In this document: in pieces, positions 1 through 64,000 of the stretch
Layout: each line of letters begins with the position of its first letter
How positions within the stretch are numbered: position 1 is the first letter of the stretch
Origin: Escherichia phage kvi
DNA length: 64,000 bases
Reading direction: 5' to 3' (one strand)
Sequence record: MN850615.1
Position numbers and translations under genes: made by a program
Notes under the pieces: generated by a model
Databases searched by the model: none
Told to the model about the DNA's origin: nothing
The model's input: the letters and a program-made list of their open reading frames with translations, nothing else

Positions 1-96
1 ATTACCAGTAACTTTCATGCTACGACCGTGAACAACAACCACGTCACCGTAAATCACATTTTCGTCGTCGTATTTGGTAATAACCGTGACCGTCAT
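1..96 (-). CDS. hypothetical protein, N-terminal 32 codons only (gene runs off the window edge)
   Basis: ATG at 94-96 (minus) preceded by AGAGGG RBS; frame open to position 1. Confidence 0.3.
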   Translation of the reverse strand, partial: MTVTVITKYDDENVIYGDVVVVHGRSMKVTGN

Positions 97-107
97 AATG
101 TATTCCC

Positions 108-133
108 TCTAAGAAAGGCCGCGCAAAGCGGCC
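108..133 (-). terminator. rho-independent terminator-like hairpin
   Basis: GGCCGC-GCAAA-GCGGCC stem-loop (117-133) followed on minus strand by a U-rich tract. Confidence 0.4.
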
Positions 134-141
134 TATGTTGA

Positions 142-474
142 TTATTGTTCTACAGTATAACCGTTGTTTTCAAGCCATGCAATAACAATCTTTTCGCCAA
201 TTTCATCGAGCATTTCATCAGCGCCATATTCTTTAATGAAAGTCGATGGATCATTATTGCTTACTACGTGCTGGATCACAACATGTTCAGGAATTGCGTC
301 TAGTAGTTCGCTATGATCATACTCATTAACGATATCTTCAACACTAACATTATTAACCAAATCAACATCATCCATAGTCACAGTAACGCGACCGGACGGA
401 CGCAATGAATATTGGCTACTTTCAACTTCAACATGTGCACTTTCGCAAGTAACTTTCATATCAACCATAATCAA
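142..474 (-). CDS. hypothetical protein (110 aa), acidic
   Basis: minus-strand ORF directly downstream of rIIB; no recognisable motif. Confidence 0.45.
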   Translation of the reverse strand: MIMVDMKVTCESAHVEVESSQYSLRPSGRVTVTMDDVDLVNNVSVEDIVNEYDHSELLDAIPEHVVIQHVVSNNDPSTFIKEYGADEMLDEIGEKIVIAWLENNGYTVEQ

Positions 475-482
475 TTCCTCTG

Positions 483-1484
483 TTAGTAATGGCTAAAACC
501 TTCGGTCACATCTTCAACCACATAGTAACGATGACAGCGCATTTTGGCATTTGCATAATCTTTCGGGATACTTACAACGTGACGCGGATCAACTTTGCAT
601 TTAATGATTCGGCCTCGTCCACCGCCATAGTGCGGAATATAGTGTTTCGCTGCAACGTGGAGGCCATTAGAGCAAGTGCGATCATCATCTGGGTCCACGT
701 CTTTACGCTTCATTTTAACCGTGCGACCTGGGCTATTATCAAACGTATGCGTAAAGAAATCTTTATAATCAACATCAACACGTTTCCATGCATAGAAACA
801 ACCATCTTCCACGATCTCAATGTCGTTGTGCTCTAAGAAGTCAAATAGACGATCTACGGCCTTACGGCTAGGGTTTTTCTTGCACTTCTCAAAGAAGTTA
901 AGATAGTGCGTATATGGCTTATTCTCTTTAATCGACTCCACAACTCGACGAGTCAGATTATTATCAAGAACAATATTATGATAATACACAATACCATTTT
1001 CGATACGGAAAGCGCCGTGATAATATACTTCAACCGCTTTCTTAATGTCAATCAGCGTAATAGCTTTGATGAAATCATTATGTTTAATCGCTTCCAGTGC
1101 TTCCTTAAAGTTAACATGTGATGGATCAGCAGTATAAACAATGTCACCACATGTAATAGTAATAAACTTAGTTGAGGCTATGGCTACGATTTTTGAGGAA
1201 GTAGTTACGGGCTTTTTTGCGCGTTCACCGCCTTTTCCTTTACTGGTTTTACGGCGTGCTTTACGTTTTTCTAGTGCCTTGCGACCTTCCGCTACTGCGT
1301 CTTTCTGAATCAGTAATACACGGGAGGCAGTGCGACGAGATACACCAAATGCTGCCGCAAGTGCTTCGCGGGTAGTAAACTTACCTTCGCCCCACTGTTT
1401 AGCCAGTTTGATTTGTTTCGCAGAATCCAGACATTGAACGTTACGGTCAGAGACGGTGATTTTTGCTTTAGTCATAGTATTCAT
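483..1484 (-). CDS. rIIB: rIIB protein
   Basis: C-terminal half closely matches T4 rIIB as recalled (…RLFDFL…DIEI.EDG.FYAWK…FDNSPG…VKM…); adjacent to rIIA; start may be the second ATG at 1475. Confidence 0.85.
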   Translation of the reverse strand: MNTMTKAKITVSDRNVQCLDSAKQIKLAKQWGEGKFTTREALAAAFGVSRRTASRVLLIQKDAVAEGRKALEKRKARRKTSKGKGGERAKKPVTTSSKIVAIASTKFITITCGDIVYTADPSHVNFKEALEAIKHNDFIKAITLIDIKKAVEVYYHGAFRIENGIVYYHNIVLDNNLTRRVVESIKENKPYTHYLNFFEKCKKNPSRKAVDRLFDFLEHNDIEIVEDGCFYAWKRVDVDYKDFFTHTFDNSPGRTVKMKRKDVDPDDDRTCSNGLHVAAKHYIPHYGGGRGRIIKCKVDPRHVVSIPKDYANAKMRCHRYYVVEDVTEGFSHY

Positions 1485-1537
1485 TCCTCTATTAGTTGGG
1501 CGACTATTGCCGCCCGATTCACATCATTATACCAGAA

Positions 1538-1669
1538 TTATTTTGCTTCGACAACCTTGCGGATTGTGCGGTCTGATACATTATAGATTCGTGCCAGTTC
1601 GCCTTTAGTCAAACCGCGAGCGTATTGTTTACGGATGGTTTCTTTCTGGATGGCGGTCAGTTTAGTCAT
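1538..1669 (-). CDS. small helix-turn-helix protein (43 aa)
   Basis: MTKLTAIQKETIRKQYARGLTKGELARIYNVSDRTIRKVVEAK; GAGGTGATAT RBS; sits between rIIA and rIIB; below the 60-aa track cutoff. Confidence 0.45.
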   Translation of the reverse strand: MTKLTAIQKETIRKQYARGLTKGELARIYNVSDRTIRKVVEAK

Positions 1670-1680
1670 AATATCACCTC

Positions 1681-3789
1681 TTAAAATTTAACATTCTTAA
1701 CCAGTTTCATAAAGTCTTGTGCGCGTTTGTCATTATGCAGAATACGATACCAGTTATCGACAATATCATACAGTAACGGGCTATTCTCTTTAAACTTCGC
1801 ACAAACTGCTTTAATTCGTTCGTTTGCTACCGTGAATTTTTCATCACAAATCTTTTTAGTTTCTTCGTCCATAATCCAACGAGTACGAAGGAGTAACTTG
1901 GAAACCTCTTTATTATAATGACGACCGTACAGTCTGTCAATAAATTCTGGAACACAGCGTTCTAGTTCATCGTCATGAAACAACATAGTGATCACACCCA
2001 GATATTCGCCATACCCCAGATGATTGGTCTTAACCTTCTTAGCCAGACCAGCCAGCTTACCGCGAACAAATTCTAGCGCACATTCCAATTGTTCGTCAAC
2101 GAGATATTTTTGTGTCTCGTTTCGAGTAATAATATACTTTGTTACCCCGAAGTAGTCAAGCGCCGTGTGTAATGTATTTTCACTATGGATCGATTTACGA
2201 CTACGGCTTTCGAATGCATCACCTACGCGGAACATGTGCAAGCCTGATAACTCGCGAATCTCTGCCGCTTTCATGTGATGGCTGGTTTTATGCCAACTGT
2301 CACCAATCTTTTCCATGATATACACGTTAGGCAGCTTAGGAGTCGCTTCACGTTGTGTACGCTCGGTCTTCTCCGGTTTAACTGCTTTAGCACGCAGATC
2401 ATCGGCCTCAGAAACTTTAATCACGGTCATTTCAGAATCATCATAATACTGTTTGATGTACTCGAAAGTTTCCATATGTTTTTCGTTGCGCTGACGGAAC
2501 ACCAGTACCTTTTTATTGATGCCGTATTCCTGGACCATACCGTTAAGAGTCAGTGCGCGTAGTTTCGGTTTATCGGTATCATCAATAAGACACATAATAT
2601 CTTCTTTATGCATCCATACAAAATGCGTAATGTTGTATTGACTGCTAACGAAAGCAGGGCGCAATTTACTGATTGTGTGACGAGTACGATACAGAGTATA
2701 CACCTGACCTTCTACGTCATTAGGCGAATCTTTACCCGCATTCACAAACTTATTATAGATTGCTACCGGATCATCCCACTGCCCGATCTTACCCATCTTG
2801 CTAATAATATTGCGTTGAGTCGATGAATACTCGCTCATAAATTGCGCAAGTTTACGCTCTGTTTTAATGTTGGCGATCTTCTCTTTGACCTTTTCCAACA
2901 TCATTTCATTGATTTCTGCAATGCGTTTTTCGATGTTCGCTTTAGTCTCAATTGACAAGTGAACTTCTTCACGCGATGGCATCAGGTCCAGATCACCCAA
3001 CTCAAAATTAATGTAAATGGTCTGGTGCTGGCGGTTTACAGCTTCTAACCATGTTCCGCGAACATATTCATACGGGATCGGATACTGGATCTTACCCATG
3101 ATTGCATATACTACATAGGAATCGTTATCACGCCCATTACAAACATAATAATTATCAAAGCTAGGGAAATAATTAATTTCGATTGCATTGATATTAGGTT
3201 TGTGTTCCCCAAAATGACGCAGTACAAATTGCGCTTCTCGATGCCATGTCTGAATATCTTTTTCTTTCACCGGAATAGTGATTTTCAGACCATTGTCTTC
3301 ATAGGTCGGTTCGTCGAAAATCTGCACCATTTTCGGCATAGAGTTTTGCACAAATGCCGTAAAGCCATAAGCGCGACCATTGTAATAGTTTACGATTGTA
3401 AAGGTGTCAGTGTAGCTATAAGCAGATTTCGCACCTAAACCAAAAGACCCGATATAGTCATTAGTCTGGTCTTTTGTTGATTCAAAGTAAACCGTAAACA
3501 GTTGTTCTAATTCTTTCTTAGACGGAATACCAGTACCATAATCACGCACAGAGAAATACGGTTCGATTGCAGTCGGTAAATGAATATCAAACGGACGATC
3601 TAAGGTTCCGGCTTCTTTGTGAGTGTCGGTAGCATTGCACGAATACTCACGGACGCAAGCACGCTCACAATATTGATAAGTGTTCTTAGAAAGCACCATA
3701 AAAGCCTTGCTACTTGCTTTCAGTGAAAAATCAACCGCACCGCTCAGGTCACTGCCAAATACTTCTTCATTATCAATATGCATTTTCAT
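1681..3789 (-). CDS. rIIA: rIIA protein (GHKL/HATPase_c-like N-terminal domain)
   Basis: 702 aa; motifs VRDYGTGI and GSFGLGAKSAYSYTDTF typical of the rIIA ATPase fold; synteny with rIIB and gene 39; GAGGA RBS. Confidence 0.9.
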   Translation of the reverse strand: MKMHIDNEEVFGSDLSGAVDFSLKASSKAFMVLSKNTYQYCERACVREYSCNATDTHKEAGTLDRPFDIHLPTAIEPYFSVRDYGTGIPSKKELEQLFTVYFESTKDQTNDYIGSFGLGAKSAYSYTDTFTIVNYYNGRAYGFTAFVQNSMPKMVQIFDEPTYEDNGLKITIPVKEKDIQTWHREAQFVLRHFGEHKPNINAIEINYFPSFDNYYVCNGRDNDSYVVYAIMGKIQYPIPYEYVRGTWLEAVNRQHQTIYINFELGDLDLMPSREEVHLSIETKANIEKRIAEINEMMLEKVKEKIANIKTERKLAQFMSEYSSTQRNIISKMGKIGQWDDPVAIYNKFVNAGKDSPNDVEGQVYTLYRTRHTISKLRPAFVSSQYNITHFVWMHKEDIMCLIDDTDKPKLRALTLNGMVQEYGINKKVLVFRQRNEKHMETFEYIKQYYDDSEMTVIKVSEADDLRAKAVKPEKTERTQREATPKLPNVYIMEKIGDSWHKTSHHMKAAEIRELSGLHMFRVGDAFESRSRKSIHSENTLHTALDYFGVTKYIITRNETQKYLVDEQLECALEFVRGKLAGLAKKVKTNHLGYGEYLGVITMLFHDDELERCVPEFIDRLYGRHYNKEVSKLLLRTRWIMDEETKKICDEKFTVANERIKAVCAKFKENSPLLYDIVDNWYRILHNDKRAQDFMKLVKNVKF

Positions 3790-3803
3790 AATATAATCCT
3801 CAC

Positions 3804-4061
3804 TTAATTAAAATCTTCTTTGTCCATCTCTGCGTAGATTACATCCCACGCCCATAAATCAATAAACGCATTATATGTCACGGTGCAATCGTTGTCAATC
3901 ACTTCTTTCGCATATTTCTTGATGTTTTCGTAGGAAACTTGCGGGTCAATTTTGTGTTTACGAAGGTGCGCATATTCATATCTCAGACATTTCATAAACA
4001 GGTCCATCGATTTCTTTTCTCGATGACACTTGGCGATCATAAAATCAAAACTTCGACTCAT
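3804..4061 (-). CDS. hypothetical protein (85 aa; rIIA.1 position)
   Basis: minus-strand ORF immediately upstream of rIIA. Confidence 0.4.
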   Translation of the reverse strand: MSRSFDFMIAKCHREKKSMDLFMKCLRYEYAHLRKHKIDPQVSYENIKKYAKEVIDNDCTVTYNAFIDLWAWDVIYAEMDKEDFN

Positions 4062-4072
4062 TTTTCTACTCC

Positions 4073-4267
4073 TTATACATTTTCAATTACCCATTGCAGA
4101 TGGGCTTCTGCGTCAACCAGTTCAGCGCGGCTTTTCTCTAAGCACTTGCTGTATTCTTTACGTTCCCACTCGGCAATTTCGTTTTTCAGGACTTCTTCAT
4201 AGTAAGCAATTACGCCTTTCAGGTCTGAAACTTTACGGCTTGCCAATTCGATGTAATGGTTACGCAT
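4073..4267 (-). CDS. hypothetical protein (64 aa)
   Basis: minus-strand ORF, tight spacing to neighbours. Confidence 0.35.
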   Translation of the reverse strand: MRNHYIELASRKVSDLKGVIAYYEEVLKNEIAEWERKEYSKCLEKSRAELVDAEAHLQWVIENV

Positions 4268-4454
4268 TTTGATTCTCCTTTGTTACTAGATAACGAATTT
4301 GGTCTTGCATTGCGATCAGTTCCCAGCGTGCTACTTTCATCATGGAAACTGACTCTTTGAACATAATATTAGCTTTTTCCTTCTCCCCTGTCAAGTAGAT
4401 TTCTGCAATTTTTTCACAAAATTTTTGAGTTTCTTCATTCTTAAACGGTTTCAT
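4260..4454 (-). CDS. hypothetical protein (64 aa)
   Basis: ATG at 4454 with AAAAGG RBS downstream of a PeSL-type promoter; the track ORF begins at an upstream TTG. Confidence 0.4.
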   Translation of the reverse strand: MKPFKNEETQKFCEKIAEIYLTGEKEKANIMFKESVSMMKVARWELIAMQDQIRYLVTKENQNA

Positions 4455-4483
4455 ATAAGTCAACCTTTTGTTTTCGATGGGGA

Positions 4484-4512
4484 CATTATGATATATCCCC
4501 GATCCAGTGTCA
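4484..4512 (-). promoter_or_regulatory. sigma70-type early promoter (PeSL-like)
   Basis: minus strand TTGACA (4512-4507), 17-nt spacer, CATAAT (4489-4484); GGGGA/TCCCC inverted repeat spans the -10. Confidence 0.5.
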
Positions 4513-4520
4513 ACAGATTT

Positions 4521-4820
4521 TTAATCTTTTTTCAATGCATCCATTACTCGCTCTGCGATCAGTTCTCGTAAGCACTGATAACCATGATATTTGATGGCAA
4601 TGTCACGCAGATCATTAACCAGTTCCCGTACTTCATGGTCTTTCAGATCGTCTCTGTATTTCGATTTAACCGTGTCTTTAGGTGGATTGTGGATAACCTG
4701 AAAACCTTGTTCTGCAATCACTGCGGCTTCTCGCTGGCGTTCATGTTGTACTGTATTTTTGATCAGGTCTACTTCCATGAACTTTGTCATACTCATCATC
4801 ATGTTATTCTTTTTGCTCAT
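4521..4820 (-). CDS. hypothetical protein (99 aa)
   Basis: ATG at 4820 with GAGGA RBS; the track ORF extends further upstream to 4856. Confidence 0.45.
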   Translation of the reverse strand: MSKKNNMMMSMTKFMEVDLIKNTVQHERQREAAVIAEQGFQVIHNPPKDTVKSKYRDDLKDHEVRELVNDLRDIAIKYHGYQCLRELIAERVMDALKKD

Positions 4821-4854
4821 TATTAAATCCTCATAAACGAAAAGGGAGACTCCC

Positions 4855-4882
4855 ATTATAGAGAATCTCCCTTGTATGTCAA
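4855..4882 (-). promoter_or_regulatory. sigma70-type early promoter (PeSL-like)
   Basis: TTGACA (4882-4877), 16-nt spacer, TATAAT (4860-4855); flanked by GGGAG/CTCCC inverted repeat. Confidence 0.5.
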
Positions 4883-5442
4883 CTAAAATTTAAAGATGCA
4901 AACTCCCCGTGATGAATTTTTGCATATTCATCATATGCTCTAGCGGCTTCCTCCTGAGTAGCAAACGATCCTATGTATTTTCTGTATCCGTTTATCCTTA
5001 TTTGTGCTTGCCACGGTCTTTTGCTAGATCCTTTGCGATGAGTAACACCATTATATATGCTCGTGCACCCGTCAATTTTCTTTTTATTGTACATGTTTTG
5101 TTGTTGTGTTGCCTCCCGTAAATTTGGTGGATTGTTGTTTTCTGGATTCCCGTCTATGTGGTCTATTACCTTAACCTGTGTTCCATATTCAAGAAACCAG
5201 ACAATTCTATGTACAAGATATGTAGATGTTCTCTTTTTAACCTTATTGTAAACATCTATTGCCAAATGACCGTAATTTAACTTTTTTGTTTTTACTTTAT
5301 CACCGACTCGGTAGAAATATCCCTCTGGTAGACCATTAAAAGACGGACTATTTGTTTTGTGATATAGAACACCTTCCGTGTGTTCAAATCTGCGTTTTAA
5401 TTCCTCTTGAATTTCAGTATTCCAAAATTTCGCACTTTTCAT
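4879..5442 (-). CDS. free-standing HNH homing endonuclease with C-terminal AP2-type DNA-binding domain
   Basis: HNH motif (…HRIVW…IDHIDGNPENNNPPNLR…) and AP2-like C-terminus (…RPWQAQIRINGYRKYIGSFATQEEAARAYDEY…); start codon overlaps the gp39 stop. Confidence 0.8.
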   Translation of the reverse strand: MKSAKFWNTEIQEELKRRFEHTEGVLYHKTNSPSFNGLPEGYFYRVGDKVKTKKLNYGHLAIDVYNKVKKRTSTYLVHRIVWFLEYGTQVKVIDHIDGNPENNNPPNLREATQQQNMYNKKKIDGCTSIYNGVTHRKGSSKRPWQAQIRINGYRKYIGSFATQEEAARAYDEYAKIHHGEFASLNFS

Positions 5443-5443
5443 A

Positions 5444-7267
5444 TTATGACGCCATCCATGCCTTCCTCATGTCTGAATCTTCACTATAGAGCAAATCGAA
5501 TAGCTCTTTATAGTTTTCCGGTAACGTGATGATCTCCATGACAGGATCGTTGATCACGCGATGATAGTCTGATTCTGTGAGCGATGCTAAACCTTTGATA
5601 TATCGAATGTTGTAACCTTTGATATTATCTCGGTCGGTCTCAAAATCTTCTAGGTCATAATACCATCGAACATCATCACCTTTCTTTGGTTCCGCAATGA
5701 TAATAGGTGTTTTGATAAACCGGATTCGTCCATCTTCGAACAATTCAGGCCAACGAGCAAAGAAAGAGATCAGACTAGGTTTAATAGACCCGATCCCGTC
5801 AGTATCAGCGTCTGTCATAATCGCAATATTTTTGTATTGCATAACTTCCAATGCATCAACACCAAATTGCAAGCCAGTGATCGCCATGATGTTAAAAATT
5901 TCGGCGTTCTTAACGATCTTTGCCTCCGGTTGTTCCCACGTTGTAAGAGTTTTGCCTCGCAACGGGAAACCTCCATGTAAATCTGGATCACGTACAGAGA
6001 CCAGATAGTTGATCGCGGAATCACCTTCCGTCAAAAACAGGGTAGTTTCTGCGTCAGTTCCAATAAGGTTAGCTTTAACGTGTTTTGCTACCTTAGCCCG
6101 TTTCGCTGCTTTTGCTACCTTAGTCGCTGCCGCTTTATCTGCTGCCTCTTTGCGTGCCAGGACTACAGCAATAATAGGCATGATAATGTTTTCTTTCTTC
6201 GCAATGACTTTAGCCAGCTTTTTAAAATCAAGATCAATATGACGCTTGATATCACCAGTTGGATTAGTCAATCGTTCTTTTGTCTGTGAATCAAAACGAA
6301 GGTTAGGCAATTCACGAACAATAAGAATACAGGTCAATCCAGACTTAACCGCAGCTTTAGTAACATCAACCTTATGTTCTTTCTTGATTCGTTTTACAAT
6401 CTCTTCACAAAGATCATCTGTCACGTAGTCTACGTGTGTTCCCCCGTTTTTGGTAAACAGACCATTAGCAAAGGATACTGATTTAAAACCTTCTCCCTCG
6501 ACCGCAGGAACTAGGGCAAGTGAAAAGTTTTTATCTTCAATGACAAACGGATCATCATTGTATAGTTTAGCATAATCCTTGAACTTACTAACAATACGTT
6601 TACCATTAAACTTAAACGTGATCTTAGGAAAGATTACGCTCAATGATTGCAGACGATCATGAACAATATCTAAAACAGAGTTGTCCATCATATAACCTTC
6701 GAAGTGGTCGAAGTCTGGGCAAAATGTAACCTTTGTTCCCTTCAATTTTGATGGTTTCGATGACCATGTGATATTTTCAGCACCGTTTGTACATTGAACG
6801 GTCATTTCTGTTTCTCCGTCACAGGTCACACCAGTAAACCAATCGCTAAAGAAATTTGACAACGACGACCCCACACCGTTCATCCCTTGCGTTAATCGAT
6901 TGGTATCATCAAAGTTAGACCCTGCTTTTGTTCGTGTCCATGCGGCTACAGGTTGCGGAATCTGCGTGCCCTCTGGAGTAGTAACCATATGTTGAGGAAT
7001 ACCGCGACCATTGTCTGTTACCGTAACAATATTGTTTTGGATATCGACGCTAATCACATTGGCAAATTCAAAATTAGTGCGAATCGCCTCGTCTACAGAG
7101 TTGTCGATGATCTCATCAATGATTTTAACCAGTCCTGGAACATATGAAATTTTTGTCCATTTACCGAACAGGAAACGTTGGTGTTCTTCGTAAGTTGTTG
7201 ATCCTATATACATTCCTGCACGCTTAAGGACATGTTCACGATCAGATAAAATGCGAAACTCACTCAT
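5444..7267 (-). CDS. 39: DNA topoisomerase II large subunit, GyrB-like ATPase (T4 gp39 with the gp60 portion fused in one ORF)
   Basis: 607 aa; GHKL ATPase motifs (DNGRGIP, GMNGVGSS) and TOPRIM region (…TEGDSA…, …MTDADTDG…); one continuous ORF, unlike the split T4 39/60 arrangement. Confidence 0.93.
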   Translation of the reverse strand: MSEFRILSDREHVLKRAGMYIGSTTYEEHQRFLFGKWTKISYVPGLVKIIDEIIDNSVDEAIRTNFEFANVISVDIQNNIVTVTDNGRGIPQHMVTTPEGTQIPQPVAAWTRTKAGSNFDDTNRLTQGMNGVGSSLSNFFSDWFTGVTCDGETEMTVQCTNGAENITWSSKPSKLKGTKVTFCPDFDHFEGYMMDNSVLDIVHDRLQSLSVIFPKITFKFNGKRIVSKFKDYAKLYNDDPFVIEDKNFSLALVPAVEGEGFKSVSFANGLFTKNGGTHVDYVTDDLCEEIVKRIKKEHKVDVTKAAVKSGLTCILIVRELPNLRFDSQTKERLTNPTGDIKRHIDLDFKKLAKVIAKKENIIMPIIAVVLARKEAADKAAATKVAKAAKRAKVAKHVKANLIGTDAETTLFLTEGDSAINYLVSVRDPDLHGGFPLRGKTLTTWEQPEAKIVKNAEIFNIMAITGLQFGVDALEVMQYKNIAIMTDADTDGIGSIKPSLISFFARWPELFEDGRIRFIKTPIIIAEPKKGDDVRWYYDLEDFETDRDNIKGYNIRYIKGLASLTESDYHRVINDPVMEIITLPENYKELFDLLYSEDSDMRKAWMAS

Positions 7268-7370
7268 TATTAAACCTCTTCATAACATAACCATAACTTA
7301 CTGCAACCGCCACAAAGACGGCTGCAACAATCATATTAAAAATTGAGTGATTGTCAAGTATATGACTCAT
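7260..7370 (-). CDS. small hydrophobic peptide (36 aa)
   Basis: ATGA-type overlap with upstream stop and 8-nt overlap with the gp39 start suggest translational coupling; below track cutoff. Confidence 0.25.
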   Translation of the reverse strand: MSHILDNHSIFNMIVAAVFVAVAVSYGYVMKRFNNE

Positions 7371-7540
7371 GACACGCGCACATTTTTATCGTAATACCCG
7401 CCATTAATCCCGCGCGGGGCAGTTAATCCCTGTTTACATTCTTTACCGCATTCAGGGCATTCTGCCTTTTCACGCTCGGAAATTTTGCGGATTTTCTGAA
7501 ATTGACCGTGTTCTTCACAAGAATAATCGTATAATGGCAT
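7367..7540 (-). CDS. zinc-ribbon protein, FmdB-like (57 aa)
   Basis: MPLYDYSCEEHGQF…CPECGK…; ATG at 7540 with AGGGGA RBS; the track ORF is over-extended upstream. Confidence 0.55.
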   Translation of the reverse strand: MPLYDYSCEEHGQFQKIRKISEREKAECPECGKECKQGLTAPRGINGGYYDKNVRVS

Positions 7541-7541
7541 A

Positions 7542-8210
7542 TTATCCCCTTTGTTTCTTAACTGAATTTGGATCTGGATTTTCTGGTAGGTCTTCCAGAC
7601 CCATAGCATAACGTTGTGCATAGATTAGCATAAGAATATCGCGAGCGCAATCATGAATTGCATCATGTGCGATAAAACCATCTAGCGTACCCATTGGTAA
7701 CGGACACTCACACATCCCGCGATGCATCAATGTACGCTCAATGGCGGTGCGAACATCTCGGATGTTCCAGAATCGCACAGGTTCAAGATTGAACGTCTCT
7801 CGTGTATTGTGTGCATCGCGGATCATATCAACTAGTAACGGAATATCAAACGCATTACCGCGTGACCACAATACGGATTTAACCGGATCTACCCCTACGG
7901 CTTCACAGAATGCGTTAAAACGCGCTAAACCTTCTTTAGTTGATACTTCCGTACCATTTGTGATTAATTGCTTTCTCATGCCTTCTGAGGCGGTATTCTT
8001 CCACCATTCAACCACACCATGATCAAACACCCTTACACCTTTCTGGGAAGGAATATCAAATTTTACCAGAAAGGAATTGTCAACCAGTTCTTTAAATGTA
8101 GGTGGGTTGTGCGGATCTTCTTTAAATCCGATTGCCGCCATATTGATAACCGCCCCATCAGGCGGATAACCTAAACTTTCAAAGTCAATCATTAAATCCA
8201 CTGGAAGCAT
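7542..8210 (-). CDS. dexA: exonuclease A, DEDD/DnaQ-like 3'-5' exonuclease
   Basis: Exo I motif LMIDFESLG near the N-terminus; ATG at 8210 with GGAGGA RBS; T4-syntenic between 39 and dda. Confidence 0.7.
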   Translation of the reverse strand: MLPVDLMIDFESLGYPPDGAVINMAAIGFKEDPHNPPTFKELVDNSFLVKFDIPSQKGVRVFDHGVVEWWKNTASEGMRKQLITNGTEVSTKEGLARFNAFCEAVGVDPVKSVLWSRGNAFDIPLLVDMIRDAHNTRETFNLEPVRFWNIRDVRTAIERTLMHRGMCECPLPMGTLDGFIAHDAIHDCARDILMLIYAQRYAMGLEDLPENPDPNSVKKQRG

Positions 8211-8211
8211 T

Positions 8212-8454
8212 TTAAATATCCTCCGCGATATGCCGGAACAACTCCAGATCGTTTTTATCCAGAATGAAACCGCTACAATCAATAATCCCGTTACCGTAAT
8301 TATCGGTTAACAGTCGTTCCGTTGCCATGTATGCGCGTACTTTGTTGTTAAAATTCATTACATGTTGTGCATAGTCACAATGAATCTTTTGACGGTTCCA
8401 CGCGACAATTGATTGTAGATGTATTACATTAGCCACATTATTAATAACAACCAT
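8212..8454 (-). CDS. hypothetical protein (80 aa)
   Basis: start MVVINN… at 8454, coupled to the upstream small ORF through the repeated AGCGAGGGTTTTGATATGG junction. Confidence 0.4.
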   Translation of the reverse strand: MVVINNVANVIHLQSIVAWNRQKIHCDYAQHVMNFNNKVRAYMATERLLTDNYGNGIIDCSGFILDKNDLELFRHIAEDI

Positions 8455-8648
8455 ATCAAAACCCTCGCTTAGTGGAATGTTCTGACATTTTATTGATACA
8501 TACAGCTTGGTAGTCACGAGATTTTTTTGACGAATTAAGAGCTACGGCCAAAAAATCCTGTAACTGTTCGTTTGTCATTGTTGGCTTACACCGCGTATCT
8601 AAACTCTTCTTTCTTCTAGCTTCATTAGCCATATCAAAACCCTCGCTT
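8446..8648 (-). repeat. direct repeat of a ~60-bp gene-junction segment (two copies ~175 bp apart)
   Basis: ccatatcaaaaccctcgcttagtg(g/a)aat…cattttattgatacat(a/t)cagctt occurs at ~8452-8510 and ~8625-8690. Confidence 0.6.
8456..8632 (-). CDS. small protein (58 aa), tandem paralogue B
   Basis: C-terminus …AVCINKMSEHSTKRGF shared with the next ORF; identical stop/start junction. Confidence 0.3.
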   Translation of the reverse strand: MANEARRKKSLDTRCKPTMTNEQLQDFLAVALNSSKKSRDYQAVCINKMSEHSTKRGF

Positions 8649-8801
8649 AGTGAAATATTCGATCATTTTATTGATACATTCAGCTTCACTGTCGCCGGAT
8701 ACGTTCCATCCATAATGACCCCAACTAAAACACATGGTAACAGTTCCATTGTGACGGCGTACCGTCACTTCGTCAAATTCGGGGATACTTCGCATAATCA
8801 T
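8634..8801 (-). CDS. small protein (55 aa), tandem paralogue A
   Basis: C-terminus …AECINKMIEYFTKRGF; GAGGA RBS before ATG at 8801. Confidence 0.3.
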   Translation of the reverse strand: MIMRSIPEFDEVTVRRHNGTVTMCFSWGHYGWNVSGDSEAECINKMIEYFTKRGF

Positions 8802-8811
8802 AATAATTTCC

Positions 8812-10203
8812 TCAAATATAGTCTACTCGATACCTCGCACGGGTAACACCAACATATAATAACTGCATTGCCAATTCAAAGTCAACATTATCTGTACACA
8901 TGCAAGGGGTATACAGGAACACGCGGTCTACGCTGATTCCTTGTGACTTATGAATAGTGCAAGCTGGTAATGCTTTTACATTCAAGAACATACGCTTCAT
9001 CGTCCAGAAAGAATCCCAATCCGGTTTAAAATTCGGATTCTCTTTCTTCATTTCGCGATATTGTCCGGCGACCGTATTCAGATAGATAGAGAAAATGTTC
9101 TTCTGACGTTGTTCTGTCAGAATGTTGATTTCTACTAAATCTGGTTTATCTGTAGTTATTCCGACTGCATCTAAACCGACTTTCTGATTTAGGATTTCTT
9201 TGTCTTCGTCATCATCGACGCTTTCCACTTTCAGAGTATATCCTAAAACTGGTTGCGGATCTACCCCCGTGCAACGTAATGTAAATTCGCGCGGTATAAC
9301 CTCTTTAACTCGGATCATCTCACCATTGTTAAAAATAACATTGGGGATCTTCTTCCCGCGTTCATCTCGCAGATATTCGATCAATGGTTCCTGAGTAACC
9401 AGAATTTCATCTACAATCACTGGTTCATCGGTGTTATAAACGCGCTTACGTACAATTTCATTGAGTTTTTCGACGCTCTTGTTAGTGTAAGCCAGAATAC
9501 GGTTTTCTAGAAGGTCTTCCGGCGTTTTAACGGTTTCGAAATAATGCTTCATAAACTCCGGCAGAGTTGAGCTATGGAATACACCCTCGTTACCGCACTG
9601 CTTTTCGAATACCCATTTACCATTACGGACAGCGGTCGCCACATCAATTATTGGCGCATTAGATCGTTTAATCTCTGTAAGTTCTACATTCTGAAACCTT
9701 TCATCGGTGAAGAAAGGAGAGATCGACGTTGCGCCGCTCGGATCAACTGGTCGTAACTGGTACAGATCACCCACGGCAATAATAACAATTCGACCGTTGA
9801 TACTCTTCATGAGAATATCAAATAGTTTCTTATCGACCATACTCGCTTCATCAACAATGATGATCTGAACATCATCTAGCTTAGGAGTATCTTTTTGCTC
9901 AAATACTTGAGTATCTTCATAGTTGGTCGGGTTTAGTCGCAGTAGTGCATGTAAAGTAAATGCTTGACGACCTACCGCTTTACTCAAAACTTTTTTAGCC
10001 TGGTGGGTAGGCGTTGCCAAAACCACACCAGTTACACCACGGCGGACCATTTCCTGAACAATGAATTTCATCATTGCGGTTTTACCAGTACCCGCCGCAC
10101 CACGGACAGTTGTATGCTTCTTTTGTTCAATGCGTTTCATTAGAACATCAAAAGCATGTTTTTGCCCGTCTGTTAACATATCGAAAGTTAATACTCTGCT
10201 CAT
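8812..10203 (-). CDS. dda: Dda DNA helicase (SF1)
   Basis: 463 aa; colinear with T4 Dda as recalled (GAAGTGKT Walker A, …VKRSNAPIIDVATAVRNGKW…, …LLYVGVTRARYRVDYI). Confidence 0.93.
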   Translation of the reverse strand: MSRVLTFDMLTDGQKHAFDVLMKRIEQKKHTTVRGAAGTGKTAMMKFIVQEMVRRGVTGVVLATPTHQAKKVLSKAVGRQAFTLHALLRLNPTNYEDTQVFEQKDTPKLDDVQIIIVDEASMVDKKLFDILMKSINGRIVIIAVGDLYQLRPVDPSGATSISPFFTDERFQNVELTEIKRSNAPIIDVATAVRNGKWVFEKQCGNEGVFHSSTLPEFMKHYFETVKTPEDLLENRILAYTNKSVEKLNEIVRKRVYNTDEPVIVDEILVTQEPLIEYLRDERGKKIPNVIFNNGEMIRVKEVIPREFTLRCTGVDPQPVLGYTLKVESVDDDEDKEILNQKVGLDAVGITTDKPDLVEINILTEQRQKNIFSIYLNTVAGQYREMKKENPNFKPDWDSFWTMKRMFLNVKALPACTIHKSQGISVDRVFLYTPCMCTDNVDFELAMQLLYVGVTRARYRVDYI

Positions 10204-10517
10204 TATCCTAAAATCCTCACCTTGCGAACACAGATAGTATTGAGTTCTCGCCGTACCCGTTCTTTTTCATATTCAGGAATTTTATATTCGATACCATCCC
10301 GAACAATTTCAGAAGACCGGATTATGCCAAATTTTCGTTTAGGTACAACCTTGTATTTCGGTTCACCCGCCAATAGACTCTCACAATAATCTATCTGATC
10401 ACACATTGACGCTAACGCAGCATCATGTGTTTCGCAAGTTAGGACGCGACCTTTCGCGTCCACTGAGTATTGAAAGAATCCGTCTTTATCACGATAACAT
10501 ACAGCAAATACATGCAT
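10203..10517 (-). CDS. hypothetical protein (104 aa; dda.1 position)
   Basis: minus-strand ORF, ATGA overlap with dda. Confidence 0.45.
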   Translation of the reverse strand: MHVFAVCYRDKDGFFQYSVDAKGRVLTCETHDAALASMCDQIDYCESLLAGEPKYKVVPKRKFGIIRSSEIVRDGIEYKIPEYEKERVRRELNTICVRKVRILG

Positions 10518-11272
10518 TATAAACCTACCTTCGCTTTCATCAATTCAATCCACGACGCATCAATCGGAAGCCCGTATTTCACGCGTTCTTTTTGTGCTGG
10601 CGTTAAGTTCTCATACTTAGAAAGAGATTCAATCAAAACGCTGGTATATTTTAGCACGATTTCGGTATTGTTTGCAATAGCCTTAAGTTTTTCTTCTTTC
10701 TTGTTGATTTCGCTAAGGGCTTGCTTGAGATCTGCAATTTTCTGATAACGTTCTTCCATACGGAAGAGAGTATTTTTAATCGCTCGCTCGGCTGCCTCTG
10801 CTTTCTCCGGTTCGTTGTGCTTTTTGTGGCGCTCGATTGCTAATTTCTTTTCTTCGATTGCCATTTCCTGATTTTTGATGCGATTCTCGTTAAGTTCGAT
10901 CCACTCGATGTACTTCGCACGTAGGGCAATTTCATCATCAGAAAGTTTACCGTTAGTTCCTAGTTCCTGGATCTCTTTAAGAGATTCGATAGTGTGATTG
11001 CCACGGAAAGAATTGTATTTCAGTTTAACCGGAATTACATTGCCATCAACATATCCCAGATTGCAATCAATGCGCTCTAAGGAGAGTCCGTCATCACCTT
11101 CACCGAAAGCCTCACCTGAATAGGCACAATGAGTCTGGCGGTAAATGTTACGAACAGTGACTAAGCTCATAGAGAAGTCTTTGTTGCGACGTGAAGCACC
11201 AGCCATGATAGAGTTCAGCCGGAAAACAACCAACGCCAATTCTTCGTTAGATTTAAAAGCAAACAGTTTCAT
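10517..11272 (-). CDS. hypothetical protein (251 aa) with coiled-coil C-terminus; Srd-like by position and size only
   Basis: position after dda as for T4 srd; no sequence-level confirmation possible here. Confidence 0.45.
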   Translation of the reverse strand: MKLFAFKSNEELALVVFRLNSIMAGASRRNKDFSMSLVTVRNIYRQTHCAYSGEAFGEGDDGLSLERIDCNLGYVDGNVIPVKLKYNSFRGNHTIESLKEIQELGTNGKLSDDEIALRAKYIEWIELNENRIKNQEMAIEEKKLAIERHKKHNEPEKAEAAERAIKNTLFRMEERYQKIADLKQALSEINKKEEKLKAIANNTEIVLKYTSVLIESLSKYENLTPAQKERVKYGLPIDASWIELMKAKVGL

Positions 11273-11300
11273 AATTGATTCTCCTTAGTTGGCATGTGTG

Positions 11301-11330
11301 TATTATTGTCTATCTGGTTTGTGCTGTCAA
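11301..11330 (-). promoter_or_regulatory. sigma70-type early promoter
   Basis: TTGACA (11330-11325) with AT-rich -10 (AATAAT/ATAATA) 17-18 nt downstream. Confidence 0.4.
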
Positions 11331-11333
11331 CAC

Positions 11334-11837
11334 TTAAATTAAAGAAAATTTGTAAATCTCTATCAGATCGCCGTTACACGCGTAAACTTCCTCGATCTCA
11401 TCAAGGATCATGGTCGTCCCTGTCTTGTATATGCACTCGCGCTCATCTGCCAACATAGCATACAAAGACAGTCGAGTAGTCGGATTGTCATACTCTTTAG
11501 ACACCACTCGGTCAATAGCATGTTCGTAATAATTCATGCAAGGCTTGGTAGGTTTTATTGCAATAATCTTTCCTGTTGCATAAACATCGGTCGCAAAGTC
11601 CTCTGCTGTTGATTGCAGTGGCGTAAAGCTCATAGGACGCTCTACAACGAAAGAATCGCCTACAATTAAGGTATCCAGCTTACGACCTTCTCTTTTGCTC
11701 ACACCGCGATACAAGGCTTCATGATGCACTAACCGCTCAGTCTTTTCGATCAATCCATTAAGGATCGACATATCGATATTTTCTTTAGAGTTCATCACTT
11801 CATCAATGATGTTAAGTTCTTCTGGTGTAAATTGCAT
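11334..11837 (-). CDS. possible ADP-ribosyltransferase (ModA/ModB-like R-S-E motif)
   Basis: 167 aa; candidate catalytic triad …ALYRGV…, …SFTPLQST…, …ERECIYK…; T4-syntenic mod position; weak. Confidence 0.3.
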   Translation of the reverse strand: MQFTPEELNIIDEVMNSKENIDMSILNGLIEKTERLVHHEALYRGVSKREGRKLDTLIVGDSFVVERPMSFTPLQSTAEDFATDVYATGKIIAIKPTKPCMNYYEHAIDRVVSKEYDNPTTRLSLYAMLADERECIYKTGTTMILDEIEEVYACNGDLIEIYKFSLI

Positions 11838-11870
11838 AATAAAAAAGCCTCCAATCTTTCGACGGGAGGC
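11838..11870 (-). terminator. rho-independent terminator-like hairpin overlapping the RBS of the next gene
   Basis: GCCTCC…GGAGGC stem (11847-11870) followed on minus strand by UUUUUU; the GGAGG arm is also the likely RBS for the ATG at 11837. Confidence 0.4.
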
Positions 11871-11899
11871 ATAATAAAACCATTATAGAGTAGTGTCAA
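11871..11899 (-). promoter_or_regulatory. sigma70-type promoter immediately upstream of the terminator hairpin
   Basis: TTGACA (11899-11894), 17-nt spacer, TATTAT (11876-11871). Confidence 0.35.
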
Positions 11900-11906
11900 C
11901 TAATTT

Positions 11907-12431
11907 TTAGTAGCCTCGTTCTTGACGGGCGAAGTTTTCAGCATTTTTCAGATAGTACAGAATAAAGAGTTCTTGAGCGTCAATACCCAGCGGGATCATC
12001 TTTGACAGAATGAAGTGGATAGCGTCCACAAATTCAAATTTCACTTCAAGCTGATCTTCCGGTGACAGTTCAGAGAATTTACGCGCTCGCGCTTCCCCGT
12101 GGTTCTTTTTCCACATTTTCCAGATTGCACTTGCATCTTTACCATTGGACATTCCACCCAGCGATGTGTAAAGCTCTCGTGTTTCGTCTGCGATAGCGTC
12201 ATCCATCCGCTGCATCCAATCCAGCATTTCACCGCAAGTCTCTAGCTTAGTTGGATTTGGGACCCAATCAAATTTTTCGGATAGTGCAACCTGCAAACCA
12301 GTTTGCATTTCGAGCATCACCTGAAACGGATCTTTACCTTCTGCAATCGCGTGATGATATGCGGCGATAGCCGCGTTAATATCTTTTTCGTTAACCAGAC
12401 CAGCACAAGAATTAAATTCTGACATATTCAC
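11907..12431 (-). CDS. MazG-like nucleoside triphosphate pyrophosphohydrolase (T4 gp56 dCTPase position)
   Basis: 174 aa; acidic EExxE-like motifs (…ETRELYTSLG…, …EDQLEVKFEFVD…); sits just downstream of primase gene 61 as T4 gene 56 does. Confidence 0.5.
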   Translation of the reverse strand: MNMSEFNSCAGLVNEKDINAAIAAYHHAIAEGKDPFQVMLEMQTGLQVALSEKFDWVPNPTKLETCGEMLDWMQRMDDAIADETRELYTSLGGMSNGKDASAIWKMWKKNHGEARARKFSELSPEDQLEVKFEFVDAIHFILSKMIPLGIDAQELFILYYLKNAENFARQERGY

Positions 12432-12439
12432 CTCATTAA

Positions 12440-13468
12440 TTAAAATTTACAATATTTCATAAACCGCATTTTAGCCATCAGACCTTGTACGGTGTTCTCT
12501 TTGATATATTCCATGATCTGGTCGCGTGTAGCGCCCTCGTCCTGAATCATGGCGTTAACGTCTTTAGAATGCCACGGGCAACGGTCCCACAAAACAATCT
12601 TTTCCCCTGCATTGATAAACTTTTCCAGTCGGTGCATTGTATCGGCAGACCGTGGTTCCGCATCAAGTACAAACACTCGCTGATCAGGGAAAGGAATTTC
12701 ATCTAATCCCAAAGTACCGCCAGTAATTGCACACCCGTTATCAATAAACAATGAATCGATCGGACCTTCTAAGAAATACACTGGTTTACTCGGATCGGCG
12801 CGTTCAAGACCATAGACCTTACTCGCTAACTCATGAGTTTTAATCGTCATATATTTGGTCTTTCCGTAATCCTTTCTCAATGCTCGCCCCTGAATGGATT
12901 CTATCTTGTTCTCGCGGTTAAAGATAGGAATCACTAAACGCGGTTCAGGTTGTGGATTCTTGAAAGTATCAGCCTTAATGTGATTTGCTACCTTTTGCCA
13001 TTCTCTCGTGAAATACAGAAGATCCCATTTATCGTGAGGAATACAGCGATCACTGACATACTTTATTATAGGATGATTAGCCGGAAGAGTATCTAATCTC
13101 TCGCAGAAAGGCAATGTTTGCACTTTCTTAATCTCCGGCTTTTCTACCTTTTTCAGTGGCTTGAACGTGGTGTTCTTGTGGTCGCCTTGTTCCTTCCGTC
13201 GTTCTATAAGCCATTCCCTGAATAGGTCCGGCTTATACTGTTTGAGAAATTCACCTAACGGCTGATTGTAGTTACAGTTGAAACAGCCGCAACGCAAACT
13301 ATCCTTATAGGTATAGATACGGAATCGCGCTTGAGTATGATTTTTCTTTGAGTCACCGCAGATCGGACAACTACAGACCAGCGTAAATGAGCTAGTATGC
13401 AACCGTTTAAAATTTCGTTCGCCGTATATGGCTTTTTCCGCTATTTCATAATCTGCGTAGTAAATCAT
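12440..13468 (-). CDS. 61: DNA primase
   Basis: 342 aa (same as T4 gp61); N-terminal zinc ribbon (CPICGDS…CGCFNC) and TOPRIM-like core; synteny with gene 41. Confidence 0.9.
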   Translation of the reverse strand: MIYYADYEIAEKAIYGERNFKRLHTSSFTLVCSCPICGDSKKNHTQARFRIYTYKDSLRCGCFNCNYNQPLGEFLKQYKPDLFREWLIERRKEQGDHKNTTFKPLKKVEKPEIKKVQTLPFCERLDTLPANHPIIKYVSDRCIPHDKWDLLYFTREWQKVANHIKADTFKNPQPEPRLVIPIFNRENKIESIQGRALRKDYGKTKYMTIKTHELASKVYGLERADPSKPVYFLEGPIDSLFIDNGCAITGGTLGLDEIPFPDQRVFVLDAEPRSADTMHRLEKFINAGEKIVLWDRCPWHSKDVNAMIQDEGATRDQIMEYIKENTVQGLMAKMRFMKYCKF

Positions 13469-13477
13469 ATTAACCTC

Positions 13478-13681
13478 TTATAGCTCAAATTTCATGAAAG
13501 TTCCCACACTTTCATTTTCATTCTCTCCGTTCTCATCTAAGCCAAATTTGTAGACACTACCATCTGGCGATGTGTAAGAGAATACACGAAAACGGCCTAC
13601 CGAATCAAGTTCTGTAAATTCATATTCTTTTCCGGCTTCAAAAAGTGCATATGTGCTTTTAAGACATTTCATCGTAATCAT
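13478..13681 (-). CDS. hypothetical protein (67 aa)
   Basis: minus-strand ORF upstream of primase. Confidence 0.4.
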   Translation of the reverse strand: MITMKCLKSTYALFEAGKEYEFTELDSVGRFRVFSYTSPDGSVYKFGLDENGENENESVGTFMKFEL

Positions 13682-13821
13682 TTAAGCGCCACCGACAACA
13701 GAATGAGAACTACACCAACATACATTGTGATCTCGGATAACTTTTCTGTTTTTGTTTTGTGTCCAGATAATCCGAAAACAACAACACCGACAATAGCGGA
13801 CAGCAAGCCAACGATAAACAT
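13678..13821 (-). CDS. small membrane protein (47 aa)
   Basis: MFIVGLLSAIVGVVVFGLSGH…; ATGA overlap with downstream gene; weak RBS. Confidence 0.25.
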   Translation of the reverse strand: MFIVGLLSAIVGVVVFGLSGHKTKTEKLSEITMYVGVVLILLSVALK

Positions 13822-13828
13822 GATGATA

Positions 13829-14005
13829 CTAAGCACCGTCTTTCTCCTTTTTGCGTTTTTCTTTACCCGCTACACTAGGTCCACGATTGGTAATAGATCC
13901 GCTCGTTTCCCCTGCTGCGATCTTCTCAGGATTGCCGCCAGCATCGCCAGCGGTCATATCTTCTTTGAGTTTATTTTCTTCAACAAACTGTTTAAATCCA
14001 ATCAT
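13829..14005 (-). CDS. small basic protein (58 aa)
   Basis: ATGA overlap with the upstream gene stop; below track cutoff. Confidence 0.25.
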   Translation of the reverse strand: MIGFKQFVEENKLKEDMTAGDAGGNPEKIAAGETSGSITNRGPSVAGKEKRKKEKDGA

Positions 14006-14379
14006 AGAATAATCTCTTTCAGTAAGTCAACAATCTGGTCTTTCGTCAGTTTATCCTGATTCTCTACAATCTTGATAACACAAGCATTAACATCTTTTCG
14101 AGTCACGCGGGAGATCGTTTTAATACGATGAAACGGTTCGTAGAAATATACTGCTTCATTATAGAGCGCAGCAATTTTTCGACGCATTTGATCTTTATCT
14201 GACAAGAAAACAAGTGCTGTTTTATGACCTTCTACACCCGCCACGTTATATAGTTCAGCAACACCCCAGCGACCTTCCGGTTCAATCATTCCGGCGTGTT
14301 TACCGTCGATAAAAATAAGAATATCTCCGTTGAATGCGGTTTTGAATGCTACATCTTCCGGCGTAATCATATTTTTCAT
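14002..14379 (-). CDS. hypothetical protein (125 aa)
   Basis: minus-strand ORF in the 61-41 interval. Confidence 0.45.
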   Translation of the reverse strand: MKNMITPEDVAFKTAFNGDILIFIDGKHAGMIEPEGRWGVAELYNVAGVEGHKTALVFLSDKDQMRRKIAALYNEAVYFYEPFHRIKTISRVTRKDVNACVIKIVENQDKLTKDQIVDLLKEIIL

Positions 14380-14409
14380 AATATCGTCTCCTTAGAGTTT
14401 CATTATAGA

Positions 14410-15045
14410 TCAAGCGAATGTAGAAAGCAAACGTTTTGTTTCTTTCAGTTGTCGTTCAAGATCTTTGCGTTTCTCTTTAAGTTGCATTTTAGCATTATTT
14501 CGCTCTCTTGTAACCTCTTTATCAATGCTCTTATTCCAGTTATCAATATCAGAATAAGTTGGCATACCCAATTCTAGACCTAATGCGGTTGGATACAGGG
14601 TAACAGTCCATAAACCGCTAATCTTCTTAAATAGGTCGGGGTGTAGTGTACTATCTACATCTTCCGGTGTCAACTCTTTTTCTTCTTTCAGTGGTGGGAT
14701 CTCGTCATATGGTTCCAGTGCATTTACTTTAATATCAGATACCTCATCAAAGAATCCGCGTACATCCGCAGGAAATACACAAGCAATTTCCCAACCGTGA
14801 TCACGCAGAGAAGTAATATTTTTCACTCCCCCACCATGTGTGATGATTGATGTGACATTGCCATCAAGGTCCACCGAATTTACGAGAAATGGCTTATCGT
14901 CTGTCAGATCATTATAAAACTGTGCTTCGGCTGTAGTCATCTCCAGAAACAGATCTCGGATCGGACGACCATCAGGTGCGTTACCTTCCTTGAGAGTATA
15001 AAAGCGACTTACGATCCATTTTGGCGGTAAAGCATTAGCGATCAT
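14410..15045 (-). CDS. hypothetical protein (211 aa)
   Basis: minus-strand ORF in the 61-41 interval; basic coiled-coil-like C-terminus. Confidence 0.45.
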   Translation of the reverse strand: MIANALPPKWIVSRFYTLKEGNAPDGRPIRDLFLEMTTAEAQFYNDLTDDKPFLVNSVDLDGNVTSIITHGGGVKNITSLRDHGWEIACVFPADVRGFFDEVSDIKVNALEPYDEIPPLKEEKELTPEDVDSTLHPDLFKKISGLWTVTLYPTALGLELGMPTYSDIDNWNKSIDKEVTRERNNAKMQLKEKRKDLERQLKETKRLLSTFA

Positions 15046-15073
15046 GTTATATCTCCTATCAAATCATTCACCA

Positions 15074-15089
15074 GCGCCCCGTAGGGCGC
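15074..15089. other. GC-rich hairpin GCGCCC-CGTA-GGGCGC between gene 41 and the next gene
   Basis: perfect 6-bp stem with tetraloop; U-tract follows on the plus strand only; function unclear. Confidence 0.3.
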
Positions 15090-15095
15090 ATTTTA

Positions 15096-16508
15096 TTAGA
15101 AAGTCATGTTATTTGCTAGCTCGTCGAGTTTTTCTCGTTTCTCGGCTTGCTGTGCGCTTTGTGGTTTAACTTGTGCATTCTCCTGATCTGCGATCTGGTT
15201 TGGGACTTCATACCAACGCTGATTGCCTTTTTTCACACCAACGTTAAACCGTGAATAATAGTTCTTATCACCGTAACGAGACTTGATCTGCTTCATGAGT
15301 TGGACGCCCATTTTAGCCAGGTCTTCGGTTTCGATAACACCCAACATAAAGTCGGCAGTAGCCGGAAGACCTGCTGATTCAGCGGTATCACTCATGTTAA
15401 GGTCGGAAGCATCCCAACCAGCACGGGTAGTTTGTGCCGCAGTCCAACCAACAACATCCCACTTAACAAAAAATCCGCGAAGTTCTTCCGCAATCGCTTT
15501 AACGAGAGTGTAGCTATTCTCAGAGTATACACGCAAGCGAGACGATGCGCAAATCCCCAGATAGTCAACAATCACAACATCAGGTTTAAACTGTTTCTTG
15601 AGTCGCAATTCATTCATTAACGCCTCAAAGTGATTGGAGTTCGCGCCACCAGTCGGATACTGCTTGATCATCAATTTTCCAACCGGACGATCTCCGATCT
15701 TCTTATTCTTAACACGCTTCATACGTGCGGAATATTCCGCAAAAGAAACATTACCATTATCCAATTCATCTAATGTAATGTCAAGCAAGTTTGCGTCGAT
15801 ACGTTTGGCTACGACATGCTCTGCCATCTCCATTGAGATATACAATACATCATAACCACATTCCATATAATCCGCAGCAAGAGAACATAATCCAAGCGAT
15901 TTACCAACATTTACACCAGCAAGCAACACATTTAGCGTTTTTCTTTCCGCACCTCCTTTCGTGATTTTATTCAACATCGGCAGCTTAAACGGGATCTTAT
16001 TCGCCTTAGTCTGATATAGCAAGAATCGTTTTTCAAAGTCATTAAACCAGTCATGACCTACATCAGAATCAAACGTAATGGATAGTGCTTCCTGCATGAT
16101 CTCAGGAATAGCACCCTCACTCGGCAATTTCTTATTCTGTTTCTCTTTTGGTAGTTGTGCGTTCGCCTGAATCTCTAGCGCCCGTGACATTGCATTATAC
16201 ATGGCACGGTCACGAATAAATTTTTCGGTTTCCTTCATTAACCAATCAAGGTCTTCCGGTGTATTCTCAAGCGAATCAAGAAGAGTTTTAGCCCCTTCAT
16301 ATGTTGTCTGATTGCCTCTCTCCTTGTCTAAAGCAATCTGTAATGCAGTTGGCGTAGGAATGTTGGAATATTCGTCTACGTGCTTTTTAATCAGCTTATA
16401 AATCAGTTTTTCTTCGTCTTCGGTGAAGTAGTCCGCTTTAAGGTGAGGCCATACATTCGTAAAGAATGCGCCATTGTAAATCAACTGTGAAAAGATAGTT
16501 TTAATCAT
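15096..16508 (-). CDS. 41: replicative DNA helicase (DnaB-like)
   Basis: 470 aa; Walker A GVNVGKS and RecA-like core; adjacent to primase and uvsX as in T4. Confidence 0.92.
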   Translation of the reverse strand: MIKTIFSQLIYNGAFFTNVWPHLKADYFTEDEEKLIYKLIKKHVDEYSNIPTPTALQIALDKERGNQTTYEGAKTLLDSLENTPEDLDWLMKETEKFIRDRAMYNAMSRALEIQANAQLPKEKQNKKLPSEGAIPEIMQEALSITFDSDVGHDWFNDFEKRFLLYQTKANKIPFKLPMLNKITKGGAERKTLNVLLAGVNVGKSLGLCSLAADYMECGYDVLYISMEMAEHVVAKRIDANLLDITLDELDNGNVSFAEYSARMKRVKNKKIGDRPVGKLMIKQYPTGGANSNHFEALMNELRLKKQFKPDVVIVDYLGICASSRLRVYSENSYTLVKAIAEELRGFFVKWDVVGWTAAQTTRAGWDASDLNMSDTAESAGLPATADFMLGVIETEDLAKMGVQLMKQIKSRYGDKNYYSRFNVGVKKGNQRWYEVPNQIADQENAQVKPQSAQQAEKREKLDELANNMTF

Positions 16509-16822
16509 ACATAGCCCCCAACTACACGCATAACAAAGGTCTTGAGTTTATACCAGAAAGTTTCTTTTTTCAACTTTTCTTCTGCTTCTTTGATCTGCGC
16601 GGTTAACGCCTTAATGACGTGTGGATATACCACATCACGATCTGACGGCGTGGAGTAGTCGACCACAATACCTTTAGTGTCTGGATCGTATTCAACATTA
16701 TGAATATAGACAATATGATGTTCTCCCTCTTCATCAACAATTATCAGTTCCTGAATAACTGTCTTCATTGCTTCTTGAATCAAGCCGTGTGCTTCTTCTA
16801 AACTTGTTGGTTTCTTATCCAT
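16505..16822 (-). CDS. gp40-like protein (by synteny between 41 and uvsX)
   Basis: 105 aa with hydrophobic C-terminus; position matches T4 gene 40. Confidence 0.4.
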   Translation of the reverse strand: MDKKPTSLEEAHGLIQEAMKTVIQELIIVDEEGEHHIVYIHNVEYDPDTKGIVVDYSTPSDRDVVYPHVIKALTAQIKEAEEKLKKETFWYKLKTFVMRVVGGYV

Positions 16823-16844
16823 AATATAATCCTCTCTAGATATG

Positions 16845-16864
16845 AAAAAGGGGCACGTAGCCCC
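16845..16864 (-). terminator. rho-independent terminator after uvsX
   Basis: GGGGC-UACGU-GCCCC hairpin followed by UUUUUC on the minus strand. Confidence 0.55.
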
Positions 16865-16877
16865 TTTACTACCATTG

Positions 16878-17948
16878 TTATGCTAACATATCTTCGATTT
16901 CTTTGTCAACTGCTTCGTCGCTGATCACTTGCCCCAGCTTATAATGATCGTTGATTGCTTCGTTAAACTTATCGTTTGTCAGAAGTGGTTTCCAGAACTC
17001 AATGCTATTGGTTTCTTTAGCACGGAACTTGCGTTCTTCGGTTTCCATCTCTCCGGTCTCGGTATTTAGGATTGAACGAGAATACCAGCCGTTTGACGGT
17101 TTCACTACCCAGCCTAACTCTACAGCCAATTCCAGCAACCCGGAATAAGGATCGATACCACCGCTAAATGTTACGCTAATCGGGAACTTAGATTTTTCTT
17201 TAACGGTTCGTGATTTTTCCGCATTCAGGATAAAATCATAACCAGTAATTTCGGTTCCTTCTTTCTGCTGACGACGACCAATAATGAAAACTTCATTGGC
17301 TGAATACATCGCGCCCGTACCGCCGGACATAACGGTCTTACTAAACATTTCTTGCGTTTCGTAAGTGTGGTTAATAGCGATGCACGGGATATCATTCATA
17401 GTCAGATACGGCGTAACCATACGGAACAAGCCTTTAAGTGCTTTAGCTCGCGTCATATCCTGCGCTGATTTCTCATTAATCGCGTCTTCAACTTCTTTTT
17501 TGCTTGCTAAGTTACCGATTGAGTCAATAAAGATGATCACTTTATCTTCACGGGTAATTTGCTCAAGCTGGTTCATGATTTCAAATTTCAGTTCTTCGAT
17601 GTTCTTGATTGGAACATGCACCACGCGATCAGGATCTACACCCATAGATTCAAGATAAGCGGACGTAATACCAAACTCAGAATCAAAGAACAAGCACGCC
17701 GCATCAGGATTCTGTTTCATGTATGCACTAACGCAAGTTAATCCCATGTTTGATTTAAAGTGCTTAGACGGACCAGCAAAGAAAATCAGACCAGATTGAA
17801 AGCCTTTTTTAAGATCACCTGAAAACGCAATATTCAGCATCGGGATCTTAGTGCGAGTATTTGTTTTTTCGTTAAAGAAGCTGGATTTAGACAGTACCGC
17901 AGTAGTTTTCAGGGTAGAGTTCTTTTTCAGTTTTTCCAGTACAGACAT
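16878..17948 (-). CDS. uvsX: UvsX recombinase (RecA/Rad51 family)
   Basis: 356 aa; Walker A FAGPSKHFKS, RecA-like core; T4 synteny. Confidence 0.92.
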   Translation of the reverse strand: MSVLEKLKKNSTLKTTAVLSKSSFFNEKTNTRTKIPMLNIAFSGDLKKGFQSGLIFFAGPSKHFKSNMGLTCVSAYMKQNPDAACLFFDSEFGITSAYLESMGVDPDRVVHVPIKNIEELKFEIMNQLEQITREDKVIIFIDSIGNLASKKEVEDAINEKSAQDMTRAKALKGLFRMVTPYLTMNDIPCIAINHTYETQEMFSKTVMSGGTGAMYSANEVFIIGRRQQKEGTEITGYDFILNAEKSRTVKEKSKFPISVTFSGGIDPYSGLLELAVELGWVVKPSNGWYSRSILNTETGEMETEERKFRAKETNSIEFWKPLLTNDKFNEAINDHYKLGQVISDEAVDKEIEDMLA

Positions 17949-17959
17949 TATTAATACCT

Positions 17960-18187
17960 CTATTCAGTTAATCCGTAATACTTTAATTGCTTCATTGTTA
18001 TTCGATCTTTGTAGTGCTCTTGAATTAACTTTTTCATCGCATCAACATCGATCGTCACAAATACTTCGTTGCTGTGATTTCCGTGAACTTTCTTGAAATG
18101 CTCTATGCCTTCCTCACGTTCACGTTTAATCTTTTCAATGTCTCTCATCGTATATTTCTCACGTTGGCGGGTATCGTCACCCAACAC
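17960..18187 (-). CDS. hypothetical protein (75 aa)
   Basis: only ORF between uvsX and gene 43, where T4 carries beta-gt, 42 and imm; start uncertain. Confidence 0.35.
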   Translation of the reverse strand: MLGDDTRQREKYTMRDIEKIKREREEGIEHFKKVHGNHSNEVFVTIDVDAMKKLIQEHYKDRITMKQLKYYGLTE

Positions 18188-18192
18188 CCGCC

Positions 18193-18221
18193 ATTATACA
18201 CACTTTATCTTAAATGTCAAA
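18193..18221 (-). promoter_or_regulatory. sigma70-type promoter inside the 3' end of gene 43
   Basis: TTGACA (18221-18216), 17-nt spacer, TATAAT (18198-18193); followed by a GGCGGGT…ACCCGCC hairpin. Confidence 0.45.
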
Positions 18222-19686
18222 CAGGTCAGTCAGAGAAGCAACTTTCTCATATTGCAGCTTTGCAGCCGTGGTAATGTTCTCCAGTGGTTTGACGAAAGTC
18301 TTATTAAACAACAAAGGCCAGTCTAACCACTTTAACACCTCTGATTCAATTTCTGGAGGAATACGAGTACCGGACAACCAACCAAAACAGATTTCTCCAA
18401 ACGGATTTCGATCTTTCAGCGGTACAATCATAACCTTCTCGCCCTCACGAATTGGATCTAGTCCGAATTTTCGAGCATTACGATTATAACACAATACACT
18501 CTTAACCGCATACGGACAACCCTTAATCGGATACCCGTTTGAATCGCTGTATTTCTGTAGGTTGTTTGCAGATGATACCGCAGCAACCTCAAGATAATCA
18601 AGTTTTCTAAATTCTTGCTCAAAAATACCGTAGTATTCCTGCAATGACTCTTCACCTTCCTGCAACATACGGCGAATACATTCTTTCAGTGATTTCTGAC
18701 ATGCTTTAGGGGTGGAGCTACGTTGCGTTTCCAAGCCCATGATTTTTAGCTTAGGTTCAGCAAAGCGCGTTCCTTCCATATCCCAAACATTAAGAGCATA
18801 ACGCTTTTTGCCAGTCCAGAATCCACCGATACCCGCAGATTTCAACGGAGGACCAGCAATTGCCTCACGGTCCATAAACATCAAGTGCTCATAGTTGTTC
18901 ATGTACTCGCATAACTCGCGATATCCCTTGTCGATAATAGGTTCCATTCGATGTTTACCGAAATTATCAAGGAAGTCAACAAGTTTTTCGGTATCGTCGA
19001 AACGGTCTTCCCCGCCAACCTTATCAACAACATTGTTAACCAGCACATAAACGGAGTCAGTATCACAATAACGAACATATGCAAAATCGGTTGTTCCGCA
19101 AAGCTCGTTTAAGTATTCGTTAATCTTACGCTCAATCCACTGAATTGCAAGCTGACCAAACAAGGTGATCGCACTAGCGTTACGGAGATCATAAAAACGG
19201 AATTTAGGATTCCCCAACGCACCATAAAGGGAGTTGATCAAAACTTTTCGAGAAAGCTGGTTTGTATTGCACAAGATCGACTCGTCTTTACATTCTTCCA
19301 GCAATTTCTCTAAGGCATCTTTACTTAATTCAGAAAGCATCGATTTAAACGCTTCATCAAAGTCGTGACGTACTTCAACGCTATAGCTAATGGTTCCCCC
19401 ATAAACATGATTTTCATCGTGTAGAATCGCTTTACAGAGTTCAGCATTGCGATCACATGCCAACATCATGTTTTTGTACTGCTTACGCTGATCGAATACC
19501 TTTTTAATCTCAATCGGTACGATACCGTGAATATCTTTTCTATACATCCATCCGTTAGGAGAGCAAGAATACTCATCACTCGGACGTGGTGCAGTTTTAT
19601 TGATATACTCGTGCATCGGTGCAGCATCAAAAGATCCGGCGATTGTTTCCGGCGAAATGTTAACCTGACGGATGATTGATGGATAC
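18210..19686 (-). CDS. 43: DNA polymerase gp43, exon 2 (palm/thumb, C-terminal ~490 aa)
   Basis: frame opens directly after a stop with YPSIIRQVNISPETI…HEYINKTAPRPSDEYSCSPNGWMY…; contains KILINSLYGALGN and YCDTDS polymerase motifs; no start codon of its own. Confidence 0.9.
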
Positions 19687-19826
19687 CATTATGTTCAGCG
19701 CGGTTCGCTACTCCCGCGCCCGTTCTCTTACGAACTGCTACATGTCACCATGTAGATCAGACTATATCACATTCTCATAGAGAATCCTGCCATTTCGAAT
19801 CGCTTGATTCTACTCTACTCGGTTCG

Positions 19827-20651
19827 TTACCCTTTCGATAGTCGTTGAACAACTGCATCTTTAAGCTCATTTTGATCAAACGGTGTTCTCTTACAGTACC
19901 CGCTATAATTCTTAGCAAAAGGTTTCTTCTTACCAAAGATCTCTTTTCCTGAATTATGTGATTCAACAAGAAAATTCACCATTTCATCAAATGTGAAACT
20001 TGCAAATTTAGCATAAGTTTCATTACGTTTTGACATTATTTTACTCATAACTTCCGGTCGTTTAGACGCTGAATTTTCGCGTTTCTCGCCAGTATTAAAT
20101 GATACCAACTCACCGGAAACATATCTAGGATCATCACAACTAACTCTAAACCGATTTCCTTCCTTATCCTTAACGATAACAGTATTCTTTAGCTTTTCTG
20201 CCATAGAATCAAGACCTTTTCGTATAGTGTCCTCATCAGCCCCGAAATATTTCTTTCCGCTCATATCGGTTCTGGCTTTTCCGGTCTTGTTTTCGGATAT
20301 TTTCAGTCTAACTTCCTCTCGCTTGGCTGGGTTATTGTCTCCAGCGAATGCATCTTTGGTTAACGCCTTCACTTTATCGTCATAAGATCCTCTAGAGATG
20401 AAAGCATATGCTCTCTTGCATTCACCGTTATTGAATATTAAGCACAATAACCGATGCGCCTCGACGTGGTCTTCAAACTTAAGCCTAACAAGATTCCATT
20501 TATCTAACCGATATTCAGGGAACATTGACTTCGGGCATATATGATGCACCTCGGAATATTCTTCACCCTGATACGGATTAGACACCAGTTTAATGTAGTC
20601 GTTTAATGCTTCCTCGTTATGTATTTCGTACTTTCTTAAAATGTCTTTCAT
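19827..20651 (-). CDS. intron-encoded HNH homing endonuclease
   Basis: 274 aa from ATG at 20651 (GGAGG RBS); HNH motif …EVHHICPKS…WNLVRLKFEDHVEAH…. Confidence 0.75.
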   Translation of the reverse strand: MKDILRKYEIHNEEALNDYIKLVSNPYQGEEYSEVHHICPKSMFPEYRLDKWNLVRLKFEDHVEAHRLLCLIFNNGECKRAYAFISRGSYDDKVKALTKDAFAGDNNPAKREEVRLKISENKTGKARTDMSGKKYFGADEDTIRKGLDSMAEKLKNTVIVKDKEGNRFRVSCDDPRYVSGELVSFNTGEKRENSASKRPEVMSKIMSKRNETYAKFASFTFDEMVNFLVESHNSGKEIFGKKKPFAKNYSGYCKRTPFDQNELKDAVVQRLSKG

Positions 20652-20676
20652 CTCGCGCCTCCAATGTATATCAATA

Positions 20677-20684
20677 TTTATATA
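20677..20684 (-). promoter_or_regulatory. T4 late-promoter motif TATAAATA upstream of the intron endonuclease ORF
   Basis: exact TATAAATA on minus strand ~25 nt upstream of the endonuclease ATG. Confidence 0.4.
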
Positions 20685-20800
20685 CATTATAAGACACGTT
20701 AGCTCAAAATGCAACTGCTGCTGATTGTCTCCTTAGAGATTTCCCAGCAATTAAGCAGGTTATTCGATCACTGTCACCAGTGAAAGCCCCATATCAGTTT

Positions 20801-22002
20801 AGGGAAGTAAGGTCAAAGCTCATCATCCAACGGTAAGCATTCGGCACAGGTTCTTTTACGAATGCGCCTGGATACGTCTGCTTAGGCTGTATCTTATTTT
20901 CCGGTACTACTTTACCCTCAGCTTTCAGAGATCCGAAGATAATAGCATCCCATACTTTCATCGGGTTATAAACATGGTTAAATTTAATCTTTGCATAGAA
21001 ACATAGACTATACACCAGATCGATAAATCCACGCTTTTTATCAATCGCCAGCACACGATCAACGTCGCCGATGTTATAATCGATGTAAAGTTGATGGTTG
21101 TCATCACGCAATTTCTTTAACGGACCATCATAATCAACCTTACCGATTCCTGTCTCATATTCAGCAACATAATCTAACGCATATGTTGGTTGAGTCGTAA
21201 AGCTAAATTTCTTGTATAGGTCAATATAATCAAGGCTTTCGATCCCCATGATCGTAAATGCTTCACGCTCGTTGCCAAAATCATCCTGTGAGATTCGGGA
21301 TTTAATCTTACCGCACGGGCTTAGACGGTTAGCGGTTCTACTTCCGAACTTATTACTGATACGTTTAATGATATATGGAATATCGAATGTTTCTGTGTTC
21401 CAGCCAGTGAAACCAACGGGTCGGTTTTCCTCAAAGAATCGGATGTATTCTAACAGCAATTCATCTTCTGTGTCATAGACGTTATAAACAACGCGCTCTA
21501 CAATATCAGGTCGAAGAATAGACTTGCTAGATTCCCAGATTTCACCGTTTTTTCCTTTCAAATCAAATACAAAGAAACGATCATGTACGGAATCATAATG
21601 CGTAATTGCATCGATAGGATATTTCGCTTCTTCTGGTTTAGGAAATTCTGGGGCAGTGACCTCGATATCAACCCATGCTACACGGATTTTATTTCGGTCA
21701 TATCGAATCTCTCCTTTATACGTATCAGACAGATAGGAGATGATAAAATCATCCATCCCTAGCGCCTCTTGCCCCATTTCTCCCATCTTTTTACGCCATT
21801 TGTTGGCCTCGTTCATAGAGGGGAATTTTTTAGCAATGCAAGGCTTGCCATAGATATCTTTATAATTCGTAACCATACCAGGCGCGGCATGATGAAATAA
21901 AGTTGGCGTATATTCAACGTAACGCTCTTGTTCTTGTCCAGCATCATCAATATAACGCTCGTAGATCTTATCACCTACTCGCTCACATGACAGAAAATAC
22001 AT
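20801..22002 (-). CDS. 43: DNA polymerase gp43, exon 1 (N-terminal and 3'-5' exonuclease domains, ends in motif A)
   Basis: start MYFLSCERVGDKIYERYID… at 22002 (AAGGAG RBS), matching the T4 gp43 N-terminus as recalled; exo I motif VDIEV; ORF stops one codon after …SFDLTSL. Confidence 0.9.
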
Positions 22003-22034
22003 AATATAAACTCCTTCACTTACGAAAGACACTC

Positions 22035-22063
22035 ATTATAGGGGAATCGACTTAGTTTGTCAA
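22035..22063 (-). promoter_or_regulatory. sigma70-type early promoter for gene 43 (PeSL-like)
   Basis: TTGACA (22063-22058), 17-nt spacer, TATAAT (22040-22035); imperfect palindrome over the -35. Confidence 0.5.
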
Positions 22064-22084
22064 TACCCCTATCCCATCAGTATC

Positions 22085-22447
22085 TTATCGCCCGATCTGA
22101 TATTTCTCGATCAGCGTCCACTCTTCTTTCTGTTTGAAAGACAATACACGGAAATTATTAACTTCGGTAGTTTCAAAATCACTATCAATCAGGGTACACA
22201 GATTCCACTGCGCCAGAAGTTTTGCAATGTTATTACGGCGTAATTCATCTTCCCACGTCATTTTAACACTACGACCATCTAATTTCAACAACTCCTTGAA
22301 ATGAACGATGTAATAGCGCCCTTTCTTCTGGAGAATATGACAAGACTGATACAGTGTCTTGTCTCGATTGTTGGCAATGCCGCAGCGGGTTAAAGTTTCC
22401 TTAATTTTAAGGAAGTTTTCAGGACTAATCAAATTAATTTCAATCAT
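22085..22447 (-). CDS. regA: RegA translational repressor
   Basis: 120 aa; near-colinear with T4 RegA as recalled (…KETLTR.GIANN.DK.LYQSCHILQKKG.YYIVHFKE…NNFRV.SFKQK…). Confidence 0.95.
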   Translation of the reverse strand: MIEINLISPENFLKIKETLTRCGIANNRDKTLYQSCHILQKKGRYYIVHFKELLKLDGRSVKMTWEDELRRNNIAKLLAQWNLCTLIDSDFETTEVNNFRVLSFKQKEEWTLIEKYQIGR

Positions 22448-22448
22448 T

Positions 22449-23027
22449 TTACCACCTTTCTATAATCTTTTTAAGTCGTTTCCTTTCTGTCTGATTCTTA
22501 GTAACACCCGCCAAAAGTTCATCGGTCGCATACGGTTTAATGTGCTTCAATAACTTGTCCATATATCCCTTTTCATTAGCCAAATCGAGATAAAACCGGG
22601 CGTCATCCATATTTACACAATATGCTTTCGCCACTGCCATTAAAACCAATTTTTGGTCCAATTCTTCTGTTAGTTTAGCCCATTTACCGTATCGTTTCCC
22701 CTTAGAAATACTCTGTAAGAGATAATCAAAATGCATTTGATCTGGGAGGCCATGACCGATTAAATTCATCACATACGCGCTATATAGGCAATCTGCGTGC
22801 TGGGAAAGAGCGGTGTTAATCCATCTCTGGTTATATGCAGAATTGTTTCCCACATTAACGCGCTGTTTATCTAAGGTGATATGATCCATCAGAGCAAATA
22901 ATGCATTGTCGGTTTTCTCGGTGAATGTATCCGCTAATTCAGACACCTTTTCCCAATCACGAGAGCGCCATGCAATTTCATGCTCGTTTAATTGTGTATC
23001 ATCTTCACCGAAAAATTGACCTAACAT
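22449..23027 (-). CDS. 62: clamp loader small subunit
   Basis: 192 aa ORF between regA and gene 44, size and position as T4 gp62. Confidence 0.8.
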   Translation of the reverse strand: MLGQFFGEDDTQLNEHEIAWRSRDWEKVSELADTFTEKTDNALFALMDHITLDKQRVNVGNNSAYNQRWINTALSQHADCLYSAYVMNLIGHGLPDQMHFDYLLQSISKGKRYGKWAKLTEELDQKLVLMAVAKAYCVNMDDARFYLDLANEKGYMDKLLKHIKPYATDELLAGVTKNQTERKRLKKIIERW

Positions 23028-24001
23028 TATACGAACTCCAATTCAACCATTAATTGCATTAACAAAAAGACAATGTGAATCTCTTTATCAGCCGCGTGTG
23101 CAAACATCTGATTATTTTCACCGATAATCTCGGTCAGACGTATAATCGACGCTGGCTTAACTTGAGTATACAACTCATTATAAAGTTTCTTGACAAATTG
23201 AGCGTATGTATTGGTATATCGCGGTGCAAGTTTACGCACATTAGCAAACTGTTTAGTTTTAAGTGCTTCCACCACATCGGTTACTTCGGTATTGCTACTT
23301 TCTATAACCATGCTCAATACGCCAGCATCAATTTTACCATGTTTAGCGTAGCGGTCCAAAAGTTTCATTACGCGTCGGAAGTCTGGGAAGTTCTGCTTAA
23401 CCAGTTCCGCTAATACGCGCATTTCTTCGACTGGCACACCTTCTTTATCAAGAATTGCTTTACACCGGACGATCATTTCTTTCATCATGCGAAGCTGATC
23501 ATCTTTAGTCGGAGATCCAAACGTGATTGGATCAAATCGAGATCGTAACGCTGGGATAATACCTTCTAGATCGTTTGCTGTGATAATGAATGTTACATTG
23601 TTTGAGTATGCCTCAGAGAAACTACGCAAGTGTCTTTGAGCATCAGCTAGCCCCGCTCGGTCATACTCATCGATAATAACAACTTTGCCTTTTTCTCGTT
23701 TTTCTTCATCGAGTGATACACTCTGCGCAAAGCGTGTAATCTCATCTCGGATAAAATCAATCTTACAATCTGCGCCGTTAACAAACAGATAATCAACACC
23801 CACATCTTCGCAAAGCGCCTTAGCAACGGTTGTTTTACCAGTACCCGGCGATGGGCTATGCAGAATCATTGAAGGGATTCGGCCTTGCTTAACAATCTGC
23901 GCGAAGATCTTTTTATCTGCTTCCGGCAGAATACATTCAGAAATTGATTTCGGACGGTATTTCTGTTCCCACTGAAACTCATTTTCATTAACACTCAGCA
24001 T
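23027..24001 (-). CDS. 44: clamp loader large subunit (AAA+ ATPase)
   Basis: start MLSVNENEFQWEQKYRP at 24001 (GAGGTGA RBS); Walker A SPSPGTGKTT; closely colinear with T4 gp44 as recalled. Confidence 0.95.
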   Translation of the reverse strand: MLSVNENEFQWEQKYRPKSISECILPEADKKIFAQIVKQGRIPSMILHSPSPGTGKTTVAKALCEDVGVDYLFVNGADCKIDFIRDEITRFAQSVSLDEEKREKGKVVIIDEYDRAGLADAQRHLRSFSEAYSNNVTFIITANDLEGIIPALRSRFDPITFGSPTKDDQLRMMKEMIVRCKAILDKEGVPVEEMRVLAELVKQNFPDFRRVMKLLDRYAKHGKIDAGVLSMVIESSNTEVTDVVEALKTKQFANVRKLAPRYTNTYAQFVKKLYNELYTQVKPASIIRLTEIIGENNQMFAHAADKEIHIVFLLMQLMVELEFV

Positions 24002-24028
24002 ATAATCACCTCTCACAAATTACATCAT

Positions 24029-24054
24029 TAAAACGGGGAGTATTTATACTCCCC
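24029..24054 (-). terminator. terminator-like hairpin between genes 45 and 44, embedding a TATAAATA motif
   Basis: GGGGAGUA-UAAA-UACUCCCC (8-bp stem) followed by GUUUUAAU on minus strand; the loop and stem contain TATAAATA. Confidence 0.45.
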
Positions 24055-24066
24055 ACAAACATTATA

Positions 24067-24756
24067 TTAGTCGGTGTAGCTGGAGTCAAGGTCACACGCG
24101 ATCATATAAGATACGGTTTCACTTGCCAGCCATACAGCCTTACGGCGAGTGAAGCTCAGTTTGTAATCGCCGAAGTCAGTAGCAACCAGTTTCATGTTAT
24201 CTTTACGAATAAAGAAATGGAAGTCTGCGGTTCCGGTATATTCGCCCATATCAAGACAAAACATCTCATTAGGATTATTTTTGTCAATCTCTTCCCAACC
24301 TTTGATCATCAGACGACCATCAATCGGAAGAAATTCAAGGCGATCCACTTTAAGCTGATTGCTCATTTTCATAAGCTGTTTCAGATCGTCGTTGCTCAGT
24401 TCGTAATCTACATCGCTTGCAGGTGGAGTAACTCGGCCTTTCGGTGATACGATAGCAGCAGCACTAGCACCAGGGTAATTAATTTTCAGACGATCATTAG
24501 ACACACGAATGTTTCCGGTGCGGTCATCAACCGTAATATCTGCTTCATCGCCTACCAGATTCAGAATACCCAGGAAAGAGTTAAGATCATAGATCCCGAT
24601 TTCGTGTTCCAGTTCTTGATTCAGAGTCGCTTCACCATATACAACGTTTGTCATGTTTTTGGTGATTAGGACGTTTCCTTTTTTCAGGATGATACCTGGG
24701 TTAATAGCGGAAAAGTTTTTCATGGTAGCAATGGTTTCTTTAGTCAGTTTCATCAA
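24067..24756 (-). CDS. 45: sliding clamp
   Basis: 229 aa; colinear with T4 gp45 as recalled (…ATINPGIILKKG…, …EHEIGIYDLNSFLGILNLV…). Confidence 0.95.
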   Translation of the reverse strand: MMKLTKETIATMKNFSAINPGIILKKGNVLITKNMTNVVYGEATLNQELEHEIGIYDLNSFLGILNLVGDEADITVDDRTGNIRVSNDRLKINYPGASAAAIVSPKGRVTPPASDVDYELSNDDLKQLMKMSNQLKVDRLEFLPIDGRLMIKGWEEIDKNNPNEMFCLDMGEYTGTADFHFFIRKDNMKLVATDFGDYKLSFTRRKAVWLASETVSYMIACDLDSSYTD

Positions 24757-24783
24757 ATCACCTTTATCATGTTAATCAATTAA

Positions 24784-25182
24784 TTACGGGTTTACTTCGT
24801 GCTCATTTTGAATCTTTAGCATTCTTTCGATAAATTTTTTCTCGGCTTCCTTGTCGGATGAGTGAGTATACTTCAATCCAATGTAAGCTGTCAAGTATTG
24901 TTGCAGAGCATAGACAGTAACAGGATTCTTTGCGGTCTTTTTGCCGTCGAGATATACCAGATCACCACGAACATCAAACGCAAGTTTACGACGAATCACA
25001 TCATCAACAAATTTATCTAGAACAAAATACCACTCAATACACTCTATCCCGTGACGGTAGTTCATTACATCATTATCTTTGATATAGTCAAACGGAATAT
25101 GACATAATTTACTATTTTGTAGGATGAATAGCATTTGTTCTTTTAAGCTCATACGTTTCATTCTATCACTTCCCATCAGCAA
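24784..25182 (-). CDS. RpbA-like protein (by synteny immediately upstream of gene 45)
   Basis: 132 aa ORF at the T4 rpbA position; no sequence-level confirmation. Confidence 0.45.
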   Translation of the reverse strand: MLMGSDRMKRMSLKEQMLFILQNSKLCHIPFDYIKDNDVMNYRHGIECIEWYFVLDKFVDDVIRRKLAFDVRGDLVYLDGKKTAKNPVTVYALQQYLTAYIGLKYTHSSDKEAEKKFIERMLKIQNEHEVNP

Positions 25183-25558
25183 TTGCGATTAGACGAGTTA
25201 CTACTACGCTAGCGGCTTCAATCAGCAGTTCATCAGTATCAATCTGATAACCCTTTTCGAGAATATCTTTACCTCGAATAGTTTTAGCGCCTTTAGCAAT
25301 TGAATCATCGTAATACTTGCGCATTGCCGCGATCCATTCTTTTTGCACCATATCATCAATATGCGCGTACAGTTCAAAGCGTGCTTGCTGCGGGATAACC
25401 TTCATTTTAGCTTTCTCGCTTTCCGGCATTTGTAGTACCCACGCTTTACGGATCTTGTTCATTGCTCGGTCAAATTCGAGACTGGTTTTCTTGTTCTGAA
25501 TGTCTGCTACAGTAATTTTAGCCAGGTTTGCGGAAGTAGTCATAATATTAATCTCCAA
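25166..25558 (-). CDS. hypothetical protein (130 aa; 45.1 position)
   Basis: minus-strand ORF; start may be an internal Met. Confidence 0.4.
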   Translation of the reverse strand: MEINIMTTSANLAKITVADIQNKKTSLEFDRAMNKIRKAWVLQMPESEKAKMKVIPQQARFELYAHIDDMVQKEWIAAMRKYYDDSIAKGAKTIRGKDILEKGYQIDTDELLIEAASVVVTRLIAIADGK

Positions 25559-25573
25559 AATAAAATCAGTATA

Positions 25574-25804
25574 TCACGTTCTAAAGTTTGTTGCAACCCC
25601 AGCATCAGGGTAATCAAGTTTATCAAAGTTTGGGACCAGCATAAACTCATGATGACGACAAGACAACATTTTTGTTATGTCTTCATCGCTGTATATGCTG
25701 TTTTTCATATCCCCCATACTAACTACATATTCTTCACCGGAATATAGATTGATTAAGGTATACAATTCTAACTCCGGCTGCGTTACTCTGTCAAATGTTA
25801 ACAT
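25574..25804 (-). CDS. hypothetical protein (76 aa; 45.2 position)
   Basis: minus-strand ORF overlapping the gene 46 stop by a few codons. Confidence 0.4.
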   Translation of the reverse strand: MLTFDRVTQPELELYTLINLYSGEEYVVSMGDMKNSIYSDEDITKMLSCRHHEFMLVPNFDKLDYPDAGVATNFRT

Positions 25805-27488
25805 TCATTTCAGTGAATCGCCCACGTTTAACCATCTTGAGATGACGGCTAAAATCATCAGGGTTATGGTCACGATGGCTGATAATATACACGTTATCAT
25901 CTAACTTGTCAATGATGGAATCAAGTGCTTTTACGCCTTGAACGTCCGTAGCCCCATCATAAATTTCGTCGAGTACCAACAAAGAAATGTTAGTACCAGA
26001 TACTTTACCAGCAACATCACGCCATGTAAAGAGCATCGCAAGGTCAATACGTGCTTTTTCGCCTTGACTGAACGATGTATACGAAAACGATTCACGCCCC
26101 CGTGATTTGATTGTTTCGTTAAACTCTTCATCTAGCGTAAAGATATAATCCGCTTCCATGATATCAAGATAATACGCAATCCGATCATTGAAATATGGAA
26201 TATATTTCTTGACGATAGACGCCTTAACACCGGAATCCTTCAACATTTCTGTTACAAATCCACGGTGATATTTTTCAAGAACTAGCTTTGATTTTTCATT
26301 AGTAATCTCTACCAGTTCGTGTTCCAGTTTAGCAAGTTCTTCGGAATTGTCAACCCTTTCTTTTTGTAATTCCTGAATTGCTTTCTGGATCTGTTTAGCC
26401 CGACCTACAGATGCCGTTAAATTCGCTCTCTGTGACTCTATAGCGCGTTTAATTTCCAAGACCTTAGTTTGTGCTGTCTGGAAAGAATTGGCTTTCTCTG
26501 CGTATTCTACGCGTTTCTCGTCAATAAGAGACAGTTTATGTTCGGCTTGTGCTTTTTGTTCGCGTACAGCCTGATCATTACCCTGAATGATCGGTTGTGT
26601 GCACGTAGGACAGATCCCGCCTTTCTCGTGCATATGGATAACACGGTCAAAGTTCTGGATCTGCGCACCAATCTGTGCGATAGCAGTATTAATTTTAGCC
26701 AATGCTGCGCTAGGATCTTCCGGCATAACAACAGACAATAGCTCATCGGTCAAGCGCGTTTCTTCGGCTTTAAACGCTTTAGCTGATTCTACTTCTTTCT
26801 CGTACATATTCTGCAAACGCTGTAGATTCTCGGCACTCGCCTTGCTAGCGTCTTCTATGTACTTTTTATGAGTGTTGATTTGTTGCTGAACGTGATTAGC
26901 TTTCATTTCCTGCATTTGGATATTCTGGGTAATCTCGCGCACATACGCTTTATTCAGTTTATCCATTTCGCCTAGCGTAGCAATATCAAGCAAATCCTCG
27001 ACCAGTTTACGGCGACCCGCTGCCGGAAGACTCATAAACGGAACATAACCAGCAGTTCCTAAAACAACGATCTGTTTAAAGCTGGCTAGGTTCATTCCTA
27101 TGATACCTTCAAAATATTCCTGAAAGTCTTTGGTGCTTGCGCTCTCGTCGATCTTTTGACCGTCGCGATGCACTTCGAATACTTCCGGTTTTTGACCACG
27201 TTTGATATAAAACTCTTTCCCGTCCAGTTCAAACCAGACTTCGACTAACAGTTTCTTTTTGTTGACGCTGTTAATCAATTGGCCTTTCTTGATACTACGA
27301 AACGGTTTACCGAACAACACAAAGCAAAGCGCCTCGATCATTGTTGATTTACCAGCACCGTTAACACCAGTGATTAGTGTCTTTTTGAATCCGTCTAGCT
27401 GAATCTCTACAGGTTCAGCACCCACGCTCATTATATTTTGATAGCGCAAGGTTTTAAAATTTAACTTTGCCATTAATCCACTCCGCAA
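25791..27488 (-). CDS. 46: recombination endonuclease subunit, SbcC/Rad50-like ATPase
   Basis: 565 aa; Walker A GVNGAGKST, long coiled coil with CxxC hook (CPTC), C-terminal signature/Walker B. Confidence 0.93.
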   Translation of the reverse strand: MRSGLMAKLNFKTLRYQNIMSVGAEPVEIQLDGFKKTLITGVNGAGKSTMIEALCFVLFGKPFRSIKKGQLINSVNKKKLLVEVWFELDGKEFYIKRGQKPEVFEVHRDGQKIDESASTKDFQEYFEGIIGMNLASFKQIVVLGTAGYVPFMSLPAAGRRKLVEDLLDIATLGEMDKLNKAYVREITQNIQMQEMKANHVQQQINTHKKYIEDASKASAENLQRLQNMYEKEVESAKAFKAEETRLTDELLSVVMPEDPSAALAKINTAIAQIGAQIQNFDRVIHMHEKGGICPTCTQPIIQGNDQAVREQKAQAEHKLSLIDEKRVEYAEKANSFQTAQTKVLEIKRAIESQRANLTASVGRAKQIQKAIQELQKERVDNSEELAKLEHELVEITNEKSKLVLEKYHRGFVTEMLKDSGVKASIVKKYIPYFNDRIAYYLDIMEADYIFTLDEEFNETIKSRGRESFSYTSFSQGEKARIDLAMLFTWRDVAGKVSGTNISLLVLDEIYDGATDVQGVKALDSIIDKLDDNVYIISHRDHNPDDFSRHLKMVKRGRFTEMNVNI

Positions 27489-27717
27489 TCACACATTCCA
27501 TAATATTAAATGCTAACACATCTTCATCAATGTTGTAAACACTTGCCGCCTTCACTTTAACTAATGTGTCTCTGCGATCTGGCAACATGATCACATAATC
27601 CAGTGTCGCAGGATCATATGTCATAAAGGGATCAACATAAATCCCTTTATTCAATGCCAGATATTCGCGAAGACCTTCTATAACCCTGTGTCTAAGGTAG
27701 GTCATCGATAGAATCAT
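27454..27717 (-). CDS. hypothetical protein (87 aa)
   Basis: minus-strand ORF in the 46-47 interval. Confidence 0.4.
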   Translation of the reverse strand: MILSMTYLRHRVIEGLREYLALNKGIYVDPFMTYDPATLDYVIMLPDRRDTLVKVKAASVYNIDEDVLAFNIMECVIAEWINGKVKF

Positions 27718-28310
27718 TTTAGTTTATGTTCCTCTAAAAATTCTTCAATTTCACCTTGCAGGTCTTCCGCTTGCTGTTCCAGAATATCGCGAAATTCACC
27801 TACAGTCAAGCGGTAATCACATTTCACCAGTCGATGCGGGAGAATATACCCTTTATACATTGTCTCTGACGCTTCCAGGAATACCCCACTATGCATGACA
27901 GAGATCCAACCTGTTAACGTCAATGGAGTATTCGGAAAATAATACTTGCTGGATTGTTTCCACTGTACGAAAGCACCATATACAATCGGATTATATTCAC
28001 CAACCACACTCTTAATAATGGATTCTACTTTGTCTTTTACAAAGTCGCCAATGTCCATAGTTACCATCAAATCCTGTGGATGAATCACTTTAAGGTAACG
28101 ACGATAACCGTCATCATACCACATCTTAACCACTGGCTGACCCCACATTTTAGCAATACTCGCTTTCAGATAGCCATAGATCGGATTCTTGCAATGTGAT
28201 TGTTTTAGTGTGTATGTGTGCACCAATTTAATAAAATGTTCCATTACCAACAAATCAGAATCAGCCGCGACCATAGTCGTATTCATAATATGTTCCTCGT
28301 TCAATCTCAT
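27714..28310 (-). CDS. hypothetical protein (198 aa)
   Basis: minus-strand ORF in the 46-47 interval. Confidence 0.45.
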   Translation of the reverse strand: MRLNEEHIMNTTMVAADSDLLVMEHFIKLVHTYTLKQSHCKNPIYGYLKASIAKMWGQPVVKMWYDDGYRRYLKVIHPQDLMVTMDIGDFVKDKVESIIKSVVGEYNPIVYGAFVQWKQSSKYYFPNTPLTLTGWISVMHSGVFLEASETMYKGYILPHRLVKCDYRLTVGEFRDILEQQAEDLQGEIEEFLEEHKLK

Positions 28311-28578
28311 ATTGTTTCAGGTCTTCTAAAAGTTCATCCACTGCTTGTTTCAGTACATGACGCAGCGTAAAGTAATAGCTTTCATCAAATTCTATTTCCG
28401 CGCGAGGAATAGAGCGAAACTTACACTTAACGGTAGTATCAGTGAGTCGCTTTTCGACCATCATCCGAACTTCTTCATGCTCTTTGGAATACCATACATC
28501 AACGGAGATCCCCTTACGTCGAGCAAACATAGGCAATGCCTCATTAAATTCCATTACCTTTTGTGCAAGTGTTTTCAT
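28261..28578 (-). CDS. hypothetical protein (105 aa)
   Basis: minus-strand ORF; 5' end overlaps the neighbour, start uncertain. Confidence 0.4.
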   Translation of the reverse strand: MKTLAQKVMEFNEALPMFARRKGISVDVWYSKEHEEVRMMVEKRLTDTTVKCKFRSIPRAEIEFDESYYFTLRHVLKQAVDELLEDLKQYEIERGTYYEYDYGRG

Positions 28579-28838
28579 CGTACAGACCCCATAGATCCAC
28601 GCGCAATAACATTCTGGGTAATATCAGCAACCTTACGGGATACGATGTTTGTTAGCCCCTCTTTGGTGATATTTTCACGATCAAATGGGATTTCGTCATG
28701 AGTCCACAAACCATAGTTAGATCGAAATGATAGCATATACTGACCATCTCGCACAACCTCAAATACATGGATCTTAGTGAATTTCGATAAACCTTCGTTG
28801 ATTTCTTTCAATGCATTAGTAATCATAACAACCTCCAA
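28575..28838 (-). CDS. hypothetical protein (87 aa)
   Basis: minus-strand ORF downstream of a PeSL-type promoter. Confidence 0.4.
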   Translation of the reverse strand: MEVVMITNALKEINEGLSKFTKIHVFEVVRDGQYMLSFRSNYGLWTHDEIPFDRENITKEGLTNIVSRKVADITQNVIARGSMGSVR

Positions 28839-28851
28839 TCAATTTTTAGAG

Positions 28852-28880
28852 AGTATAACGGGGATTTCTCCCCGCGTCAA
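28852..28880 (-). promoter_or_regulatory. sigma70-type promoter (PeSL-like, weaker match)
   Basis: TTGACG (28880-28875), 17-nt spacer, TATACT (28857-28852); GGGGA…TCCCC inverted repeat. Confidence 0.35.
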
Positions 28881-29906
28881 CTAACTTTTTGCGCTATTTA
28901 CCTCGGCTAAAAGTTCATCAGAAATACGCTTGACCGCCGCAAGTTCTTCCGGTTCTAGGTTTTGTTCTTCCAGATATTCATATACCATCTGAATAGTGCT
29001 TTTAACTTCAATAACACCTGTTTCCTGTGATGCGCTACTCTCCAGTTTATGGACCACTTTTAGCTTGTGTACAACGGCCTCTAACGCGCTTTCTAACTTA
29101 GTTAACCCATTATCAGCAACCGTTGCAATAAGACGCACACTAAGCCCCTTAAAGCGTTCTACATCGATTTTATCATCTGACGGGTAAGTGATACGCACAT
29201 GATAAGTTTTGTCATTCTGGATAAACTCTTTTTTGTGTGTATCGGTATCGAATACCCAAAACCCACGCGGATCGTTTTCGTCACCCGCCGTTAGTGTGTA
29301 TGGTGTACCGATATACGTTACATTACCGCCATCGCTGATAGTATGAAAATGACCGGAAAACACTTCACGGTATTTCTTGAGGAAGTCCGCGCTATAACCT
29401 TCGGATTTTAGCCCTTTATAGAAATAGTAACCGGACAATTCCCAATGGCCTACACAATATTCGCTGAATGAGTTTTGAATAAACTCTAAAATCTCTGATT
29501 TATTGTCATCACAAAACCACGGGAACAGATCAAATGATACACCATCAAAGGTAACTGTTTCCGGTTTATCGATAACCTTAATGCAATCATACTGGCTTAA
29601 CACTTCACGCGGTGCGTTAGGCTGGATCTTGTTTCGTTTAAACATATCATGGTTCCCGACCGTGATATAACAAGTAATTCCAGCCTCTTCCAGTAATGGG
29701 ATGACCTTAGTACGGTTAAATTTCATGGTTTCATGGGTAATTGCTTTTCGGCAATCAAACCAATCCCCTGTTTGAATCCATGTCTTAATATTATGCTCTT
29801 TGGAGTATTCAACCGCCTTCTTGATGGTATCAAGAATATACTCATGCACCCACGGATCATCGCCACCGATACCAGTATGCAGATCACCTAAAAGCAAAAT
29901 TTTCAT
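28881..29906 (-). CDS. 47: recombination endonuclease subunit, Mre11/SbcD-like phosphoesterase
   Basis: 341 aa; calcineurin-like motifs (LLGDLHTG…, GNHD); partner of gp46. Confidence 0.93.
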   Translation of the reverse strand: MKILLLGDLHTGIGGDDPWVHEYILDTIKKAVEYSKEHNIKTWIQTGDWFDCRKAITHETMKFNRTKVIPLLEEAGITCYITVGNHDMFKRNKIQPNAPREVLSQYDCIKVIDKPETVTFDGVSFDLFPWFCDDNKSEILEFIQNSFSEYCVGHWELSGYYFYKGLKSEGYSADFLKKYREVFSGHFHTISDGGNVTYIGTPYTLTAGDENDPRGFWVFDTDTHKKEFIQNDKTYHVRITYPSDDKIDVERFKGLSVRLIATVADNGLTKLESALEAVVHKLKVVHKLESSASQETGVIEVKSTIQMVYEYLEEQNLEPEELAAVKRISDELLAEVNSAKS

Positions 29907-29949
29907 AGTCTCTTCCTCTCTTCGTTTTCGATGCTCTCACTATATCACA

Positions 29950-29975
29950 GAAAAATAAAAAGGGAAACCCCTTTC
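29950..29975 (-). terminator. weak terminator-like hairpin upstream of gene 47
   Basis: AAAGGG…CCCUUU palindrome followed by UUUAUUUUU on minus strand; short GC core. Confidence 0.25.
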
Positions 29976-29996
29976 AGAGTCTCCCTTATAAAGCCA

Positions 29997-30284
29997 TTAC
30001 AGCATACTTAATACCGTTTGCCGTGTACTAATCCACATAGCAGAAAGCAGTTCTGGCGTGTGTGGCTGTTTGTAGATATCACGTAACTTTCCGATAGCGT
30101 AGATATACGCATCACGGTTATCATCGATGATAGCTTGTTCAGCCCACCGCTTAAGGCGTGCAATCTCTCGCGAGTTCTTACGCAAGATCTTTTCCGCTTT
30201 CTTAGCGGCTTTAGCCTCTAGTTCTGCTTGTACTTTGTCTACTTCATTCACTGCAATCTGGTCATGCTGTTCATTGCAAGTCAT
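29997..30284 (-). CDS. hypothetical protein (95 aa)
   Basis: occupies the interval where T4 has alpha-gt; no glycosyltransferase features. Confidence 0.4.
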   Translation of the reverse strand: MTCNEQHDQIAVNEVDKVQAELEAKAAKKAEKILRKNSREIARLKRWAEQAIIDDNRDAYIYAIGKLRDIYKQPHTPELLSAMWISTRQTVLSML

Positions 30285-30285
30285 A

Positions 30286-30519
30286 TTATTTTACCTCTGG
30301 GATATAATCAATTATTAAAGAAAATTCATCTTCTGATACATTATAGCTATGTGAGATTGTACCCGTAAAGACCTCAAGATCCGGTGATTTGATATTGCAC
30401 GGATCGATAATCACCGGAACGCCGCAATCTCTCAAAAATAATTTGGCGAAATACGGCACAAGGTCAGTTTCAAACTCTGCTTCTTCCAGCAAACGGGAAA
30501 TGTTAATTTTCAATCTCAT
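30286..30519 (-). CDS. hypothetical protein (77 aa)
   Basis: minus-strand ORF; overlaps the gp55 stop. Confidence 0.4.
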
Positions 30520-31036
30520 AAAATTGGTCCAAGCTAGGCAATTCCTCGGTCAATACATCTTCAACCTTTGGCGCTTTCGGTTTATTGACCGATTCCTCGT
30601 AGTTGTTGATTTTATCGTAAATGTCCTGTATGAATGCCTCATCAGCAATCTGGCACATATCAGCGTCGCGTTCGTCATATACATGATGCACAAAATATTT
30701 GTATTTTGCGGCTGTCGCTGTTCTCTCTTTTTTAATGCGCTGTACAAAAGCATTAAAGCACGCTTGCGTGATGTAAGCATGAGGATTTTTATACTTTGTC
30801 TCGTCAAAATTAATCAAACCCTTGACCGCCGCTTCGATTCCGTCGTCGATCATTTCTTCGCGCCATGTTTGACTATAACCAGAAAAGTTAAAACGACGTG
30901 ATAGATTTTTAGAGATTTGCATAATTGCTAGGCCGATTTGATCGCTCATTGGAACTTGCCGACCTTCTGCTGCAATTTGTTGTTTCCAACGGCAAATTTC
31001 TTCGTAAAGCTCTTTATTGTTTACATAATCAGACAC
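30503..31036 (-). CDS. 55: late-transcription sigma factor
   Basis: 177 aa; closely colinear with T4 gp55 as recalled (…[30 protein letters not shown]…); GTG start with GAGGG RBS. Confidence 0.95.
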
Positions 31037-31076
31037 TTCGCACCCTCGCTATTATTTAGGAAATAACCCTTTCGGG

Positions 31077-32546
31077 CTATTCCCCATTGCCATTATACTT
31101 TCTTTGCTTAGTTATCCACACTCTAACCATCTCTACAGATTCGCCGTCAGACGGATCAAGAGTTTTTCCTTTTTTCTTCATGCGGTACTTAAATCCGTTA
31201 AATCTTGCATTCTCTTGCTCGTTAAAGTCGAACATCTTTTTAAATGATTTTCGCCCTTTACGCTCACCACATTCTAGCGGAATCATTCGGTCTGTTATTA
31301 CATTGGCATTAGGTAGAAACGTTTTTAGATAATCCACCAACGCCCAATCAGGAACATATAGATTAACATTCTCCTTGCTCTCGTTGTCTCTCAGGTTACA
31401 ACGCAAACATAATTGAAATGCTGGTTCCAGATAATCAGACACATGACGCGCTTTCAAAAACTCGTTTGTCGGGAGATCACAACTATTAGCAAGACCTTTT
31501 AAAATATCAATCTCCCATCGTTGAGGGTTAAAGCTGAACATCACAGCAACATTTTTATGATGAATGTAAGAGTTAAGACCATAAGATCCGTAAGGTATCC
31601 GCTCACCAATACCATTTGTACACGCTTCTCGGTCCCGATTCACGGTATAAATGAAGTCATCGCCACATTCATTTTTAACCATATCAACAAGACGTTCAAA
31701 GGTATTGTTTGTTTCTGACTGGTGACGCGACCATCGTTCAGAGTCCGTCATAAGGATGATATTAACTCTATCTGTATTTTTATACTCTTTGAAATATAGT
31801 CTGGATTCTAGCGCACTCGGAACAAAATCGCAATTTGCATAGTATCGTAGATACTTCCCACTATATGTATCAAAGAGATTTGCACATGCTATCGTAACCT
31901 TTTTAAAGTCTCCCCACGTACCGTGTTTGTTATCGTTCAAGAAAACAATTTTCGACCCATTCTTCCGGTGTCCTTCGTTATGTTTTACCATAACGTTGAT
32001 TTTCTTCTCTAATAACGCCTCATAAAGCCCTCTAAGAGAAGAATCGATCATATCAGTACCATCCTTCGCACTTTCTATCTTTTCTTTGATAGCGGCCTTC
32101 TCAGAGTCTTTTAGAACTAAGTTCTGTAGGCATTCCGATTCGTCGGCGATTGGTTCGCAATGCTTCGTGATAAGTTCAAGATTAGACTTAAACGGATACT
32201 CATTAAATTCAACCAGTTGAGGAACTTCATCAATGTAAAGAGCATAATCACCAAACATTTTTGAACGTTCCATATTAGATAACGCTGTATGTGTAATGAA
32301 TATCACATCAGCACCGTCTTTAACTGATTGCATTATCGACGCTTGCACTGTCTTAAGGCTTCTTAGTCTTGTGCTATCAATCAAGACAGCACGACCGCCC
32401 ATTCTTTTAAACTTATTGTAAGATTGTTCACTTAAAACACGAGATGGCGAAGCAATAACCGCTTTTTCTTTTGTCTCTAGGACGTGGGAAAGTATAGCAT
32501 CAGTTTTCCCCGCCGCTGGCAATGCGATTAATGTTTCAATCTTCAT
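31077..32546 (-). CDS. P-loop NTPase of unknown function (Walker A/B), possible helicase-like ATPase
   Basis: 489 aa; Walker A LPAAGKTDA, Walker B ALYIDEV; no counterpart I recognise at this T4 position. Confidence 0.5.
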   Translation of the reverse strand: MKIETLIALPAAGKTDAILSHVLETKEKAVIASPSRVLSEQSYNKFKRMGGRAVLIDSTRLRSLKTVQASIMQSVKDGADVIFITHTALSNMERSKMFGDYALYIDEVPQLVEFNEYPFKSNLELITKHCEPIADESECLQNLVLKDSEKAAIKEKIESAKDGTDMIDSSLRGLYEALLEKKINVMVKHNEGHRKNGSKIVFLNDNKHGTWGDFKKVTIACANLFDTYSGKYLRYYANCDFVPSALESRLYFKEYKNTDRVNIILMTDSERWSRHQSETNNTFERLVDMVKNECGDDFIYTVNRDREACTNGIGERIPYGSYGLNSYIHHKNVAVMFSFNPQRWEIDILKGLANSCDLPTNEFLKARHVSDYLEPAFQLCLRCNLRDNESKENVNLYVPDWALVDYLKTFLPNANVITDRMIPLECGERKGRKSFKKMFDFNEQENARFNGFKYRMKKKGKTLDPSDGESVEMVRVWITKQRKYNGNGE

Positions 32547-32833
32547 TAGAAACCCTTACGTCGTGCTTTCTGGCATTTCTTGATCATTTTATCAGAAATT
32601 TCGCGCTTAGGTGCAATCTCTTTCACACCGAAAGCACTAATGCCAAATTCAGAGAGAATATATTCAACCAACAATTCACGCACACGCGCTTTACCGATAT
32701 TCACGCCGTTATTTTTCAGATATGTCTGGCCTTCGACTTGCATCAGATCTAAATCCGCGTCGGTAATATTGATTTCTTCCATGCGCCCAAATCGAGAATA
32801 AACCATGTGTGCGATTGCATTGTGTACTAACAT
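32546..32833 (-). CDS. hypothetical protein (95 aa)
   Basis: ATG at 32833 with GAGGAA RBS; the track ORF begins at an upstream TTG. Confidence 0.4.
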   Translation of the reverse strand: MLVHNAIAHMVYSRFGRMEEINITDADLDLMQVEGQTYLKNNGVNIGKARVRELLVEYILSEFGISAFGVKEIAPKREISDKMIKKCQKARRKGF

Positions 32834-32854
32834 AATATATTCCTCACTCAAGAA

Positions 32855-33013
32855 TTACTTAATGATACTTACTTTACCAGATCCGTGACAATGAGCGCAA
32901 CACCCATCACCACGCAATCCTGTTCCGTTACAGTGTTTACACTTCTTCAACGGTAAAGCCATTATAGCAAATAAAGCAATAATGAACACCGAAACTAAAT
33001 TCTCAATAATCAT
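32855..33013 (-). CDS. small membrane protein with C-terminal CxxC…CxxC zinc-ribbon (52 aa)
   Basis: MIIENLVSVFIIALFAIMALPLKKCKHCNGTG…CCAHCHGSGK; start overlaps the nrdH-like stop. Confidence 0.3.
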   Translation of the reverse strand: MIIENLVSVFIIALFAIMALPLKKCKHCNGTGLRGDGCCAHCHGSGKVSIIK

Positions 33014-33272
33014 AAATCGCCCTCAGTTCTTTATAGCCTCCAATGTGCTCGTTGTCAATGAATATCTGGGGGTATACAAACCGGAGGCTCTTTGAGTTTA
33101 GCCTCCCCGCCAGTTCTTCAATCATATCACGGTCGGGAATAATGTCAACCCCGACCTGCTTGAATACTGGTTTAAGTGTATACGGAATACCCAGATCATC
33201 CAGTAGCTTCATTGCACTAATACAACCATAACAATGATAAGCCTCTTTCGGTATACCGTATATCTCGATCAT
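33003..33272 (-). CDS. nrdH: glutaredoxin-like protein (NrdH-type redoxin)
   Basis: 89 aa thioredoxin-fold with CYGC active site and …PQIFI…IGGY… tail; T4-syntenic with nrdG/nrdD. Confidence 0.6.
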   Translation of the reverse strand: MIEIYGIPKEAYHCYGCISAMKLLDDLGIPYTLKPVFKQVGVDIIPDRDMIEELAGRLNSKSLRFVYPQIFIDNEHIGGYKELRAIYDY

Positions 33273-33769
33273 TTCTCAGCCTTTAATCTTTCTAGTTCTT
33301 CTTCCAGTTCCTTGATCCGTTGGTCACGTTCAAAGTCACGCTGTAACTTAGTGGCGAATACTCGTTTAAACTGATTGTAATCATCGATTTTAAACACTTC
33401 TTCTTCGCCATAGCGACGCACAGAAACTTCGTAGTTATTGAAGAATTGTTGCATCATTGCTTCGGATGATAGCTCTGCTGATACCACTTTAAAATATTGA
33501 TCTTCTGTAGGCGAAAACCAATTACAAGCATAAAGATAAACCTTTTCATTGTCTGGACACTGGTAAGCCTTACCATCGATTTCAATCACAGAAACATACT
33601 CAGGTATACTAGATGAATCAATAGCTAAGACTTTAAACGCACGGTCCCCGATAAACTCGGAGATCACACGATTCGCATCACTGGTTGCAAATGCTTTACG
33701 CGCTTGTTCGTTTTTCCACTGATAGGTCATACCAACAACAAACATATTACCAACCTCGCTCTTTACCAA
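33269..33769 (-). CDS. hypothetical protein (166 aa), paralogue family 1
   Basis: N-terminal G(K/M)TY(T/Q)WK motif shared with the three following ORFs. Confidence 0.45.
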   Translation of the reverse strand: MVKSEVGNMFVVGMTYQWKNEQARKAFATSDANRVISEFIGDRAFKVLAIDSSSIPEYVSVIEIDGKAYQCPDNEKVYLYACNWFSPTEDQYFKVVSAELSSEAMMQQFFNNYEVSVRRYGEEEVFKIDDYNQFKRVFATKLQRDFERDQRIKELEEELERLKAEK

Positions 33770-34571
33770 TCAAAAATTCAACTTCACGACGTTTAATGTC
33801 TTCTTGAAGGTCTTTAATCTTCTGGCGATCTTGCATGATTTCATCCATCTTGTCAAGTGCCGCAATGAAATCATCGAAACGTTCAAAGGTTTTACCTTCA
33901 TTTGCTTCGCCAAATTTAACCATTGTCAGGCCGTAACGACTACTAAACAGACGTTTCAACTGTCCAACGATCTTAGAATCAGTGGTTATAACTTCCAATT
34001 CTTCTACTTCACGAAAGAATTTTCTATCAGAATCAATAAACCAGCTAGTTCCTTTATGGTCTCTATCTTCGGTTGCGCTCATTAGAGTATGGTCTTTACC
34101 ATCAATTTCAATTACATCAATTTGCCCACATGGACGAACATTTTTAACAGTAAAAGGTCTATAATTTATTGCTCGTGCAATAACATAATTAAGGTTAGAT
34201 ACGTTTTCAGCATAATGGCAGAAGTCGGTCATAGCATTCACATCTTTCCAAGTATAAGTTTTACCAACTTCCCATTTCTGGGGAACTTCTTCAACTTCAC
34301 GAAAGAATTTTCTATCAAATGGACTAAAGAAATATGTTGCAGTCCAAATGTCTTTTCCTGTAGCAGTTTTCGCCGTATGATAAACACCGTCTAGCTCTAT
34401 TGCATTAATCCAACCGTTACCCTCGATCTCGATGATGGTAAATGGCTTGTCACCAATAGCTGCACTAATATCGCTGTTAAGTGGAGAAAGAACACCTTCT
34501 CCGTTAGTAATAAACTCAGTTTTAGCGTTTTCATCTTTCCAGGTGTAAGTTTTACCAATTTCCCATTTCAT
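33747..34571 (-). CDS. hypothetical protein (274 aa) with internal tandem duplication, paralogue family 1
   Basis: two ~95-aa repeats each beginning KWE(I/V)GKTYTWKD and ending FDRKFFREVEE. Confidence 0.5.
   Translation of the reverse strand: MKWEIGKTYTWKDENAKTEFITNGEGVLSPLNSDISAAIGDKPFTIIEIEGNGWINAIELDGVYHTAKTATGKDIWTATYFFSPFDRKFFREVEEVPQKWEVGKTYTWKDVNAMTDFCHYAENVSNLNYVIARAINYRPFTVKNVRPCGQIDVIEIDGKDHTLMSATEDRDHKGTSWFIDSDRKFFREVEELEVITTDSKIVGQLKRLFSSRYGLTMVKFGEANEGKTFERFDDFIAALDKMDEIMQDRQKIKDLQEDIKRREVEFLIGKERGW
34001..34316 (-). repeat. intragenic direct repeat (~30 bp, 1 mismatch) marking a domain duplication
   Basis: tcttc(t/a)acttcacgaaagaattttctatca at 34001-34030 and 34287-34316. Confidence 0.7.
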
Positions 34572-34583
34572 AATATATTCCCC

Positions 34584-35084
34584 TTAACCGATTTTATCAA
34601 GTTCGTTTAATGCTTTCTCTGCTTCCTGTATAGCTTGCACTCTTTCCGGCATTTTGTCAAGAAAATCTTTCAACTCTTCAAAACTGGAGATATGACGCAA
34701 GGCATTAGCACCGATAGCCGCATGTGATTTGCATTCAAAGCGAATTTTATAATTATCCATCGCCAATTTGAGAAGGTCTATTAGATCATATTCATGACCA
34801 GGCAATAAAACTTCTTTGAAGCACGCTCGGTCGCCATCGGAAAACCATATATTATCACCAACATCGATAGAACTAATATAATCCCCTTCGTGATTATAGA
34901 TTGAACGTACATTACCCCAACGGTCTACCGTAGCGACAGTAAATGGTTTATCTAGATATGTAAACACACCATCAATATTAGGTTTTTGTTCGTAACGCCA
35001 ACAATCACGCAAAATGCGCTTTTCGTCCTCACCAACCAACTTATATGTCTTCCCTTCTTCCCATTTCATAATATCATCTCTCAT
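34584..35084 (-). CDS. hypothetical protein (166 aa), paralogue family 1
   Basis: N-terminal KWEEGKTYK motif; coiled-coil-like C-terminus. Confidence 0.45.
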   Translation of the reverse strand: MRDDIMKWEEGKTYKLVGEDEKRILRDCWRYEQKPNIDGVFTYLDKPFTVATVDRWGNVRSIYNHEGDYISSIDVGDNIWFSDGDRACFKEVLLPGHEYDLIDLLKLAMDNYKIRFECKSHAAIGANALRHISSFEELKDFLDKMPERVQAIQEAEKALNELDKIG

Positions 35085-35610
35085 TTTTGATACGTGATTC
35101 TAATTGGATCATACGGTCGCGCGTTTGCTTGTATTCGCGGATAGCACCGATCCGGCTAGGCATACCATCCAGTACGCTCTTAATACCTTCTATGGTAGTA
35201 ATTTTGGCAATGCTATTATGTAACCCCATCTTATCGATCAACTGAATGTCGTAGGCTTCCATAAGCAGACCCAGACGTTCTAAAGTTAGGTCTTCTTCTT
35301 TTTCTTCCGATTCTGGAATCTTAGGTTCAATAGTAACTTCGGTAAAGAAACGACGCTCACCCGACCAAAACCACACACCGGAACAGCCAATAGGGGATTC
35401 TTTTAACGTCATAGAGTCGAAATTACTATTATTGGTAGTAATTTCTCTAACATCACCATCATCGTCAAGGTCTTCTACCCTAAACGGGCGACCAGCCAAC
35501 AAGTCAACAATACATCTGTTAATAGACGACGAAAATTTAGTCAGTTCGGCTTTCGACGCTTCGCATTCAATCTTGTAAGTTTTACCAACTTCCCATTCCA
35601 TAATAATCAC
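35074..35610 (-). CDS. hypothetical protein (178 aa), paralogue family 1
   Basis: N-terminal EWEVGKTYK motif. Confidence 0.45.
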   Translation of the reverse strand: MIIMEWEVGKTYKIECEASKAELTKFSSSINRCIVDLLAGRPFRVEDLDDDGDVREITTNNSNFDSMTLKESPIGCSGVWFWSGERRFFTEVTIEPKIPESEEKEEDLTLERLGLLMEAYDIQLIDKMGLHNSIAKITTIEGIKSVLDGMPSRIGAIREYKQTRDRMIQLESRIKNER

Positions 35611-35611
35611 C

Positions 35612-36121
35612 TCAAATAATTTTCACTGGAATACTATTAACAATCTTGTATTGTACTTGATTGTCAGACCCCCGCCACGGCTTCTTCGTTGGCATATCTT
35701 TAATATAACGCCCATCGATGAACATGTCAACTGATTCTACAATTTTTCTTTGCTCATCATTCAATTGGTCAAGGGTATAACCAGACCATAGCCAAATATC
35801 TTTATTTGGCATCCATGATTTTACTTCATCGATGATCCGCTGTACACCCTTTAAATTGCGTTTATACAATGGATCGCCACCTAAGAATGTTAGCCCCTGA
35901 ATAAAATCAGGTCTAAGCAGATCCAGAATCAATCCCATTGTATCATCGGTGAATGGTTCCCCGTTCTTAGGATTGAGTAGGCTAGCATTAAAGCAACCAT
36001 CACATGCGTGTGAACATCCGGTAACGTAAAGGGAGACTCTCACTCCCTCACCGTTCACCATATCACAATCTTTAATATCGGCATAGCGTAGCTTGCCGTA
36101 TGTATCAGAACTCATATTCAA
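35612..36121 (-). CDS. nrdG: anaerobic ribonucleotide reductase activating protein (radical SAM)
   Basis: 169 aa; CxxxCxxC cluster (CSHACDGC); adjacent to nrdD. Confidence 0.9.
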   Translation of the reverse strand: MNMSSDTYGKLRYADIKDCDMVNGEGVRVSLYVTGCSHACDGCFNASLLNPKNGEPFTDDTMGLILDLLRPDFIQGLTFLGGDPLYKRNLKGVQRIIDEVKSWMPNKDIWLWSGYTLDQLNDEQRKIVESVDMFIDGRYIKDMPTKKPWRGSDNQVQYKIVNSIPVKII

Positions 36122-36257
36122 TTACCCCGAACTCGTTTACAATCTGCGCTTTATAGTAACCACCGCGAGATGCTAATAGATAAGCTGGGCTTAGGTATTC
36201 GTATTCACGGATTTCTACTTGTGCGTTTTCAGTTTCCCAAATCAGTAAAGTCCACAT
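36105..36257 (-). CDS. small hypothetical protein (50 aa)
   Basis: ATG at 36257 preceded by the conserved leader and GGAGAAUCAAAU RBS; track ORF over-extended into the promoter. Confidence 0.35.
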   Translation of the reverse strand: MWTLLIWETENAQVEIREYEYLSPAYLLASRGGYYKAQIVNEFGVIEYEF

Positions 36258-36299
36258 ATTTGATTCTCCTGTAAAGTTGTATCTCGTCTTGATGAATAT

Positions 36300-36328
36300 A
36301 GTATAGGGGATCGCGAGATCCCCGTCAA
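36300..36328 (-). promoter_or_regulatory. sigma70-type promoter (PeSL-like)
   Basis: TTGACG (36328-36323), 17-nt spacer, TATACT (36305-36300); GGGGGATC…GATCCCC palindrome. Confidence 0.4.
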
Positions 36329-36332
36329 GCAT

Positions 36333-36881
36333 TTATTTTAAATTTTTTCGAATGTATTCAGACCATTCCTTCCCTGTCATTTCGGACCCATTCTGGAAAC
36401 TGAAATATTCATACGGCATCGAGTCAAGATAAAACAGGATCATACATCGCGCCATATAATACCAATCACGATTAAAGTAAACTACGTTATCGCCAGTACC
36501 ATCAGCACCTTTATCATAACCATCGCGGGTACGGGCGACCCATTGAATAGTATCATTTTTCTCACGGATCGTAACAGGTTCCCAATATCCAGCACATCCA
36601 GCATGACCACACGAACAAGTCAGGAAATATTGACCTTTTGCTTTGTTGTCATCCCATTCACGATGGATTGGTTCGATCTCGTGAAACAGTGCTAAGCAAT
36701 CATGATTATGCAACACTGGCTTACCATCAATCAATGCATGGAATGTATACAAACGACCAGTAGACAAATAGCTATCCTCACGCTCAACCAGTTCAATAGC
36801 AATCTTTTTAGCTCGTTCTTTGTGTCGTTGTGCTTTACGCTTACGGTTTAATGATTTCATATTCACCTCACACATTATCAA
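36333..36881 (-). CDS. hypothetical protein (182 aa)
   Basis: minus-strand ORF between nrdD and nrdG (T4 has mobD here); Cys cluster CSCGHAGC. Confidence 0.45.
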   Translation of the reverse strand: MIMCEVNMKSLNRKRKAQRHKERAKKIAIELVEREDSYLSTGRLYTFHALIDGKPVLHNHDCLALFHEIEPIHREWDDNKAKGQYFLTCSCGHAGCAGYWEPVTIREKNDTIQWVARTRDGYDKGADGTGDNVVYFNRDWYYMARCMILFYLDSMPYEYFSFQNGSEMTGKEWSEYIRKNLK

Positions 36882-37423
36882 AGGTCGCGATATAGTACAT
36901 TATGAAAATGAGAACTTGCATTACCAATATTGTAGATAATAAATTCTTCATCCGGCGCTTGCGCTACAAATTGAGTATGAGCAACCGCCACAACCTTAAA
37001 AATACGATCCGTGATCTTGTGTTTAATTTCGGCTCCTACTTCCATAGGAACATATTCATGTGTTTCTGTTTCAGTCGCAAAACAGCCATCTTCTTCATAA
37101 GCACGAACAAATCGATCGCAATCAGTACGCTTAACAAATTCAAGAGTATACAATTCTCGTGAATTGTCGGTATAGACTAATACAGAATTATTCTGATAGC
37201 GAATCACATACAGGTTATTATCATCGTCAATTACGCAAAAGCTACGGATTTGTGTTCCTTCGCCTTTACTCCAGCAGATATTAACCACAGTTCCTCTAAT
37301 AAAAAAACTTTCCTTTAAATTAAAACTAGCCAATGTGCTAGCGTGCATTTTAACAACAACACCATCGCCAATTTCCAGTTTACGAAGTTTAACTTCTTTG
37401 TTCAGTACACAAAACATCATCAT
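36878..37423 (-). CDS. hypothetical protein (181 aa)
   Basis: minus-strand ORF downstream of promoter and nrdD terminator. Confidence 0.45.
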   Translation of the reverse strand: MMMFCVLNKEVKLRKLEIGDGVVVKMHASTLASFNLKESFFIRGTVVNICWSKGEGTQIRSFCVIDDDNNLYVIRYQNNSVLVYTDNSRELYTLEFVKRTDCDRFVRAYEEDGCFATETETHEYVPMEVGAEIKHKITDRIFKVVAVAHTQFVAQAPDEEFIIYNIGNASSHFHNVLYRDL

Positions 37424-37452
37424 GTTGTCCTCTCGTTGTTTTCGATGTGAGC

Positions 37453-37480
37453 ATTATACATTAGCTAATCATGTTGTCAA
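37453..37480 (-). promoter_or_regulatory. sigma70-type early promoter (PeSL-like)
   Basis: TTGACA (37480-37475), 16-nt spacer, TATAAT (37458-37453). Confidence 0.5.
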
Positions 37481-37486
37481 CACCCC

Positions 37487-37518
37487 AAAACGAAAAAGCC
37501 GACCCTTTCGGATCGGCT
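37487..37518 (-). terminator. rho-independent terminator after nrdD
   Basis: AGCCGAUCC-GAAA-GGGUCGGCU hairpin followed by UUUUUCGUUUU on minus strand. Confidence 0.7.
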
Positions 37519-37523
37519 GAAAT

Positions 37524-39386
37524 TTACATGTGCTTAACGCGGTTTACCATCTCGGAGTGTTTCCCGTGGTTAAATGGACGCAGATCAACAGATCCAAGAT
37601 ATCCACTAACGCGACGGATAACATTCATCTTTTCCAGATTGTCATTGCCGCAATCAGGACAAACAAAACCAGACTCGGTTGCTCTCATTTCCTTAGTAGA
37701 TCCGCATACATGACATACATCAGAAGGAGTATTAACACCGAAGTAGTGCAATTTATCCATTGCATAGTCTACTACAGTTTCAAGACCTTTCAGGTTGTTT
37801 TTCATGTCTGGGAACTCAACATAAGAGATCATGCCACCGGACGCCAGCCAGTGATAATCTTTCTCAAAGTCGATTTTCTCAAATGGAGTGACTTTCCGGT
37901 CTACGTCAAGGTGGAATGAGTTGGTGTACCAGTCTTTATCGGTAGCACCCTTAACAATACCAAATTTCTCTCTGTCCAGTCGATTAAATCGATAGCAAAG
38001 ACTCTCGGCTGGCGTACCGTAAAGACTAAACCCAAGTCCGGTTTCGTCCTTCCATTTTTCAGTATAATGACGCAAGATCTTAAGAATATGTTTACCGTAT
38101 CGCTGCGCATCTTCCGAATCAAACGGATGAACACCAAACAGGACGCTCAATACCTCATGTAAACCAATATATCCAAGAGAGATACTAGCGCGACCATCTT
38201 TCAGCACTTCCAAAATTTCATCGTTTTGATGAATACGGAAAAATGCACCTTCTGTATACAGCACCGGAGCAACATTGGCTTTAGCCCCTTTTAAAGCGTC
38301 TACGCGACTCATGAGCGCATCAAAGCAAATAGGCATACGATTAGCTAGCTCTTGTTCGAATAGCTCAATTCTGCGCATTACAGACGCTTTACCAGCACGA
38401 CGAGCGGCAATAAGGGCAATACGCGGAAGATTCAGAGTCACAACACCTAAGTTATTACGTCCGTCTAATACTTCTTCGCCTTTCTCATTATGCCACACAC
38501 CCAGGAAGCTACGACAACCCATCGGGCTAACCGGAACACTAGATCCAGTGATACTACGGTTATTCTTCGCAGAGATATAATCAGGGTAAAGACGCTTACT
38601 AGAACATTCCAATGCAAGTTGCTTAATGTCGTAGTTCGGATCTTCCGGTTTAAGGTTTAATCCTTCTTCTAAGAACATCACCAGCTTAGGAAACACCGGA
38701 GTGATACCATCTTTACCTAAACCTTTAGTTCGAACGTTCAGGATCGCTTTCTGAATCAGTTTTTCTTCCCAGCTAGTACCCATACCAAAGGTTAAAGTCA
38801 CAAAAGGAGTTTGACCGTTGGTGGAGAACAAAGTGTTGATTTCATATTCCAACGCTTGATACCCGTCTAACGTTTCTTTTTCTGTCTTCTCTTGTGCATA
38901 GAGAGTATCAGCTTTGATTCCGTAGGTTTCGGCATCAGCAAGGTGTTTATGATATGTTTTCTTAACATACGGTGCTAACACCTGATCAATGTTTGCAATT
39001 GTGGTCCCGCCATATTGATGACTTGCCACCTGTGCGATAATTTGAGCGGTTACAGCACAAGCAACGCCGATTGATTTCGGACTTTCGATTTGTGCGCTAC
39101 CCAATTTAAAACCATTCTCTAGCATGTCTTTAAGATTAACAAGACAGCAGTTAGTAAACGGCATAGCGGGTGCATAATCCATATCATGATAATGAATATC
39201 ACCGTCTACATGCGCTTTATAGATGTGCTCAGGTAACACGGTTTTAGCAATCTGTTTAGACACAGCACCAGCAATCAGATCTCGACGTGTCGGGAATGTT
39301 CGCGCGTCTTTGTTCGCGTTCTCTTTGCTTACTTCGTTTTCTTTACCCGTTGCGATCTCTGTAATGTCTTTGATTAGTTTTTCCAT
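37524..39386 (-). CDS. nrdD: anaerobic ribonucleoside-triphosphate reductase
   Basis: 620 aa; C-terminal glycyl-radical motif RVSGYLG and CxxC zinc site (CHVCGS…CPDCG); uninterrupted ORF. Confidence 0.95.
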   Translation of the reverse strand: MEKLIKDITEIATGKENEVSKENANKDARTFPTRRDLIAGAVSKQIAKTVLPEHIYKAHVDGDIHYHDMDYAPAMPFTNCCLVNLKDMLENGFKLGSAQIESPKSIGVACAVTAQIIAQVASHQYGGTTIANIDQVLAPYVKKTYHKHLADAETYGIKADTLYAQEKTEKETLDGYQALEYEINTLFSTNGQTPFVTLTFGMGTSWEEKLIQKAILNVRTKGLGKDGITPVFPKLVMFLEEGLNLKPEDPNYDIKQLALECSSKRLYPDYISAKNNRSITGSSVPVSPMGCRSFLGVWHNEKGEEVLDGRNNLGVVTLNLPRIALIAARRAGKASVMRRIELFEQELANRMPICFDALMSRVDALKGAKANVAPVLYTEGAFFRIHQNDEILEVLKDGRASISLGYIGLHEVLSVLFGVHPFDSEDAQRYGKHILKILRHYTEKWKDETGLGFSLYGTPAESLCYRFNRLDREKFGIVKGATDKDWYTNSFHLDVDRKVTPFEKIDFEKDYHWLASGGMISYVEFPDMKNNLKGLETVVDYAMDKLHYFGVNTPSDVCHVCGSTKEMRATESGFVCPDCGNDNLEKMNVIRRVSGYLGSVDLRPFNHGKHSEMVNRVKHM

Positions 39387-39399
39387 TGTATCACCTATT

Positions 39400-39420
39400 A
39401 AAAAGCGGGATTTCTCCCGC
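39400..39420 (-). terminator. rho-independent terminator upstream of nrdD
   Basis: GCGGGA-GAAA-UCCCGC hairpin followed by UUUUU on minus strand. Confidence 0.55.
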
Positions 39421-39430
39421 TCGTTGATAG

Positions 39431-39925
39431 TTATTTTACCAGTTCTGCTAATTCTTTTTCTTTAGCTTCTAGTTCAGCTTTAAGCTGTTTAATCTCTTGT
39501 CGCTTCTTATTAGCGGCTTCTTGCTTACTATTTCGGATAACCTGATCTAGATACAACTCCCAATCCTGAATATTTTTGATAATGTAACCGTCAACATTAA
39601 TTGGTCGGAGATTCAGTACAGCTTCCAGTTTAGTTGCAAAAACTTTAATTGCTGGTGTGAAGTATTCATACTCGTTATCTTCAAACCAATAACCTAGACT
39701 TGCATTCTCAATACGAAGATGAAGTTTAAGATCAAGGTCTTTATCATCGGTATATAGGTCTTTTACACACCCCATAGAATTAACAACAACTTTAAAACGA
39801 ATTTTATCTACACCACCAAACACATCTTCAAGAATATCAGCAATTGAGCTATTAGCGCAAGATTGGTCGCTGAATGCGTCAAGATTTTCTTTAGTTACAG
39901 TATACCAAACATCTTGTACCCACAT
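39431..39925 (-). CDS. hypothetical protein (164 aa)
   Basis: minus-strand ORF with GAGGA RBS downstream of a PeSL promoter. Confidence 0.45.
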   Translation of the reverse strand: MWVQDVWYTVTKENLDAFSDQSCANSSIADILEDVFGGVDKIRFKVVVNSMGCVKDLYTDDKDLDLKLHLRIENASLGYWFEDNEYEYFTPAIKVFATKLEAVLNLRPINVDGYIIKNIQDWELYLDQVIRNSKQEAANKKRQEIKQLKAELEAKEKELAELVK

Positions 39926-39955
39926 AATATAATCCTCTCGTTGTTAAGTGGGAGT

Positions 39956-39983
39956 ATTATAGCATACTCCCTTCGCATGTCAA
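39956..39983 (-). promoter_or_regulatory. sigma70-type early promoter (PeSL)
   Basis: TTGACA (39983-39978), 16-nt spacer, TATAAT (39961-39956); GGGAGTA…TACTCCC inverted repeat over the -10. Confidence 0.55.
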
Positions 39984-41158
39984 ACACTAACTTTTTTCTT
40001 TACTGCTTTCACCTTCTGGCGAATTGCTCGAATCTCTTCGATCTCTTTTTCAGTCTCTTTAACAATTTCTTTGCGATTCTGAATATCTGTATCGAGATTA
40101 TCATCAAGTTTAGGCAGCATGTCAATCAAGAACTTTTTAAGGTCTTTCAGGTTTCGAATAACAGCACCTTCGCCCATTACCGCAACACCCACACCATCCG
40201 GCAGATCACCAAACAGCTTAACCAGTTCAGACAGATGATCATGATCTTCTAGTGCTTCTTCCGGTTCAGATGGCAGTTCAACAAAGTTATAACGTTCATC
40301 ATTGCTGATCAAGTGATACCAGCAAAGCCCGAAAGATTTCGGTGTATATTCTACACCATCAATTTCAACCGCGTCAACACTTCCATAATCATCTACTTTA
40401 GTTACCTTAAATCCTTGTCCCAGCTTTTGAACAATTTCAACAACATGACTTGATACAGTTTCAGCGGTAAACCAATATGGCAAATTATGCTGATTTGGCT
40501 TGTAGCGTTCACCTACTTTAAATCTCTGACCATCCGCTTGCATAGCATGAAATTGTTGTTTCGTGATTTCCGCGAAGTATTCAAATTCGCTACCGTCAAA
40601 CAAGCAATTCCATTGATCACAAAAACGATCTGCCTTAACGGTTTCACCTTTCGCGGTGATCATGGTAGCTGATCCGTGCAATTCTTCTTCAACTAAAAAG
40701 CCATATTCGACAAAATCAACAAGTTTCATGGCTTCTTTGTGCTCTGGGTCATGCTCTCCCCAGAATCGCTTAAATTCTTGCAAACCTTCTGGGGTAAACG
40801 AATAACATTTACCTTTTTCAAAGTAAGTCGGCATTGCATCCTCTTTCTTGTTCATCGCTTCGTATGCCTCTTTTGAGATACGTTTAAAGTATTTGCGCTC
40901 ATTGTGCATAATCATAGTAGACCAATAATAAACGATATCCTCAGCGGAATAAACTACATCTCCAGCTTCAATAGTAATAACATGACCGTGGTCATCTTTT
41001 TCTAATACTTTAAAGCCCTTTTCTACGATTTCAGCAACCCGAATATGACCACGGCGCGAAGCATCGGTCAGAATAATTGAATAGCGAGAAAAGTCTAGAA
41101 ACTCATCTTTACCGCCTTCACGGAATGCATAGTAATGACCTTCAAAGAATTTAGCCAT
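39980..41158 (-). CDS. hypothetical multi-repeat protein (392 aa), paralogue family 2
   Basis: three internal modules GF(K/L)V…G.V……ERKYF shared with the next two ORFs. Confidence 0.5.
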   Translation of the reverse strand: MAKFFEGHYYAFREGGKDEFLDFSRYSIILTDASRRGHIRVAEIVEKGFKVLEKDDHGHVITIEAGDVVYSAEDIVYYWSTMIMHNERKYFKRISKEAYEAMNKKEDAMPTYFEKGKCYSFTPEGLQEFKRFWGEHDPEHKEAMKLVDFVEYGFLVEEELHGSATMITAKGETVKADRFCDQWNCLFDGSEFEYFAEITKQQFHAMQADGQRFKVGERYKPNQHNLPYWFTAETVSSHVVEIVQKLGQGFKVTKVDDYGSVDAVEIDGVEYTPKSFGLCWYHLISNDERYNFVELPSEPEEALEDHDHLSELVKLFGDLPDGVGVAVMGEGAVIRNLKDLKKFLIDMLPKLDDNLDTDIQNRKEIVKETEKEIEEIRAIRQKVKAVKKKVSV

Positions 41159-41189
41159 AATATAATCCTCTCGTTGTTTAGACGGGAGT

Positions 41190-41218
41190 ATCTTACTACT
41201 CCCGTTTCATCATGTCAA
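41190..41218 (-). promoter_or_regulatory. sigma70-type early promoter (PeSL)
   Basis: TTGACA (41218-41213), 17-nt spacer, TAAGAT (41195-41190); GGGAGTA…TACTCCC inverted repeat. Confidence 0.5.
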
Positions 41219-41799
41219 GCGTTAAATGACTTTTGGATCTCTTTCAGTTCAGCTACTTTATCGGCGCTGAATTTAGCGTAGGCATCATGTCGAATAATTT
41301 CACTTTCAAGAAAGGTTTCCAGCCGAGATCTATTTTCAATAAGGAACTCTTTCAGGTCTTCCGCGTTCTTGATAAAGATTTTATTGTCGGTAATGTCATC
41401 TTCAATCGCAAAGGAGATAGAGCGAACTTTACCAAACAAGTTAATCAGATCTTCCAGCGATTCTTCATTCTTAACTGGTTTCATTTCTTCAAACTGCTTT
41501 TTAGTGATGCGTTTAAAGTATTTGCGCTCGTTTGCAGCAATCAGAACAGATGCACCTTCATACCCATGAGTTTCTACCAGATACACACGCCCCATCGCAT
41601 CAACAGTGAGAACTTTAAAGCCGTTACAAAGCACGTCATACAAGAACTTATTATGTTGCGGACATCGTTTGATAAATTCTGCGGCTGTTTCTGCATTACG
41701 GAAAGTGTAATAACGACCTCGTTCAAAAACAGCATCATTTGAAGACTTAGCCGGATACAATTTATACGTTTTCTGTACCATAATATAATCCTCTATCAT
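41215..41799 (-). CDS. hypothetical protein (194 aa), paralogue family 2
   Basis: module …NGFKVLTVDAMGRVYLVE…ERKYFKRITKKQFEEM…. Confidence 0.45.
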   Translation of the reverse strand: MIEDYIMVQKTYKLYPAKSSNDAVFERGRYYTFRNAETAAEFIKRCPQHNKFLYDVLCNGFKVLTVDAMGRVYLVETHGYEGASVLIAANERKYFKRITKKQFEEMKPVKNEESLEDLINLFGKVRSISFAIEDDITDNKIFIKNAEDLKEFLIENRSRLETFLESEIIRHDAYAKFSADKVAELKEIQKSFNA

Positions 41800-42128
41800 T
41801 TCACTAATTGAACAGCACGGAACAGAATGCGCTCACACGGAAGCAGCATAAATTCCCAACGCGGATCAAAGTCTTTAGCGGTGTATGTTTTCCCATCAAC
41901 CGAGATTTCACTTACATAACCAACAGGTGACACTTTAAGAACAGTAAACCCATTCTTGATGACTTCGTAAGTATCTTTCACCCCTTCGTATTCATCATCT
42001 AAGAAGTCTTTATGTGCTTGCTCAGATTTAAAAACATAGGCCACACCGGATTTAAACATCTTACGCATTGTTGATTCTCCTTCTTGATTAGATGGGAGTA
42101 TTTTACTACTCCCATTTCTTATTGTCAA
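41796..42128 (-). CDS. hypothetical protein (110 aa), paralogue family 2
   Basis: module …NGFTVLKVSPVGYVSEISVDGKTYT…. Confidence 0.4.
   Translation of the reverse strand: MTIRNGSSKILPSNQEGESTMRKMFKSGVAYVFKSEQAHKDFLDDEYEGVKDTYEVIKNGFTVLKVSPVGYVSEISVDGKTYTAKDFDPRWEFMLLPCERILFRAVQLVK
42099..42127 (-). promoter_or_regulatory. sigma70-type early promoter (PeSL)
   Basis: TTGACA (42127-42122), 17-nt spacer, TAAAAT (42104-42099); GGGAGTA…TACTCCC inverted repeat. Confidence 0.5.
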
Positions 42129-42131
42129 CTA

Positions 42132-42605
42132 CTATCTTAATCTTTGTATGAATTGTTTCTTATACTTCTTCGTGATCTCTTCTCTTGTATCCGCGTCACA
42201 GTAATCGAAACCTTCTGCGTCCATAATAGCAACCATCTCCGCTCGTGTCAAGCGTGAAAATCGTTTTACTTTATCAACAGCATATTGAGGATGTAAATGA
42301 TTGTTGGTGTAGTCTCCTTTGATGTAATTAACATAGTTTGTAGCCCAAACAACGAAATCAGCACCTAAAGCACCAACACCAAACCGTTTAAAGTCTCCGG
42401 TCAACGATCCTTCTAGGCGGTTGCAACACGAATGAAGCAATCCCCTTACGCGGCCTTGCCCTTTCCCATCTAGATCATGATCATGGTCAAGATGGTTTTT
42501 GCTCATATCCTCAAAAAGTGGCAATTGACAAAGGGGGCAAATGCCCCCCTGTTTTTCGAATAGTTCTTGTTTGTACTCTTTAGCACTCTTAGCAGTCAGT
42601 AACAT
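42132..42605 (-). CDS. 49: endonuclease VII (Holliday junction resolvase)
   Basis: 157 aa from ATG at 42605 (GGAGGGTGA RBS), same length as T4 EndoVII; motifs …CPLCQ…HLDHDH…RGLL…CN…. Confidence 0.9.
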   Translation of the reverse strand: MLLTAKSAKEYKQELFEKQGGICPLCQLPLFEDMSKNHLDHDHDLDGKGQGRVRGLLHSCCNRLEGSLTGDFKRFGVGALGADFVVWATNYVNYIKGDYTNNHLHPQYAVDKVKRFSRLTRAEMVAIMDAEGFDYCDADTREEITKKYKKQFIQRLR

Positions 42606-42629
42606 AAATTCACCCTCCAAAGAAGGTAT

Positions 42630-42923
42630 TTAACCATTAATCTTGTTTTTGACTACAAAGGATCTGAACTCATCAAAACCACCTATATAATCACCATTAT
42701 AGAAAATCTGCGGCATGGTGGCAATAACTTCTACCCCTGCGCGATCCTGAATGTCGGCAATGATAGAATCAATCTTTACCGGACGACCGTTTTCGTCTAC
42801 ACCATCATTAACCGGAATGTAGATGTAAGGGATCTTACGCGATTCACAAAGGCGCTTTGCATTCTGGCAATACTTACAGTTGTAACCTTCAAAACCAAAA
42901 ATTTCTACCATATTATACCTCAA
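42630..42923 (-). CDS. nrdC: thioredoxin/glutaredoxin NrdC
   Basis: CKYCQNAKRL active-site region and …MPQIF…IGGFDEF… tail match T4 NrdC as recalled. Confidence 0.8.
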   Translation of the reverse strand: MRYNMVEIFGFEGYNCKYCQNAKRLCESRKIPYIYIPVNDGVDENGRPVKIDSIIADIQDRAGVEVIATMPQIFYNGDYIGGFDEFRSFVVKNKING

Positions 42924-43732
42924 TCTACGTTAGTTACATAAACTTCTTGCGTATCAGAAGACTTGCCACCTGAACGATCTAGGCAATAGGTCTTATTCAA
43001 CAGGACGCAGTTTAGATCATTCCGCTTGATAAAGTCAAGAAGATGATCATTTACCTTTCCCTTATGATGCGTGACATTACTGATACCAAACTGAAAACCA
43101 CGCGCCATAATAGATTCTACCCACTGATAGAATTTAATCTCTTCCTCGTCACTCCAGAACTTATTATATTCCGCAGAAGTGATAAGATACGGCGGGTCCA
43201 AATAAACGAAATCACCTGGCAAGATCTCGATCTCGTCATAGCGACCAGACGTAAAACTGATTCGACCGTCTTTGTTTTCTTCCTTAAAATTCAGGACACG
43301 CTCTACCGCGTTTTCGTTAAAAGTCCGGCGACCAAAATTAGCATTAAATTCGCCCTTCCGGTTATGGCGGTTAATGTTGCTAAAACTATGCTGAATCAAC
43401 ACAAACAGCGATAGCGGATCTGGATTCTCGTTATACTTCTTACGGAATGTCATGTAAGCGTCTTTATCTTCGCGAGACAAACCATTTTCGGCAATAATCC
43501 GCTTGATCGTAGAAACCGGATCAGGACACTCGTCAATGGCCTTGTAAGCGTCAATTAATTGGTGATCATAGTCATTAGCCAGCACATCCCCTTCGACGTA
43601 CAGAGACACGCTCAAGCCGCCACAAAAGGCATCAACAAAGCGGTTATAGTGCTTAGGGAAATACTTACTAACACCTGGTAATAGCTTTTCCTTATTGCCA
43701 GTATAGGGAATTAAACCTAATGCTTTCTTCAT
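42920..43732 (-). CDS. dam: DNA adenine methyltransferase (Dam, N6-adenine)
   Basis: 270 aa; …NRFVD.FCGGLSVSL… SAM-binding region and DPPY catalytic motif; colinear with T4 Dam as recalled. Confidence 0.93.
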   Translation of the reverse strand: MKKALGLIPYTGNKEKLLPGVSKYFPKHYNRFVDAFCGGLSVSLYVEGDVLANDYDHQLIDAYKAIDECPDPVSTIKRIIAENGLSREDKDAYMTFRKKYNENPDPLSLFVLIQHSFSNINRHNRKGEFNANFGRRTFNENAVERVLNFKEENKDGRISFTSGRYDEIEILPGDFVYLDPPYLITSAEYNKFWSDEEEIKFYQWVESIMARGFQFGISNVTHHKGKVNDHLLDFIKRNDLNCVLLNKTYCLDRSGGKSSDTQEVYVTNVD

Positions 43733-44163
43733 TATCCCTTCCTCAAATAAGTTCTCTCAATCTCTACCAGTTCGAAAAAATCTTGCCAGTCGCAAGGAAA
43801 ATTGCAGTTTCCGAAATGATCCTCTTTGTAAAGTTCTTTACCGGATGGCAGCTTAATATCTGTTACGCTGTAGTATCCGCAACAATCGCAATCACCCTCT
43901 GTATATTCTGTTTTAGTAGGAATATCCATCATTGCCAGATACAAAGGTACATCGTCTTGCTCAAAGTTCATGTAACCTTCATGGTCGAATGAAACAAAGT
44001 TATCATCGCCACCGAAAGGGATATAATGGTCATAATCGGTTACAGGTTGACCGTGTAATTCCCATTCTACATTTTTAACATTACCACTAAACTTTATACC
44101 CATAATTTCAACAAGAAAATGAGTATCGTCAATGTAAATCTTACTAGGGGTTGGATAAACCAT
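43732..44163 (-). CDS. hypothetical protein (143 aa), Cys-rich
   Basis: minus-strand ORF, ATGA overlap with dam. Confidence 0.45.
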   Translation of the reverse strand: MVYPTPSKIYIDDTHFLVEIMGIKFSGNVKNVEWELHGQPVTDYDHYIPFGGDDNFVSFDHEGYMNFEQDDVPLYLAMMDIPTKTEYTEGDCDCCGYYSVTDIKLPSGKELYKEDHFGNCNFPCDWQDFFELVEIERTYLRKG

Positions 44164-44173
44164 TATATAATCC

Positions 44174-44470
44174 TCATATCTCAGAGAATAGAATCTCTGT
44201 TAGCTTCACTGACTGCTCTCTGAATGTTAGCGTATACTCGAAAGGAAAGTCAACACCTAATTTCAGAAGAGAATAGCCTACCGCCTCTTTATGCTTATCG
44301 GTTAGGGCGATCCTAACCAATTCCCGTTGAATCTCTTTAGGAGGTGAATGGATAGTAACACGGGTATCATGCAATGTCCAGTCACCATTTCGAATTAAGA
44401 TTAACGGTTTATCATCATTGAAGATCACCGACCCCTTTCCGGTCGGTGAATGTTTTATATTAATCATCAA
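44174..44470 (-). CDS. hypothetical protein (98 aa)
   Basis: minus-strand ORF in tight array. Confidence 0.4.
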   Translation of the reverse strand: MMINIKHSPTGKGSVIFNDDKPLILIRNGDWTLHDTRVTIHSPPKEIQRELVRIALTDKHKEAVGYSLLKLGVDFPFEYTLTFREQSVKLTEILFSEI

Positions 44471-44681
44471 ATTCTAAGAAATATTCTGGAACGATATAAC
44501 CGTTAAAGTCATTGCACTTATAAAAATGTGGTGCATTTAATGCTGGATGAGCATTAGTAAAGAGTTTACCCTCTAGAAACAGAATGTAATTAATCGGTCT
44601 AATACCGACAGAATCAGGGTCTAAACCTTTTTCTTTCAGTTCAGCCAGCGTTAAAACTCGTCCAGATCTTAACTTAGCCAT
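44460..44681 (-). CDS. hypothetical protein (73 aa)
   Basis: minus-strand ORF in tight array. Confidence 0.4.
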   Translation of the reverse strand: MAKLRSGRVLTLAELKEKGLDPDSVGIRPINYILFLEGKLFTNAHPALNAPHFYKCNDFNGYIVPEYFLEFDD

Positions 44682-44967
44682 GATTTACCCCCAATTCATC
44701 AAGATTATGTCGCAGCATTTCAGAGTATTTTTCTACTTCCTTAATCTTAGTGTGGATCTCCACGATCTCATCCACACTATCAGAAATTTTAATGGCATTC
44801 GCGAGCGTGCTTTTACCCGCTTTCACAGTCTCTTTCATTTCAACCAACATGTCCGCGTGTTTCAATAGTAATTCTTCACGTCGAACATAAGCGGCGGTCA
44901 AAGCCTCATCAGCGATTTCTAAAGCATTTTCAGCGACACCAACAACCATTTTACGAGTAGACAGCAT
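44674..44967 (-). CDS. hypothetical protein (97 aa)
   Basis: minus-strand ORF in tight array. Confidence 0.4.
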   Translation of the reverse strand: MLSTRKMVVGVAENALEIADEALTAAYVRREELLLKHADMLVEMKETVKAGKSTLANAIKISDSVDEIVEIHTKIKEVEKYSEMLRHNLDELGVNHG

Positions 44968-44981
44968 AAATTCACCTCACA

Positions 44982-45290
44982 TTATTTCACGTTAACGCCG
45001 TCATCAATCCAGCCGACGCTATTTGGTTTAACAGTTTTACCATAGGATGCATACTTAATCAAGCATGGTTTAACATCATTATCAAATCTTCCTAAACGTA
45101 CCCCAAGATCAGGAATATCCATGTATGCGGCTTTATATCCCCATGTACAATATTCAGCATCAATCTCGACCGGGCGGCCTTTAAAAGCATATACTACACC
45201 GTGACGGTCAACGATAACATAGCAATAGCCAGCCGGAAGATACACAGTTTCGCCGTAAACTTTAACTGGAGTAGCAGAAGAGATAAACAT
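44982..45290 (-). CDS. hypothetical protein (102 aa)
   Basis: ATG at 45290 with GAGGA RBS; the track ORF extends into the promoter. Confidence 0.4.
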   Translation of the reverse strand: MFISSATPVKVYGETVYLPAGYCYVIVDRHGVVYAFKGRPVEIDAEYCTWGYKAAYMDIPDLGVRLGRFDNDVKPCLIKYASYGKTVKPNSVGWIDDGVNVK

Positions 45291-45324
45291 AATATAATCC
45301 TCACATCGTTCATTTGATGCGGTC

Positions 45325-45353
45325 ATTATATGATAACCGCATTTTCATGTCAA
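45325..45353 (-). promoter_or_regulatory. sigma70-type early promoter
   Basis: TTGACA (45353-45348), 17-nt spacer, TATAAT (45330-45325). Confidence 0.5.
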
Positions 45354-45359
45354 CAGTTT

Positions 45360-45668
45360 TTAAAAATCTTCTTCCGGTTTATATCGACCGTCATCGACTG
45401 GTTTTGGACTGAATCCTTTATGCGTGCACGGCTTCGCTTCCGGTTTACCAGCAATCATCAAACCAAAACATTTCATTCCCTTATAACACATAACAATATC
45501 AACCACGGTCCACGTTATAGGCCATACGATTGCAGCAATACAAAATGCTCCTGTATCGACCTCTTTGGTGTCCTTGTCGAATCTGGCGTACAAGCAGAAT
45601 ACTAGATACGAGATCATTGCACCAGTAGTCCAGATATAAAGCACATTAACAATATCTTGTGTTGTCAC
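45360..45668 (-). CDS. membrane protein (~102 aa)
   Basis: strong AAGGAGG RBS 5 nt before a GTG at 45668; hydrophobic segments; the track's upstream ATG lacks an RBS. Confidence 0.35.
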   Translation of the reverse strand: MTTQDIVNVLYIWTTGAMISYLVFCLYARFDKDTKEVDTGAFCIAAIVWPITWTVVDIVMCYKGMKCFGLMIAGKPEAKPCTHKGFSPKPVDDGRYKPEEDF

Positions 45669-45678
45669 ATTATCCTCC

Positions 45679-45957
45679 TTACATGTCTTGCAGTGCATAA
45701 AAGCATTTTTCTTCATAGTCATAGAAAATGTCAAAGTATGCTTTTTCCACATACTCGCCATTAATCCAAGAGGCAGTAACAATCAGAGTGGTCCAGTTAG
45801 ATCCGCTCTCAACGGTAAAGGTTTTAATACCCAGCTTCGCTGCCAAGTCGAACGCAAACCGGACGCAACCACGGCAGGAAGTGATATTGGAAGTTTTGAT
45901 TTTAAAGCCACCGCGAGTTTTAGAAATTTCTACTTTAGCGAAAGACAGGTTGCTCAT
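45679..45957 (-). CDS. hypothetical protein (92 aa)
   Basis: ATG at 45957 preceded by the conserved leader …CGAAACACACUUUCUUAAGGAGAAUCAAA. Confidence 0.4.
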   Translation of the reverse strand: MSNLSFAKVEISKTRGGFKIKTSNITSCRGCVRFAFDLAAKLGIKTFTVESGSNWTTLIVTASWINGEYVEKAYFDIFYDYEEKCFYALQDM

Positions 45958-45999
45958 TTTGATTCTCCTTAAGAAAGTGTGTTTCGTTTTGATGTGTGT

Positions 46000-46028
46000 A
46001 GTATAGGGGATCACCGATCCCCTGTCAA
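46000..46028 (-). promoter_or_regulatory. sigma70-type promoter (PeSL)
   Basis: TTGACA (46028-46023), 17-nt spacer, TATACT (46005-46000); GGGGATC…GATCCCC palindrome. Confidence 0.45.
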
Positions 46029-46036
46029 CAACTTTT

Positions 46037-46300
46037 TTATGATTTTAGTGAATTAACCACTACATCAAAATGATGTACAGAGTACACCTTATTAAACACA
46101 TATTCATCGTGTTTAGGAATAGCCCCTAATCGCTCTATTTCGCTCGCTGACACGATAAACCGTTTATCAGGTGCATTTACCTTATATGCTTCAACAACGC
46201 ACGGAAAACGCGTTTTAGAGAGTTCGGGATAGTTTTCTGACTCCATCAGGACAATGAATACCCTATTACATTGATTGTAGAATCCGGTTTTTGATTTCAT
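46037..46300 (-). CDS. hypothetical protein (~87 aa; start uncertain)
   Basis: track ORF 46037..46366 overlaps the upstream ORF by ~100 nt in another frame; internal ATG at 46300 chosen. Confidence 0.3.
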   Translation of the reverse strand: MKSKTGFYNQCNRVFIVLMESENYPELSKTRFPCVVEAYKVNAPDKRFIVSASEIERLGAIPKHDEYVFNKVYSVHHFDVVVNSLKS

Positions 46301-46607
46301 CAAGTTTTCTTCTCTGTGAAATTCGTGCAATCTTCCTTTCATGATTTCGTTGGTTCTTGTCTTCACAGTTTACCCACTCAACAAGGTCTTTACCTAACTC
46401 GAAAGCCCATTCTCGGTCCTGTTTTACGTTTTGTAGGTATGGACTTTCCGACACTCGACGAAGTGATCTTGTCGCAACAAGAATGATCCCAGGAATGTTC
46501 GGATGTTCCTTTCCATATACAATAGGACGCGAGTCACTATCAATACCCTGTAAGAAGGTGTATCCTGAATAACTTAGGATCATATACATTTTCATTTCAT
46601 CCATCAC
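46266..46607 (-). CDS. hypothetical protein (113 aa)
   Basis: ATG at 46607 with GAGGAAA RBS. Confidence 0.4.
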   Translation of the reverse strand: MMDEMKMYMILSYSGYTFLQGIDSDSRPIVYGKEHPNIPGIILVATRSLRRVSESPYLQNVKQDREWAFELGKDLVEWVNCEDKNQRNHERKIARISQRRKLDEIKNRILQSM

Positions 46608-46717
46608 AGTTTCCTCAACCAGTTATTAAAGCGAGTAAACAATGATGATTTTCGTGCTTCTTTTACTTTATGTGCACGAAAACCACCAAAACACCATTCA
46701 TAATCATCACTGAAACA

Positions 46718-46861
46718 TTATTCAACAGGAACACCCGCATTTCGTAGTTCTCTGGTCGTTATCATGAATCCTTGACATAAGGGGCGACCTTCAACAATGA
46801 TAGGAAGTTTAACTTTTTCCATGAAAGTATACCCAGCACGGTCAATAATTTCAATTTTCAT
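46718..46861 (-). CDS. small hypothetical protein (47 aa)
   Basis: start overlaps the upstream gene stop; followed by a long hairpin (46648-46680). Confidence 0.2.
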   Translation of the reverse strand: MKIEIIDRAGYTFMEKVKLPIIVEGRPLCQGFMITTRELRNAGVPVE

Positions 46862-47105
46862 TTACATTATCTCCATAGATCTTTCCAGCAATATCAATTT
46901 CACCAGCGCGAACATCTAGGATAAGATGTGGTAGGTGTATGCAGTTTTCCCACCCTACGCGCTTCATTTCTTCTACGGTAACGTAAGCCCACCCGTTCGC
47001 TGTAATAAAGTCTACTTCAACCTTGAGAGGAAAGCAAGACTTTTCTATGTCTTCGAATCCGATAATGTGTTTTGTCGTTGAATATGGAATATATCCGGTG
47101 ATCAT
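46851..47105 (-). CDS. hypothetical protein (84 aa)
   Basis: minus-strand ORF in tight array. Confidence 0.4.
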   Translation of the reverse strand: MITGYIPYSTTKHIIGFEDIEKSCFPLKVEVDFITANGWAYVTVEEMKRVGWENCIHLPHLILDVRAGEIDIAGKIYGDNVNEN

Positions 47106-47563
47106 TTTGTGATCTCCTTATACTCAACACACCATAAGCGGGTAGCCCATGATAAACGCTCATAACGCTGGCAGAAATCGGACCATAGATATTGTGTACC
47201 GTCTTGCATGGTTGAAATATGCGTTTTCTCTCCAACTTTCACGAAAGAAGTATTCGATTTTGTTATCTCGACCGGAGTATATCCGAAAGCTGGTTCCAAG
47301 TCAACATCTGAACTAAATGCTAATTTAACAGAATTTGTTTTTCTGACCGCTGTCCGGTTTCCTTCTGGGTATAGCACAGCAGGTTTAGCGCCTAAGCGGA
47401 TAAACTCAGTGTTTTTAATAAACAGAATATCATGATAACCGTCATATCCCGACACTTCCATAGTAACAGGAAAATCGATATGTGCTAAACCCGGTAGATC
47501 TCGCATATCATGAAATGTAGTCATAATCTTTTTCATCCTGTATTCCTCACTCTTCTGTTTCAT
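47102..47563 (-). CDS. hypothetical protein (153 aa)
   Basis: minus-strand ORF in tight array. Confidence 0.45.
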   Translation of the reverse strand: MKQKSEEYRMKKIMTTFHDMRDLPGLAHIDFPVTMEVSGYDGYHDILFIKNTEFIRLGAKPAVLYPEGNRTAVRKTNSVKLAFSSDVDLEPAFGYTPVEITKSNTSFVKVGEKTHISTMQDGTQYLWSDFCQRYERLSWATRLWCVEYKEITK

Positions 47564-47783
47564 TTCTTTTATATGGTACTATAACAGGATTAATACAGCA
47601 AGCACCAATTACGTTATGAGCACCACAATTTAAGCATTTATAATCATGGAACTTATTAAGGAATCGCCCGAACTCATAACCGACTAACGCCGCGTGTACT
47701 TGAGTCTCGATCTCATCCATATCAGCCAATGTTTTAACCTTCATAATATAATCCTCAAATACTGGTTTTGCGAAGATGGTCAT
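47547..47783 (-). CDS. hypothetical protein (78 aa), Cys-containing
   Basis: minus-strand ORF; …CLNCGAHNVIGACC…. Confidence 0.4.
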   Translation of the reverse strand: MTIFAKPVFEDYIMKVKTLADMDEIETQVHAALVGYEFGRFLNKFHDYKCLNCGAHNVIGACCINPVIVPYKRNETEE

Positions 47784-48045
47784 TACATGCTTTTAATGCA
47801 TCAGTCGAGGTGTCATAGCGAGTATTATCATAGCACCAATAACCATCTGTCAACTGATAAATTAATCCATCCTTTTTAGCGTCGATGAAAGACAATTCTT
47901 TGAAAGTTTCTACTTTCTTTGCTGATACTCCACGGTCACGGCGTTTATAGAGTTTAGCTAAAATGCGTTCAGCTTGTTCCTCTTTATCGCCAGACAGATC
48001 CCAGATGATGTTTCTGATATGCTTGATTAATTGTTCAGTGGTCAT
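47755..48045 (-). CDS. hypothetical protein (96 aa)
   Basis: minus-strand ORF downstream of a PeSL promoter. Confidence 0.4.
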   Translation of the reverse strand: MTTEQLIKHIRNIIWDLSGDKEEQAERILAKLYKRRDRGVSAKKVETFKELSFIDAKKDGLIYQLTDGYWCYDNTRYDTSTDALKACNDHLRKTSI

Positions 48046-48074
48046 ATTTGATTCTCCTTAGTTGGTATGGTTAT

Positions 48075-48103
48075 CATTATACGGGGATTTCTCCCCGTGT
48101 CAA
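48075..48103 (-). promoter_or_regulatory. sigma70-type promoter (PeSL)
   Basis: TTGACA (48103-48098) with AT-rich -10 region (TATAATG) 15-17 nt downstream; GGGGA…TCCCC inverted repeat. Confidence 0.4.
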
Positions 48104-48106
48104 CAA

Positions 48107-48328
48107 TTAAATGATCTCTGCTTCACCGTTAAGGAAGAAAGACCATGTTTTGTTAGGATAACGAAGCGCCCACGATTCAGCAGTTTTAACACCAGCTTCG
48201 AACAATTGACGGCTGGTTACTTTAGCCATACCATCTTCGATGGCAACGTTTTCAATAATCATCGGGTACTTAGCGCCACGCATGAAACCGAAGCCAGCGG
48301 AAGATTTGATAATTTTAACAGTTGCCAT
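48107..48328 (-). CDS. hypothetical protein (73 aa)
   Basis: ATG at 48328 preceded by the conserved leader and GGAGAAUCAAAA RBS. Confidence 0.4.
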   Translation of the reverse strand: MATVKIIKSSAGFGFMRGAKYPMIIENVAIEDGMAKVTSRQLFEAGVKTAESWALRYPNKTWSFFLNGEAEII

Positions 48329-48366
48329 TTTTGATTCTCCTAGAAAGTGTCGTGTTTCGATGGGTG

Positions 48367-48395
48367 TATTATGCAATAACACCGGATCGCTGTCA
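48367..48395 (-). promoter_or_regulatory. sigma70-type promoter (PeSL)
   Basis: TTGACA (48395-48390), 17-nt spacer, CATAAT (48372-48367). Confidence 0.5.
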
Positions 48396-48413
48396 ACACT
48401 TTCTAAGAAAAAT

Positions 48414-48698
48414 TTAAACTAATCGAATATAACCAAGAATTTCAGCACCTTTAGCCAGTCCTAAAACTTCCCATTCAAGGTCGCCGTAGTCATAATTTGC
48501 AACCATCAACTGACCATTTTTCATGCAGCAATCATGAGAGAAAATTTGCCCCGCATAAACTACGATAGTAATAAACTTTCCTGATTCTGGCGGTGTGGAA
48601 GACAAAGCGACCATATGACCATTCAGCTTAGTAACCAGTGATGGAACAATAAAATTCGGGCTTACCTTAATACCGTTAAATTCGTTTGTGTCTTTCAT
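48414..48698 (-). CDS. hypothetical protein (94 aa)
   Basis: minus-strand ORF in tight array. Confidence 0.4.
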   Translation of the reverse strand: MKDTNEFNGIKVSPNFIVPSLVTKLNGHMVALSSTPPESGKFITIVVYAGQIFSHDCCMKNGQLMVANYDYGDLEWEVLGLAKGAEILGYIRLV

Positions 48699-49045
48699 GC
48701 CAGACCTCGCAAAACACTAATAGCATAATCATGCTGGTTATTCATAATATCGATTGCATTGTGATAACGAGCTAAACCATCAAGGATAAATTCTTGTTTA
48801 TCCTGTTTCAGTTTGGTATCACGCGCAGCCATAAGAGCATCAAGAACAGGTCCAAAGTGATTATCTAATTCATCTTCGGTTGCAATGTTTCCTATTGCCT
48901 CGTCGATCCGTGATTCTAATGCTTGCTTTTCGTTGATCACTTGCTGGGTATATTCCAACACATCAAGGATATCGCGGGTAACGTCGCCATGATAAGGTAT
49001 TCCCGCATGAAGATGATCAATTAGTCGTTGAATGTCAATGTTCAT
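48695..49045 (-). CDS. hypothetical protein (116 aa)
   Basis: minus-strand ORF in tight array. Confidence 0.45.
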   Translation of the reverse strand: MNIDIQRLIDHLHAGIPYHGDVTRDILDVLEYTQQVINEKQALESRIDEAIGNIATEDELDNHFGPVLDALMAARDTKLKQDKQEFILDGLARYHNAIDIMNNQHDYAISVLRGLA

Positions 49046-49380
49046 TTGTAACCCTCCTCTGAAAGCACATCCCAGATCGTTGAGTCAAGGTGCATTAAAT
49101 TCCACATAATAGAGTCATAACTACCGAAGCCAGAAGTAAAAATTACATCACACTGGCGATAGGTCTTATGAAAATCGGTGGCTGTCTCTGCATCAATAGG
49201 CATATCGTCACCGGAAAGCACCAGACATTTAAGAATCATAACTCTGTTAGCCGTTGGCGCTTGCTTAGTCTTTTCAGCATATTTTTCGATGATCCGTTTT
49301 GCCTTTTCTTCTTTGATACGTCCAGACCAAATCCGGTTTCGGTATTGATTCATAATAATTTCAATCACATCATTTTGCAT
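49042..49380 (-). CDS. hypothetical protein (112 aa)
   Basis: minus-strand ORF in tight array. Confidence 0.45.
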   Translation of the reverse strand: MQNDVIEIIMNQYRNRIWSGRIKEEKAKRIIEKYAEKTKQAPTANRVMILKCLVLSGDDMPIDAETATDFHKTYRQCDVIFTSGFGSYDSIMWNLMHLDSTIWDVLSEEGYK

Positions 49381-49579
49381 TCTTCACGGTCTCCATAATG
49401 GTTTTGTAAGCCAGTTTAAGATGATCACCGAAAAACTTTGCGGTGTCACCCTTCGGATCGCGGAGCATGGTTTCTACGATCTCATCGGCAGCAACAATTT
49501 CTCCTTTCTTTGCTGCATGTTCTACCATATACTTCAAAGTTTCTTCGGAAGCAAGTGCTGCGGCTACTGGATTAATCAT
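49370..49579 (-). CDS. hypothetical protein (69 aa)
   Basis: minus-strand ORF preceded by the conserved leader. Confidence 0.4.
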   Translation of the reverse strand: MINPVAAALASEETLKYMVEHAAKKGEIVAADEIVETMLRDPKGDTAKFFGDHLKLAYKTIMETVKNAK

Positions 49580-49608
49580 TTTGATTCTCCTTTGTTGTCG
49601 ATGTGTGC

Positions 49609-49637
49609 ATTATGCTATACCCTATTCCGGTTGTCAA
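49609..49637 (-). promoter_or_regulatory. sigma70-type promoter (PeSL)
   Basis: TTGACA (49637-49632), 17-nt spacer, CATAAT (49614-49609). Confidence 0.5.
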
Positions 49638-49642
49638 CACCT

Positions 49643-49677
49643 AAAAACGAAAAAGCCACCCTTTCGGATGGCTTTTG
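49643..49677. terminator. bidirectional rho-independent terminator
   Basis: AGCCACC-CUUUCGG-AUGGCU hairpin (49654-49673) with an A-tract on one side and a T-tract on the other, so a U-run follows in either orientation. Confidence 0.6.
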
Positions 49678-49906
49678 ATTATATTTTATTCACGTCCATT
49701 TGTATAGTAGTGTTTGAATCGACCTTTGCTAAACTAGTTAAACATAGTAACCAATTCACCATCCCTTTCCAATGATAACCCTTCCTCGTCTTAGACGGGT
49801 CTTCCGATTCGGTAGTAATTGAACACGCGAAAGTATGAGGAAGCCAAATAGTTGTGTTAATGCTAGTATTCTTTTACTTCTGGTATGCATCCCACGGTGA
49901 CTAACA

Positions 49907-50305
49907 TTAAGCCAGTCGAGTGAGTTTATAAATTGTTTTAAAGCATAGAGCTTTGATATCGTCTAAAACGCTCTGTAACGAGCTATCAACATCATTATAA
50001 ATCTCACTAGCCATTTGCGTTAACTCTTGCAAATAGGCAATTTCGCTAATCTCCTTGCGAACGACCAACGTTGGCTGATAACGACCAGTGATCCCAATAT
50101 TGGTTTCAGTGAAATCATCAACCAATTCTTGCATTTCAAGATAGAACTCTTCTAGAGCCTTATGTTTTGCATAAGATCCAGGACCAGTTACCCCAAAATG
50201 CGCAGAATGCATATAAGTAACACTCATCAGACATTCACCGATAAAGCGGTCAACTTTATTATCTTTTCCCTCTTCGGACGTCTTTCGAAAATCACTGAAT
50301 TTCAT
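49907..50305 (-). CDS. hypothetical protein (132 aa)
   Basis: ATG at 50305 (MKFSDFRK…); track ORF extends upstream into the neighbouring gene. Confidence 0.4.
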   Translation of the reverse strand: MKFSDFRKTSEEGKDNKVDRFIGECLMSVTYMHSAHFGVTGPGSYAKHKALEEFYLEMQELVDDFTETNIGITGRYQPTLVVRKEISEIAYLQELTQMASEIYNDVDSSLQSVLDDIKALCFKTIYKLTRLA

Positions 50306-50594
50306 GTTCTCGATTCTCCATATTATGCAACATAACAAACTGTTGTGCGGCATATTCCCCCATAATAAAACACTGCTTAGAATCCATACATTTACTACGA
50401 GCATACATCTTCATAATATGGGCATGAAATTTCTGGCTGGTTTCAATAGAAGGAGATATTTTGTTTACATATACTATCATTGCACCGTCGAAATAATCAG
50501 TAAAGTCACCAGTTGGATCATATTGATCAGCACTGACACTTCCGACCGCAGTCAAGCATATTGCCGCTGTTAGAGTTTTACGAATAAATGACAT
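50292..50594 (-). CDS. secreted/periplasmic protein (100 aa) with N-terminal signal peptide
   Basis: MSFIRKTLTAAICLTAVGSVSA signal-like N-terminus; TATAAATA motif ~30 nt upstream. Confidence 0.45.
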   Translation of the reverse strand: MSFIRKTLTAAICLTAVGSVSADQYDPTGDFTDYFDGAMIVYVNKISPSIETSQKFHAHIMKMYARSKCMDSKQCFIMGEYAAQQFVMLHNMENREHEIQ

Positions 50595-50627
50595 AAGTCA
50601 TTCCCCCAGATTGAAAATATTCAGTTA

Positions 50628-50635
50628 TATTTATA
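50628..50635 (-). promoter_or_regulatory. T4 late-promoter motif TATAAATA
   Basis: exact TATAAATA on minus strand inside the loop of a 9-bp stem (CCCCAGAUU/AAUCUGGGG), ~34 nt upstream of the ATG at 50594. Confidence 0.4.
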
Positions 50636-50662
50636 ATCTGGGGCTTTATTTATGATTAACTC

Positions 50663-51259
50663 TTATTTGGTAGTACCGTCAATAAAATGTTTACGACACA
50701 CAGAAACATATTTATCCTCTGCGCCGACTTCTATTTGAGCACCATCGCGAATAACATTACCCTCTTTATCTACACGAAGGACCATTGTTGCTTTCTTGCC
50801 ACAATGACAAATACCCTTCATTTCGACCAGTTTATCAGCAAATGCCATTAATGCCGCAGATCCTTCAAATAGATTGCCCTGAAAGTCAGTGCGAAGGCCA
50901 TAGCACAGTACAGGGATATTTGCATCATCAACAAGCGCACACAAGCCTAAAACATGCTCTTTAGTCATAAATTGGGCTTCGTCTACAAAAACTGCATCTG
51001 GACGCCATCGATCCGGTCTACGCTTACCTAACGATTCACGATAAACCAAGTCGAAAAGATCATCCGATTTAGTGAAGGTGATCGCTGGAGCACTTAGACC
51101 AATTCGGGAAACGACTTCACTTTCTGAATCTCGATTATCAATCGCTGGCTTAAGAATTAATACTCGCATATCACGTTCTGTATAGTTATAAGCACTTTGT
51201 AACAGGGAAGTTGATTTGCCAGCGTTCATAGATGCATAGTAGAAATATAATTGCGCCAT
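50663..51259 (-). CDS. tk: thymidine kinase
   Basis: 198 aa; Walker A ASMNAGKSTSLLQ, …VFVDEAQF…, zinc-binding C…CHCGKKAT…C; colinear with T4 Tk as recalled. Confidence 0.95.
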   Translation of the reverse strand: MAQLYFYYASMNAGKSTSLLQSAYNYTERDMRVLILKPAIDNRDSESEVVSRIGLSAPAITFTKSDDLFDLVYRESLGKRRPDRWRPDAVFVDEAQFMTKEHVLGLCALVDDANIPVLCYGLRTDFQGNLFEGSAALMAFADKLVEMKGICHCGKKATMVLRVDKEGNVIRDGAQIEVGAEDKYVSVCRKHFIDGTTK

Positions 51260-51552
51260 TAATTAATCTCCAAAAATCCAGCAAGACCTAAACCAATATA
51301 AGTCCAGATACAAAGGAAAAAGAAGCAAACACCCATAGCAAAGATAAATCCGCGTAGTGTCTTTGGATAACCTACCCAATATTCCCGACCATTTTCTAAC
51401 CGGATCAGTTTATTTCCTTGAGAGTCCATATCAATTACAACATGTTTATTTCTGGATTGTAACAGATATTGCTTGACAATCTCAATACCCGCCATAATAA
51501 CAATAACGAAATTAAAAGTCCACATAACAAGGTTAATGATAGTCTCAAGCAT
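51259..51552 (-). CDS. membrane protein (97 aa)
   Basis: two predicted transmembrane segments. Confidence 0.45.
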   Translation of the reverse strand: MLETIINLVMWTFNFVIVIMAGIEIVKQYLLQSRNKHVVIDMDSQGNKLIRLENGREYWVGYPKTLRGFIFAMGVCFFFLCIWTYIGLGLAGFLEIN

Positions 51553-51787
51553 TTTCTATCACCTCCACCCAATCAGGCGTTTCCTGAAATACTCCTTCGC
51601 CTTCGTGGTGGATGCATCCTTTATTGCTACAATACATCCACCAATCCCACATTCCCCACGGTAAACGCTGCATATCGTCGTTACAGCAAGTGAAGACAAT
51701 AGGCCAACCACATCTAACACATCGGCAGTTTTCCTTCATGTGAGCGGTATTAGGATTCTTCATAGATGACTCCAATATAATCGACAT
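51545..51787 (-). CDS. Cys/Trp-rich small protein (80 aa)
   Basis: …CRCVRCGWPIVFTCCN…GCIHHEG…; start uncertain. Confidence 0.4.
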   Translation of the reverse strand: MSIILESSMKNPNTAHMKENCRCVRCGWPIVFTCCNDDMQRLPWGMWDWWMYCSNKGCIHHEGEGVFQETPDWVEVIENA

Positions 51788-51990
51788 TTACATTTAGGGC
51801 AATGCGGTTCTTTAATATAATACCCGTCTGTCTTTGGAACACTAACAGGAGCGGTTTTTATATTGTATTCCGTGAAACAACGAAAACAAGTTACGTTTTC
51901 CACAGACTGACGTTTCACCCAATCACCGGAATAGAGGTCATTTTTATTTGTCATATTCCACCACCACAATGTTAATGTCTGGAGTAGCAA
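51760..51990 (-). CDS. zinc-ribbon-like small protein (76 aa)
   Basis: …CFRCF…CPKCKC…. Confidence 0.4.
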   Translation of the reverse strand: MLLQTLTLWWWNMTNKNDLYSGDWVKRQSVENVTCFRCFTEYNIKTAPVSVPKTDGYYIKEPHCPKCKCRLYWSHL

Positions 51991-52399
51991 TATTAATGAT
52001 CTCTTCTACACATTCCCACTCAAGGCCACCGATACCGCAACCGATTTTAGGAATATAGAAAGGCTGTATAGCACCTTCAAAAACATCATTGAGAGTCTCA
52101 AATCCTTTCAGGATAGCACCATATTCAGCATTTGGACCCGGTCGGAATTGGGTATAGAGATTCACCCCGCACCAGTTATAACCATTAACTCGATGAGTCC
52201 AGACACTAAACCCACCCAGCTTTTCGACCTTACCGCGAGAAGTTTGCTTGTCAATCTCTAACGCTTGCGGGAACTCTTTCGCGATCTTCGCAGCAATACC
52301 AGCGCCCATAGTATGAAAACAATTACAACCATGAATTAAATGACCGTTTCCTTGTTTAAACAGGGCGATGAGATCGCCCTTTACAGTATCAATAATCAT
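51944..52399 (-). CDS. macro domain protein (ADP-ribose binding/hydrolase family)
   Basis: 151 aa; …HGCNCFHTMGAGIAAKIAKEFP… matches the macro-domain GxNxxxxMGxGIAxxF signature. Confidence 0.75.
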   Translation of the reverse strand: MIIDTVKGDLIALFKQGNGHLIHGCNCFHTMGAGIAAKIAKEFPQALEIDKQTSRGKVEKLGGFSVWTHRVNGYNWCGVNLYTQFRPGPNAEYGAILKGFETLNDVFEGAIQPFYIPKIGCGIGGLEWECVEEIINIATPDINIVVVEYDK

Positions 52400-52414
52400 A
52401 ATATAAACCTCTCA

Positions 52415-52774
52415 TTAGTCACGGGAAGACAACCCAGCCATAAAACGGCTTAACAGTGTGTCGCGATAAGCAAAGCATAATTGCTTATCAGGAGCAGTAT
52501 CACACAAGTTGCGTTTTGTTTTAGCAAAGCTGGCAATACTCAGATCCCATGCTCGATTTTTTCGTTTTTCGTCTCGACCTTGTTTGTATGCTTCATCAAG
52601 TTCGAGCGCGATAAAATCACTACACATGTTATCATCATCACAGAAGGTTTTAATGATCTTTTTGTTGATCTCAAATCCTTTGTATTCGAACTTTGGATAA
52701 GGGCGCTCATTACTAGCAAGCGCACCAGCCGAGAACATCATAGCAATCATAGCAACTATTGTCAACTTTTTCAT
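52415..52774 (-). CDS. secreted protein (119 aa) with signal peptide
   Basis: MKKLTIVAMIAMMFSAGALASN… followed by Cys pairs. Confidence 0.45.
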   Translation of the reverse strand: MKKLTIVAMIAMMFSAGALASNERPYPKFEYKGFEINKKIIKTFCDDDNMCSDFIALELDEAYKQGRDEKRKNRAWDLSIASFAKTKRNLCDTAPDKQLCFAYRDTLLSRFMAGLSSRD

Positions 52775-52781
52775 ATATTCC

Positions 52782-53372
52782 TCAATAGCGTTTAGTTTTA
52801 AGAATGCCTTTACTCTTTAGATGGTTAGCCTTTTTTAGTACGTCATCAGCATAGCCTAACCCAGCTTTATAGTTCCATCCAGCATTGTAAGAAGCTAGCG
52901 CGAGTCGGATATTACCGTTTCTAACATCCAGCCAGTATGCTAACTCATCCATCGCGTAGAATGCAGAAACCTCGCGATTCATGATAAAGTTGATAGTCTG
53001 GCGATCACTCATTTTAACACCGCGCTTTGCATTTTTCGCTTTCACCGTTTTAAGGTAATTTTGAAATAATCCATAAGCATGATGATTTTTCTTTGGTGCT
53101 AAGTTTGCACCCGCGCTTGATTCTTGCCATGCGATACCCGCCAGGATGTGACCTAAACCCTTTCCGTTATAGCGAATATTCGGATGGTCCTTTTTCAACT
53201 TACCGCTTTTCTCGAATTGTTCGCCGTATTGATAGGCGAAATGTAAATTATCTAGTTGGTGTGCTGTAAAGTTGTCTATCGGCGCTTTTTTGATCGGTGC
53301 GCTAGTCGATGCGTGTGTAGCACCAACGGCTAGTGACAGACTCAATACTATCGCTTTTAGAACTTTTAACAT
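52782..53372 (-). CDS. soluble lytic transglycosylase (SLT domain) with signal peptide
   Basis: 196 aa; signal-like N-terminus; …GIAWQESSAGAN… catalytic Glu motif and …ASYNAGWN…. Confidence 0.7.
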   Translation of the reverse strand: MLKVLKAIVLSLSLAVGATHASTSAPIKKAPIDNFTAHQLDNLHFAYQYGEQFEKSGKLKKDHPNIRYNGKGLGHILAGIAWQESSAGANLAPKKNHHAYGLFQNYLKTVKAKNAKRGVKMSDRQTINFIMNREVSAFYAMDELAYWLDVRNGNIRLALASYNAGWNYKAGLGYADDVLKKANHLKSKGILKTKRY

Positions 53373-53406
53373 TAATTTCTCCTGTTTGGCTTAACTTTCT
53401 GATTCC

Positions 53407-53435
53407 ATAATATAGCCATATCACCAGAAAGTCAA
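53407..53435 (-). promoter_or_regulatory. sigma70-type promoter
   Basis: TTGACT (53435-53430), 17-nt spacer, TATTAT (53412-53407). Confidence 0.35.
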
Positions 53436-53457
53436 GCATTATTTTAACCAATCTCCA

Positions 53458-53880
53458 TTATTGGTCAACTTTCAAAACAACAGCCGACATTTTACCCGCC
53501 AGTCGTTTTGGATTCTCTATAATCATTCGGCAGCATAGACCGTGATATGGCTTACCGTCTTCAATTAGGTCTACTGTCATCCCGATCCACATGTTACCGT
53601 CAGTAATTTCTAATCGATTAGGTCGGTCTTCCATTTTCAGGAAGTCGAAGATCTCCGGCAAACGAGTTTCTACCTTATTGAATAGTTCCATTGTCTTATG
53701 TTCATCGATATGACGATCGGTTAGACGGTCGATCATATGCGGACTAAAGCGAATGAAAATATACTCACCGTAACCATTATTCAAGCACTTTTCTTTGATT
53801 TGTGCGTTAGTCTTACGCATTTCAGTTTCGAAGAATCTGCGCAGCTTGCTACGGCGAACATGTACGTTAATTGTTTCCAT
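53458..53880 (-). CDS. regB: RegB-like sequence-specific endoribonuclease
   Basis: 140 aa from ATG at 53880 (AAAGGA RBS); resembles T4 RegB in size and motifs (…RRSKLRR…, …RLEITDGNMWIG…) and lies next to tk; recall-based. Confidence 0.5.
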   Translation of the reverse strand: METINVHVRRSKLRRFFETEMRKTNAQIKEKCLNNGYGEYIFIRFSPHMIDRLTDRHIDEHKTMELFNKVETRLPEIFDFLKMEDRPNRLEITDGNMWIGMTVDLIEDGKPYHGLCCRMIIENPKRLAGKMSAVVLKVDQ

Positions 53881-53884
53881 TTTA

Positions 53885-54220
53885 TTATCCTTTCTTAAAC
53901 AAATTGCGAAGCCAGTATACAAACGGGATTTCTTTAAACTTGAATTTCTCTATAGTTAATTCTTTAGTAGCAAGATGAATACCATAAGCATCATGTGTCA
54001 CGATATGCCATTTTCTATAGTCCAAATGTGAACAACCGTCTGGATCTAGGTTAATAAGAGTTTCTCGCTCACTAGGATTATTTTTCCACAATTTTGTAAT
54101 AGGATCGCACATAATTCGACCTAGCGTACCATGAATAATCTCACAACGGTAAAGTTTTCCAGCAGTGAGATAGGCGCACCCGTCATAGTCGGTATAAACA
54201 AACACTTCTTTAACACTCAT
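53885..54220 (-). CDS. small protein (111 aa), tandem paralogue family 3
   Basis: ATG at 54220 (GGAG RBS, conserved leader); shared motif DGCSHLD…W. Confidence 0.4.
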   Translation of the reverse strand: MSVKEVFVYTDYDGCAYLTAGKLYRCEIIHGTLGRIMCDPITKLWKNNPSERETLINLDPDGCSHLDYRKWHIVTHDAYGIHLATKELTIEKFKFKEIPFVYWLRNLFKKG

Positions 54221-54248
54221 TTTAATACTCCTTTGTTTCGATGGGGGT

Positions 54249-54277
54249 ATATTACTACCCCCGTTTTGTTGTGTCAA
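54249..54277 (-). promoter_or_regulatory. sigma70-type promoter (PeSL)
   Basis: TTGACA (54277-54272), 17-nt spacer, TAATAT (54254-54249); GGGGGTA…TACCCCC inverted repeat. Confidence 0.5.
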
Positions 54278-54538
54278 CTACTTTTTCAAGATTTTTTTAA
54301 TTGCGTTCCAAAGACCTTTATTCTCAGGTTGTTTTGGTTCTTCGATTAGTGTCCATGTTCGACCGTCTAAGTGTGCACAATTTTTAAGACAAATAAAAAT
54401 CTGGTGTCCCTTATCATCACGGATATAACCACTATTCGCAAATCTTTCATGTGGTGTATATTCATACAGTGTATTTGGTGTAATATACTTGCGGTTACTA
54501 TAAGGTGTCATCACATACATCATGGTACTAACTCCCAT
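54278..54538 (-). CDS. small protein (86 aa), tandem paralogue family 3
   Basis: shared motif …GYIRDD.G…NCAHLDGRTW…. Confidence 0.4.
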   Translation of the reverse strand: MGVSTMMYVMTPYSNRKYITPNTLYEYTPHERFANSGYIRDDKGHQIFICLKNCAHLDGRTWTLIEEPKQPENKGLWNAIKKILKK

Positions 54539-54714
54539 TTATCACCGCGAAGATGAGAACATCCACCATCAAGAAGTATCGTAATACGATAACCTATATC
54601 ATCTTTGATGTAACCGATTGTCGGTGGATTTTCGTCGTCTCGTGTCGGGGTAAAATCATACATCTTTCCGGGCGTAATATCTTGTCCTTTATTGCTATTG
54701 GTATAAACTTTCAT
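54520..54714 (-). CDS. small protein (64 aa), tandem paralogue family 3
   Basis: shared motif …GYIKDD.G…GGCSHLRGDKW…. Confidence 0.4.
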   Translation of the reverse strand: MKVYTNSNKGQDITPGKMYDFTPTRDDENPPTIGYIKDDIGYRITILLDGGCSHLRGDKWELVP

Positions 54715-54735
54715 TTTCTTAATCTCCTATATTAA

Positions 54736-55434
54736 CTAACCACGGGTATAGTGTTCCAGAACAACTGTCAGATGAATATATTCTAATAGATCTTTCCAAA
54801 AGTCAACATCTGGTTCTTCCGGCATACCGTTTTTCTTTGCCTCTTCACGCGCGAGTTTAACACGCTCGTAGAGATCTTTCAATTCTTCCCGCACATTATC
54901 AAAGGTTCTTTCTCCTAACTTACACGCTAAAATAGAAGAACGTCGCGCGAGCGGGAATTGTAAATCACCTGTCTGATAGATTTCAAGTAGCTGATAACCA
55001 ACACGCAGAGCATGAGAAAGATCTTTCCAGTTACTGAAATACTTTTCAGATTTGGCTACCTGCTTTTTGAGATAGCCAGACAAACCCCACATACCAACAT
55101 GATAGAATTTATCGCGATGTGTTCGGATGTATTCCCATTCTCTGGAGGATTCAACCAACATGTTACTAGGCGCGTGCACCATGTCAATAGCGCCGATATC
55201 GCCTTTACATGCCAGGTTGATAAACCGTTTTAGACTGAACATATTAACGTCAATATCGTCTTTGGTGTTCTTGATACCTTGACCGCTAGTGCTTTGATCA
55301 TAGTGTTCTTTCATCGATCCTAAGATAATTTCTTTCGCAGTCGGAACAAAGATACCACGATAATCTTTATCGGAGTTTTCAGTATCAAGGCCGTATAAGT
55401 GAGATCCGAAAACCATTTTAACCATTGTATGCAT
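54736..55434 (-). CDS. polymerase-beta superfamily nucleotidyltransferase of unknown function
   Basis: 232 aa; N-terminal FGSHLYGLDTENSDKDYRGIF fits the hG[GS]…[DE]h[DE]h nucleotidyltransferase signature. Confidence 0.6.
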   Translation of the reverse strand: MHTMVKMVFGSHLYGLDTENSDKDYRGIFVPTAKEIILGSMKEHYDQSTSGQGIKNTKDDIDVNMFSLKRFINLACKGDIGAIDMVHAPSNMLVESSREWEYIRTHRDKFYHVGMWGLSGYLKKQVAKSEKYFSNWKDLSHALRVGYQLLEIYQTGDLQFPLARRSSILACKLGERTFDNVREELKDLYERVKLAREEAKKNGMPEEPDVDFWKDLLEYIHLTVVLEHYTRG

Positions 55435-55482
55435 AATTAAACCCTCAGTTGATTAAGAGATTGCATCATATCATCATAAAAC

Positions 55483-55510
55483 GAAAAAGCCAACCCTTTT
55501 CGGATTGGCT
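55483..55510 (-). terminator. rho-independent terminator after the GrcA-like gene
   Basis: AGCCAAUCC-GAAAA-GGGUUGGCU hairpin followed by UUUUUCGUUUU on minus strand. Confidence 0.65.
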
Positions 55511-55520
55511 TGATGAAAAA

Positions 55521-62635: not shown

Positions 62636-63106
62636 TTACAGTTTGGTCGTCCACTCCAGGTCTAGATCTTCGACATACTCATGAGATCGGACAATCTCTA
62701 AATCGAACTCTAGGTCAGTGCCAAATTTACGCGCACCAACATCATAAGAAAGCGTGATATGCGGTACATATTCAGGATAATCCCACGTCGCACCTAAAGC
62801 AGTGCCGATATCGTGTCTGAATTGCATGTAGTCGCTTTCAAATGCCAGCACAAGCGCATTAGTACCGGATTGAGTTTCAAACACTTTAAGATGGCATAGA
62901 GAGCCTAAAAACTTTTCACCCTCTTCTGGTATAAACGGAACATAGACACGAGAATATAAGATAGTGCTATGCAGTTTATCACGAGGAACGGCATTAGGCA
63001 GATCGTAGAACTCCTGCAATTTTTCAATGCGGTCTAGTGTATCCTCAGTGAATTTAACAGCCGCATATGTACCTTTAACGGATTCTCTAAACGGGGTCAT
63101 AATCAA
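62636..63106 (-). CDS. 2H-family phosphoesterase (LigT-like), Acb1/gene 57B-like by fold and synteny
   Basis: 156 aa; two H-x-T/S-x motifs (…KLHSTILYS… and …VPHITLSYD…); lies next to 57A-like and gene 1 as T4 57B does. Confidence 0.6.
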   Translation of the reverse strand: MIMTPFRESVKGTYAAVKFTEDTLDRIEKLQEFYDLPNAVPRDKLHSTILYSRVYVPFIPEEGEKFLGSLCHLKVFETQSGTNALVLAFESDYMQFRHDIGTALGATWDYPEYVPHITLSYDVGARKFGTDLEFDLEIVRSHEYVEDLDLEWTTKL

Positions 63107-63369
63107 GCCTCCGTGATCAGTTCTACTTCCTCTTCTGCTTCTTCTGCGGCTTCGTCTTTAGGGAGAAGTGCTTTCACTTCTTCGACAATAGCATCAAGGG
63201 AAACAGTGCCGTTTTCGTCTGGCTGAATACCCAGAATGCGTACCAGTTCCATCAATACACGCTCACGATCTTTCAGTTGGCCTTCTAAGAATGCGGCCTT
63301 TTCTTGAGTGTCAAACAGACGTACTTTCAGGACATTAATCATTTGTTCATGCTGATTGGACATATTCAC
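63103..63369 (-). CDS. 57A-like small coiled-coil protein (by synteny)
   Basis: 88 aa acidic coiled-coil ORF between the 57B-like gene and gene 1. Confidence 0.45.
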   Translation of the reverse strand: MNMSNQHEQMINVLKVRLFDTQEKAAFLEGQLKDRERVLMELVRILGIQPDENGTVSLDAIVEEVKALLPKDEAAEEAEEEVELITEA

Positions 63370-63395
63370 ATCTCCTACTTGTTGATAACTTTTTA

Positions 63396-64000
63396 TTAAA
63401 TGTTCGCGAGAATCTCGCTTTCAAATTCTTCTAATGTGCCATTATTTATGATAACTGTTTCACCGTCAATAGGCAAAATTCCTTTTTCGGTGGAGTGAGT
63501 CGATACAATACCAGTATCACGCTGAATATGCAACACCTTAGCACCCATAGCACGCATAAGAGCAATTTCAATAGGCTGACGCACATCAACCACTACAAAA
63601 TACCCTTCTTCATTTTTTCGCTTCATAAACTCATTCACGAAGAGATTACACCAATAAAGCGGATTGATCAAGTTAACCATTATATCAGTACCGAGAGTGG
63701 TTAACATGAGACGAATAGACCAGACGTTATTATGTTTTTCGCCAATCTCATTAACGACCTTGTAAATCTCAGCCAGACGATCACAAGTAAAGGAACTACC
63801 GCCATACTTCGAATCTAGCATAAGCAGACACTGAATAAACCACTTATGCGCGGTATAGGTATCAATACCTAGATCGGCTTCTCTGTCACGCCCTAACCCG
63901 TCAAAGTCAAGATAAGTCAGACCTAAGTCTGGTTGACATTCGCACAATATTTCTTTGATCGGTGCTGCCAGTTGATAACTATGTCCATCAATGATTAACG
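63396..64000 (-). CDS. 1: deoxynucleoside monophosphate kinase, C-terminal part (start lies beyond the window end)
   Basis: frame open to position 64000; …YQLAAPIKEIL…, …WSIRLMLTTLGTDIMVNLINPLYW…, …YFVVVDVRQPIEIALMRAMGAKVLHIQR… match T4 gp1 as recalled. Confidence 0.8.
   Translation of the reverse strand, partial: LIIDGHSYQLAAPIKEILCECQPDLGLTYLDFDGLGRDREADLGIDTYTAHKWFIQCLLMLDSKYGGSSFTCDRLAEIYKVVNEIGEKHNNVWSIRLMLTTLGTDIMVNLINPLYWCNLFVNEFMKRKNEEGYFVVVDVRQPIEIALMRAMGAKVLHIQRDTGIVSTHSTEKGILPIDGETVIINNGTLEEFESEILANI

Follow-up and report, generated by a model that had tools for sequence, protein, structure and literature searches.

A free-standing HNH-AP2 homing endonuclease gene of a known class most probably lies behind the stop codon of the topoisomerase II large-subunit gene, ahead of its terminator, in the Krischvirus genome analysed here, a reading to which we give a probability of roughly 85%. 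The window, a 64,000-nt stretch of Escherichia phage kvi DNA (sequence record MN850615.1), was recognized as a Krischvirus (RB49-like) coliphage genome by comparison with database genomes, and its features around the gene are collected in Table 1. The junction reads ...GCG TCA TAA T ATG AAA..., with a single base (5443) separating the TAA of the topoisomerase gene from the ATG of the endonuclease gene. A preliminary description of this DNA had proposed a topoisomerase encoded by a single 607-aa ORF, with a free-standing HNH-AP2 gene starting 1 nt past its stop codon. The first part is confirmed by the ORF list and by continuous alignments to T4 gp39 and gp60, and the second is borne out by the sequence together with the predicted structure.

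The gene is ordinary and was already known, its class having been described since 2004-2010, and it carries little weight as a discovery; its value is that of a clean textbook example and not of a new kind of element. The window and its endonuclease-free relatives PTE-Eco09 and FL37 form a natural before-and-after pair, whose local difference is one clean 588-nt cassette. This pair should be handy for measuring homing, co-conversion length and target immunity in the HNH-AP2 class, for which our literature search found no biochemical characterization in phages. Such endonuclease genes set the borders of mosaic blocks in the genomes of phages used in therapy.

Table 1. Features of the topoisomerase-endonuclease region, in positions of the window
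Feature	Positions	Strand	Basis
Downstream neighbour, a conserved hypothetical gene (RB49p005 homologue), outside the cassette	4521..4856	(-)	PHROG 15065, E 3e-67
Resident terminator hairpin interleaved with the sigma-70-type promoter of the next gene; right-hand homology arm	4842..4882	(-)	Scan, alignment
Putative free-standing HNH-AP2 homing endonuclease gene, 187 aa	4879..5442	(-)	ORF, Pfam, PHROG 99 (E 1.3e-48), model
Putative mobile cassette, 588 nt replacing 30 nt of the empty site	4883..5470	(-)	Alignment of 8 carriers and 5 non-carriers
Predicted AP2-type DNA-binding domain, aa 127-186	4885..5064	(-)	Pfam AP2 (E 1.5e-5), phmmer, model
HNH_3 nuclease core, aa 75-118, motif VIDHIDGNPENNNPPNLREATQQQN	5089..5220	(-)	Pfam HNH_3 (E 6.3e-14)
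Unsplit topoisomerase II large-subunit gene (equivalent of T4 39+60), 607 aa	5444..7267	(-)	ORF list, PHROG, Pfam
Recoded last 9 topoisomerase codons (8 sense + TAA), travelling with the endonuclease gene	5444..5470	(-)	Alignment, megablast
Donor-type (apparently co-converted) tract, 3' part of the topoisomerase gene	5471..5972	(-)	Allele comparison with FL37 and LF73P4
Promoter-like site and terminator-like hairpin upstream of the topoisomerase gene	7298..7357	(-)	Promoter/terminator scan

Domain structure of the endonuclease

The 187-aa protein falls into PHROG 99, annotated as 'HNH endonuclease', and its match to HNH_3 (PF13392) scores 51.8 bits, above the curated threshold of 24.8. A phmmer comparison with I-HmuI (E 5.6e-5) covers aa 42-121 and aligns the active-site region. 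Residues D94, H95, N103, N107, R109 and N119, which are invariant among 23 homologues, are all kept in the protein and line up with the I-HmuI motif DHKDGNKDNN...NLR...N.

The C-terminal region matches AP2 (PF00847) with 25.7 bits, under the curated cut-off of 33.3, and precomputed Pfam assignments give AP2, graded 'weak', for a 99%-identical cluster and many relatives. Solved plant AP2/ERF domains were also matched by phmmer, namely WRI1 (1e-5), ERF096 (3.5e-5) and AtERF1 (2.8e-4). In an AlphaFold model of the endonuclease (pLDDT 94.9), this region is predicted to form strands at 133-135, 144-150 and 153-160, followed by a helix at 163-181. The C-terminal 61 residues of the model superpose on AtERF1 (1gcc) with an rmsd of 1.6 Å and a TM-score of 0.78 by target length, and the AP2 region superposes on TEM1 (7et4, 7et5) at 1.3-1.4 Å over 60-61 columns; identity to the plant structures is 36-43% over 60-61 columns. 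For the whole chain, the best PDB match of the model is I-HmuI (1u3e, Foldseek E 2.9e-4). The TM-score of this match is only 0.40-0.43, which we attribute to a different placement of the domains relative to each other.

Taken together, the sequence and the model show an HNH_3 nuclease core of the I-HmuI kind, intact and linked to a DNA-binding domain of the AP2 type; endonuclease activity, cut site and strand specificity are putative. The gene also deviates in GC content and codon usage, a check that the preliminary description had suggested. Its GC content is 36.0% (gene mean 40.7%, sd 2.0), its GC3 is 29.4% (37.6%, sd 4.6), and its codon-adaptation value is the lowest among the 42 ORFs of at least 150 aa. 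The window holds no second copy of the endonuclease, and no match to Rfam families was found within it at gathering thresholds.

The unsplit topoisomerase gene

Residues 2-606 of the topoisomerase match PHROG 543 ('DNA topoisomerase II large subunit', E 7e-252), and the Pfam domains HATPase_c, DNA_gyraseB, Toprim and TOPRIM_C are present. T4 gp39 aligns with residues 2-474 and T4 gp60 with residues 480-607, and since they align on both sides of the T4 split point, the ORF is unbroken across it. Neither a split nor a coding gap, translational bypass or insert-derived extension was seen in the window's topoisomerase. The gene measures 1824 nt, as it does in RB49, Phi1 and JSE, and its protein end is of the same length as in genomes that lack the endonuclease gene (non-carriers). 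The Phi1 record names the unsplit gene '60+39', and the gene is colinear throughout in all 13 aligned Krischvirus sequences, carriers and non-carriers together. Judged from these alignments, Krischvirus genomes normally have the '60+39' gene unsplit, and this state is therefore uninformative about the cassette.

Cassette boundaries and the recoded gene end

The 30 nt displaced by the cassette consist, in endonuclease-free genomes, of 27 nt of the topoisomerase gene end plus CAC. The occupied site exceeds the empty site by 558 nt, in line with the 3301 and 2743 nt that the matches span. The columns that tell carriers from non-carriers all fall within 5470-5441, and no carrier-specific site lies outside this block in the 13 aligned sequences. 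The other Krischvirus records cover 82% of a 3.3-kb query as two pieces, and their empty site is uniform. PTE-Eco09 is 99.3% identical to the window over 25 kb, the sole gap being the endonuclease gene.

On the topoisomerase side, the cassette includes a recoded gene end. This tail encodes MRKAWMAS and a stop, where empty-site alleles encode (Q/R)RKIWMQS and a stop. It differs from each empty-site allele at 11-12 of 27 nt and between carriers at 0 of 27, and even the conserved R and K are written with other codons (AGG AAG in carriers, CGC AAA at the empty site). The tail is present in 8/8 carriers and 0/49 non-carriers: with 5444-5563 as a megablast query, the match crosses the tail in the eight carriers and ends at query base 28/29 in every one of the 49 non-carriers. 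The insertion and the 27-nt recoded tail alter the presumed target in every carrier. Searches for relatives of the tail gave little. Exact 28-nt and 27-nt patterns had no match in IMG/VR or JGI metagenome contigs, a degenerate pattern back-translated from DMRKAWMA had none in IMG/VR, and the last 55 residues, searched as protein, gave a single match, to an unrelated fragment of a MobA-type split topoisomerase.

We tentatively entertain the possibility, at somewhat less than even odds, that the tail is an active part of the element, a cassette-borne and cleavage-resistant replacement of the enzyme's own target. If so, its function would correspond to that of the homologous-replacement and bypass module in the MobA element, which is unrelated. 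In that case, no fewer than three endonuclease lineages, unrelated to one another, would have independently targeted the topoisomerase II large-subunit gene of T4-like phages: MobA in mid-gene, an Endonuclease VII-type enzyme (MIZ4, G5211) at its 5' end and HNH-AP2 at its 3' end, all of them accompanied by a diverged copy of the adjoining gene segment. Alternatively, the tail may be a passive passenger, because a 27-nt divergent block beside the insert could hardly be separated from it by homologous recombination. In the case of MobA, comparable polymorphisms by themselves did not stop nicking (bioRxiv 10.1101/2022.08.31.505936). A paralogue behind the primase gene in G2494 leaves the primase end unaltered and adjoins a 71%-identical downstream gene, so a recoded tail is no rule of the family. 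A family-wide pattern of insertion after a stop codon with recoding of the upstream gene end was rejected on this ground, and other paralogues start 6 and 48 nt behind the gene that precedes them.

Transcription and translation of the cassette

The cassette ends at a resident promoter-terminator element. The promoter (4882..4855; TTGACA, 16 nt, TATAAT; 12/12 match) serves the next gene, the terminator lies at 4873..4842, and both are likewise annotated in GEC-3S and G5211. The whole element is common to carriers and non-carriers and is identical in 12 of the 13 aligned sequences, LF73P4 being one base off; the RB49p005 homologue beyond it is also found in carriers and non-carriers alike. The TGA stop of the endonuclease gene runs into the TTGACA -35 box, overlapping its first bases. 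Ahead of the topoisomerase gene, a promoter-like site at 7357..7330 (11/12 match) is followed by a terminator-like hairpin at 7330..7298.

A scan of the gene strand found no consensus promoter at the topoisomerase-endonuclease junction or within the endonuclease gene, and a promoter of its own was accordingly rejected. The only other minus-strand promoter-like match before the terminator at 4873 is a weak 9/12 site (5590..5561) inside the topoisomerase gene, and no T4-type late-promoter TATAAATA box was seen by eye in the last 120 nt of that gene. No obvious ribosome-binding site stands at the usual distance from the endonuclease start. We also considered a regulatory hairpin at the stop-start junction, and dropped it: the minimum free energy of the RNA fold around the start codon was no better than that of shuffled sequence (z 0.36), which therefore gives no support for specific translational control. 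The gene appears to have neither its own promoter nor a well-placed ribosome-binding site; we propose that the topoisomerase message probably carries it as its tail, and that ribosomes restarting at UAAUAUG probably translate it at a low level.

Distribution and traces of recent transfer

The endonuclease gene is present in 8 of about 57 Krischvirus records and missing from the remainder, including the near-identical backbones PTE-Eco09 and FL37. With tblastn, the protein was found at 95% identity or more in these eight records only, the next relatives lying below 60%. So limited a distribution indicates that spread has been limited or offset by loss. Among the eight carriers, diversity is 0.43% in the endonuclease gene, 0 in the tail and 1.2-3.3% in the flanks, so that the gene is about 3-8 times less diverse than the flanking DNA of the same genomes.

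The alleles around the cassette appear to record how the window acquired it. From 7700 to 5972 the window equals the endonuclease-free FL37 save at two sites (6117 and 6113), at 5873, 5756, 5642 and 5483 it has the allele of the carrier LF73P4, and from 4882 downward it again equals FL37 and PTE-Eco09, the recipient type being back within 44 nt downstream. This comparison, of four informative sites against one near-isogenic genome, suggests that about 400-500 nt on the topoisomerase side are of donor type, with donor sequence at 5441-5873 and a crossover somewhere in 5972-5873. The endonuclease gene itself is of the pEJ01/W115/FL15 type and its flank is LF73P4-like, and the exact donor is absent from the database. 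By these allele patterns, the window is shown as an endonuclease-free-type backbone carrying the cassette and what appears to be a donor-type tract on its topoisomerase side. The low diversity and this non-carrier-type backbone with its donor tract therefore argue for recent transfer across backbones.

Presence or absence at one site, low diversity, the recoded tail and the donor tract are the marks of intronless homing, as far as sequence comparison can tell. During co-infection of a carrier and a non-carrier, the enzyme would nick or cut the DNA of the non-carrier, at the 3' end of the topoisomerase gene or close to it. Phage recombination would then mend the break with the carrier genome as template, so that the cassette is copied in together with more or less of its flank. 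The insertion, perhaps with the recoded tail, would destroy the recognition site and spare carriers from cutting themselves. The preliminary description had called the junction a likely recombination hot spot, and the carrier/non-carrier alignment, the donor tract, the diversity and the association of the tail do identify the site as a recombination boundary. Its paralogues, 46-51% identical, are likewise free-standing and lie between other genes in T4-like genomes (behind the primase gene, between rpbA and gene 45, and beside gene 2), as is typical of a homing endonuclease family.

It is unlikely, in our view, that the gene is instead a decaying or inactive remnant of a homing endonuclease, immobile and kept by linkage only. 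Its restriction to a minority of genomes and the want of a ribosome-binding site at the usual distance would suit such a remnant, as would a private change in the window's copy, M123I, which lies between the HNH_3 and AP2 domains. However, all eight copies are full length and free of stop codons, the family-invariant residues are all kept, and both the reduced diversity and the donor tract on a non-carrier-type backbone speak for recent movement.

Less likely still is a domesticated protein that serves the phage and is not primarily selfish, for example by regulating the adjacent promoter-terminator through its AP2 domain or by serving as a weapon against competing relatives, which it would degrade. 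The AP2 domain would be a sequence-specific DNA binder, as predicted from sequence and model, and the stop codon of the gene extends into the -35 box of a perfect promoter; there would also be a competitive benefit in cutting a co-infecting relative, which is compatible with homing. Against such a role, the gene is dispensable, 49 related records keeping the same promoter and terminator without it; the nuclease residues are intact, the distribution is patchy and independent of the backbone, and the paralogues occupy unrelated sites.

Comparison with known systems

The closest known systems are the HNH-AP2 genes of T4-related phages (RB49ORF040c and those of RB43, RB16 and JSE), which share the HNH_3 and AP2 combination, the size range and the stand-alone position between conserved T4-like genes. 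Nothing essential sets the window's gene apart from them, other members being 46-51% identical and located at other sites. EpJSE_00005 of JSE is the same gene, with 98.4% protein identity and the same position, and GenBank records of several Krischvirus genomes annotate the gene as an HNH endonuclease or a homing endonuclease. AP2-HNH elements were reported in RB49 and RB43 (PMC1524935), and the class was tallied for JSE and RB49 in 2010, with two HNH-AP2 genes in JSE (PMC2993671, Table 5); the two places found by tblastn in JSE agree with this count. Our literature search found no published account of the boundaries, recoded tail or co-conversion tract of the topoisomerase-linked copy.

By both sequence and fold, the nearest solved nuclease is I-HmuI (1u3e), an HNH nicking enzyme of the Bacillus phage SPO1, with which the protein shares the DH...N...N motif. 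I-HmuI is encoded inside an intron and binds DNA through a C-terminal helix-turn-helix region, whereas the Krischvirus protein is free-standing and has a predicted AP2 domain. In its C-terminal 60 residues, the latter resembles the plant AP2/ERF domains of AtERF1 (1gcc), TEM1 (7et4) and WRI1 (7wq5), with a shared fold and 36-43% identity, but those proteins act as transcription factors and have no nuclease part. A derivation of the plant AP2 domain from such endonucleases is the idea of Magnani et al. 2004, as cited in PMC1524935.

SegG (near gene 32) and MobE (in the nrd genes) are likewise stand-alone endonuclease genes between or beside conserved genes. Free-standing T4 endonucleases cleave the allele of a related phage that lacks the endonuclease gene, which is then copied in along with markers from its flanks (PMC2993671, section 13), and by analogy the asymmetric donor tract in the window is the footprint that intronless homing would be expected to leave. 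SegG and MobE differ in family (GIY-YIG for Seg, mob-type HNH for Mob), and their activity was demonstrated by experiment, where that of the Krischvirus gene is deduced.

The T4 MobA/gene 60 cassette shares the target gene, brings an insert-borne replacement of the displaced piece and spreads by intronless homing. MobA proteins of 269-279 aa are encoded at topoisomerase residues 466-491, splitting the gene, and the insertion adds new protein ends and a 50-nt bypass (bioRxiv 10.1101/2022.08.31.505936). The preliminary description had taken the window's arrangement for a different insertion state of the same kind of cassette, and this view is not sustained: the HNH family, site and size are all different, and the MobA family lacks AP2, splits its target into genes 39 and 60 and needs the bypass. 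That the two belong to one mobile element family, placed at different points of the gene, is the least probable explanation of all: both are HNH-superfamily endonuclease genes tied to the topoisomerase II large-subunit gene of T4-related phages, and both bring an insert-derived substitute for a short topoisomerase stretch (the HomR region, the 27-nt tail), but tblastn against the T4 39-mobA-60 region gave no detectable similarity (best E 0.31, a weak match outside mobA), the T4 MobA fragment matches PF01844, PF14279 and PF13395, not PF13392, and has no AP2 domain, the 187-aa protein is encoded behind the stop codon of a whole gene and not inside it, and a true MobA-type split, in phage contig L025, looks quite different. 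The insertion site in the window lies about 130 codons downstream of the MobA site, past the stop codon. The likeness to MobA is functional only, in that a short piece of the topoisomerase gene is replaced in each case by a copy that the cassette itself brings.

The endonuclease gene follows an intact topoisomerase gene

The window derives from a member of Krischvirus, the RB49-like T4-related coliphages (megablast), and the genes around the topoisomerase gene are rIIB, rIIA, 39.2, dexA, dda and srd. The topoisomerase ORF matches PHROG 543 over residues 2-606 (E 7e-252) and contains the Pfam domains HATPase_c, DNA_gyraseB, Toprim and TOPRIM_C. As T4 gp39 and gp60 align along this one ORF, to residues 2-474 (57% identity) and 480-607 (48% identity) respectively, the gene is uninterrupted across the T4 split point, as the preliminary description had it. 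That description also took the unsplit gene as the mark of an insertion state, a view that could not be upheld. The gene is colinear in 13 of 13 Krischvirus sequences aligned and is annotated as 1824 nt in all fetched records but G5211 (annotated there from an internal start), so an unsplit topoisomerase is ordinary in the genus and no special trait of the window. The Phi1 record calls the gene '60+39'.

The junction reads GCG TCA TAA T ATG AAA, confirming that the endonuclease gene starts one base past the topoisomerase stop codon. Its product carries an HNH_3 domain (Pfam E 6.3e-14, over the cut-off) and an AP2 match under the cut-off (E 1.5e-5; 25.7 bits against 33.3). In phmmer searches of solved structures, residues 42-121 match the homing endonuclease I-HmuI (5.6e-5), and residues 127-186 match the plant AP2/ERF domains of WRI1 (1e-5), ERF096 (3.5e-5) and AtERF1 (2.8e-4). 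An AlphaFold model with 23 homologues as input has a mean pLDDT of 94.9; its top PDB matches are again I-HmuI (E 2.9e-4) and AP2 domains, the latter superposing at 1.3-1.6 A over 60-61 columns. Residues D94, H95, N103, N107, R109 and N119 are invariant in the family alignment and are all kept in the window's copy. The proposed HNH endonuclease with an AP2-type tail is thus supported by Pfam, phmmer and the structural model. At codon 123 (window 5074), in the linker between the two domains, the window has a private Ile where 7 of 7 other carrier sequences have Met.

Features discussed in the text (window coordinates unless a genome is named)
Feature	Position	Strand	Basis or remark
Topoisomerase II large-subunit ORF, 607 aa	5444..7267	-	ORF listing, PHROG, Pfam
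Endonuclease ORF, 187 aa	4879..5442	-	ORF listing
Mobile cassette	4883..5470	-	588 nt in place of 30 nt
Perfect sigma-70-type promoter	4882..4855	-	promoter scan
Terminator hairpin, interleaved with that promoter	4873..4842	-	scan
Promoter and hairpin upstream of topoisomerase gene	7357..7298	-	scan
Weak promoter match (9 of 12) inside topoisomerase gene	5590..5561	-	only other minus-strand match
Endonuclease VII-domain ORF	MIZ4 locus 6716..7549; G5211 locus 4375..5103		Pfam PF02945, E ~6e-16
286-aa ORF between DNA polymerase halves	19827..20687	-	MIZ4 annotation: HNH endonuclease

A sharply bounded cassette with a recoded tail

By tblastn, the 187-aa protein is found at 95% identity or more in eight records only: JSE (two accessions), W115, FL15, pEJ01, G37-3, G5211 and LF73P4. 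The next matches lie below 60% identity. Over the first 25 kb, the record closest to the window is PTE-Eco09 (99.3% identity, 98% coverage, in two pieces), and FL37 is likewise 99.3% identical; both are without the endonuclease gene. In the remaining Krischvirus records, a 3.3-kb query aligns as two segments that make up 82% of its length, and the region is 558 nt shorter.

Eight carriers, the window included, were aligned with five non-carriers. Downstream, homology returns exactly at the TTGACA hexamer (window 4882), which the endonuclease TGA stop overlaps. Upstream, the topoisomerase gene has two versions of its final 27 nt: this tail is ATGAGGAAGGCATGGATGGCGTCATAA in carriers, whereas non-carriers have C(A/G)(A/C/G)CGCAAAATTTGGATGCAATCATAA followed by CAC. 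The two versions differ at 11-12 of 27 positions, with no difference among carriers, and every column splitting carriers from non-carriers falls within 5470-5441. A megablast query of 5444-5563 reads through the tail in exactly the eight carrier records and ends at query base 28 or 29 in 49 of 49 others. Together, these limits define the mobile unit. The C-terminus changes from (Q/R)RKIWMQS to MRKAWMAS in carriers, which retain the R, K, W and M of the T4 end (DLRKEWMSQ), R and K by different codons.

Expression of the endonuclease

No consensus promoter was found on the gene strand at the junction or within the endonuclease gene. Since the cassette lies between the topoisomerase stop codon and the topoisomerase terminator, the endonuclease should be transcribed as the 3' tail of the topoisomerase message. 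The same downstream promoter and terminator are annotated in the GEC-3S and G5211 records. The nearest purine-rich stretch, GAGGAAGG, ends about 18 nt upstream of the ATG, so translation would most likely proceed by restart after termination at UAAUAUG. RNA folding around the endonuclease start was no better than in shuffled sequences (z 0.36).

Signs of recent movement and a probable homing mechanism

The endonuclease gene varies little among the eight carriers (nucleotide diversity 0.43%) and the tail not at all, against 1.2-3.3% in the flanking blocks, and no copy has an internal stop codon. The gene is mildly foreign in composition: its GC content is 36.0% (mean over genes 40.7%, sd 2.0), its GC3 is 29.4% (mean 37.6%, sd 4.6), and it ranks last of 42 long ORFs in codon adaptation.

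In a three-way comparison, the window from 7700 down to 5972 equals the non-carrier FL37 but for two sites, and many sites set it apart from most other genomes, the carrier LF73P4 among them. It then has the LF73P4 allele at 5873, 5756, 5642 and 5483. Past the cassette, from 4882 downward, it equals FL37 and PTE-Eco09 again, and is unlike the other carriers already at 4838. On these four informative sites and this one comparison, the window can be read as a non-carrier-type backbone that acquired the cassette with flanking donor sequence, about 400-500 nt on the topoisomerase side and less than 44 nt on the other. The exact donor is not among the database genomes. Window 5637, in the topoisomerase gene and inside the putative conversion tract, has a base private to the window against 10 other tabulated genomes.

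Such a footprint is expected of intronless homing, described for T4-type phages (PMC2993671), and a free-standing homing endonuclease is the most likely mechanism. The suggestion of a homing endonuclease at a recombination hot spot is borne out by presence or absence at one site, sharp limits and the conversion footprint. In a mixed infection, the enzyme would introduce a nick or a cut into the allele lacking the endonuclease gene, at the 3' end of topoisomerase or close to it, and recombinational repair off the carrier genome would copy in the cassette with some flank. Carriers would be spared by the alteration of the site through insertion, and possibly by the recoded tail too. Alternatively, the tail may simply have been carried along: recombination could hardly remove 27 nt of divergent sequence that adjoin the insert, and for MobA comparable polymorphisms by themselves failed to stop nicking (bioRxiv 10.1101/2022.08.31.505936). 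The domains, the presence-absence polymorphism, the cassette limits and the footprints are direct observations; for the homing mechanism itself, we infer cleavage, cut position and carrier immunity.

Other endonuclease genes and mosaic borders

In some Krischvirus genomes, the topoisomerase gene is directly preceded by an ORF with an Endonuclease VII domain (277 aa, or 242 by annotation), so that in G5211 endonuclease genes flank topoisomerase on both sides. The equivalent site in the window (~7268..7366) is empty. Across the 5'-most ~750 nt of the topoisomerase gene (window 6518..7267), MIZ4, G5211 and G37-3 diverge from the window by 14-28% in 150-nt bins, compared with 1-3% for RB49, and divergence in the former three falls sharply to about 2-4% below 6518. 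In MIZ4 and G5211 this block occurs together with the Endonuclease VII-type gene; in G37-3 it occurs alone, so that either the gene was lost or only a conversion tract was received.

The window's DNA polymerase gene is apparently in two parts (about 18211..22003 in coordinates of the colinear MIZ4 locus) around a 286-aa ORF whose codon adaptation is the window's second-lowest and which has no Pfam match at E 0.01. Rfam gave no group I intron there at the gathering score; a putative intron has been mentioned for JSE gene 43 (PMC2993671).

In G2494, a paralogous HNH-AP2 gene follows the primase gene (1495..2058 of that locus), and tblastn matches of ~49% identity are found correspondingly far from the topoisomerase gene in several genomes, KFS-EC and AV108 among them. 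The equivalent site in the window (~12431..12440) is empty. The G2494 primase end is unchanged, while the dCTPase/MazG-like gene downstream has only 71% identity (369/519) to the window's; here, too, mosaic blocks meet abruptly at an endonuclease gene.

Comparison with known elements

The preliminary description regarded the arrangement as another insertion state of a mobA-type cassette. This kinship is ruled out: T4 MobA has no detectable similarity to the endonuclease and belongs to another Pfam HNH family, and its cassette differs in length, site and consequences. A split topoisomerase gene occurs at 2289..5180 in a T4-like Logan contig (SRR29026054_4852, 152.8 kb). The order there is a 511-aa N-terminal ORF, a 289-aa ORF and two short pieces of 43 and 59 aa, of which the 59-aa one is 65% identical to the topoisomerase C-terminus. 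This resembles a MobA-type insertion, perhaps with a bypass, and is a layout quite unlike the window's intact gene and adjoining endonuclease.

The element belongs to a class already known. AP2-HNH elements were described in RB49 and RB43 (PMC1524935), and HNH-AP2 genes were tallied as two in JSE and one in RB49 (PMC2993671, Table 5). Exactly two places in JSE match the protein by tblastn, one being EpJSE_00005, at the same site as the window's gene; the W115 and FL15 records label this gene 'HNH endonuclease' and 'homing endonuclease', respectively. In a large protein collection, one cluster is 99% identical and all further matches are at 51% or less; these paralogues sit at other intergenic sites in T4-like genomes. 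We found no published account of this copy's boundaries, tail or conversion tract, a gap in detail and not in kind. The main value of the locus is as a clean natural before-and-after pair for experiments on the HNH-AP2 class.

Follow-up and report, generated by a model that had tools for sequence, protein, structure and literature searches.

The phage lineage from which this DNA comes, that of the Krischviruses, very probably replicates with ordinary dCTP and does so without a dCMP hydroxymethylase or DNA glucosyltransferases. An initial annotation, made from the letters of the window alone (the window being the whole stretch of 64 kb analyzed here), had described a probable unmodified-cytosine phage. 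This description is supported by three lines of evidence: the window and three relatives have no homologue of gp42, alpha-gt or beta-gt, restriction sites have been purged from the DNA, and the DNA chemistry of the group has been published. The cytosine inference is correct for the RB49 group, and it is already in print. Gene content, synteny and site depletion were computed in this work, and the DNA chemistry of RB49 and TB34 was taken from the literature.

Results

The window and its relatives

Megablast searches with 12 kb around the gap between uvsX and gene 43 and with the last 25 kb of the window returned 63–69 phage records, almost all of them at 95–99% identity, among them RB49, ECD7 and entries labelled Krischvirus. 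Three complete genomes were used for comparison: RB49 (164,018 bp), PTE-Eco09 (167,554 bp) and SAP (165,332 bp). PTE-Eco09 aligned across almost all 64 kb with 98–99.4% nucleotide identity, and RB49 and SAP aligned over nearly the full length with 95.5–99% and 95–99% identity, respectively. The alignments to all three were broken solely at small insertions. All long ORFs of the window lie on the minus strand, and its G+C content is about 40%. ARAGORN found 0 tRNA genes in the window, and Krischvirus phages have been described as carrying no tRNA genes (Korf et al. 2019, PMC6563267). Judged by these alignments, the window spans the early/replication arm of a "pseudo-T-even" (Krischvirus) phage of the RB49 type, reaching from rIIB to gene 1. 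The features discussed below are collected in Table 1.

Table 1. Positions in the window of the features discussed in the text and the evidence for each.
Feature	Position	Strand	Evidence
gp56 homologue, dCTPase/dUTPase-type all-alpha NTP pyrophosphatase	11907..12425	-	49% identical to T4 gp56, E 2e-60
uvsX recombinase	16878..17948	-	63% identical to T4 UvsX, E 3e-151 (tblastn)
uvsX-gene 43 intergenic gap, 261 bp	17949..18209	-	bounded by uvsX (16878..17948) and the end of gene 43 (18210)
62-aa early ORF	17960..18148	-	phrog_12120 (E 7e-42); 61/62 identical to RB49p025
12-bp stem-loop	18165..18193	-	dG -22.7 kcal/mol, z -4.7, 0/200 shuffles as stable
sigma-70 early promoter TTGACA-16-TATAAT	18193..18220	-	consensus match 12/12
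gene 43 (DNA polymerase) exon 2	18210..19686	-	RB49 gene 43 alignment, splice model
probable group I intron, 1114 nt	19687..20800	-	RF00028 match below the gathering score, U/G boundaries, restored ORF
HNH homing-endonuclease ORF, 295 aa	19827..20714	-	phrog_12434, full length, E 4e-131
gene 43 (DNA polymerase) exon 1	20801..22002	-	RB49 gene 43 alignment, splice model
gene 47	28881..29906	-	landmark, from RB49 gene tables
T4 a-gt.4 homologue (DUF2654)	29997..30284	-	tblastn E 1e-12; PF10849 E 1e-22
T4 a-gt.5 homologue (DUF5491)	30286..30519	-	tblastn E 6e-8; Pfam
gene 55, late sigma factor	30503..31036	-	landmark, from RB49 gene tables
Dam-family N6-adenine DNA methyltransferase	42920..43732	-	46% identical to T4 Dam; PF02086 E 2e-30

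The two T4 positions of the modification genes

In T4, the interval between uvsX and gene 43 (23562–27196) measures 3.6 kb and holds segA, b-gt, 42, imm and imm.1. The initial annotation had found in the corresponding gap of the window one small ORF and no beta-gt, 42 or imm, and tblastn agrees: T4 b-gt, gp42, imm and imm.1 had no match within the gap. The ORF can be read as 75 aa from a GTG (17960..18187) or as 62 aa from an ATG at 18148. Because the product of the 62-aa form is basic and hydrophilic, it is not the membrane protein Imm, and a Pfam scan of it returned no domain. A remnant of imm, imm.1, b-gt or 42 was rejected since tblastn showed no similarity to any of them. The best T4 match of this ORF was a-gt.2, with 37% identity over 30 aa in pairwise BLASTP. 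At phmmer E 0.08, in a search of the T4 ORFs from the 149 kb of the genome on either side of 100–120 kb, this match was too weak to support homology.

On the coding strand, the gap carries an early promoter, a stem-loop directly after the -10 box and then the 62-aa ORF. The -35 box of this promoter overlaps the last codons of gene 43, and the RB49 record has a "hypothetical early promoter" annotated at the equivalent place. In RB49 and phi1, gene 43 was reported to have a PeSL on each side (Arbiol 2010, PMC2839356), and the promoter and stem-loop at 18165–18220 form a cassette of the PeSL type.

The T4 interval between genes 47 and 55 has, in addition to what is found in the window, 47.1, a-gt, mobB, a-gt.2 and a-gt.3. 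The two small ORFs present there in the window had been said to show no glycosyltransferase features, and they proved to be homologues of a-gt.4 and a-gt.5. The layout of both T4 positions is reproduced in RB49, PTE-Eco09 and SAP. By this comparison, the gene absences are structural, reproducible across relatives and not a matter of chance.

Genes for hydroxymethylation, glucosylation and attack on cytosine DNA

We searched T4 proteins by tblastn against the window and the complete RB49, PTE-Eco09 and SAP genomes. With gp42, a-gt, b-gt, alc, denB, ndd, arn, imm and imm.1 as queries, nothing was found below E 0.02 in the window or in the three genomes, with the one exception of the expected weak fold match between gp42 and Td (E 0.006 in RB49, PTE-Eco09 and SAP). 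The best match of gp42 in the window had an E of 1.1, and with a-gt and b-gt of T4 the window and its three complete relatives gave nothing below E 0.2. No significant tblastn match was obtained for ipI, ipII and ipIII in the genomes searched. For motA, asiA and imm.1, all matches in the window and RB49 had an E above 1, and searches of PTE-Eco09 and SAP at cut-offs of 1 and 0.1 returned none.

When gp42 and RB49 Td were compared by phmmer with all window ORFs of at least 40 aa, the best E was 0.3. Together with the tblastn value for gp42, this bears out the earlier statement that the window contains no ORF with a thymidylate-synthase fold. Among the RB49 ORFs of at least 40 aa, phmmer found exactly one TS-fold gene, Td; td is the only such gene in RB49, PTE-Eco09 and SAP, and it is located outside the window. 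A Pfam scan of 36 window ORFs, which took in the unassigned ORFs of at least 125 aa, a number of known genes and, from the two T4 positions, the three small ORFs, returned no glycosyltransferase, TS-fold, TET/JBP or C5-methyltransferase domain.

Homologues of gene 42 or of the glucosyltransferases elsewhere in the genome would have spoken against the initial annotation, and tblastn found none in the window or in the three complete relatives. Because the window represents 64 kb of roughly 165 kb, absence from the whole genome rests on these close relatives. In Petrov 2010 (Table 4, PMC2993671), the phages credited with gene 42, denB and alc are all of other types, and the table of a 2025 survey gives Krischvirus as positive for dCTPase and denA and as negative for hmC, denB, ndd and alc (PMC12115623).

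Depletion of restriction sites

The expected numbers of hexamers and 4-mers were calculated with maximal-order Markov estimates. A third-order Markov simulation reproduces 4-mers by construction, and 4-mers were judged by the maximal-order estimates only. The results showed that 26 of the 64 six-base palindromes, including those of EcoRI, HindIII and BamHI, are absent from the window. Sixteen of these 26 were expected at least 5 times, whereas only 3 of 1831 non-palindromic hexamers are absent at such an expectation. Palindromes had a mean z of -2.09 and non-palindromes one of 0.03 (Mann-Whitney p = 3e-22), and the ratio of observed to expected sites was 0.59 for palindromes containing C/G and 0.89 for those made of A/T only. 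The sites not found at all include BspEI TCCGGA (27.6 expected), EcoRI GAATTC (16.7), ACCGGT (14.5), HindIII AAGCTT (14.4) and BamHI GGATCC (13.2).

The depletion extends over whole genomes, in which 22 (RB49), 21 (PTE-Eco09) and 24 (SAP) of the 64 palindromes are absent and 19–20 six-base palindromes with an expectation of at least 5 are missing; the overall observed/expected ratio for palindromes in SAP is 0.69. In T4 (99 kb), 0 palindromes with an expectation of at least 5 are absent, and the overall ratio is 0.93. Sites of type I enzymes and CCWGG are affected as well. Neither the window (about 6 expected) nor the RB49 genome (15 ± 3 expected in third-order Markov simulations) contains an EcoKI site, and CCWGG occurs 28 times in the window against 58 expected. 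CCGG, which HpaII and MspI recognise, occurs 122 times in the window. By the third-order Markov model, RB49 has 8 EcoBI sites against 28, 1 EcoAI site against 9 and 69 CCWGG sites against 183. The EcoKI and CCWGG counts of T4 are at expectation. Because type II enzymes cannot select on hypermodified sites, the purge suggests that the cytosines have long been exposed, and it points to ordinary cytosine. Our literature search found no paper describing restriction-site avoidance for RB49 or Krischvirus.

Dam and adenine methylation

The initial annotation had placed a Dam gene at 42920–43732, and it was right: apart from its identity to T4 Dam, the protein scores 152 bits with TIGR00571, against a cut-off of 115. 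GATC occurs 367 times in the window, with 352 expected, compared with 108 against 334 in T4. The BclI site TGATCA, which Dam can block, is spared (37 against 34 expected), whereas Dam-insensitive sites are low, with BamHI missing as given above and PvuI found 4 times against 15.5. This pattern of BclI spared and BamHI and PvuI depleted fits an active Dam. That GATC is not depleted, together with the identity to T4 Dam, leads us to infer that the homologue is specific for GATC.

It is thus likely that the DNA is not free of every modification. It would carry phage-directed N6-methyladenine at GATC, and possibly marks from further amino-methyltransferases encoded elsewhere, which is a qualification of the ordinary-cytosine reading rather than a true rival to it. 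The Dam-family gene, the GATC count at expectation while many other palindromes are purged, and the contrast between BclI and the BamHI and PvuI sites all favor such methylation, although BglII AGATCT, which is Dam-insensitive too, is only mildly depleted (23 against 33). As for further enzymes, RB49p143 has MTS, Eco57I and N6_Mtase-type domains. Among the "DNA methyltransferases" of RB49, none was recognised as being of the C5-cytosine type: RB49p143 is of the amino-methyltransferase type and RB49p189 has no Pfam/NCBIfam match. No C5-cytosine methyltransferase domain was found by Pfam/NCBIfam in the window ORFs scanned or in the RB49 methyltransferases. In the phrase "unmodified-cytosine phage", therefore, the word cytosine stands, but DNA that is wholly unmodified is not to be expected from a phage that encodes a Dam methylase.

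Retained enzymes of nucleotide metabolism

The gp56 homologue starts at an ATG at 12425 or at a GTG at 12431. It scores 24.8 bits with PF08761 (dUTPase_2), just over the cut-off of 22.9, and matches phrog_173, "NTP pyrophosphohydrolase", at E 5e-37. A PDB sequence search gave nothing at E up to 1, NCBIfam gave no match, and the MazG family itself was not matched in Pfam. Of the earlier name, gp56-like MazG pyrophosphohydrolase (11907–12431), the relation to gp56 holds and membership of the MazG family in the strict Pfam sense does not. We take the dUTPase_2/gp56 type to be grouped with MazG at the level of the all-alpha NTP pyrophosphohydrolase superfamily. The gene tables of RB49, PTE-Eco09 and SAP annotate no other enzyme as a dUTPase, which suggests that the gp56 homologue may fill this role.

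Other enzymes are also retained, and their identities to the T4 proteins by tblastn are 49% for DenA, 56% for Cd, 34–36% for the dNMP kinase gp1 and 53% for Tk. Gene 56 and denA are present in almost all T4 relatives, whether or not these have gene 42 (Petrov 2010, Table 4, PMC2993671). Because gp56 and gp1 are found in T4 relatives without gene 42, they are not diagnostic of hmC, and the gp56 and Dam homologues are no markers of hmC.

Td of the Krischviruses is a long protein of 410 aa, about 130 aa of which form an insertion. It scores 283 bits with TIGR03284 and matches PF00303 at E 1e-84, the dUMP-specifying Asn is conserved in its motif PFNVASY, and its gene adjoins frd. The possibility that Td is a disguised hydroxymethylase was rejected because the protein is above the thymidylate-synthase equivalog cut-off, keeps the dUMP Asn and has frd as its neighbor.

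A probable intron in gene 43 and other mobile elements

Gene 43 contains an insert that is probably a group I intron and carries an HNH homing-endonuclease ORF. Nucleotides 1–1191 of RB49 gene 43 align to 22002..20812 of the window and nucleotides 1203–2679 to 19686..18210. When 20801 (U) is joined to 19686, with the intron-terminal G at 19687, the predicted protein is identical to RB49 gp43 at 893 of 893 residues. In a search of 1.6 kb, RF00028 matched with typical core segments at 30.6 bits (E 1.7e-5), below its gathering score of 50, and at the gathering threshold Rfam reported no family in the whole window. The insertion sits inside the polymerase motif DLTSLYPSI. Such an intron has been proposed in phage JSE, with a truncated endonuclease gene (Petrov 2010, PMC2993671). 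The window and PTE-Eco09 share the intron, which in the window has a full-length HNH gene; RB49 and SAP lack it.

Elsewhere in the window, at 4879..5442, there is a gene for an HNH-AP2 endonuclease with no counterpart at that site in RB49, PTE-Eco09 or SAP. It is 42% identical to RB49p040, the HNH-AP2 gene that lies between 47 and a-gt.4 in RB49 and is missing from that place in the window.

Discussion

What has been published on the DNA of this group mostly agrees with the computed results. RB49 DNA is cut by HpaII and NheI, HPLC/MS detected no modified nucleoside in the Krischvirus TB34 (PMC13390438), and Krischvirus DNA has been described as having cytosine and no hmC (Korf et al. 2019, PMC6563267). 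The ordinary-dCTP reading has to contend, however, with a report by Kelly and co-workers (AEM 2026) that SAP DNA contains, by HPLC/MS, about 1/3 5-hmdC and about 2/3 alpha-gentiobiosyl-methyl-dC, and that SAP shows sensitivity to BrxU, a type IV enzyme (PMC13390438). Taken at face value, these data would mean that Krischviruses, maybe the phage of the window too, hypermodify cytosine by an unrecognised pathway that works without a TS-fold enzyme. Many window ORFs have no Pfam match and about 40% have no assigned function, which leaves space for such an enzyme, but we consider this very improbable. SAP is 99.96% identical to the unmodified TB34, and the authors themselves found no pathway and obtained no lead from SNP analysis (PMC13390438). 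If the report is not an artefact, SAP and TB34 imply an on/off switch made of few differences (PMC13390438). The chance that Krischviruses make hmC-derived bases with neither a TS-fold enzyme nor a recognisable glycosyltransferase, switched by a few nucleotide differences, seems to us slimmer still. The SAP record has no homologue of gp42, alpha-gt or beta-gt and shows the same restriction-site purge as the window, a purge that would not persist with fully hypermodified cytosines, and the cutting of RB49 DNA by HpaII and NheI is likewise against such a pathway. Furthermore, SAP shares its modification profile with seven Tequatrovirus phages of its collection (PMC13390438), which hints at mixed or mislabelled DNA, and a mixed or mislabelled preparation would be the simplest explanation of the report.

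The genes for the hydroxymethylase and the glucosyltransferases could also be present but moved outside the 64-kb window. About 100 kb of the genome lie beyond it, and T4-type genomes are mosaic, with hyperplastic regions in which genes are shuffled through PeSL cassettes (PMC2839356). Even so, relocation appears to us the most improbable of the explanations considered and barely credible, because RB49, PTE-Eco09 and SAP are without gp42, a-gt and b-gt and have Td as their sole TS-fold gene. The genus-level survey (PMC12115623) and Petrov 2010 Table 4 (PMC2993671) agree on the absence, and the purge of restriction sites argues for cytosines that have long been exposed. Within the ordinary-dCTP reading itself, the gp56 homologue is the awkward element, since a dCTPase as active as T4 gp56 would not fit easily with a C content of 20% in the DNA.

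The gene set found is that of a T4-type replisome with its dNTP supply, and it includes neither the hydroxymethylation/glucosylation branch nor weapons against cytosine DNA. All that remains at the two T4 positions is a promoter/stem-loop cassette and small ORFs that are conserved. Also lacking are Alc, endonuclease IV (denB), Ndd, Arn and IPI, which make sense only in a phage with cytosine-free DNA. The gp56 homologue, Cd, Td, Frd, Tk, gp1 and Nrd would together form an ordinary network of dNTP supply, in which the gp56 homologue may act mainly as the phage dUTPase, perhaps with a moderate dCTP/dCDPase activity. dUMP and dCMP would then be channelled by way of Cd and Td (with Frd) towards dTTP for a genome of 60% A+T, with C not excluded from the DNA. 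Defence against restriction would rest on the removal of type II palindromes, of EcoKI, EcoBI and EcoAI sites and of CCWGG, not on base hypermodification, while GATC would be protected by the phage Dam methylase.

These results have some practical meaning. It is already known for this group that ordinary enzymes suffice to cut and clone the DNA of RB49-type phages, that type I–III restriction can act on it and that type IV enzymes do not. The lack of cytosine-DNA destruction through denB and alc in RB49-type phages has been linked to plasmid transduction (PMC12115623), which is a safety point for phage therapy. In T4-like phages, the purge signature makes it possible to test for exposed cytosines from sequence alone, and it argues against the claim that the Krischvirus SAP is fully hypermodified. 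The retained gp56 homologue offers a natural case in which to study the role of the enzyme when cytosine stays in the DNA.

Compared with T4, the window has the same replication backbone: 39, dexA, dda, 56, 61, 41, 40, uvsX, 43, regA, 62, 44, 45, 46, 47, 55 and nrd. The hmC system of T4 consists of gp42, alpha-gt and beta-gt, and the window is without all three; the accessory functions of T4 against cytosine DNA (Alc, DenB, Ndd, Arn and IPI) are also all absent. Restriction sites are not purged in T4, whereas in the window they are. T4 "dC" multiple mutants (42-, 56-, denB-, alc-) make cytosine DNA. In these mutants cytosine DNA requires that denB and alc be absent, which is the natural gene content in the window. 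The mutants also need gene 56 to be inactivated, whereas Krischviruses keep an intact gp56 homologue, and by this analogy the intact protein would have a different or weaker activity on dCTP.

Phages with unmodified DNA that avoid restriction sites (e.g. PMC6286503) show, as here, a palindrome-specific depletion that includes type I and type II sequences; compared with them, the depletion found here is unusually complete for a genome of 165 kb. The closest likeness is to the Krischvirus phages RB49, phi1, JSE, ECD7 and PTE-Eco09, which share their gene order with the window at 95–99% nucleotide identity. Neither the RB49-type phages nor the window have tRNA genes, and both lack gene 42, a-gt, b-gt, alc, denB, ndd, motA and asiA; the relatives differ from the window in mobile-element content only. 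As in the window, RB49-type phages carry the 62-aa ORF with a PeSL between uvsX and 43 and the a-gt.4/a-gt.5 pair between 47 and 55.

Homing endonuclease genes and a probable intron in gene 43

We analyzed gene 43, which encodes DNA polymerase and is interrupted by an insert of 1114 nt lying within the motif DLTSLYPSI. The insert matched Rfam at a sub-threshold 30.6 bits, its ends were the canonical U and G, and its removal in silico gave a protein identical to RB49 gp43 (893/893), suggesting that it is probably a group I intron. The HNH homing endonuclease ORF inside it is apparently full-length. RB49 and SAP lack the insert, whereas in PTE-Eco09 the matching region is annotated as two polymerase genes and small ORFs.

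An HNH_3 + AP2 gene was also found as an insertion separating gene 39 from the rIIA-proximal small ORFs, and it was missing at that site in RB49, PTE-Eco09 and SAP. Its product is 42% identical to that of RB49p040, an HNH-AP2 gene that lies between 47 and a-gt.4 in RB49 but is absent from that position in the window. The window also lacks the two homing endonuclease genes that border primase gene 61 in SAP, and this difference accounts for the interruptions in its alignment with SAP at 12419-12431 and 13468 (window coordinates).

Locations of the features analyzed (window coordinates unless a segment is named)
Feature	Location	Strand	Basis
HNH_3 + AP2 homing endonuclease gene, 187 aa	4879-5442	minus	
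62-aa ORF, uvsX-43 interval	17960-18148		
Gene 43 (DNA polymerase), interrupted	18210-22002	minus	
Probable group I intron in gene 43	19687-20800	minus	Rfam, boundaries and splice product
HNH homing endonuclease ORF, 295 aa, in the intron	19827..20714	minus	
Conserved 489-aa protein (RB49p044, phrog_2467) adjoining gene 55	31077-32546	minus	
Three ORFs with common PHROG families	33747-34571, 39980-41158, 41215-41799	minus	
Tk.4 homologue, macro-domain protein	51944-52399	minus	
Vs.6 homologue, glycyl-radical domain of GrcA 'spare part' type	55521-55937	minus	
RB49 td, outside the window	RB49 segment L006:6870-8102		
Homing endonuclease genes on either side of SAP gene 61	SAP segment L014:46685-47248 and 48302-48865		

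Other ORFs and thymidylate synthase

The 62-aa ORF weakly resembles T4 a-gt.2 (T4 segment L003:38731-38922), with 37% identity over 30 aa and a phmmer E value of 0.08 against T4 ORFs from 149 kb of the T4 genome. This resemblance could reflect a relocated small gene or be due to chance.

The only match of the RB49p044 homologue, which has no T4 counterpart at the same position, was a weak N-terminal one to a DEAD/DEAH helicase-like domain (27.3 bits). Three further ORFs, all assigned to phrog_622, phrog_5347 and 'goF mRNA metabolism modulator' families, appear to be paralogues that contain repeated domains; Pfam gave nothing above cut-off in any of them. The Tk.4 homologue also matched the model for the antitoxin DarG (ADP-ribosyl glycohydrolase), but scored below threshold.

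The thymidylate synthase of Krischvirus comprises 410 aa, and an insertion of ~130 aa splits the two halves of its TS domain; the Pfam match to RB49 Td falls into two parts, of which the second covers residues 254-410.

GATC frequency

GATC occurs at expectation in Krischvirus sequences (367 observed vs 352 expected in the whole window). In T4 (record segments L003 and L007), by contrast, it is strongly depleted (108 vs 334 expected), although T4 and Krischvirus alike encode Dam.

Follow-up and report, generated by a model that had tools for sequence, protein, structure and literature searches.

Replisome and recombination biology takes T4-type phages as its reference system, and the helicases of these phages, gp41, Dda and UvsW, have been regarded as a complete set. 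Dda is an SF1B enzyme and UvsW an SF2 enzyme of RecG-like type. Among the SF2 clades, XPD/DinG helicases have an Arch domain that interrupts HD1 after motif II and before motif III, and in XPD an Fe-S domain forms the wedge and the pore. A primase-associated 'novel virus/plasmid helicase family', with its closest homologues in T4-like phages, was predicted by Kazlauskas et al. in 2018 (PMC5862659). T4 gp55.2, whose orthologue lies at the locus described here, has been shown by experiment to inhibit E. coli topoisomerase I, and it raises the copy number of R-loop-replicating plasmids and improves phage fitness (PMC4396842).

The protein studied here is encoded on the minus strand at 31077..32546 of the window, which is the whole 64,000-nucleotide stretch of Escherichia phage kvi that was analysed. 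As an earlier note on this DNA had reported, the ORF is intact and codes for 489 aa; it starts with ATG and is the orthologue of RB49p044. The protein matches phrog_2467, a family of unknown function, from end to end (E 2.9e-175, aa 1-489 against positions 8-502 of a 502-position profile). The RB49p044 orthologue is labelled 'hypothetical protein' in the databases, and 'putative helicase' in one record (W115). No functional study of an RB49p044-type ORF was found in the literature, nor were biochemical or genetic data for any member of the family.

Both motifs on which the earlier note had based a P-loop ATPase, a Walker A (LPAAGKTDA, aa 9-17) and a Walker B (ALYIDEV, aa 101-107), are found in the protein, and they are not a product of chance, since P10, G13, K14 and T15 of motif I and D106, E107 and P109 of the motif II DEVP are invariant in an alignment (A1) of 42 full-length homologues of 31-74 % identity obtained by database search. 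The same alignment has invariant S33, L38 and S42 in motif Ia (ASxSRxLSxQS), T85 in FITH, and elements of a motif III-like TIAxAN, in which T218 and N223 are nearly so. The HD2 residues Y300, N303 and R306, G323 and N325 of HGLN (which reads YGLN in the window protein), and N340 and W344 are also invariant, as are F377, Q378, L379, C380, R382 and R386 of the motif VI-like FQLCxRxxxR and V398, P399 and D400 of VPD. A profile search, run exhaustively over 1.84 billion cluster representatives, returned 1329 relatives at E<=1e-3, 765 of them at E<=1e-10. Among the best 146 distant representatives of these 1329, GK(T/S), DE, HGxN and QxxxRxxxR are near-universal: the G, N, Q, R and R of the HD2 motifs are each kept in 143-144 of the 146, with Q378, R382 and R386 at 144, and A217 is kept in 134. 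Judged by this conservation, the ORF encodes a functional, selected ATPase.

An AlphaFold2 model built on A1 (mean pLDDT 87.7, pTM 0.75) gives the predicted layout of the protein, all on the minus strand. The first part of HD1 (aa 1-110, 32217..32546) holds PAAGKT (10-15), the Ia motif ASPSRVLSEQS (32-42), the Ib-like FITH (83-86) and DEVP (106-109); an accessory domain of ~105 aa (aa ~111-215, 31902..32216) separates motif II from the motif III-like TIACAN, which lies in the second part of HD1 (aa ~216-255, 31782..31901). HD2 (aa ~256-420, 31287..31781) contains YxxNxxR (300-306), (H/Y)GLN (322-325), NPxxW (340-344), FQLCxRxxxR (377-386) and VPD (398-400), and the protein ends in a basic helical tail (aa ~430-489, 31080..31256) with modelled helices at 443-458 and 468-486. 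In position, this tail corresponds to the HTH found in distant short forms and to the basic linker found in long forms of the family. The insertion at aa ~111-215 is modelled at pLDDT 77-92, and an insertion of 97-137 aa between motifs II and III is present in all 132 distant members measured; by its placement, it may correspond to the Arch domain of XPD/DinG.

In fold searches with this model, XPD/DinG-type structures aligned over 312-368 residues, against ~240-260 for generic SF2 proteins, and clearly outscored the other SF2 matches with ~70-100 more residues aligned, while the second RecA-like domain of the model aligned to SF2 HD2. With motifs I and II in RecA-like domain 1 and an HD2 that carries a putative arginine-finger motif VI, the protein contains an intact ATPase motor of SF2 type, and its overall fold is predicted to be closest to XPD/DinG among the SF2 clades, a link made through structure prediction only. 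The earlier note had not been able to place the protein among helicases, terminases or AAA+ proteins. Family and fold evidence rule out the last two identities, as they do UvsW, Dda and gp41, and no specific homology to any of these three, to gp17 or to gp44 was seen. The protein is also not a T4-type housekeeping ATPase: RB49 keeps dda, 41 and 61 besides it, and UvsW is a distant structural match only.

Sequence profiles gave a narrower signal. Pfam DEAD matched aa 11-130 at 27.3 bits against a cut-off of 26, a marginal pass, and among 40 distant members DEAD matched 28 and ResIII 15. Helicase_C itself gave no match; DEAD_2 (PF06733) and Helicase_C_2 (PF13307) had no match to the window protein at E<=1, and neither is among the 25 of 28 Pfam families in the matches listed for the 40 distant members (E<=0.01). 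Searches of PDB sequences, whether started from the protein alone or from the profile of its family, returned nothing useful, and NCBIfam had no meaningful match to the window protein. A 4Fe-4S domain is absent, C130 and C380 being the only invariant cysteines in A1; the spacing between motifs Ia and Ib, 41-64 aa across 132 distant members, leaves no room for one, and fewer than four cysteines lie between motifs Ia and II in 130 of the 132. Because the XPD/DinG sequence signal is absent, we describe the protein as one that may fold and work like an Fe-S-less XPD/DinG helicase and do not file it in the Pfam family, and because the domain that supplies wedge and pore is missing, true unwinding and its polarity are uncertain.

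The wider family gives a picture of the partners of this core. The best 150 of the 1329 distant representatives fall into two size classes, ~480-550 aa and ~750-890 aa. In the long forms the core is complete and contains the insertion (hhalign of A1 against A2, Prob 100, E 6.5e-66, 430 columns), and ~375-400 aa are added at the C-terminus. This extension (alignment A4) has an invariant LDxDGGDL, an invariant Asp in GxDxSK and a terminal PxGxxxNxxFF...L...G...IE..L helix, and it is present in the protein of Atu_ph07 (Prob 99.4) and in P0043 (Prob 100). It matches aa 500-690 of an N4-like Acinetobacter phage 'DNA primase' (Prob 95.9, E 6e-9) as well as PHROG 'DNA primase' families; the Pfam matches to PriCT_1 and RepB_primase_C are faint, nothing was found for it in the PDB, and an invariant His is lacking. 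PF08707 PriCT_2 is present in one database relative. From the hhalign match to the annotated N4-like phage protein and from its motifs, we infer that the extension is primase-like. A 408-aa ORF beside a Sinorhizobium short form was considered as a split-off primase-like domain and rejected. In another relative, P0130, the AEP motifs IIVFDFDED, GSGHVYV and TSDRLF stand N-terminal to the helicase core, and distant short forms often carry an HTH (HTH_23, HTH_28, HTH_29, HTH_7 or MerR). The short form of the T4-like phages lacks the primase-like module, and the resemblance of its tail to an HTH is weak. Structural relatives in BFVD come from many phages that are unrelated to one another (phiRSL1, Fnu1, Motura, H101 and Atu_ph07), and a few plasmid matches place bacterial copies in integrative or phage-plasmid elements. 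The superfamily, represented here by phrog_2467 and phrog_31024, is probably the family of Kazlauskas et al. 2018, an equation that would include identity with pVOG1685.

The gene stands in a closely packed minus-strand neighbourhood. Gene 55, which codes for the late sigma factor (30503..31036; phrog_234, E 4.2e-63; RB49 annotation), lies 40 nt downstream of it; the earlier note had already seen that the two are neighbours. On the other side are a 101-aa orthologue of 55.2 (DUF7570) at 32546..32851 (PF24454, E 1.4e-28; 41.7 % identity to T4 ORF 55.2), a 52-aa peptide with a TM segment and a CxxCxGxG zinc knuckle at 32855..33013, and nrdH at 33003-33272. That note had placed the short ORF and the zinc peptide after the ATPase; they do adjoin it, but both are upstream in the direction of transcription. 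The TAA stop of 55.2 overlaps the ATG of the helicase gene in the sequence TAATG, and RB16 has an equivalent 4-nt overlap, an arrangement that suggests translational coupling of the helicase to 55.2. Further minus-strand neighbours are gp47 (28881-29906), homologues of a-gt.4 and a-gt.5 between gp47 and 55, and, past nrdH, four goF-like paralogues followed by nrdG. Replication, recombination and nucleotide-metabolism genes of the same strand (46/47, nrdH, nrdG) thus surround the helicase gene. From 24049 to 50627 all genes lie on one strand and no T4 late promoter (TATAAATA) is present, as would suit a prereplicative transcription unit. No MotA-box matches were seen near the helicase gene. Since a scan for sigma-70-like sites was not enriched over shuffles, expression timing is read from gene order only. 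No iteron or origin-like repeat cluster was found around the gene.

The window comes from a Krischvirus, one of the T4-like coliphages of RB49/JSE/FL20 type, and is 99-100 % identical to the Krischvirus genomes RB49, JSE, Phi1 and FL20. By tblastn, the helicase is present in 243 phage records: it has at least 97 % identity in Krischviruses and 35-42 % in Erwinia Cronus, Proteus PM2, Morganella MP1, Serratia PS2, the RB43-like phages of Cronobacter, Citrobacter, Enterobacter and Klebsiella, and all Aeromonas T4-likes, and the jumbo phage Atu_ph07 has a long form that is distant. With gp55 in 1880 records, this amounts to ~13 % of gp55-bearing phage records; by host label, the helicase is found in 77 of 77 Aeromonas records and in 53 of 611 records labelled 'Escherichia'. 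The order in RB49 is 55, helicase, 55.2, Zn peptide and nrdH, and in Aeromonas phage 25 it is 55, helicase, two ORFs, 55.2 and nrdH; in RB16, 55.2 and the helicase are followed by gene 34, and gene 55 is no longer adjacent. In Aeromonas phage 25, a 'DprA-like' label attached to the gene that is coupled to the helicase has no Pfam or PDB support.

The earlier note had taken the gene to be inserted beside gene 55. It does not differ from its neighbours in GC content, it keeps its locus in lineages that share no more than 35-42 % identity, Aeromonas phage 25 among them, and in RB16 it remains beside 55.2; with old synteny and matching GC, 'inserted' is the wrong word. From these comparisons the gene is not a recent insertion but an accessory gene that these lineages inherited from their ancestors and that the T-even group does not have. 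Of the earlier interpretation as a whole, the P-loop ATPase and its motifs stand, and the insertion and the order of the ORFs do not. RB49 encodes dda, 41, 61, uvsX, 43, 44, 62, 45, 46 and 47. Since it retains dda, 41 and 61, the protein is an extra helicase, and its gene is an accessory one of the early region, outside the T4 core replisome.

In our view the best explanation, and one that we hold to be somewhat better than an even chance, is that the protein is an SF2 motor of XPD/Rad3/DinG-like architecture that acts as an accessory helicase or translocase in DNA replication or recombination. HD1 and HD2 would bind ssDNA, and ATP hydrolysis, with K14 of Walker A, D106/E107 and an arginine finger at R382/R386 as catalytic residues, would drive translocation. 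The predicted direction is 5'->3', because of the XPD/DinG-like fold and of the primase fusions of relatives; helicases that work with a primase move along the lagging-strand template. The motor would unwind duplex DNA, D-loops or R-loops, or strip proteins from DNA. It would thereby help replication to start or to be primed, or would process intermediates of recombination or R-loops on the phage DNA, a role like that of Dda or UvsW played by an unrelated lineage. This assignment to replication and recombination is drawn from the overlap with 55.2, from the neighbouring genes, and from the HTH, primase-like and AEP fusions of the core.

The pairing with a topoisomerase I inhibitor that favours R-loops makes the processing of R-loops or origins an attractive candidate for its specific task. 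A broader reading, which we consider unlikely, is that the family is a class of monomeric, Fe-S-less XPD-like replication helicases of phages and mobile elements that had gone unrecognised, and that they work as helicase-primases or as origin-targeted helicases; the primase-less version of RB49-type and Aeromonas T4-like phages would cooperate with gp55.2 to set up or process R-loop-primed origins. If this were true, these phages would gain an initiation route that T4 itself lacks, and the class would be the counterpart in bacterial viruses of what UL5/UL52 and UL9 are in herpesviruses.

The same motor could be read as a Snf2/Mfd-like dsDNA translocase or protein-displacement motor that does not unwind, and which would remove RNA polymerase, nucleoid proteins or stalled complexes from the phage DNA or would help gp55 in late transcription. 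We consider this unlikely. XPD/DinG-type structures score higher and align those ~70-100 additional residues, the protein has no Snf2-specific insertions and no SNF2 Pfam match, the primase fusions argue for ssDNA tracking, and the adjacency to gene 55 is not kept in RB16.

It is quite unlikely that the motor is a counter-defence, superinfection-exclusion or defence factor, which would strip or remodel a host immune complex on the phage DNA (CRISPR or other effectors that form R-loops, for instance) or would target competing mobile elements, as defence-system helicases do. The only match to a PADLOC defence-system model was RTasSLATT at a chance-level 13.6 bits (E 0.009, 60 residues), the protein has no nuclease or other effector domain, and the partners of the superfamily are primase-like and HTH modules and not effectors. 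The gene is syntenic, vertically kept down to 35 % identity and present in 77 of 77 Aeromonas T4-like records, and counter-defence genes are usually patchier than this.

Kazlauskas et al. noted a similarity to UL9 for the sister group pVOG9714 (PMC5862659). A UL9-like sequence-specific initiator that opens a dedicated phage origin would agree with that observation, with the C-terminal HTH that distant short forms join to the core, with the match of one of 40 distant members to Pfam Herpes_ori_bp (E 0.0014) and with a 55.2 partner that favours R-loop-dependent origins. The window protein itself fits such an initiator poorly. Its tail gives a faint IclR wHTH match and is not recognisable as an HTH; P0085 has HTH_23 at aa 464-503, in its C-terminal tail, and the alignment of this segment to the RB49-type tail region is weak. 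No iteron-like repeats flank the gene, and T4-like phages already start replication via R-loops and recombination. Relatedness of the window protein itself to UL9 was ruled out, as it has no PF02399 Herpes_ori_bp match and UL9 is absent from the best 50 BFVD matches. We therefore regard an initiator as very unlikely. An RNA helicase or RNP remodeller working on phage or host mRNA is extremely improbable, given a motif II that reads DEVP and not DEAD, no Q-motif and no DEAD-box motif III (SAT), DEAD-box structural matches that cover one RecA domain alone (~140 residues), and an Arch-position insertion with primase and HTH partners that are of DNA type.

Taken as an accessory replication or recombination helicase, the protein adds to what was known of the family in several ways. 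New here are the proposed XPD/DinG-like, Fe-S-less fold assignment, the existence of the family having been briefly noted in 2018; the core architecture, which stays rigid over the 1329 cluster representatives; the three partner modules, namely an HTH, a C-terminal DxD/PriCT domain and an N-terminal AEP; and the distribution and gene order in T4-like phages, with the coupling to 55.2. About one in eight sequenced gp55-bearing phages carries an extra helicase of another lineage, among them every Aeromonas T4-like record and the RB49 and RB43 groups, which are used for transduction and phage therapy. The helicase is tractable through its Fe-S-less fold, its coupling to 55.2 and the repeated primase-like and HTH fusions of its kin. 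Its study could reveal an alternative pathway of initiation or fork maintenance and would define a widespread helicase-primase family of mobile genetic elements; if the protein is one more accessory helicase, the interest is modest.

Among known systems, the family of Kazlauskas et al. comprises SF2-like proteins of some T4-like phages with AEP-fused kin, and P0130, with its AEP motifs N-terminal to the core, fits that description; their note gave no fold, and the XPD/DinG-like architecture and the helicase-first long forms go beyond it. With herpesvirus UL5/UL52 and UL9, in which UL5 is an SF1B helicase, the likeness is a functional analogy at the level of the superfamily: a helicase that is monomeric and not hexameric is joined to a primase of AEP type or to a domain that binds DNA. 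The window protein itself carries no primase, and no DNA-binding domain can be recognised in it. Closest among known helicases are those of XPD/Rad3/DinG, which are 5'->3' SF2 DNA helicases, and in particular the Fe-S-less or vestigial-Fe-S members such as the CasDinG of type IV CRISPR systems, an accepted XPD/DinG member that is also without a functional Fe-S cluster. From XPD/DinG proteins the window protein differs in having no sequence signal of that family and no four-cysteine Fe-S domain, in its distinct motif set (TIAxAN, HGLN, FQLCxRxxxR and VPD) and in its smaller size of 489 aa, and the C-terminal modules of its superfamily (basic tail, HTH or primase-like) differ as well. In function, the nearest counterparts would be T4 Dda and UvsW, non-replicative helicases at origins, R-loops, forks and recombination intermediates, and this is the role that we propose for the helicase encoded beside 55.2.

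From the stop codon of the helicase ORF to gene 55, which starts with GTG, the spacer is 40 nt long (31037-31076) and contains a CCC-GAAA-GGG mini-hairpin as well as a partial late-promoter-like CTAAATAA. In the same minus-strand block, a 52-aa peptide (32855-33013, minus strand; phrog_3931) combines an N-terminal transmembrane helix with a zinc knuckle, CxxCxGxG...CxxCxGxG, that resembles the cysteine-rich region of DnaJ. Its ORF shares 11 nt with the 3' end of nrdH, and the peptide is conserved in RB49, where its counterpart is RB49p046.

The interval between nrdH and nrdG is occupied by four tandem paralogous ORFs of 166, 274, 166 and 178 aa (33269-35610, minus strand). Two of the four were scanned, the 166-aa ORF at 33269-33769 and the 274-aa ORF at 33747-34571, and both matched phrog_5347, with weaker matches to goF-like 'mRNA metabolism modulator' PHROGs; the likeness of the remaining two to this pair was judged by eye only. 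The N-terminal module occurs twice within the 274-aa ORF, and the four together look like the product of a local gene-family expansion.

Between gene 47 and a-gt.4, RB49 has a gene for an HNH/AP2 homing endonuclease (RB49p040; 2953-3507 of the RB49 locus L001), whereas the window has at this position only a 90-nt spacer (29907-29996) enclosing a terminator-like hairpin (29987-29960). Krischviruses are polymorphic for the presence or absence of this mobile endonuclease. In RB49 1-23500 (locus L008), neither gene 42, coding for dCMP hydroxymethylase, nor beta-gt lies between uvsX and 43, and a homologue of the gene 56 dCTPase is kept; this combination fits unmodified cytosine in the DNA of RB49-type phages.

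In Aeromonas phages, the helicase start is overlapped by 4 nt by a 191-aa ORF annotated as a 'DprA-like DNA recombination-mediator protein' (Aeromonas phage 25, locus L002, 3429-4004), an identity unsupported by Pfam or PDB sequence search. The Agrobacterium jumbo phage Atu_ph07 encodes a 762-aa long form of the helicase (locus L004, 4908-7196), adjoined by an adenine-specific DNA methyltransferase gene. The C-terminal part of this protein is a DxD/PriCT-like domain, and Atu_ph07 is the sole example of the fused architecture found among cultured phages.

Follow-up and report, generated by a model that had tools for sequence, protein, structure and literature searches.

GoF-like genes with exchangeable N-terminal domains around the anaerobic ribonucleotide reductase genes of an RB49-like coliphage

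The genes around nrdG and nrdD in this phage encode proteins built from a repeated domain, and the question raised by the locus is whether the repeats represent two recently amplified families, as proposed in the initial annotation, or have another history. The stretch of DNA analyzed, termed the window (64 kb), belongs to an RB49-like coliphage (Krischvirus) with 95-98% identity to 58 phage records. GoF is an early protein of phage T4 that has been without explanation for more than 40 years, and the window contains at least nine GoF-like genes with 12 copies of the domain.

Arrangement and relationship of the GoF-like genes

The module comprises ~90 amino acids and is present in one, two, or three copies per gene. 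Eight of the nine genes are placed in two same-strand arrays bracketing the anaerobic ribonucleotide reductase genes. Family 1 consists of four adjacent genes downstream of nrdG in the order nrdG-F1d-F1c-F1b-F1a-nrdH, and family 2 of three genes upstream of nrdD in the order endoVII / PeSL-F2c-F2b / PeSL-F2a / PeSL-X / nrdD, which includes the additional gene X. The same layout occurs in 55 phage records and many independent metagenome contigs, and assembly or sequencing error as the source of the duplication is ruled out by the many independent genomes. The features are as follows.

14410..15045, minus strand: Y, distant ninth GoF-like gene, 211 amino acids; leave-one-out profile E 8e-7
33269..33745, minus strand: F1a, GoF-like, 158 amino acids; module 33470-33745; profile E 1e-11
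33747..34571, minus strand: F1b, two-module GoF-like, 274 amino acids; module 1 34284-34571, module 2 33990-34283, C-terminal domain 33747-33989; two profile domains, E 1e-42 and 1e-44
33999..34029: first copy of the 3'-border direct repeat, coding for DRKFFREVEE in the closing stretch of module 2
34287..34317: second copy of the 3'-border direct repeat, in the closing stretch of module 1; 31 nt with 1 mismatch to the first copy, spacing 288
34584..35069, minus strand: F1c, GoF-like, 161 amino acids; module 34800-35069; profile E 3e-12
35074..35601, minus strand: F1d, GoF-like, 175 amino acids; module 35317-35601, then C-terminal domain and long terminal helix
36300..36328, minus strand: predicted sigma-70-type promoter upstream of nrdG, TTGACG-17-TATACT, weaker than the PeSL promoters
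39431..39925, minus strand: X, GoF-like, 164 amino acids; module 39644-39925, coiled-coil tail; leave-one-out E 4e-6
39926..39983, minus strand: PeSL before X, TTGACA-16-TATAAT (12/12); hairpin -14 kcal/mol, z -2.3
39980..41158, minus strand: F2a, three-module GoF-like, 392 amino acids; modules 40871-41158, 40559-40834, 40253-40534
41159..41218, minus strand: PeSL before F2a, pattern match; hairpin -17.4 kcal/mol, z -4.1
41215..41781, minus strand: F2b, GoF-like, 188 amino acids; module 41494-41736; profile E 8e-12
41796..42068, minus strand: F2c, module-only GoF-like, 90 amino acids; profile E 2e-14
42069..42128, minus strand: PeSL before F2c, pattern match; hairpin -15.1 kcal/mol, z -3.4

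The four adjacent family 1 genes of the initial annotation are confirmed on the minus strand (33269-35601), and the N-terminal motif they were said to share is seen as (K/E)WExGKTY-type starts, with a degenerate version in F1a (FVVGMTYQWK). Family 2, described as one to three GF(K/T)V…ERKYF modules per gene, is also borne out (39980-42068), with three, one, and one modules of the form GF(K/T/L)V...E(R)xxF. Its end had been placed at 42128; the TTG start at that position is inside the PeSL, and F2c therefore starts at the ATG at 42068, which stands behind the PeSL and a Shine-Dalgarno site. X had been left out of that description and matches phrog_3710, which is common to family 1. F2a, with three profile domains (E 1e-39 to 1e-26), is 391-392 amino acids long in every homologue cluster, and its RB49 counterpart is annotated in RefSeq as frd.2 / "goF mRNA metabolism modulator." Y has the same layout of module, linker, and coiled-coil tail as the other proteins, and a BFVD structure match, "Dc2" of phage ECD7, may be its counterpart, as judged from lengths (also 211 amino acids) and not from compared sequences.

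The PeSL pattern, TTGACA-17-TAnnAT with a GGGAGTA/TACTCCC hairpin, is found before F2c, F2a, and X, exactly three times in the window compared with zero expected in 100 shuffles. All three sites are intergenic and combine a sigma-70 consensus, a stable stem-loop, and a Shine-Dalgarno sequence with ATG, the PeSL of X overlapping the F2a stop codon. The proposal that each family 2 gene has its own PeSL is correct for F2c and F2a and fails for F2b, which starts 14 nt past the F2c stop. The elements share with the published PeSL cassettes the sigma-70 consensus, a hairpin over the -10 region, and the Shine-Dalgarno sequence and ATG at the 3' end, and the window region is among the hyperplastic regions for which shuffling has been described (PMC2839356). 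In RB49/phi1, experiments have established that PeSLs work as early promoters (Arbiol et al. 2010, PMC2839356). PeSLs are absent from family 1; the predicted promoter at 36300..36328 would drive nrdG and the four family 1 genes as one unit, and the GEC-3S annotation has a promoter at the corresponding site.

Families 1 and 2 had been regarded as separate. They are joined by reciprocal profile searches (E 1e-12 to 3e-3), by hhalign (97.3% probability, E 2e-11), and by PHROG cross-matches. Profiles built with one gene left out recover that gene among the 442 window ORFs at E 1e-29 to 8e-7 (4e-17 for F1d), the best non-member being at E >= 0.002, and this recovery rules out a similarity that is only compositional. 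A profile made from window modules only matches the N-terminal domain of T4 GoF from end to end (E 1.9e-13) and Frd.2 as well (E 2.2e-5); MotB.1 gives no significant match to it (E 0.18). These profile comparisons show common ancestry of all modules with one another and with T4 GoF. For the C-terminal domain, the profiles built here give no significant homology of family 1 to family 2/X/Y (E 0.14-0.33) or to T4 GoF/Frd.2, the PHROG alignments alone extending through this region. Searches of Pfam, NCBIfam, and PDB sequences returned no usable match for any of the nine proteins.

A word-index protein search with the module alignment returned 8 proteins only, and a full-library profile search returned 85 matches, from which those longer than 500 amino acids were excluded as false positives because all six that were scanned were Ig/Fn3/Big_2 repeat proteins or had no Pfam family. 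The GoF-like family is present across many genera of T4-type phages, and multi-module forms are found again in phages of Morganella, Enterobacter, and Yersinia, accounting for 10 of 69 representative clusters. The window genes represent an expansion, specific to this lineage, of the T4-type early protein family GoF/Frd.2.

Fold of the module

Each protein is arranged as one to three SH3-like β-barrels of ~90 amino acids, with two helices inserted after strand 1, followed by a short linker, a small C-terminal domain, and a terminal helix of 30-40 amino acids; F2c lacks the parts after the barrel. The AF2 model of F1d has an N-terminal barrel with pLDDT values of 70-91 and a helix at residues 147-174, and both modules of F1b have the same topology at pLDDT about 85-90. 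The strands in the F1d and F1b models (8-11, 40-45, 51-56, 59-62, and 86-89) agree with the predicted bent five-stranded antiparallel β-sheet in the N-terminal half of the family members of Kim et al. Low-pLDDT linkers (residues 94-103 in F1d and 191-196 in F1b) lead into helical C-terminal parts. Among solved structures, the closest in fold are FeoA, the IdeR SH3-like domain, and the Mib-REP tandem. The resemblance to Mind bomb 1 REP (4tse), FeoA, and the DtxR/IdeR C-terminal domain is one of fold only and not of membership, with 7-15% identity, low scores, and TM-scores of 0.2-0.3, and these folds lack the two helices inserted after strand 1.

[quoted passage not shown] 2025, PMC12152347). 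The window proteins agree with this family in a homologous N-terminal domain of ~90 amino acids with the same predicted barrel and structural neighbors, in a flexible linker followed by a variable C-terminal domain (F2c excepted), and in their acidic character; like the family members of T4-type phages they may be early genes, as predicted from the promoters before F2c, F2a, and X and the weaker one upstream of nrdG. They differ in several respects. T4 has three scattered single-module genes, whereas the window has at least nine, eight of them in the nrdD/nrdG arrays, and includes proteins with two and three tandem modules. A long helix, absent from T4 GoF and Frd.2, closes the C-terminal parts, and the N-terminal domains vary among near-identical phages as polymorphic cassettes. 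RB49-like phages, multi-module forms, and arrays are not mentioned by Kim et al. (PMC12152347).

One reading of this fold is that the GoF-like proteins are RNA-binding Hfq-like (LSm-type) post-transcriptional regulators that change phage or host mRNA stability by direct binding, the paralogues and alleles recognizing different transcripts. In its favor, a reporter RNA with the gene 41 leader has a longer half-life in the presence of T4 GoF(D25Y), the N-terminal domain was called LSm-like (both PMC12152347), and RefSeq and PHROGs label both F2a and F2b "goF mRNA metabolism modulator." However, the reporter was affected by a gain-of-function mutant, with little effect from wild-type GoF and MotB.1, and the goF phenotype in T4 (mRNA level / rho-mutant restriction suppression) is known from the mutant alleles D25Y and G84R only; direct RNA binding was not shown, and AlphaFold3 gave no confident ring-shaped multimers (PMC12152347). 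Seven of the nine window proteins are acidic (pI 4.8-5.2). When compared with the Sm/LSm (Hfq-type) class, defined by a fold closest to Sm/Hfq together with a ring-forming oligomer, the proteins fall outside it. Direct regulation of RNA is considered rather unlikely.

Domain cassettes and module borders

The useful sample of loci came from an exact NrdG look-up in assemblies, a scan of IMG/VR with NrdG having yielded 2 loci only. Alleles were compared in 16 genomes, with L004 the more diverged one, and NrdG, NrdD, NrdH, and endonuclease VII are 97-100% identical in amino acid sequence in 15 of these 16. On this background the N-terminal modules fall into two to four allele classes (three for F1d and X, four for F1a), between which identity falls to 41-60%, and the C-terminal domains are 86-100% identical across the same genomes. 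F1c compared with its RB49 counterpart illustrates the pattern, with 42% identity in the N-terminal domain and 97% in the C-terminal domain. Divergence begins at about codon 5 and extends up to the C-terminal domain junction, and the classes assort independently from gene to gene. Synonymous sites between classes are saturated, and the classes were therefore imported by recombination and did not evolve in place. Family 2 modules vary much less (74-100%) than those of family 1 and X, and the core family residues are kept in all alleles. Two other sources of variation were rejected. Exchange of entire modules between different slots (paralogue conversion) is excluded as no allele cluster spans two slots, and targeted mutagenesis of the diversity-generating retroelement type because the alleles differ over the full domain, by indels among other changes, and with saturation of synonymous sites.

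Of the 17 related loci examined, 16 agree in gene number and order, the exception being L020, a chimeric collapsed array (single contig, short-read assembly), and in the comparison of copy number among relatives suggested in the initial annotation only F1b module 2 varies. Variation arises by recombinational replacement of domain cassettes and not by change in copy number. In contrast to the PeSL-mediated shuffling described earlier, where whole genes are moved (PMC2839356), the unit here is an intragenic protein domain and the bounds of exchange lie in coding sequence, at the start-codon region and the domain junction.

The mosaic could also be carried by dispensable ORFans in a hyperplastic region, drifting and being replaced neutrally with no selection on specificity. 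Other genes of the region are indeed occasionally replaced (orf175, orf181, and orf489 in L004 and L016, with orf175 48% identical in L016), and mosaicism alone is therefore no proof of an arms race; a small number of copies are disrupted (F2a being split in L016 and F1a in L020), and the T4 homologues are non-essential. This account is nevertheless improbable, given that nearly all genomes have intact reading frames, replacement tracts end at the domain boundary next to a conserved C-terminal domain, every allele retains the core residues, and the family persists across many T4-type genera.

F1b contains two copies of the domain, as initially described, of 96 and 98 amino acids. The 30-bp one-mismatch repeat reported within it corresponds to the near-perfect border repeat listed above, which is one nucleotide longer, the first coordinate having been 2 nt off. 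The duplication had been called fresh, which is contradicted by copies only 51% identical in amino acids and 57.6% in nucleotides with randomized synonymous sites in the interior. The two copies share 17 of 20 degenerate codons at the borders compared with 10 of 27 in the interior (hand count from the codon list), and two-module F1b is found genus-wide and also in relatives with identity as low as 65%. The duplication is old, with homogeneity confined to the module borders. Single-module F1b variants have 178-185 amino acids. The 178-amino acid variants P0058 and P0059 are exact 288-nt deletions between the border repeats with module 2 gone, and in other relatives a different module is substituted for module 2. 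This shows that the F1b module borders are endpoints of module deletion and that the module swap falls between the same borders.

Modular repetition is real, and recent tandem amplification of two separate families with an evolving copy number, although suggested by the same-strand adjacency of the genes, the short near-identical DNA patches at module borders, and the single-module variants, is most improbable in the face of paralogous modules only 15-39% identical, the saturated F1b copies, the constant gene number and order, and the homology of the two families.

Proposed role and significance

The reading preferred here is that the GoF/Frd.2 expansion probably carries recombination-swapped N-terminal barrels as specificity domains. 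The constant C-terminal part, above all the terminal helix, would mediate dimerization or docking, and the exchangeable, mostly acidic barrel would be the specificity domain, binding a variable target of the host or of a rival element, protein or RNA-protein complex, early in infection. Multi-module proteins would combine several specificities. The initial interpretation as fast-evolving host-interaction proteins is retained in part: the divergent N-terminal alleles in near-identical genomes are direct evidence of an unusual evolution of the modules, although not one of recent amplification. The polymorphism fits a host-interaction role, and the swapped front domains point to a contest with the host.

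A more detailed and more tentative proposal joins an N-terminal repertoire of specificities to a common function of the C-terminal helix and to border motifs that serve as recombination anchors. Each allele class might neutralize or hijack a different variable host or prophage factor, candidate targets being components of anti-phage defense, RNA decay, or termination, with the constant helix supplying a common effector or dimerization function. The border motifs in the coding sequence could anchor recombination such that domains are swapped, stacked into two- and three-module proteins, or dropped. If true, the system would parallel PeSL gene shuffling at the level of the domain.

The GoF family was recognized only in 2025 and has already been described (PMC12152347); new here are the domain-cassette polymorphism and the module loss and swap. 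The RB49-like phages represent a natural experiment on GoF, with nine paralogues and sharply different N-terminal alleles on an almost identical genetic background, which singles out the N-terminal barrel as the region subject to diversifying exchange and provides ready-made allele sets for host-range, pull-down, and RNA-binding tests. The shuffling of hyperplastic regions in T4-type phages extends below the level of the gene, to single protein domains.

Gene array around nrdD and nrdG

The 9.3-kb array region matches 58 phage records at 95-98% identity, all RB49-like coliphages of the genus Krischvirus (family Straboviridae), with 55 of the 58 covering at least 80% of its length, and F1b shares 100% identity with a Shigella phage Sf20 protein. 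Every gene of the region lies on the minus strand, in the transcription order endonuclease VII, F2c, F2b, F2a, X, nrdD, two ORFans, a small DUF7170 ORF, nrdG, F1d, F1c, F1b, F1a and nrdH.

GoF-like genes and intervening ORFs (coordinates, strand, description)
41796-42068, minus, F2c, GoF-like gene
41215-41781, minus, F2b, GoF-like gene
39980-41158, minus, F2a, three-module GoF-like gene
39431-39925, minus, X, GoF-like gene beside family 2, with its own PeSL
36333-36860 and 36878-37423, minus, two ORFans between nrdD and nrdG, outside the GoF-like family
36105-36332, minus, small DUF7170 ORF overlapping the nrdG start, 75 aa here from an upstream start
35074-35601, minus, F1d, GoF-like gene
34584-35069, minus, F1c, GoF-like gene
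33747-34571, minus, F1b, two-module GoF-like gene, 274 aa
33269-33745, minus, F1a, GoF-like gene
14410-15045, minus, Y, GoF-like gene lying 19 kb away

The four family-1 and three family-2 genes described in the initial annotation are present with module counts of 1, 1, 2, 1 and 1, 1, 3, and its observations are largely borne out; of its interpretation, the modular repetition stands and the two separate families and the fresh duplication do not. The repeat similarity is not due to chance, as leave-one-gene-out profiles regain every gene with E values of 1e-29 to 8e-7 among the 442 window ORFs, with the top non-member at E ≥ 0.002. The same two small minus-strand ORFs, 58311-58643 and 10206-10544, are the top non-members in every search (E 0.002-0.03) and may be highly divergent GoF-like modules. 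An assembly artefact is ruled out by the occurrence of the same layout in many independent genomes and metagenome contigs.

The two groups form a single family. Both have matches in the same PHROG families, of which some carry the name "goF mRNA metabolism modulator". Searching with the family-1 profile recovers all family-2 genes (E 5e-12 to 4e-5), searching the other way round yields E 3e-12 to 3e-3, and hhalign of family 1 against family 2 gives 97.3% probability (E 2e-11, 81 columns). Profile searches also place X and Y in the GoF-like family, which brings the window's total to at least nine genes and 12 modules. The modules are pairwise 15-39% identical, the exception being the two F1b copies (51%).

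The 64 kb contain exactly three copies of the hairpin-promoter pattern of the PeSL (early promoter plus stem-loop), where 0 are expected: one each in front of F2c, F2a and X. Their hairpins have folding z-scores of -2.3 to -4.1. The proposal that each family-2 gene has its own PeSL therefore holds for F2c and F2a and fails for F2b, which starts 14 nt past the F2c stop. No PeSL precedes the family-1 genes in a pattern search of the 64-kb window; lying directly behind nrdG, they probably share a promoter-like site at 36300-36328.

Further differences from relatives occur outside the GoF-like genes. The DUF7170 ORF is kept in all relatives, where it is called at 50 aa compared with 75 aa here. 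GEC-3S and four sampled contigs (loci listed L001, L011, L013, L016 and L019) have a 251-aa HNH/AP2 homing-endonuclease gene inserted between nrdC and dam (window site 42920-42925). The gene is lacking at the nrdC (42630-42923)/dam (42920-43732) junction of the window and in RB49; the site is polymorphic for the presence of this mobile endonuclease.

Module identity and predicted fold

Residues 4-91 of T4 GoF, comprising its whole N-terminal domain, align to a window-only module profile with an E value of 1.9e-13; T4 Frd.2 aligns to it at 2.2e-5, and MotB.1 gives no significant match to it (E 0.18). The modules almost certainly belong to the T4 GoF family. [quoted passage not shown] An N-terminal barrel, predicted to have five strands and to be "LSm-like"/SH3-like, is joined by a flexible linker to a variable C-terminal domain; FeoA and IdeR are the closest solved folds, and the only phenotype in the family is the stabilization by GoF(D25Y) of RNA with the gene 41 leader (Kim et al., PMC12152347).

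The AF2 models of F1d and F1b agree with this fold and layout, the module being predicted as an SH3-like barrel. In the F1d model, built on a 19-sequence alignment of paralogues, the N-terminal domain (pLDDT 70-91) is composed of a strand, two helices, three strands, a short helix and a strand, followed by a low-confidence linker and C-terminal domain and then helix 147-174. Modules 1 and 2 of F1b have identical topology (pLDDT about 85-90), with a terminal helix at 232-271. Foldseek matches the two-module F1b model to the Mib REP domain, which has two repeats (E 5e-4). In BFVD there are 57 structure matches at E ≤ 0.001, the named ones all uncharacterised and mostly from T4-type phages, with hosts including Aeromonas, Citrobacter, Edwardsiella, Proteus, Pectobacterium, Serratia and Yersinia. 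Sequence searches of Pfam, NCBIfam and PDB with the GoF-like proteins gave no matches.

Direct Hfq-type RNA binding by GoF-like proteins is possible but is disfavoured by the fold neighbours, with no Hfq/Sm protein in either structure-match list, by the charge of the N-terminal barrels, which are mostly acidic (pI 4.3-5.3), and by wild-type GoF being without effect.

A full-library profile search found 85 cluster representatives out of 1.84 billion (E ≤ 0.001). Matches longer than 500 aa were dropped as presumed false positives, all six that were scanned being Ig/Fn3 repeat proteins or without a Pfam family, leaving 69 with one (59), two (8) or three (2) modules; among the multi-module members, the named ones come from Morganella, Enterobacter and Yersinia phages of the T4 type.

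The two-module gene F1b

The DNA repeat reported within F1b is real, spanning 31 nt with one mismatch (33999-34029 and 34287-34317), the first coordinate having been 2 nt off. The duplication is not fresh, the copies being 57.6% identical in nucleotides and 51% in amino acids with diverged interior codons. By hand count the same codon is used at 10 of 27 identical interior residues, approximately the codon-usage expectation, compared with 17 of 20 degenerate codons at the two borders, indicating an old interior with homogeneous borders. The two-module gene occurs genus-wide and extends to relatives with as little as 65% identity.

The window-type protein (274 aa) consists of module 1, module 2 and a C-terminal domain. 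UPWr_E1-like phages carry another second module inside the same borders (277 aa), with module 1 and the C-terminal domain near-identical to those of the window. The 178-aa variants P0058 and P0059 correspond exactly to the loss of 96 aa (288 nt) between the 31-nt border repeats, which form the endpoints of the deletion, and forms of 181-185 aa also occur. In contig L020 three genes are reduced to one, a chimera in which the F1d start is fused to the end of the alternative second module and to the C-terminal domain of F1b, to be taken with caution as one observation in one short-read contig. Direct repeats of 32 nt (78-94% identical) cover the start and first codons (M-K/E-W-E-x-G-K-T-Y) of four of the five family-1 modules (34253-34284, 34544-34575, 35042-35073 and 35574-35605) and could serve as a 5' recombination anchor.

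Domain cassettes across relatives

Sixteen loci were compared: the window, RB49, GEC-3S, ECD7 and a dozen (12) other genomes or contigs. The majority encode a NrdG identical to that of the window. In 15 of the 16, NrdD, NrdG, NrdH and endonuclease VII show 97-100% identity; the most diverged locus, L004, has a NrdH at 93%. The N-terminal modules fall mosaically to 42-60% identity, whereas the corresponding C-terminal domains hold 86-100%, as in F1c, where the window and RB49 share 42% of the N-terminal and 97% of the C-terminal domain.

Allele classes per module slot (modules clustered at 85% identity across 16 loci)
F1d: 3 classes, minimum identity 44%
F1c: 3 classes, minimum identity 44%
F1b module 2: 3 classes, absent in three genomes, minimum identity 41%
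F1a: 4 classes, minimum identity 58%
X: 3 classes, minimum identity 47%
Each family-2 module slot: 1 or 2 classes, minimum identity 74% or more

No allele cluster spans two slots in the clustering over the 16 loci, and classes mix freely among genes, with L011 carrying B, A and C at F1d, F1c and F1a and L013 carrying A, B and A with a rare class at X. The N-terminal cassette is replaced within otherwise conserved genes. The divergent tracts run from about five codons into the gene to the domain junction near codon 95-100, and their 60-nt windows are 30-65% identical beside flanks at 96-100%, so recombination must have brought the alleles in; they did not evolve in place. Exchange of N-terminal modules as cassettes is very probably the process responsible.

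The replaced unit differs in F2b, where, unlike in the family-1 genes, the C-terminal domain varies too: its C-terminal half (41215-41493) is at 60-66% in six of 16 genomes, with the N-terminal domain there at 79-83%. Whole-gene replacement also happens in the region, as the ORFans between nrdD and nrdG are swapped in some relatives (orf175 48% identical in L016, orf181 76% in L004). Split ORFs in L016 (1945-3122, the three-module gene as 143-aa and 249-aa ORFs) and L020 (4467-4938, F1a as 64-aa and 105-aa ORFs) are occasional inactivations or sequencing errors.

The array genes belong to a family published in 2025 and are not categorically new. Kim et al. (PMC12152347) make no mention of RB49-like phages, gene arrays or multi-module proteins, and no other description of the arrays, multi-module proteins or allelic cassettes was found in the searchable literature. 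The domain-level allelic cassettes are the foremost of the features that go beyond that paper, the others being the array expansion and the proteins with several modules in tandem. GoF and MotB.1 migrate partly as dimers (Kim et al., PMC12152347), and the constant C-terminal helix may mediate dimerisation or docking. Tentatively, and with somewhat less than even confidence, the exchangeable N-terminal barrel would act as a specificity domain, binding a variable target early in infection.
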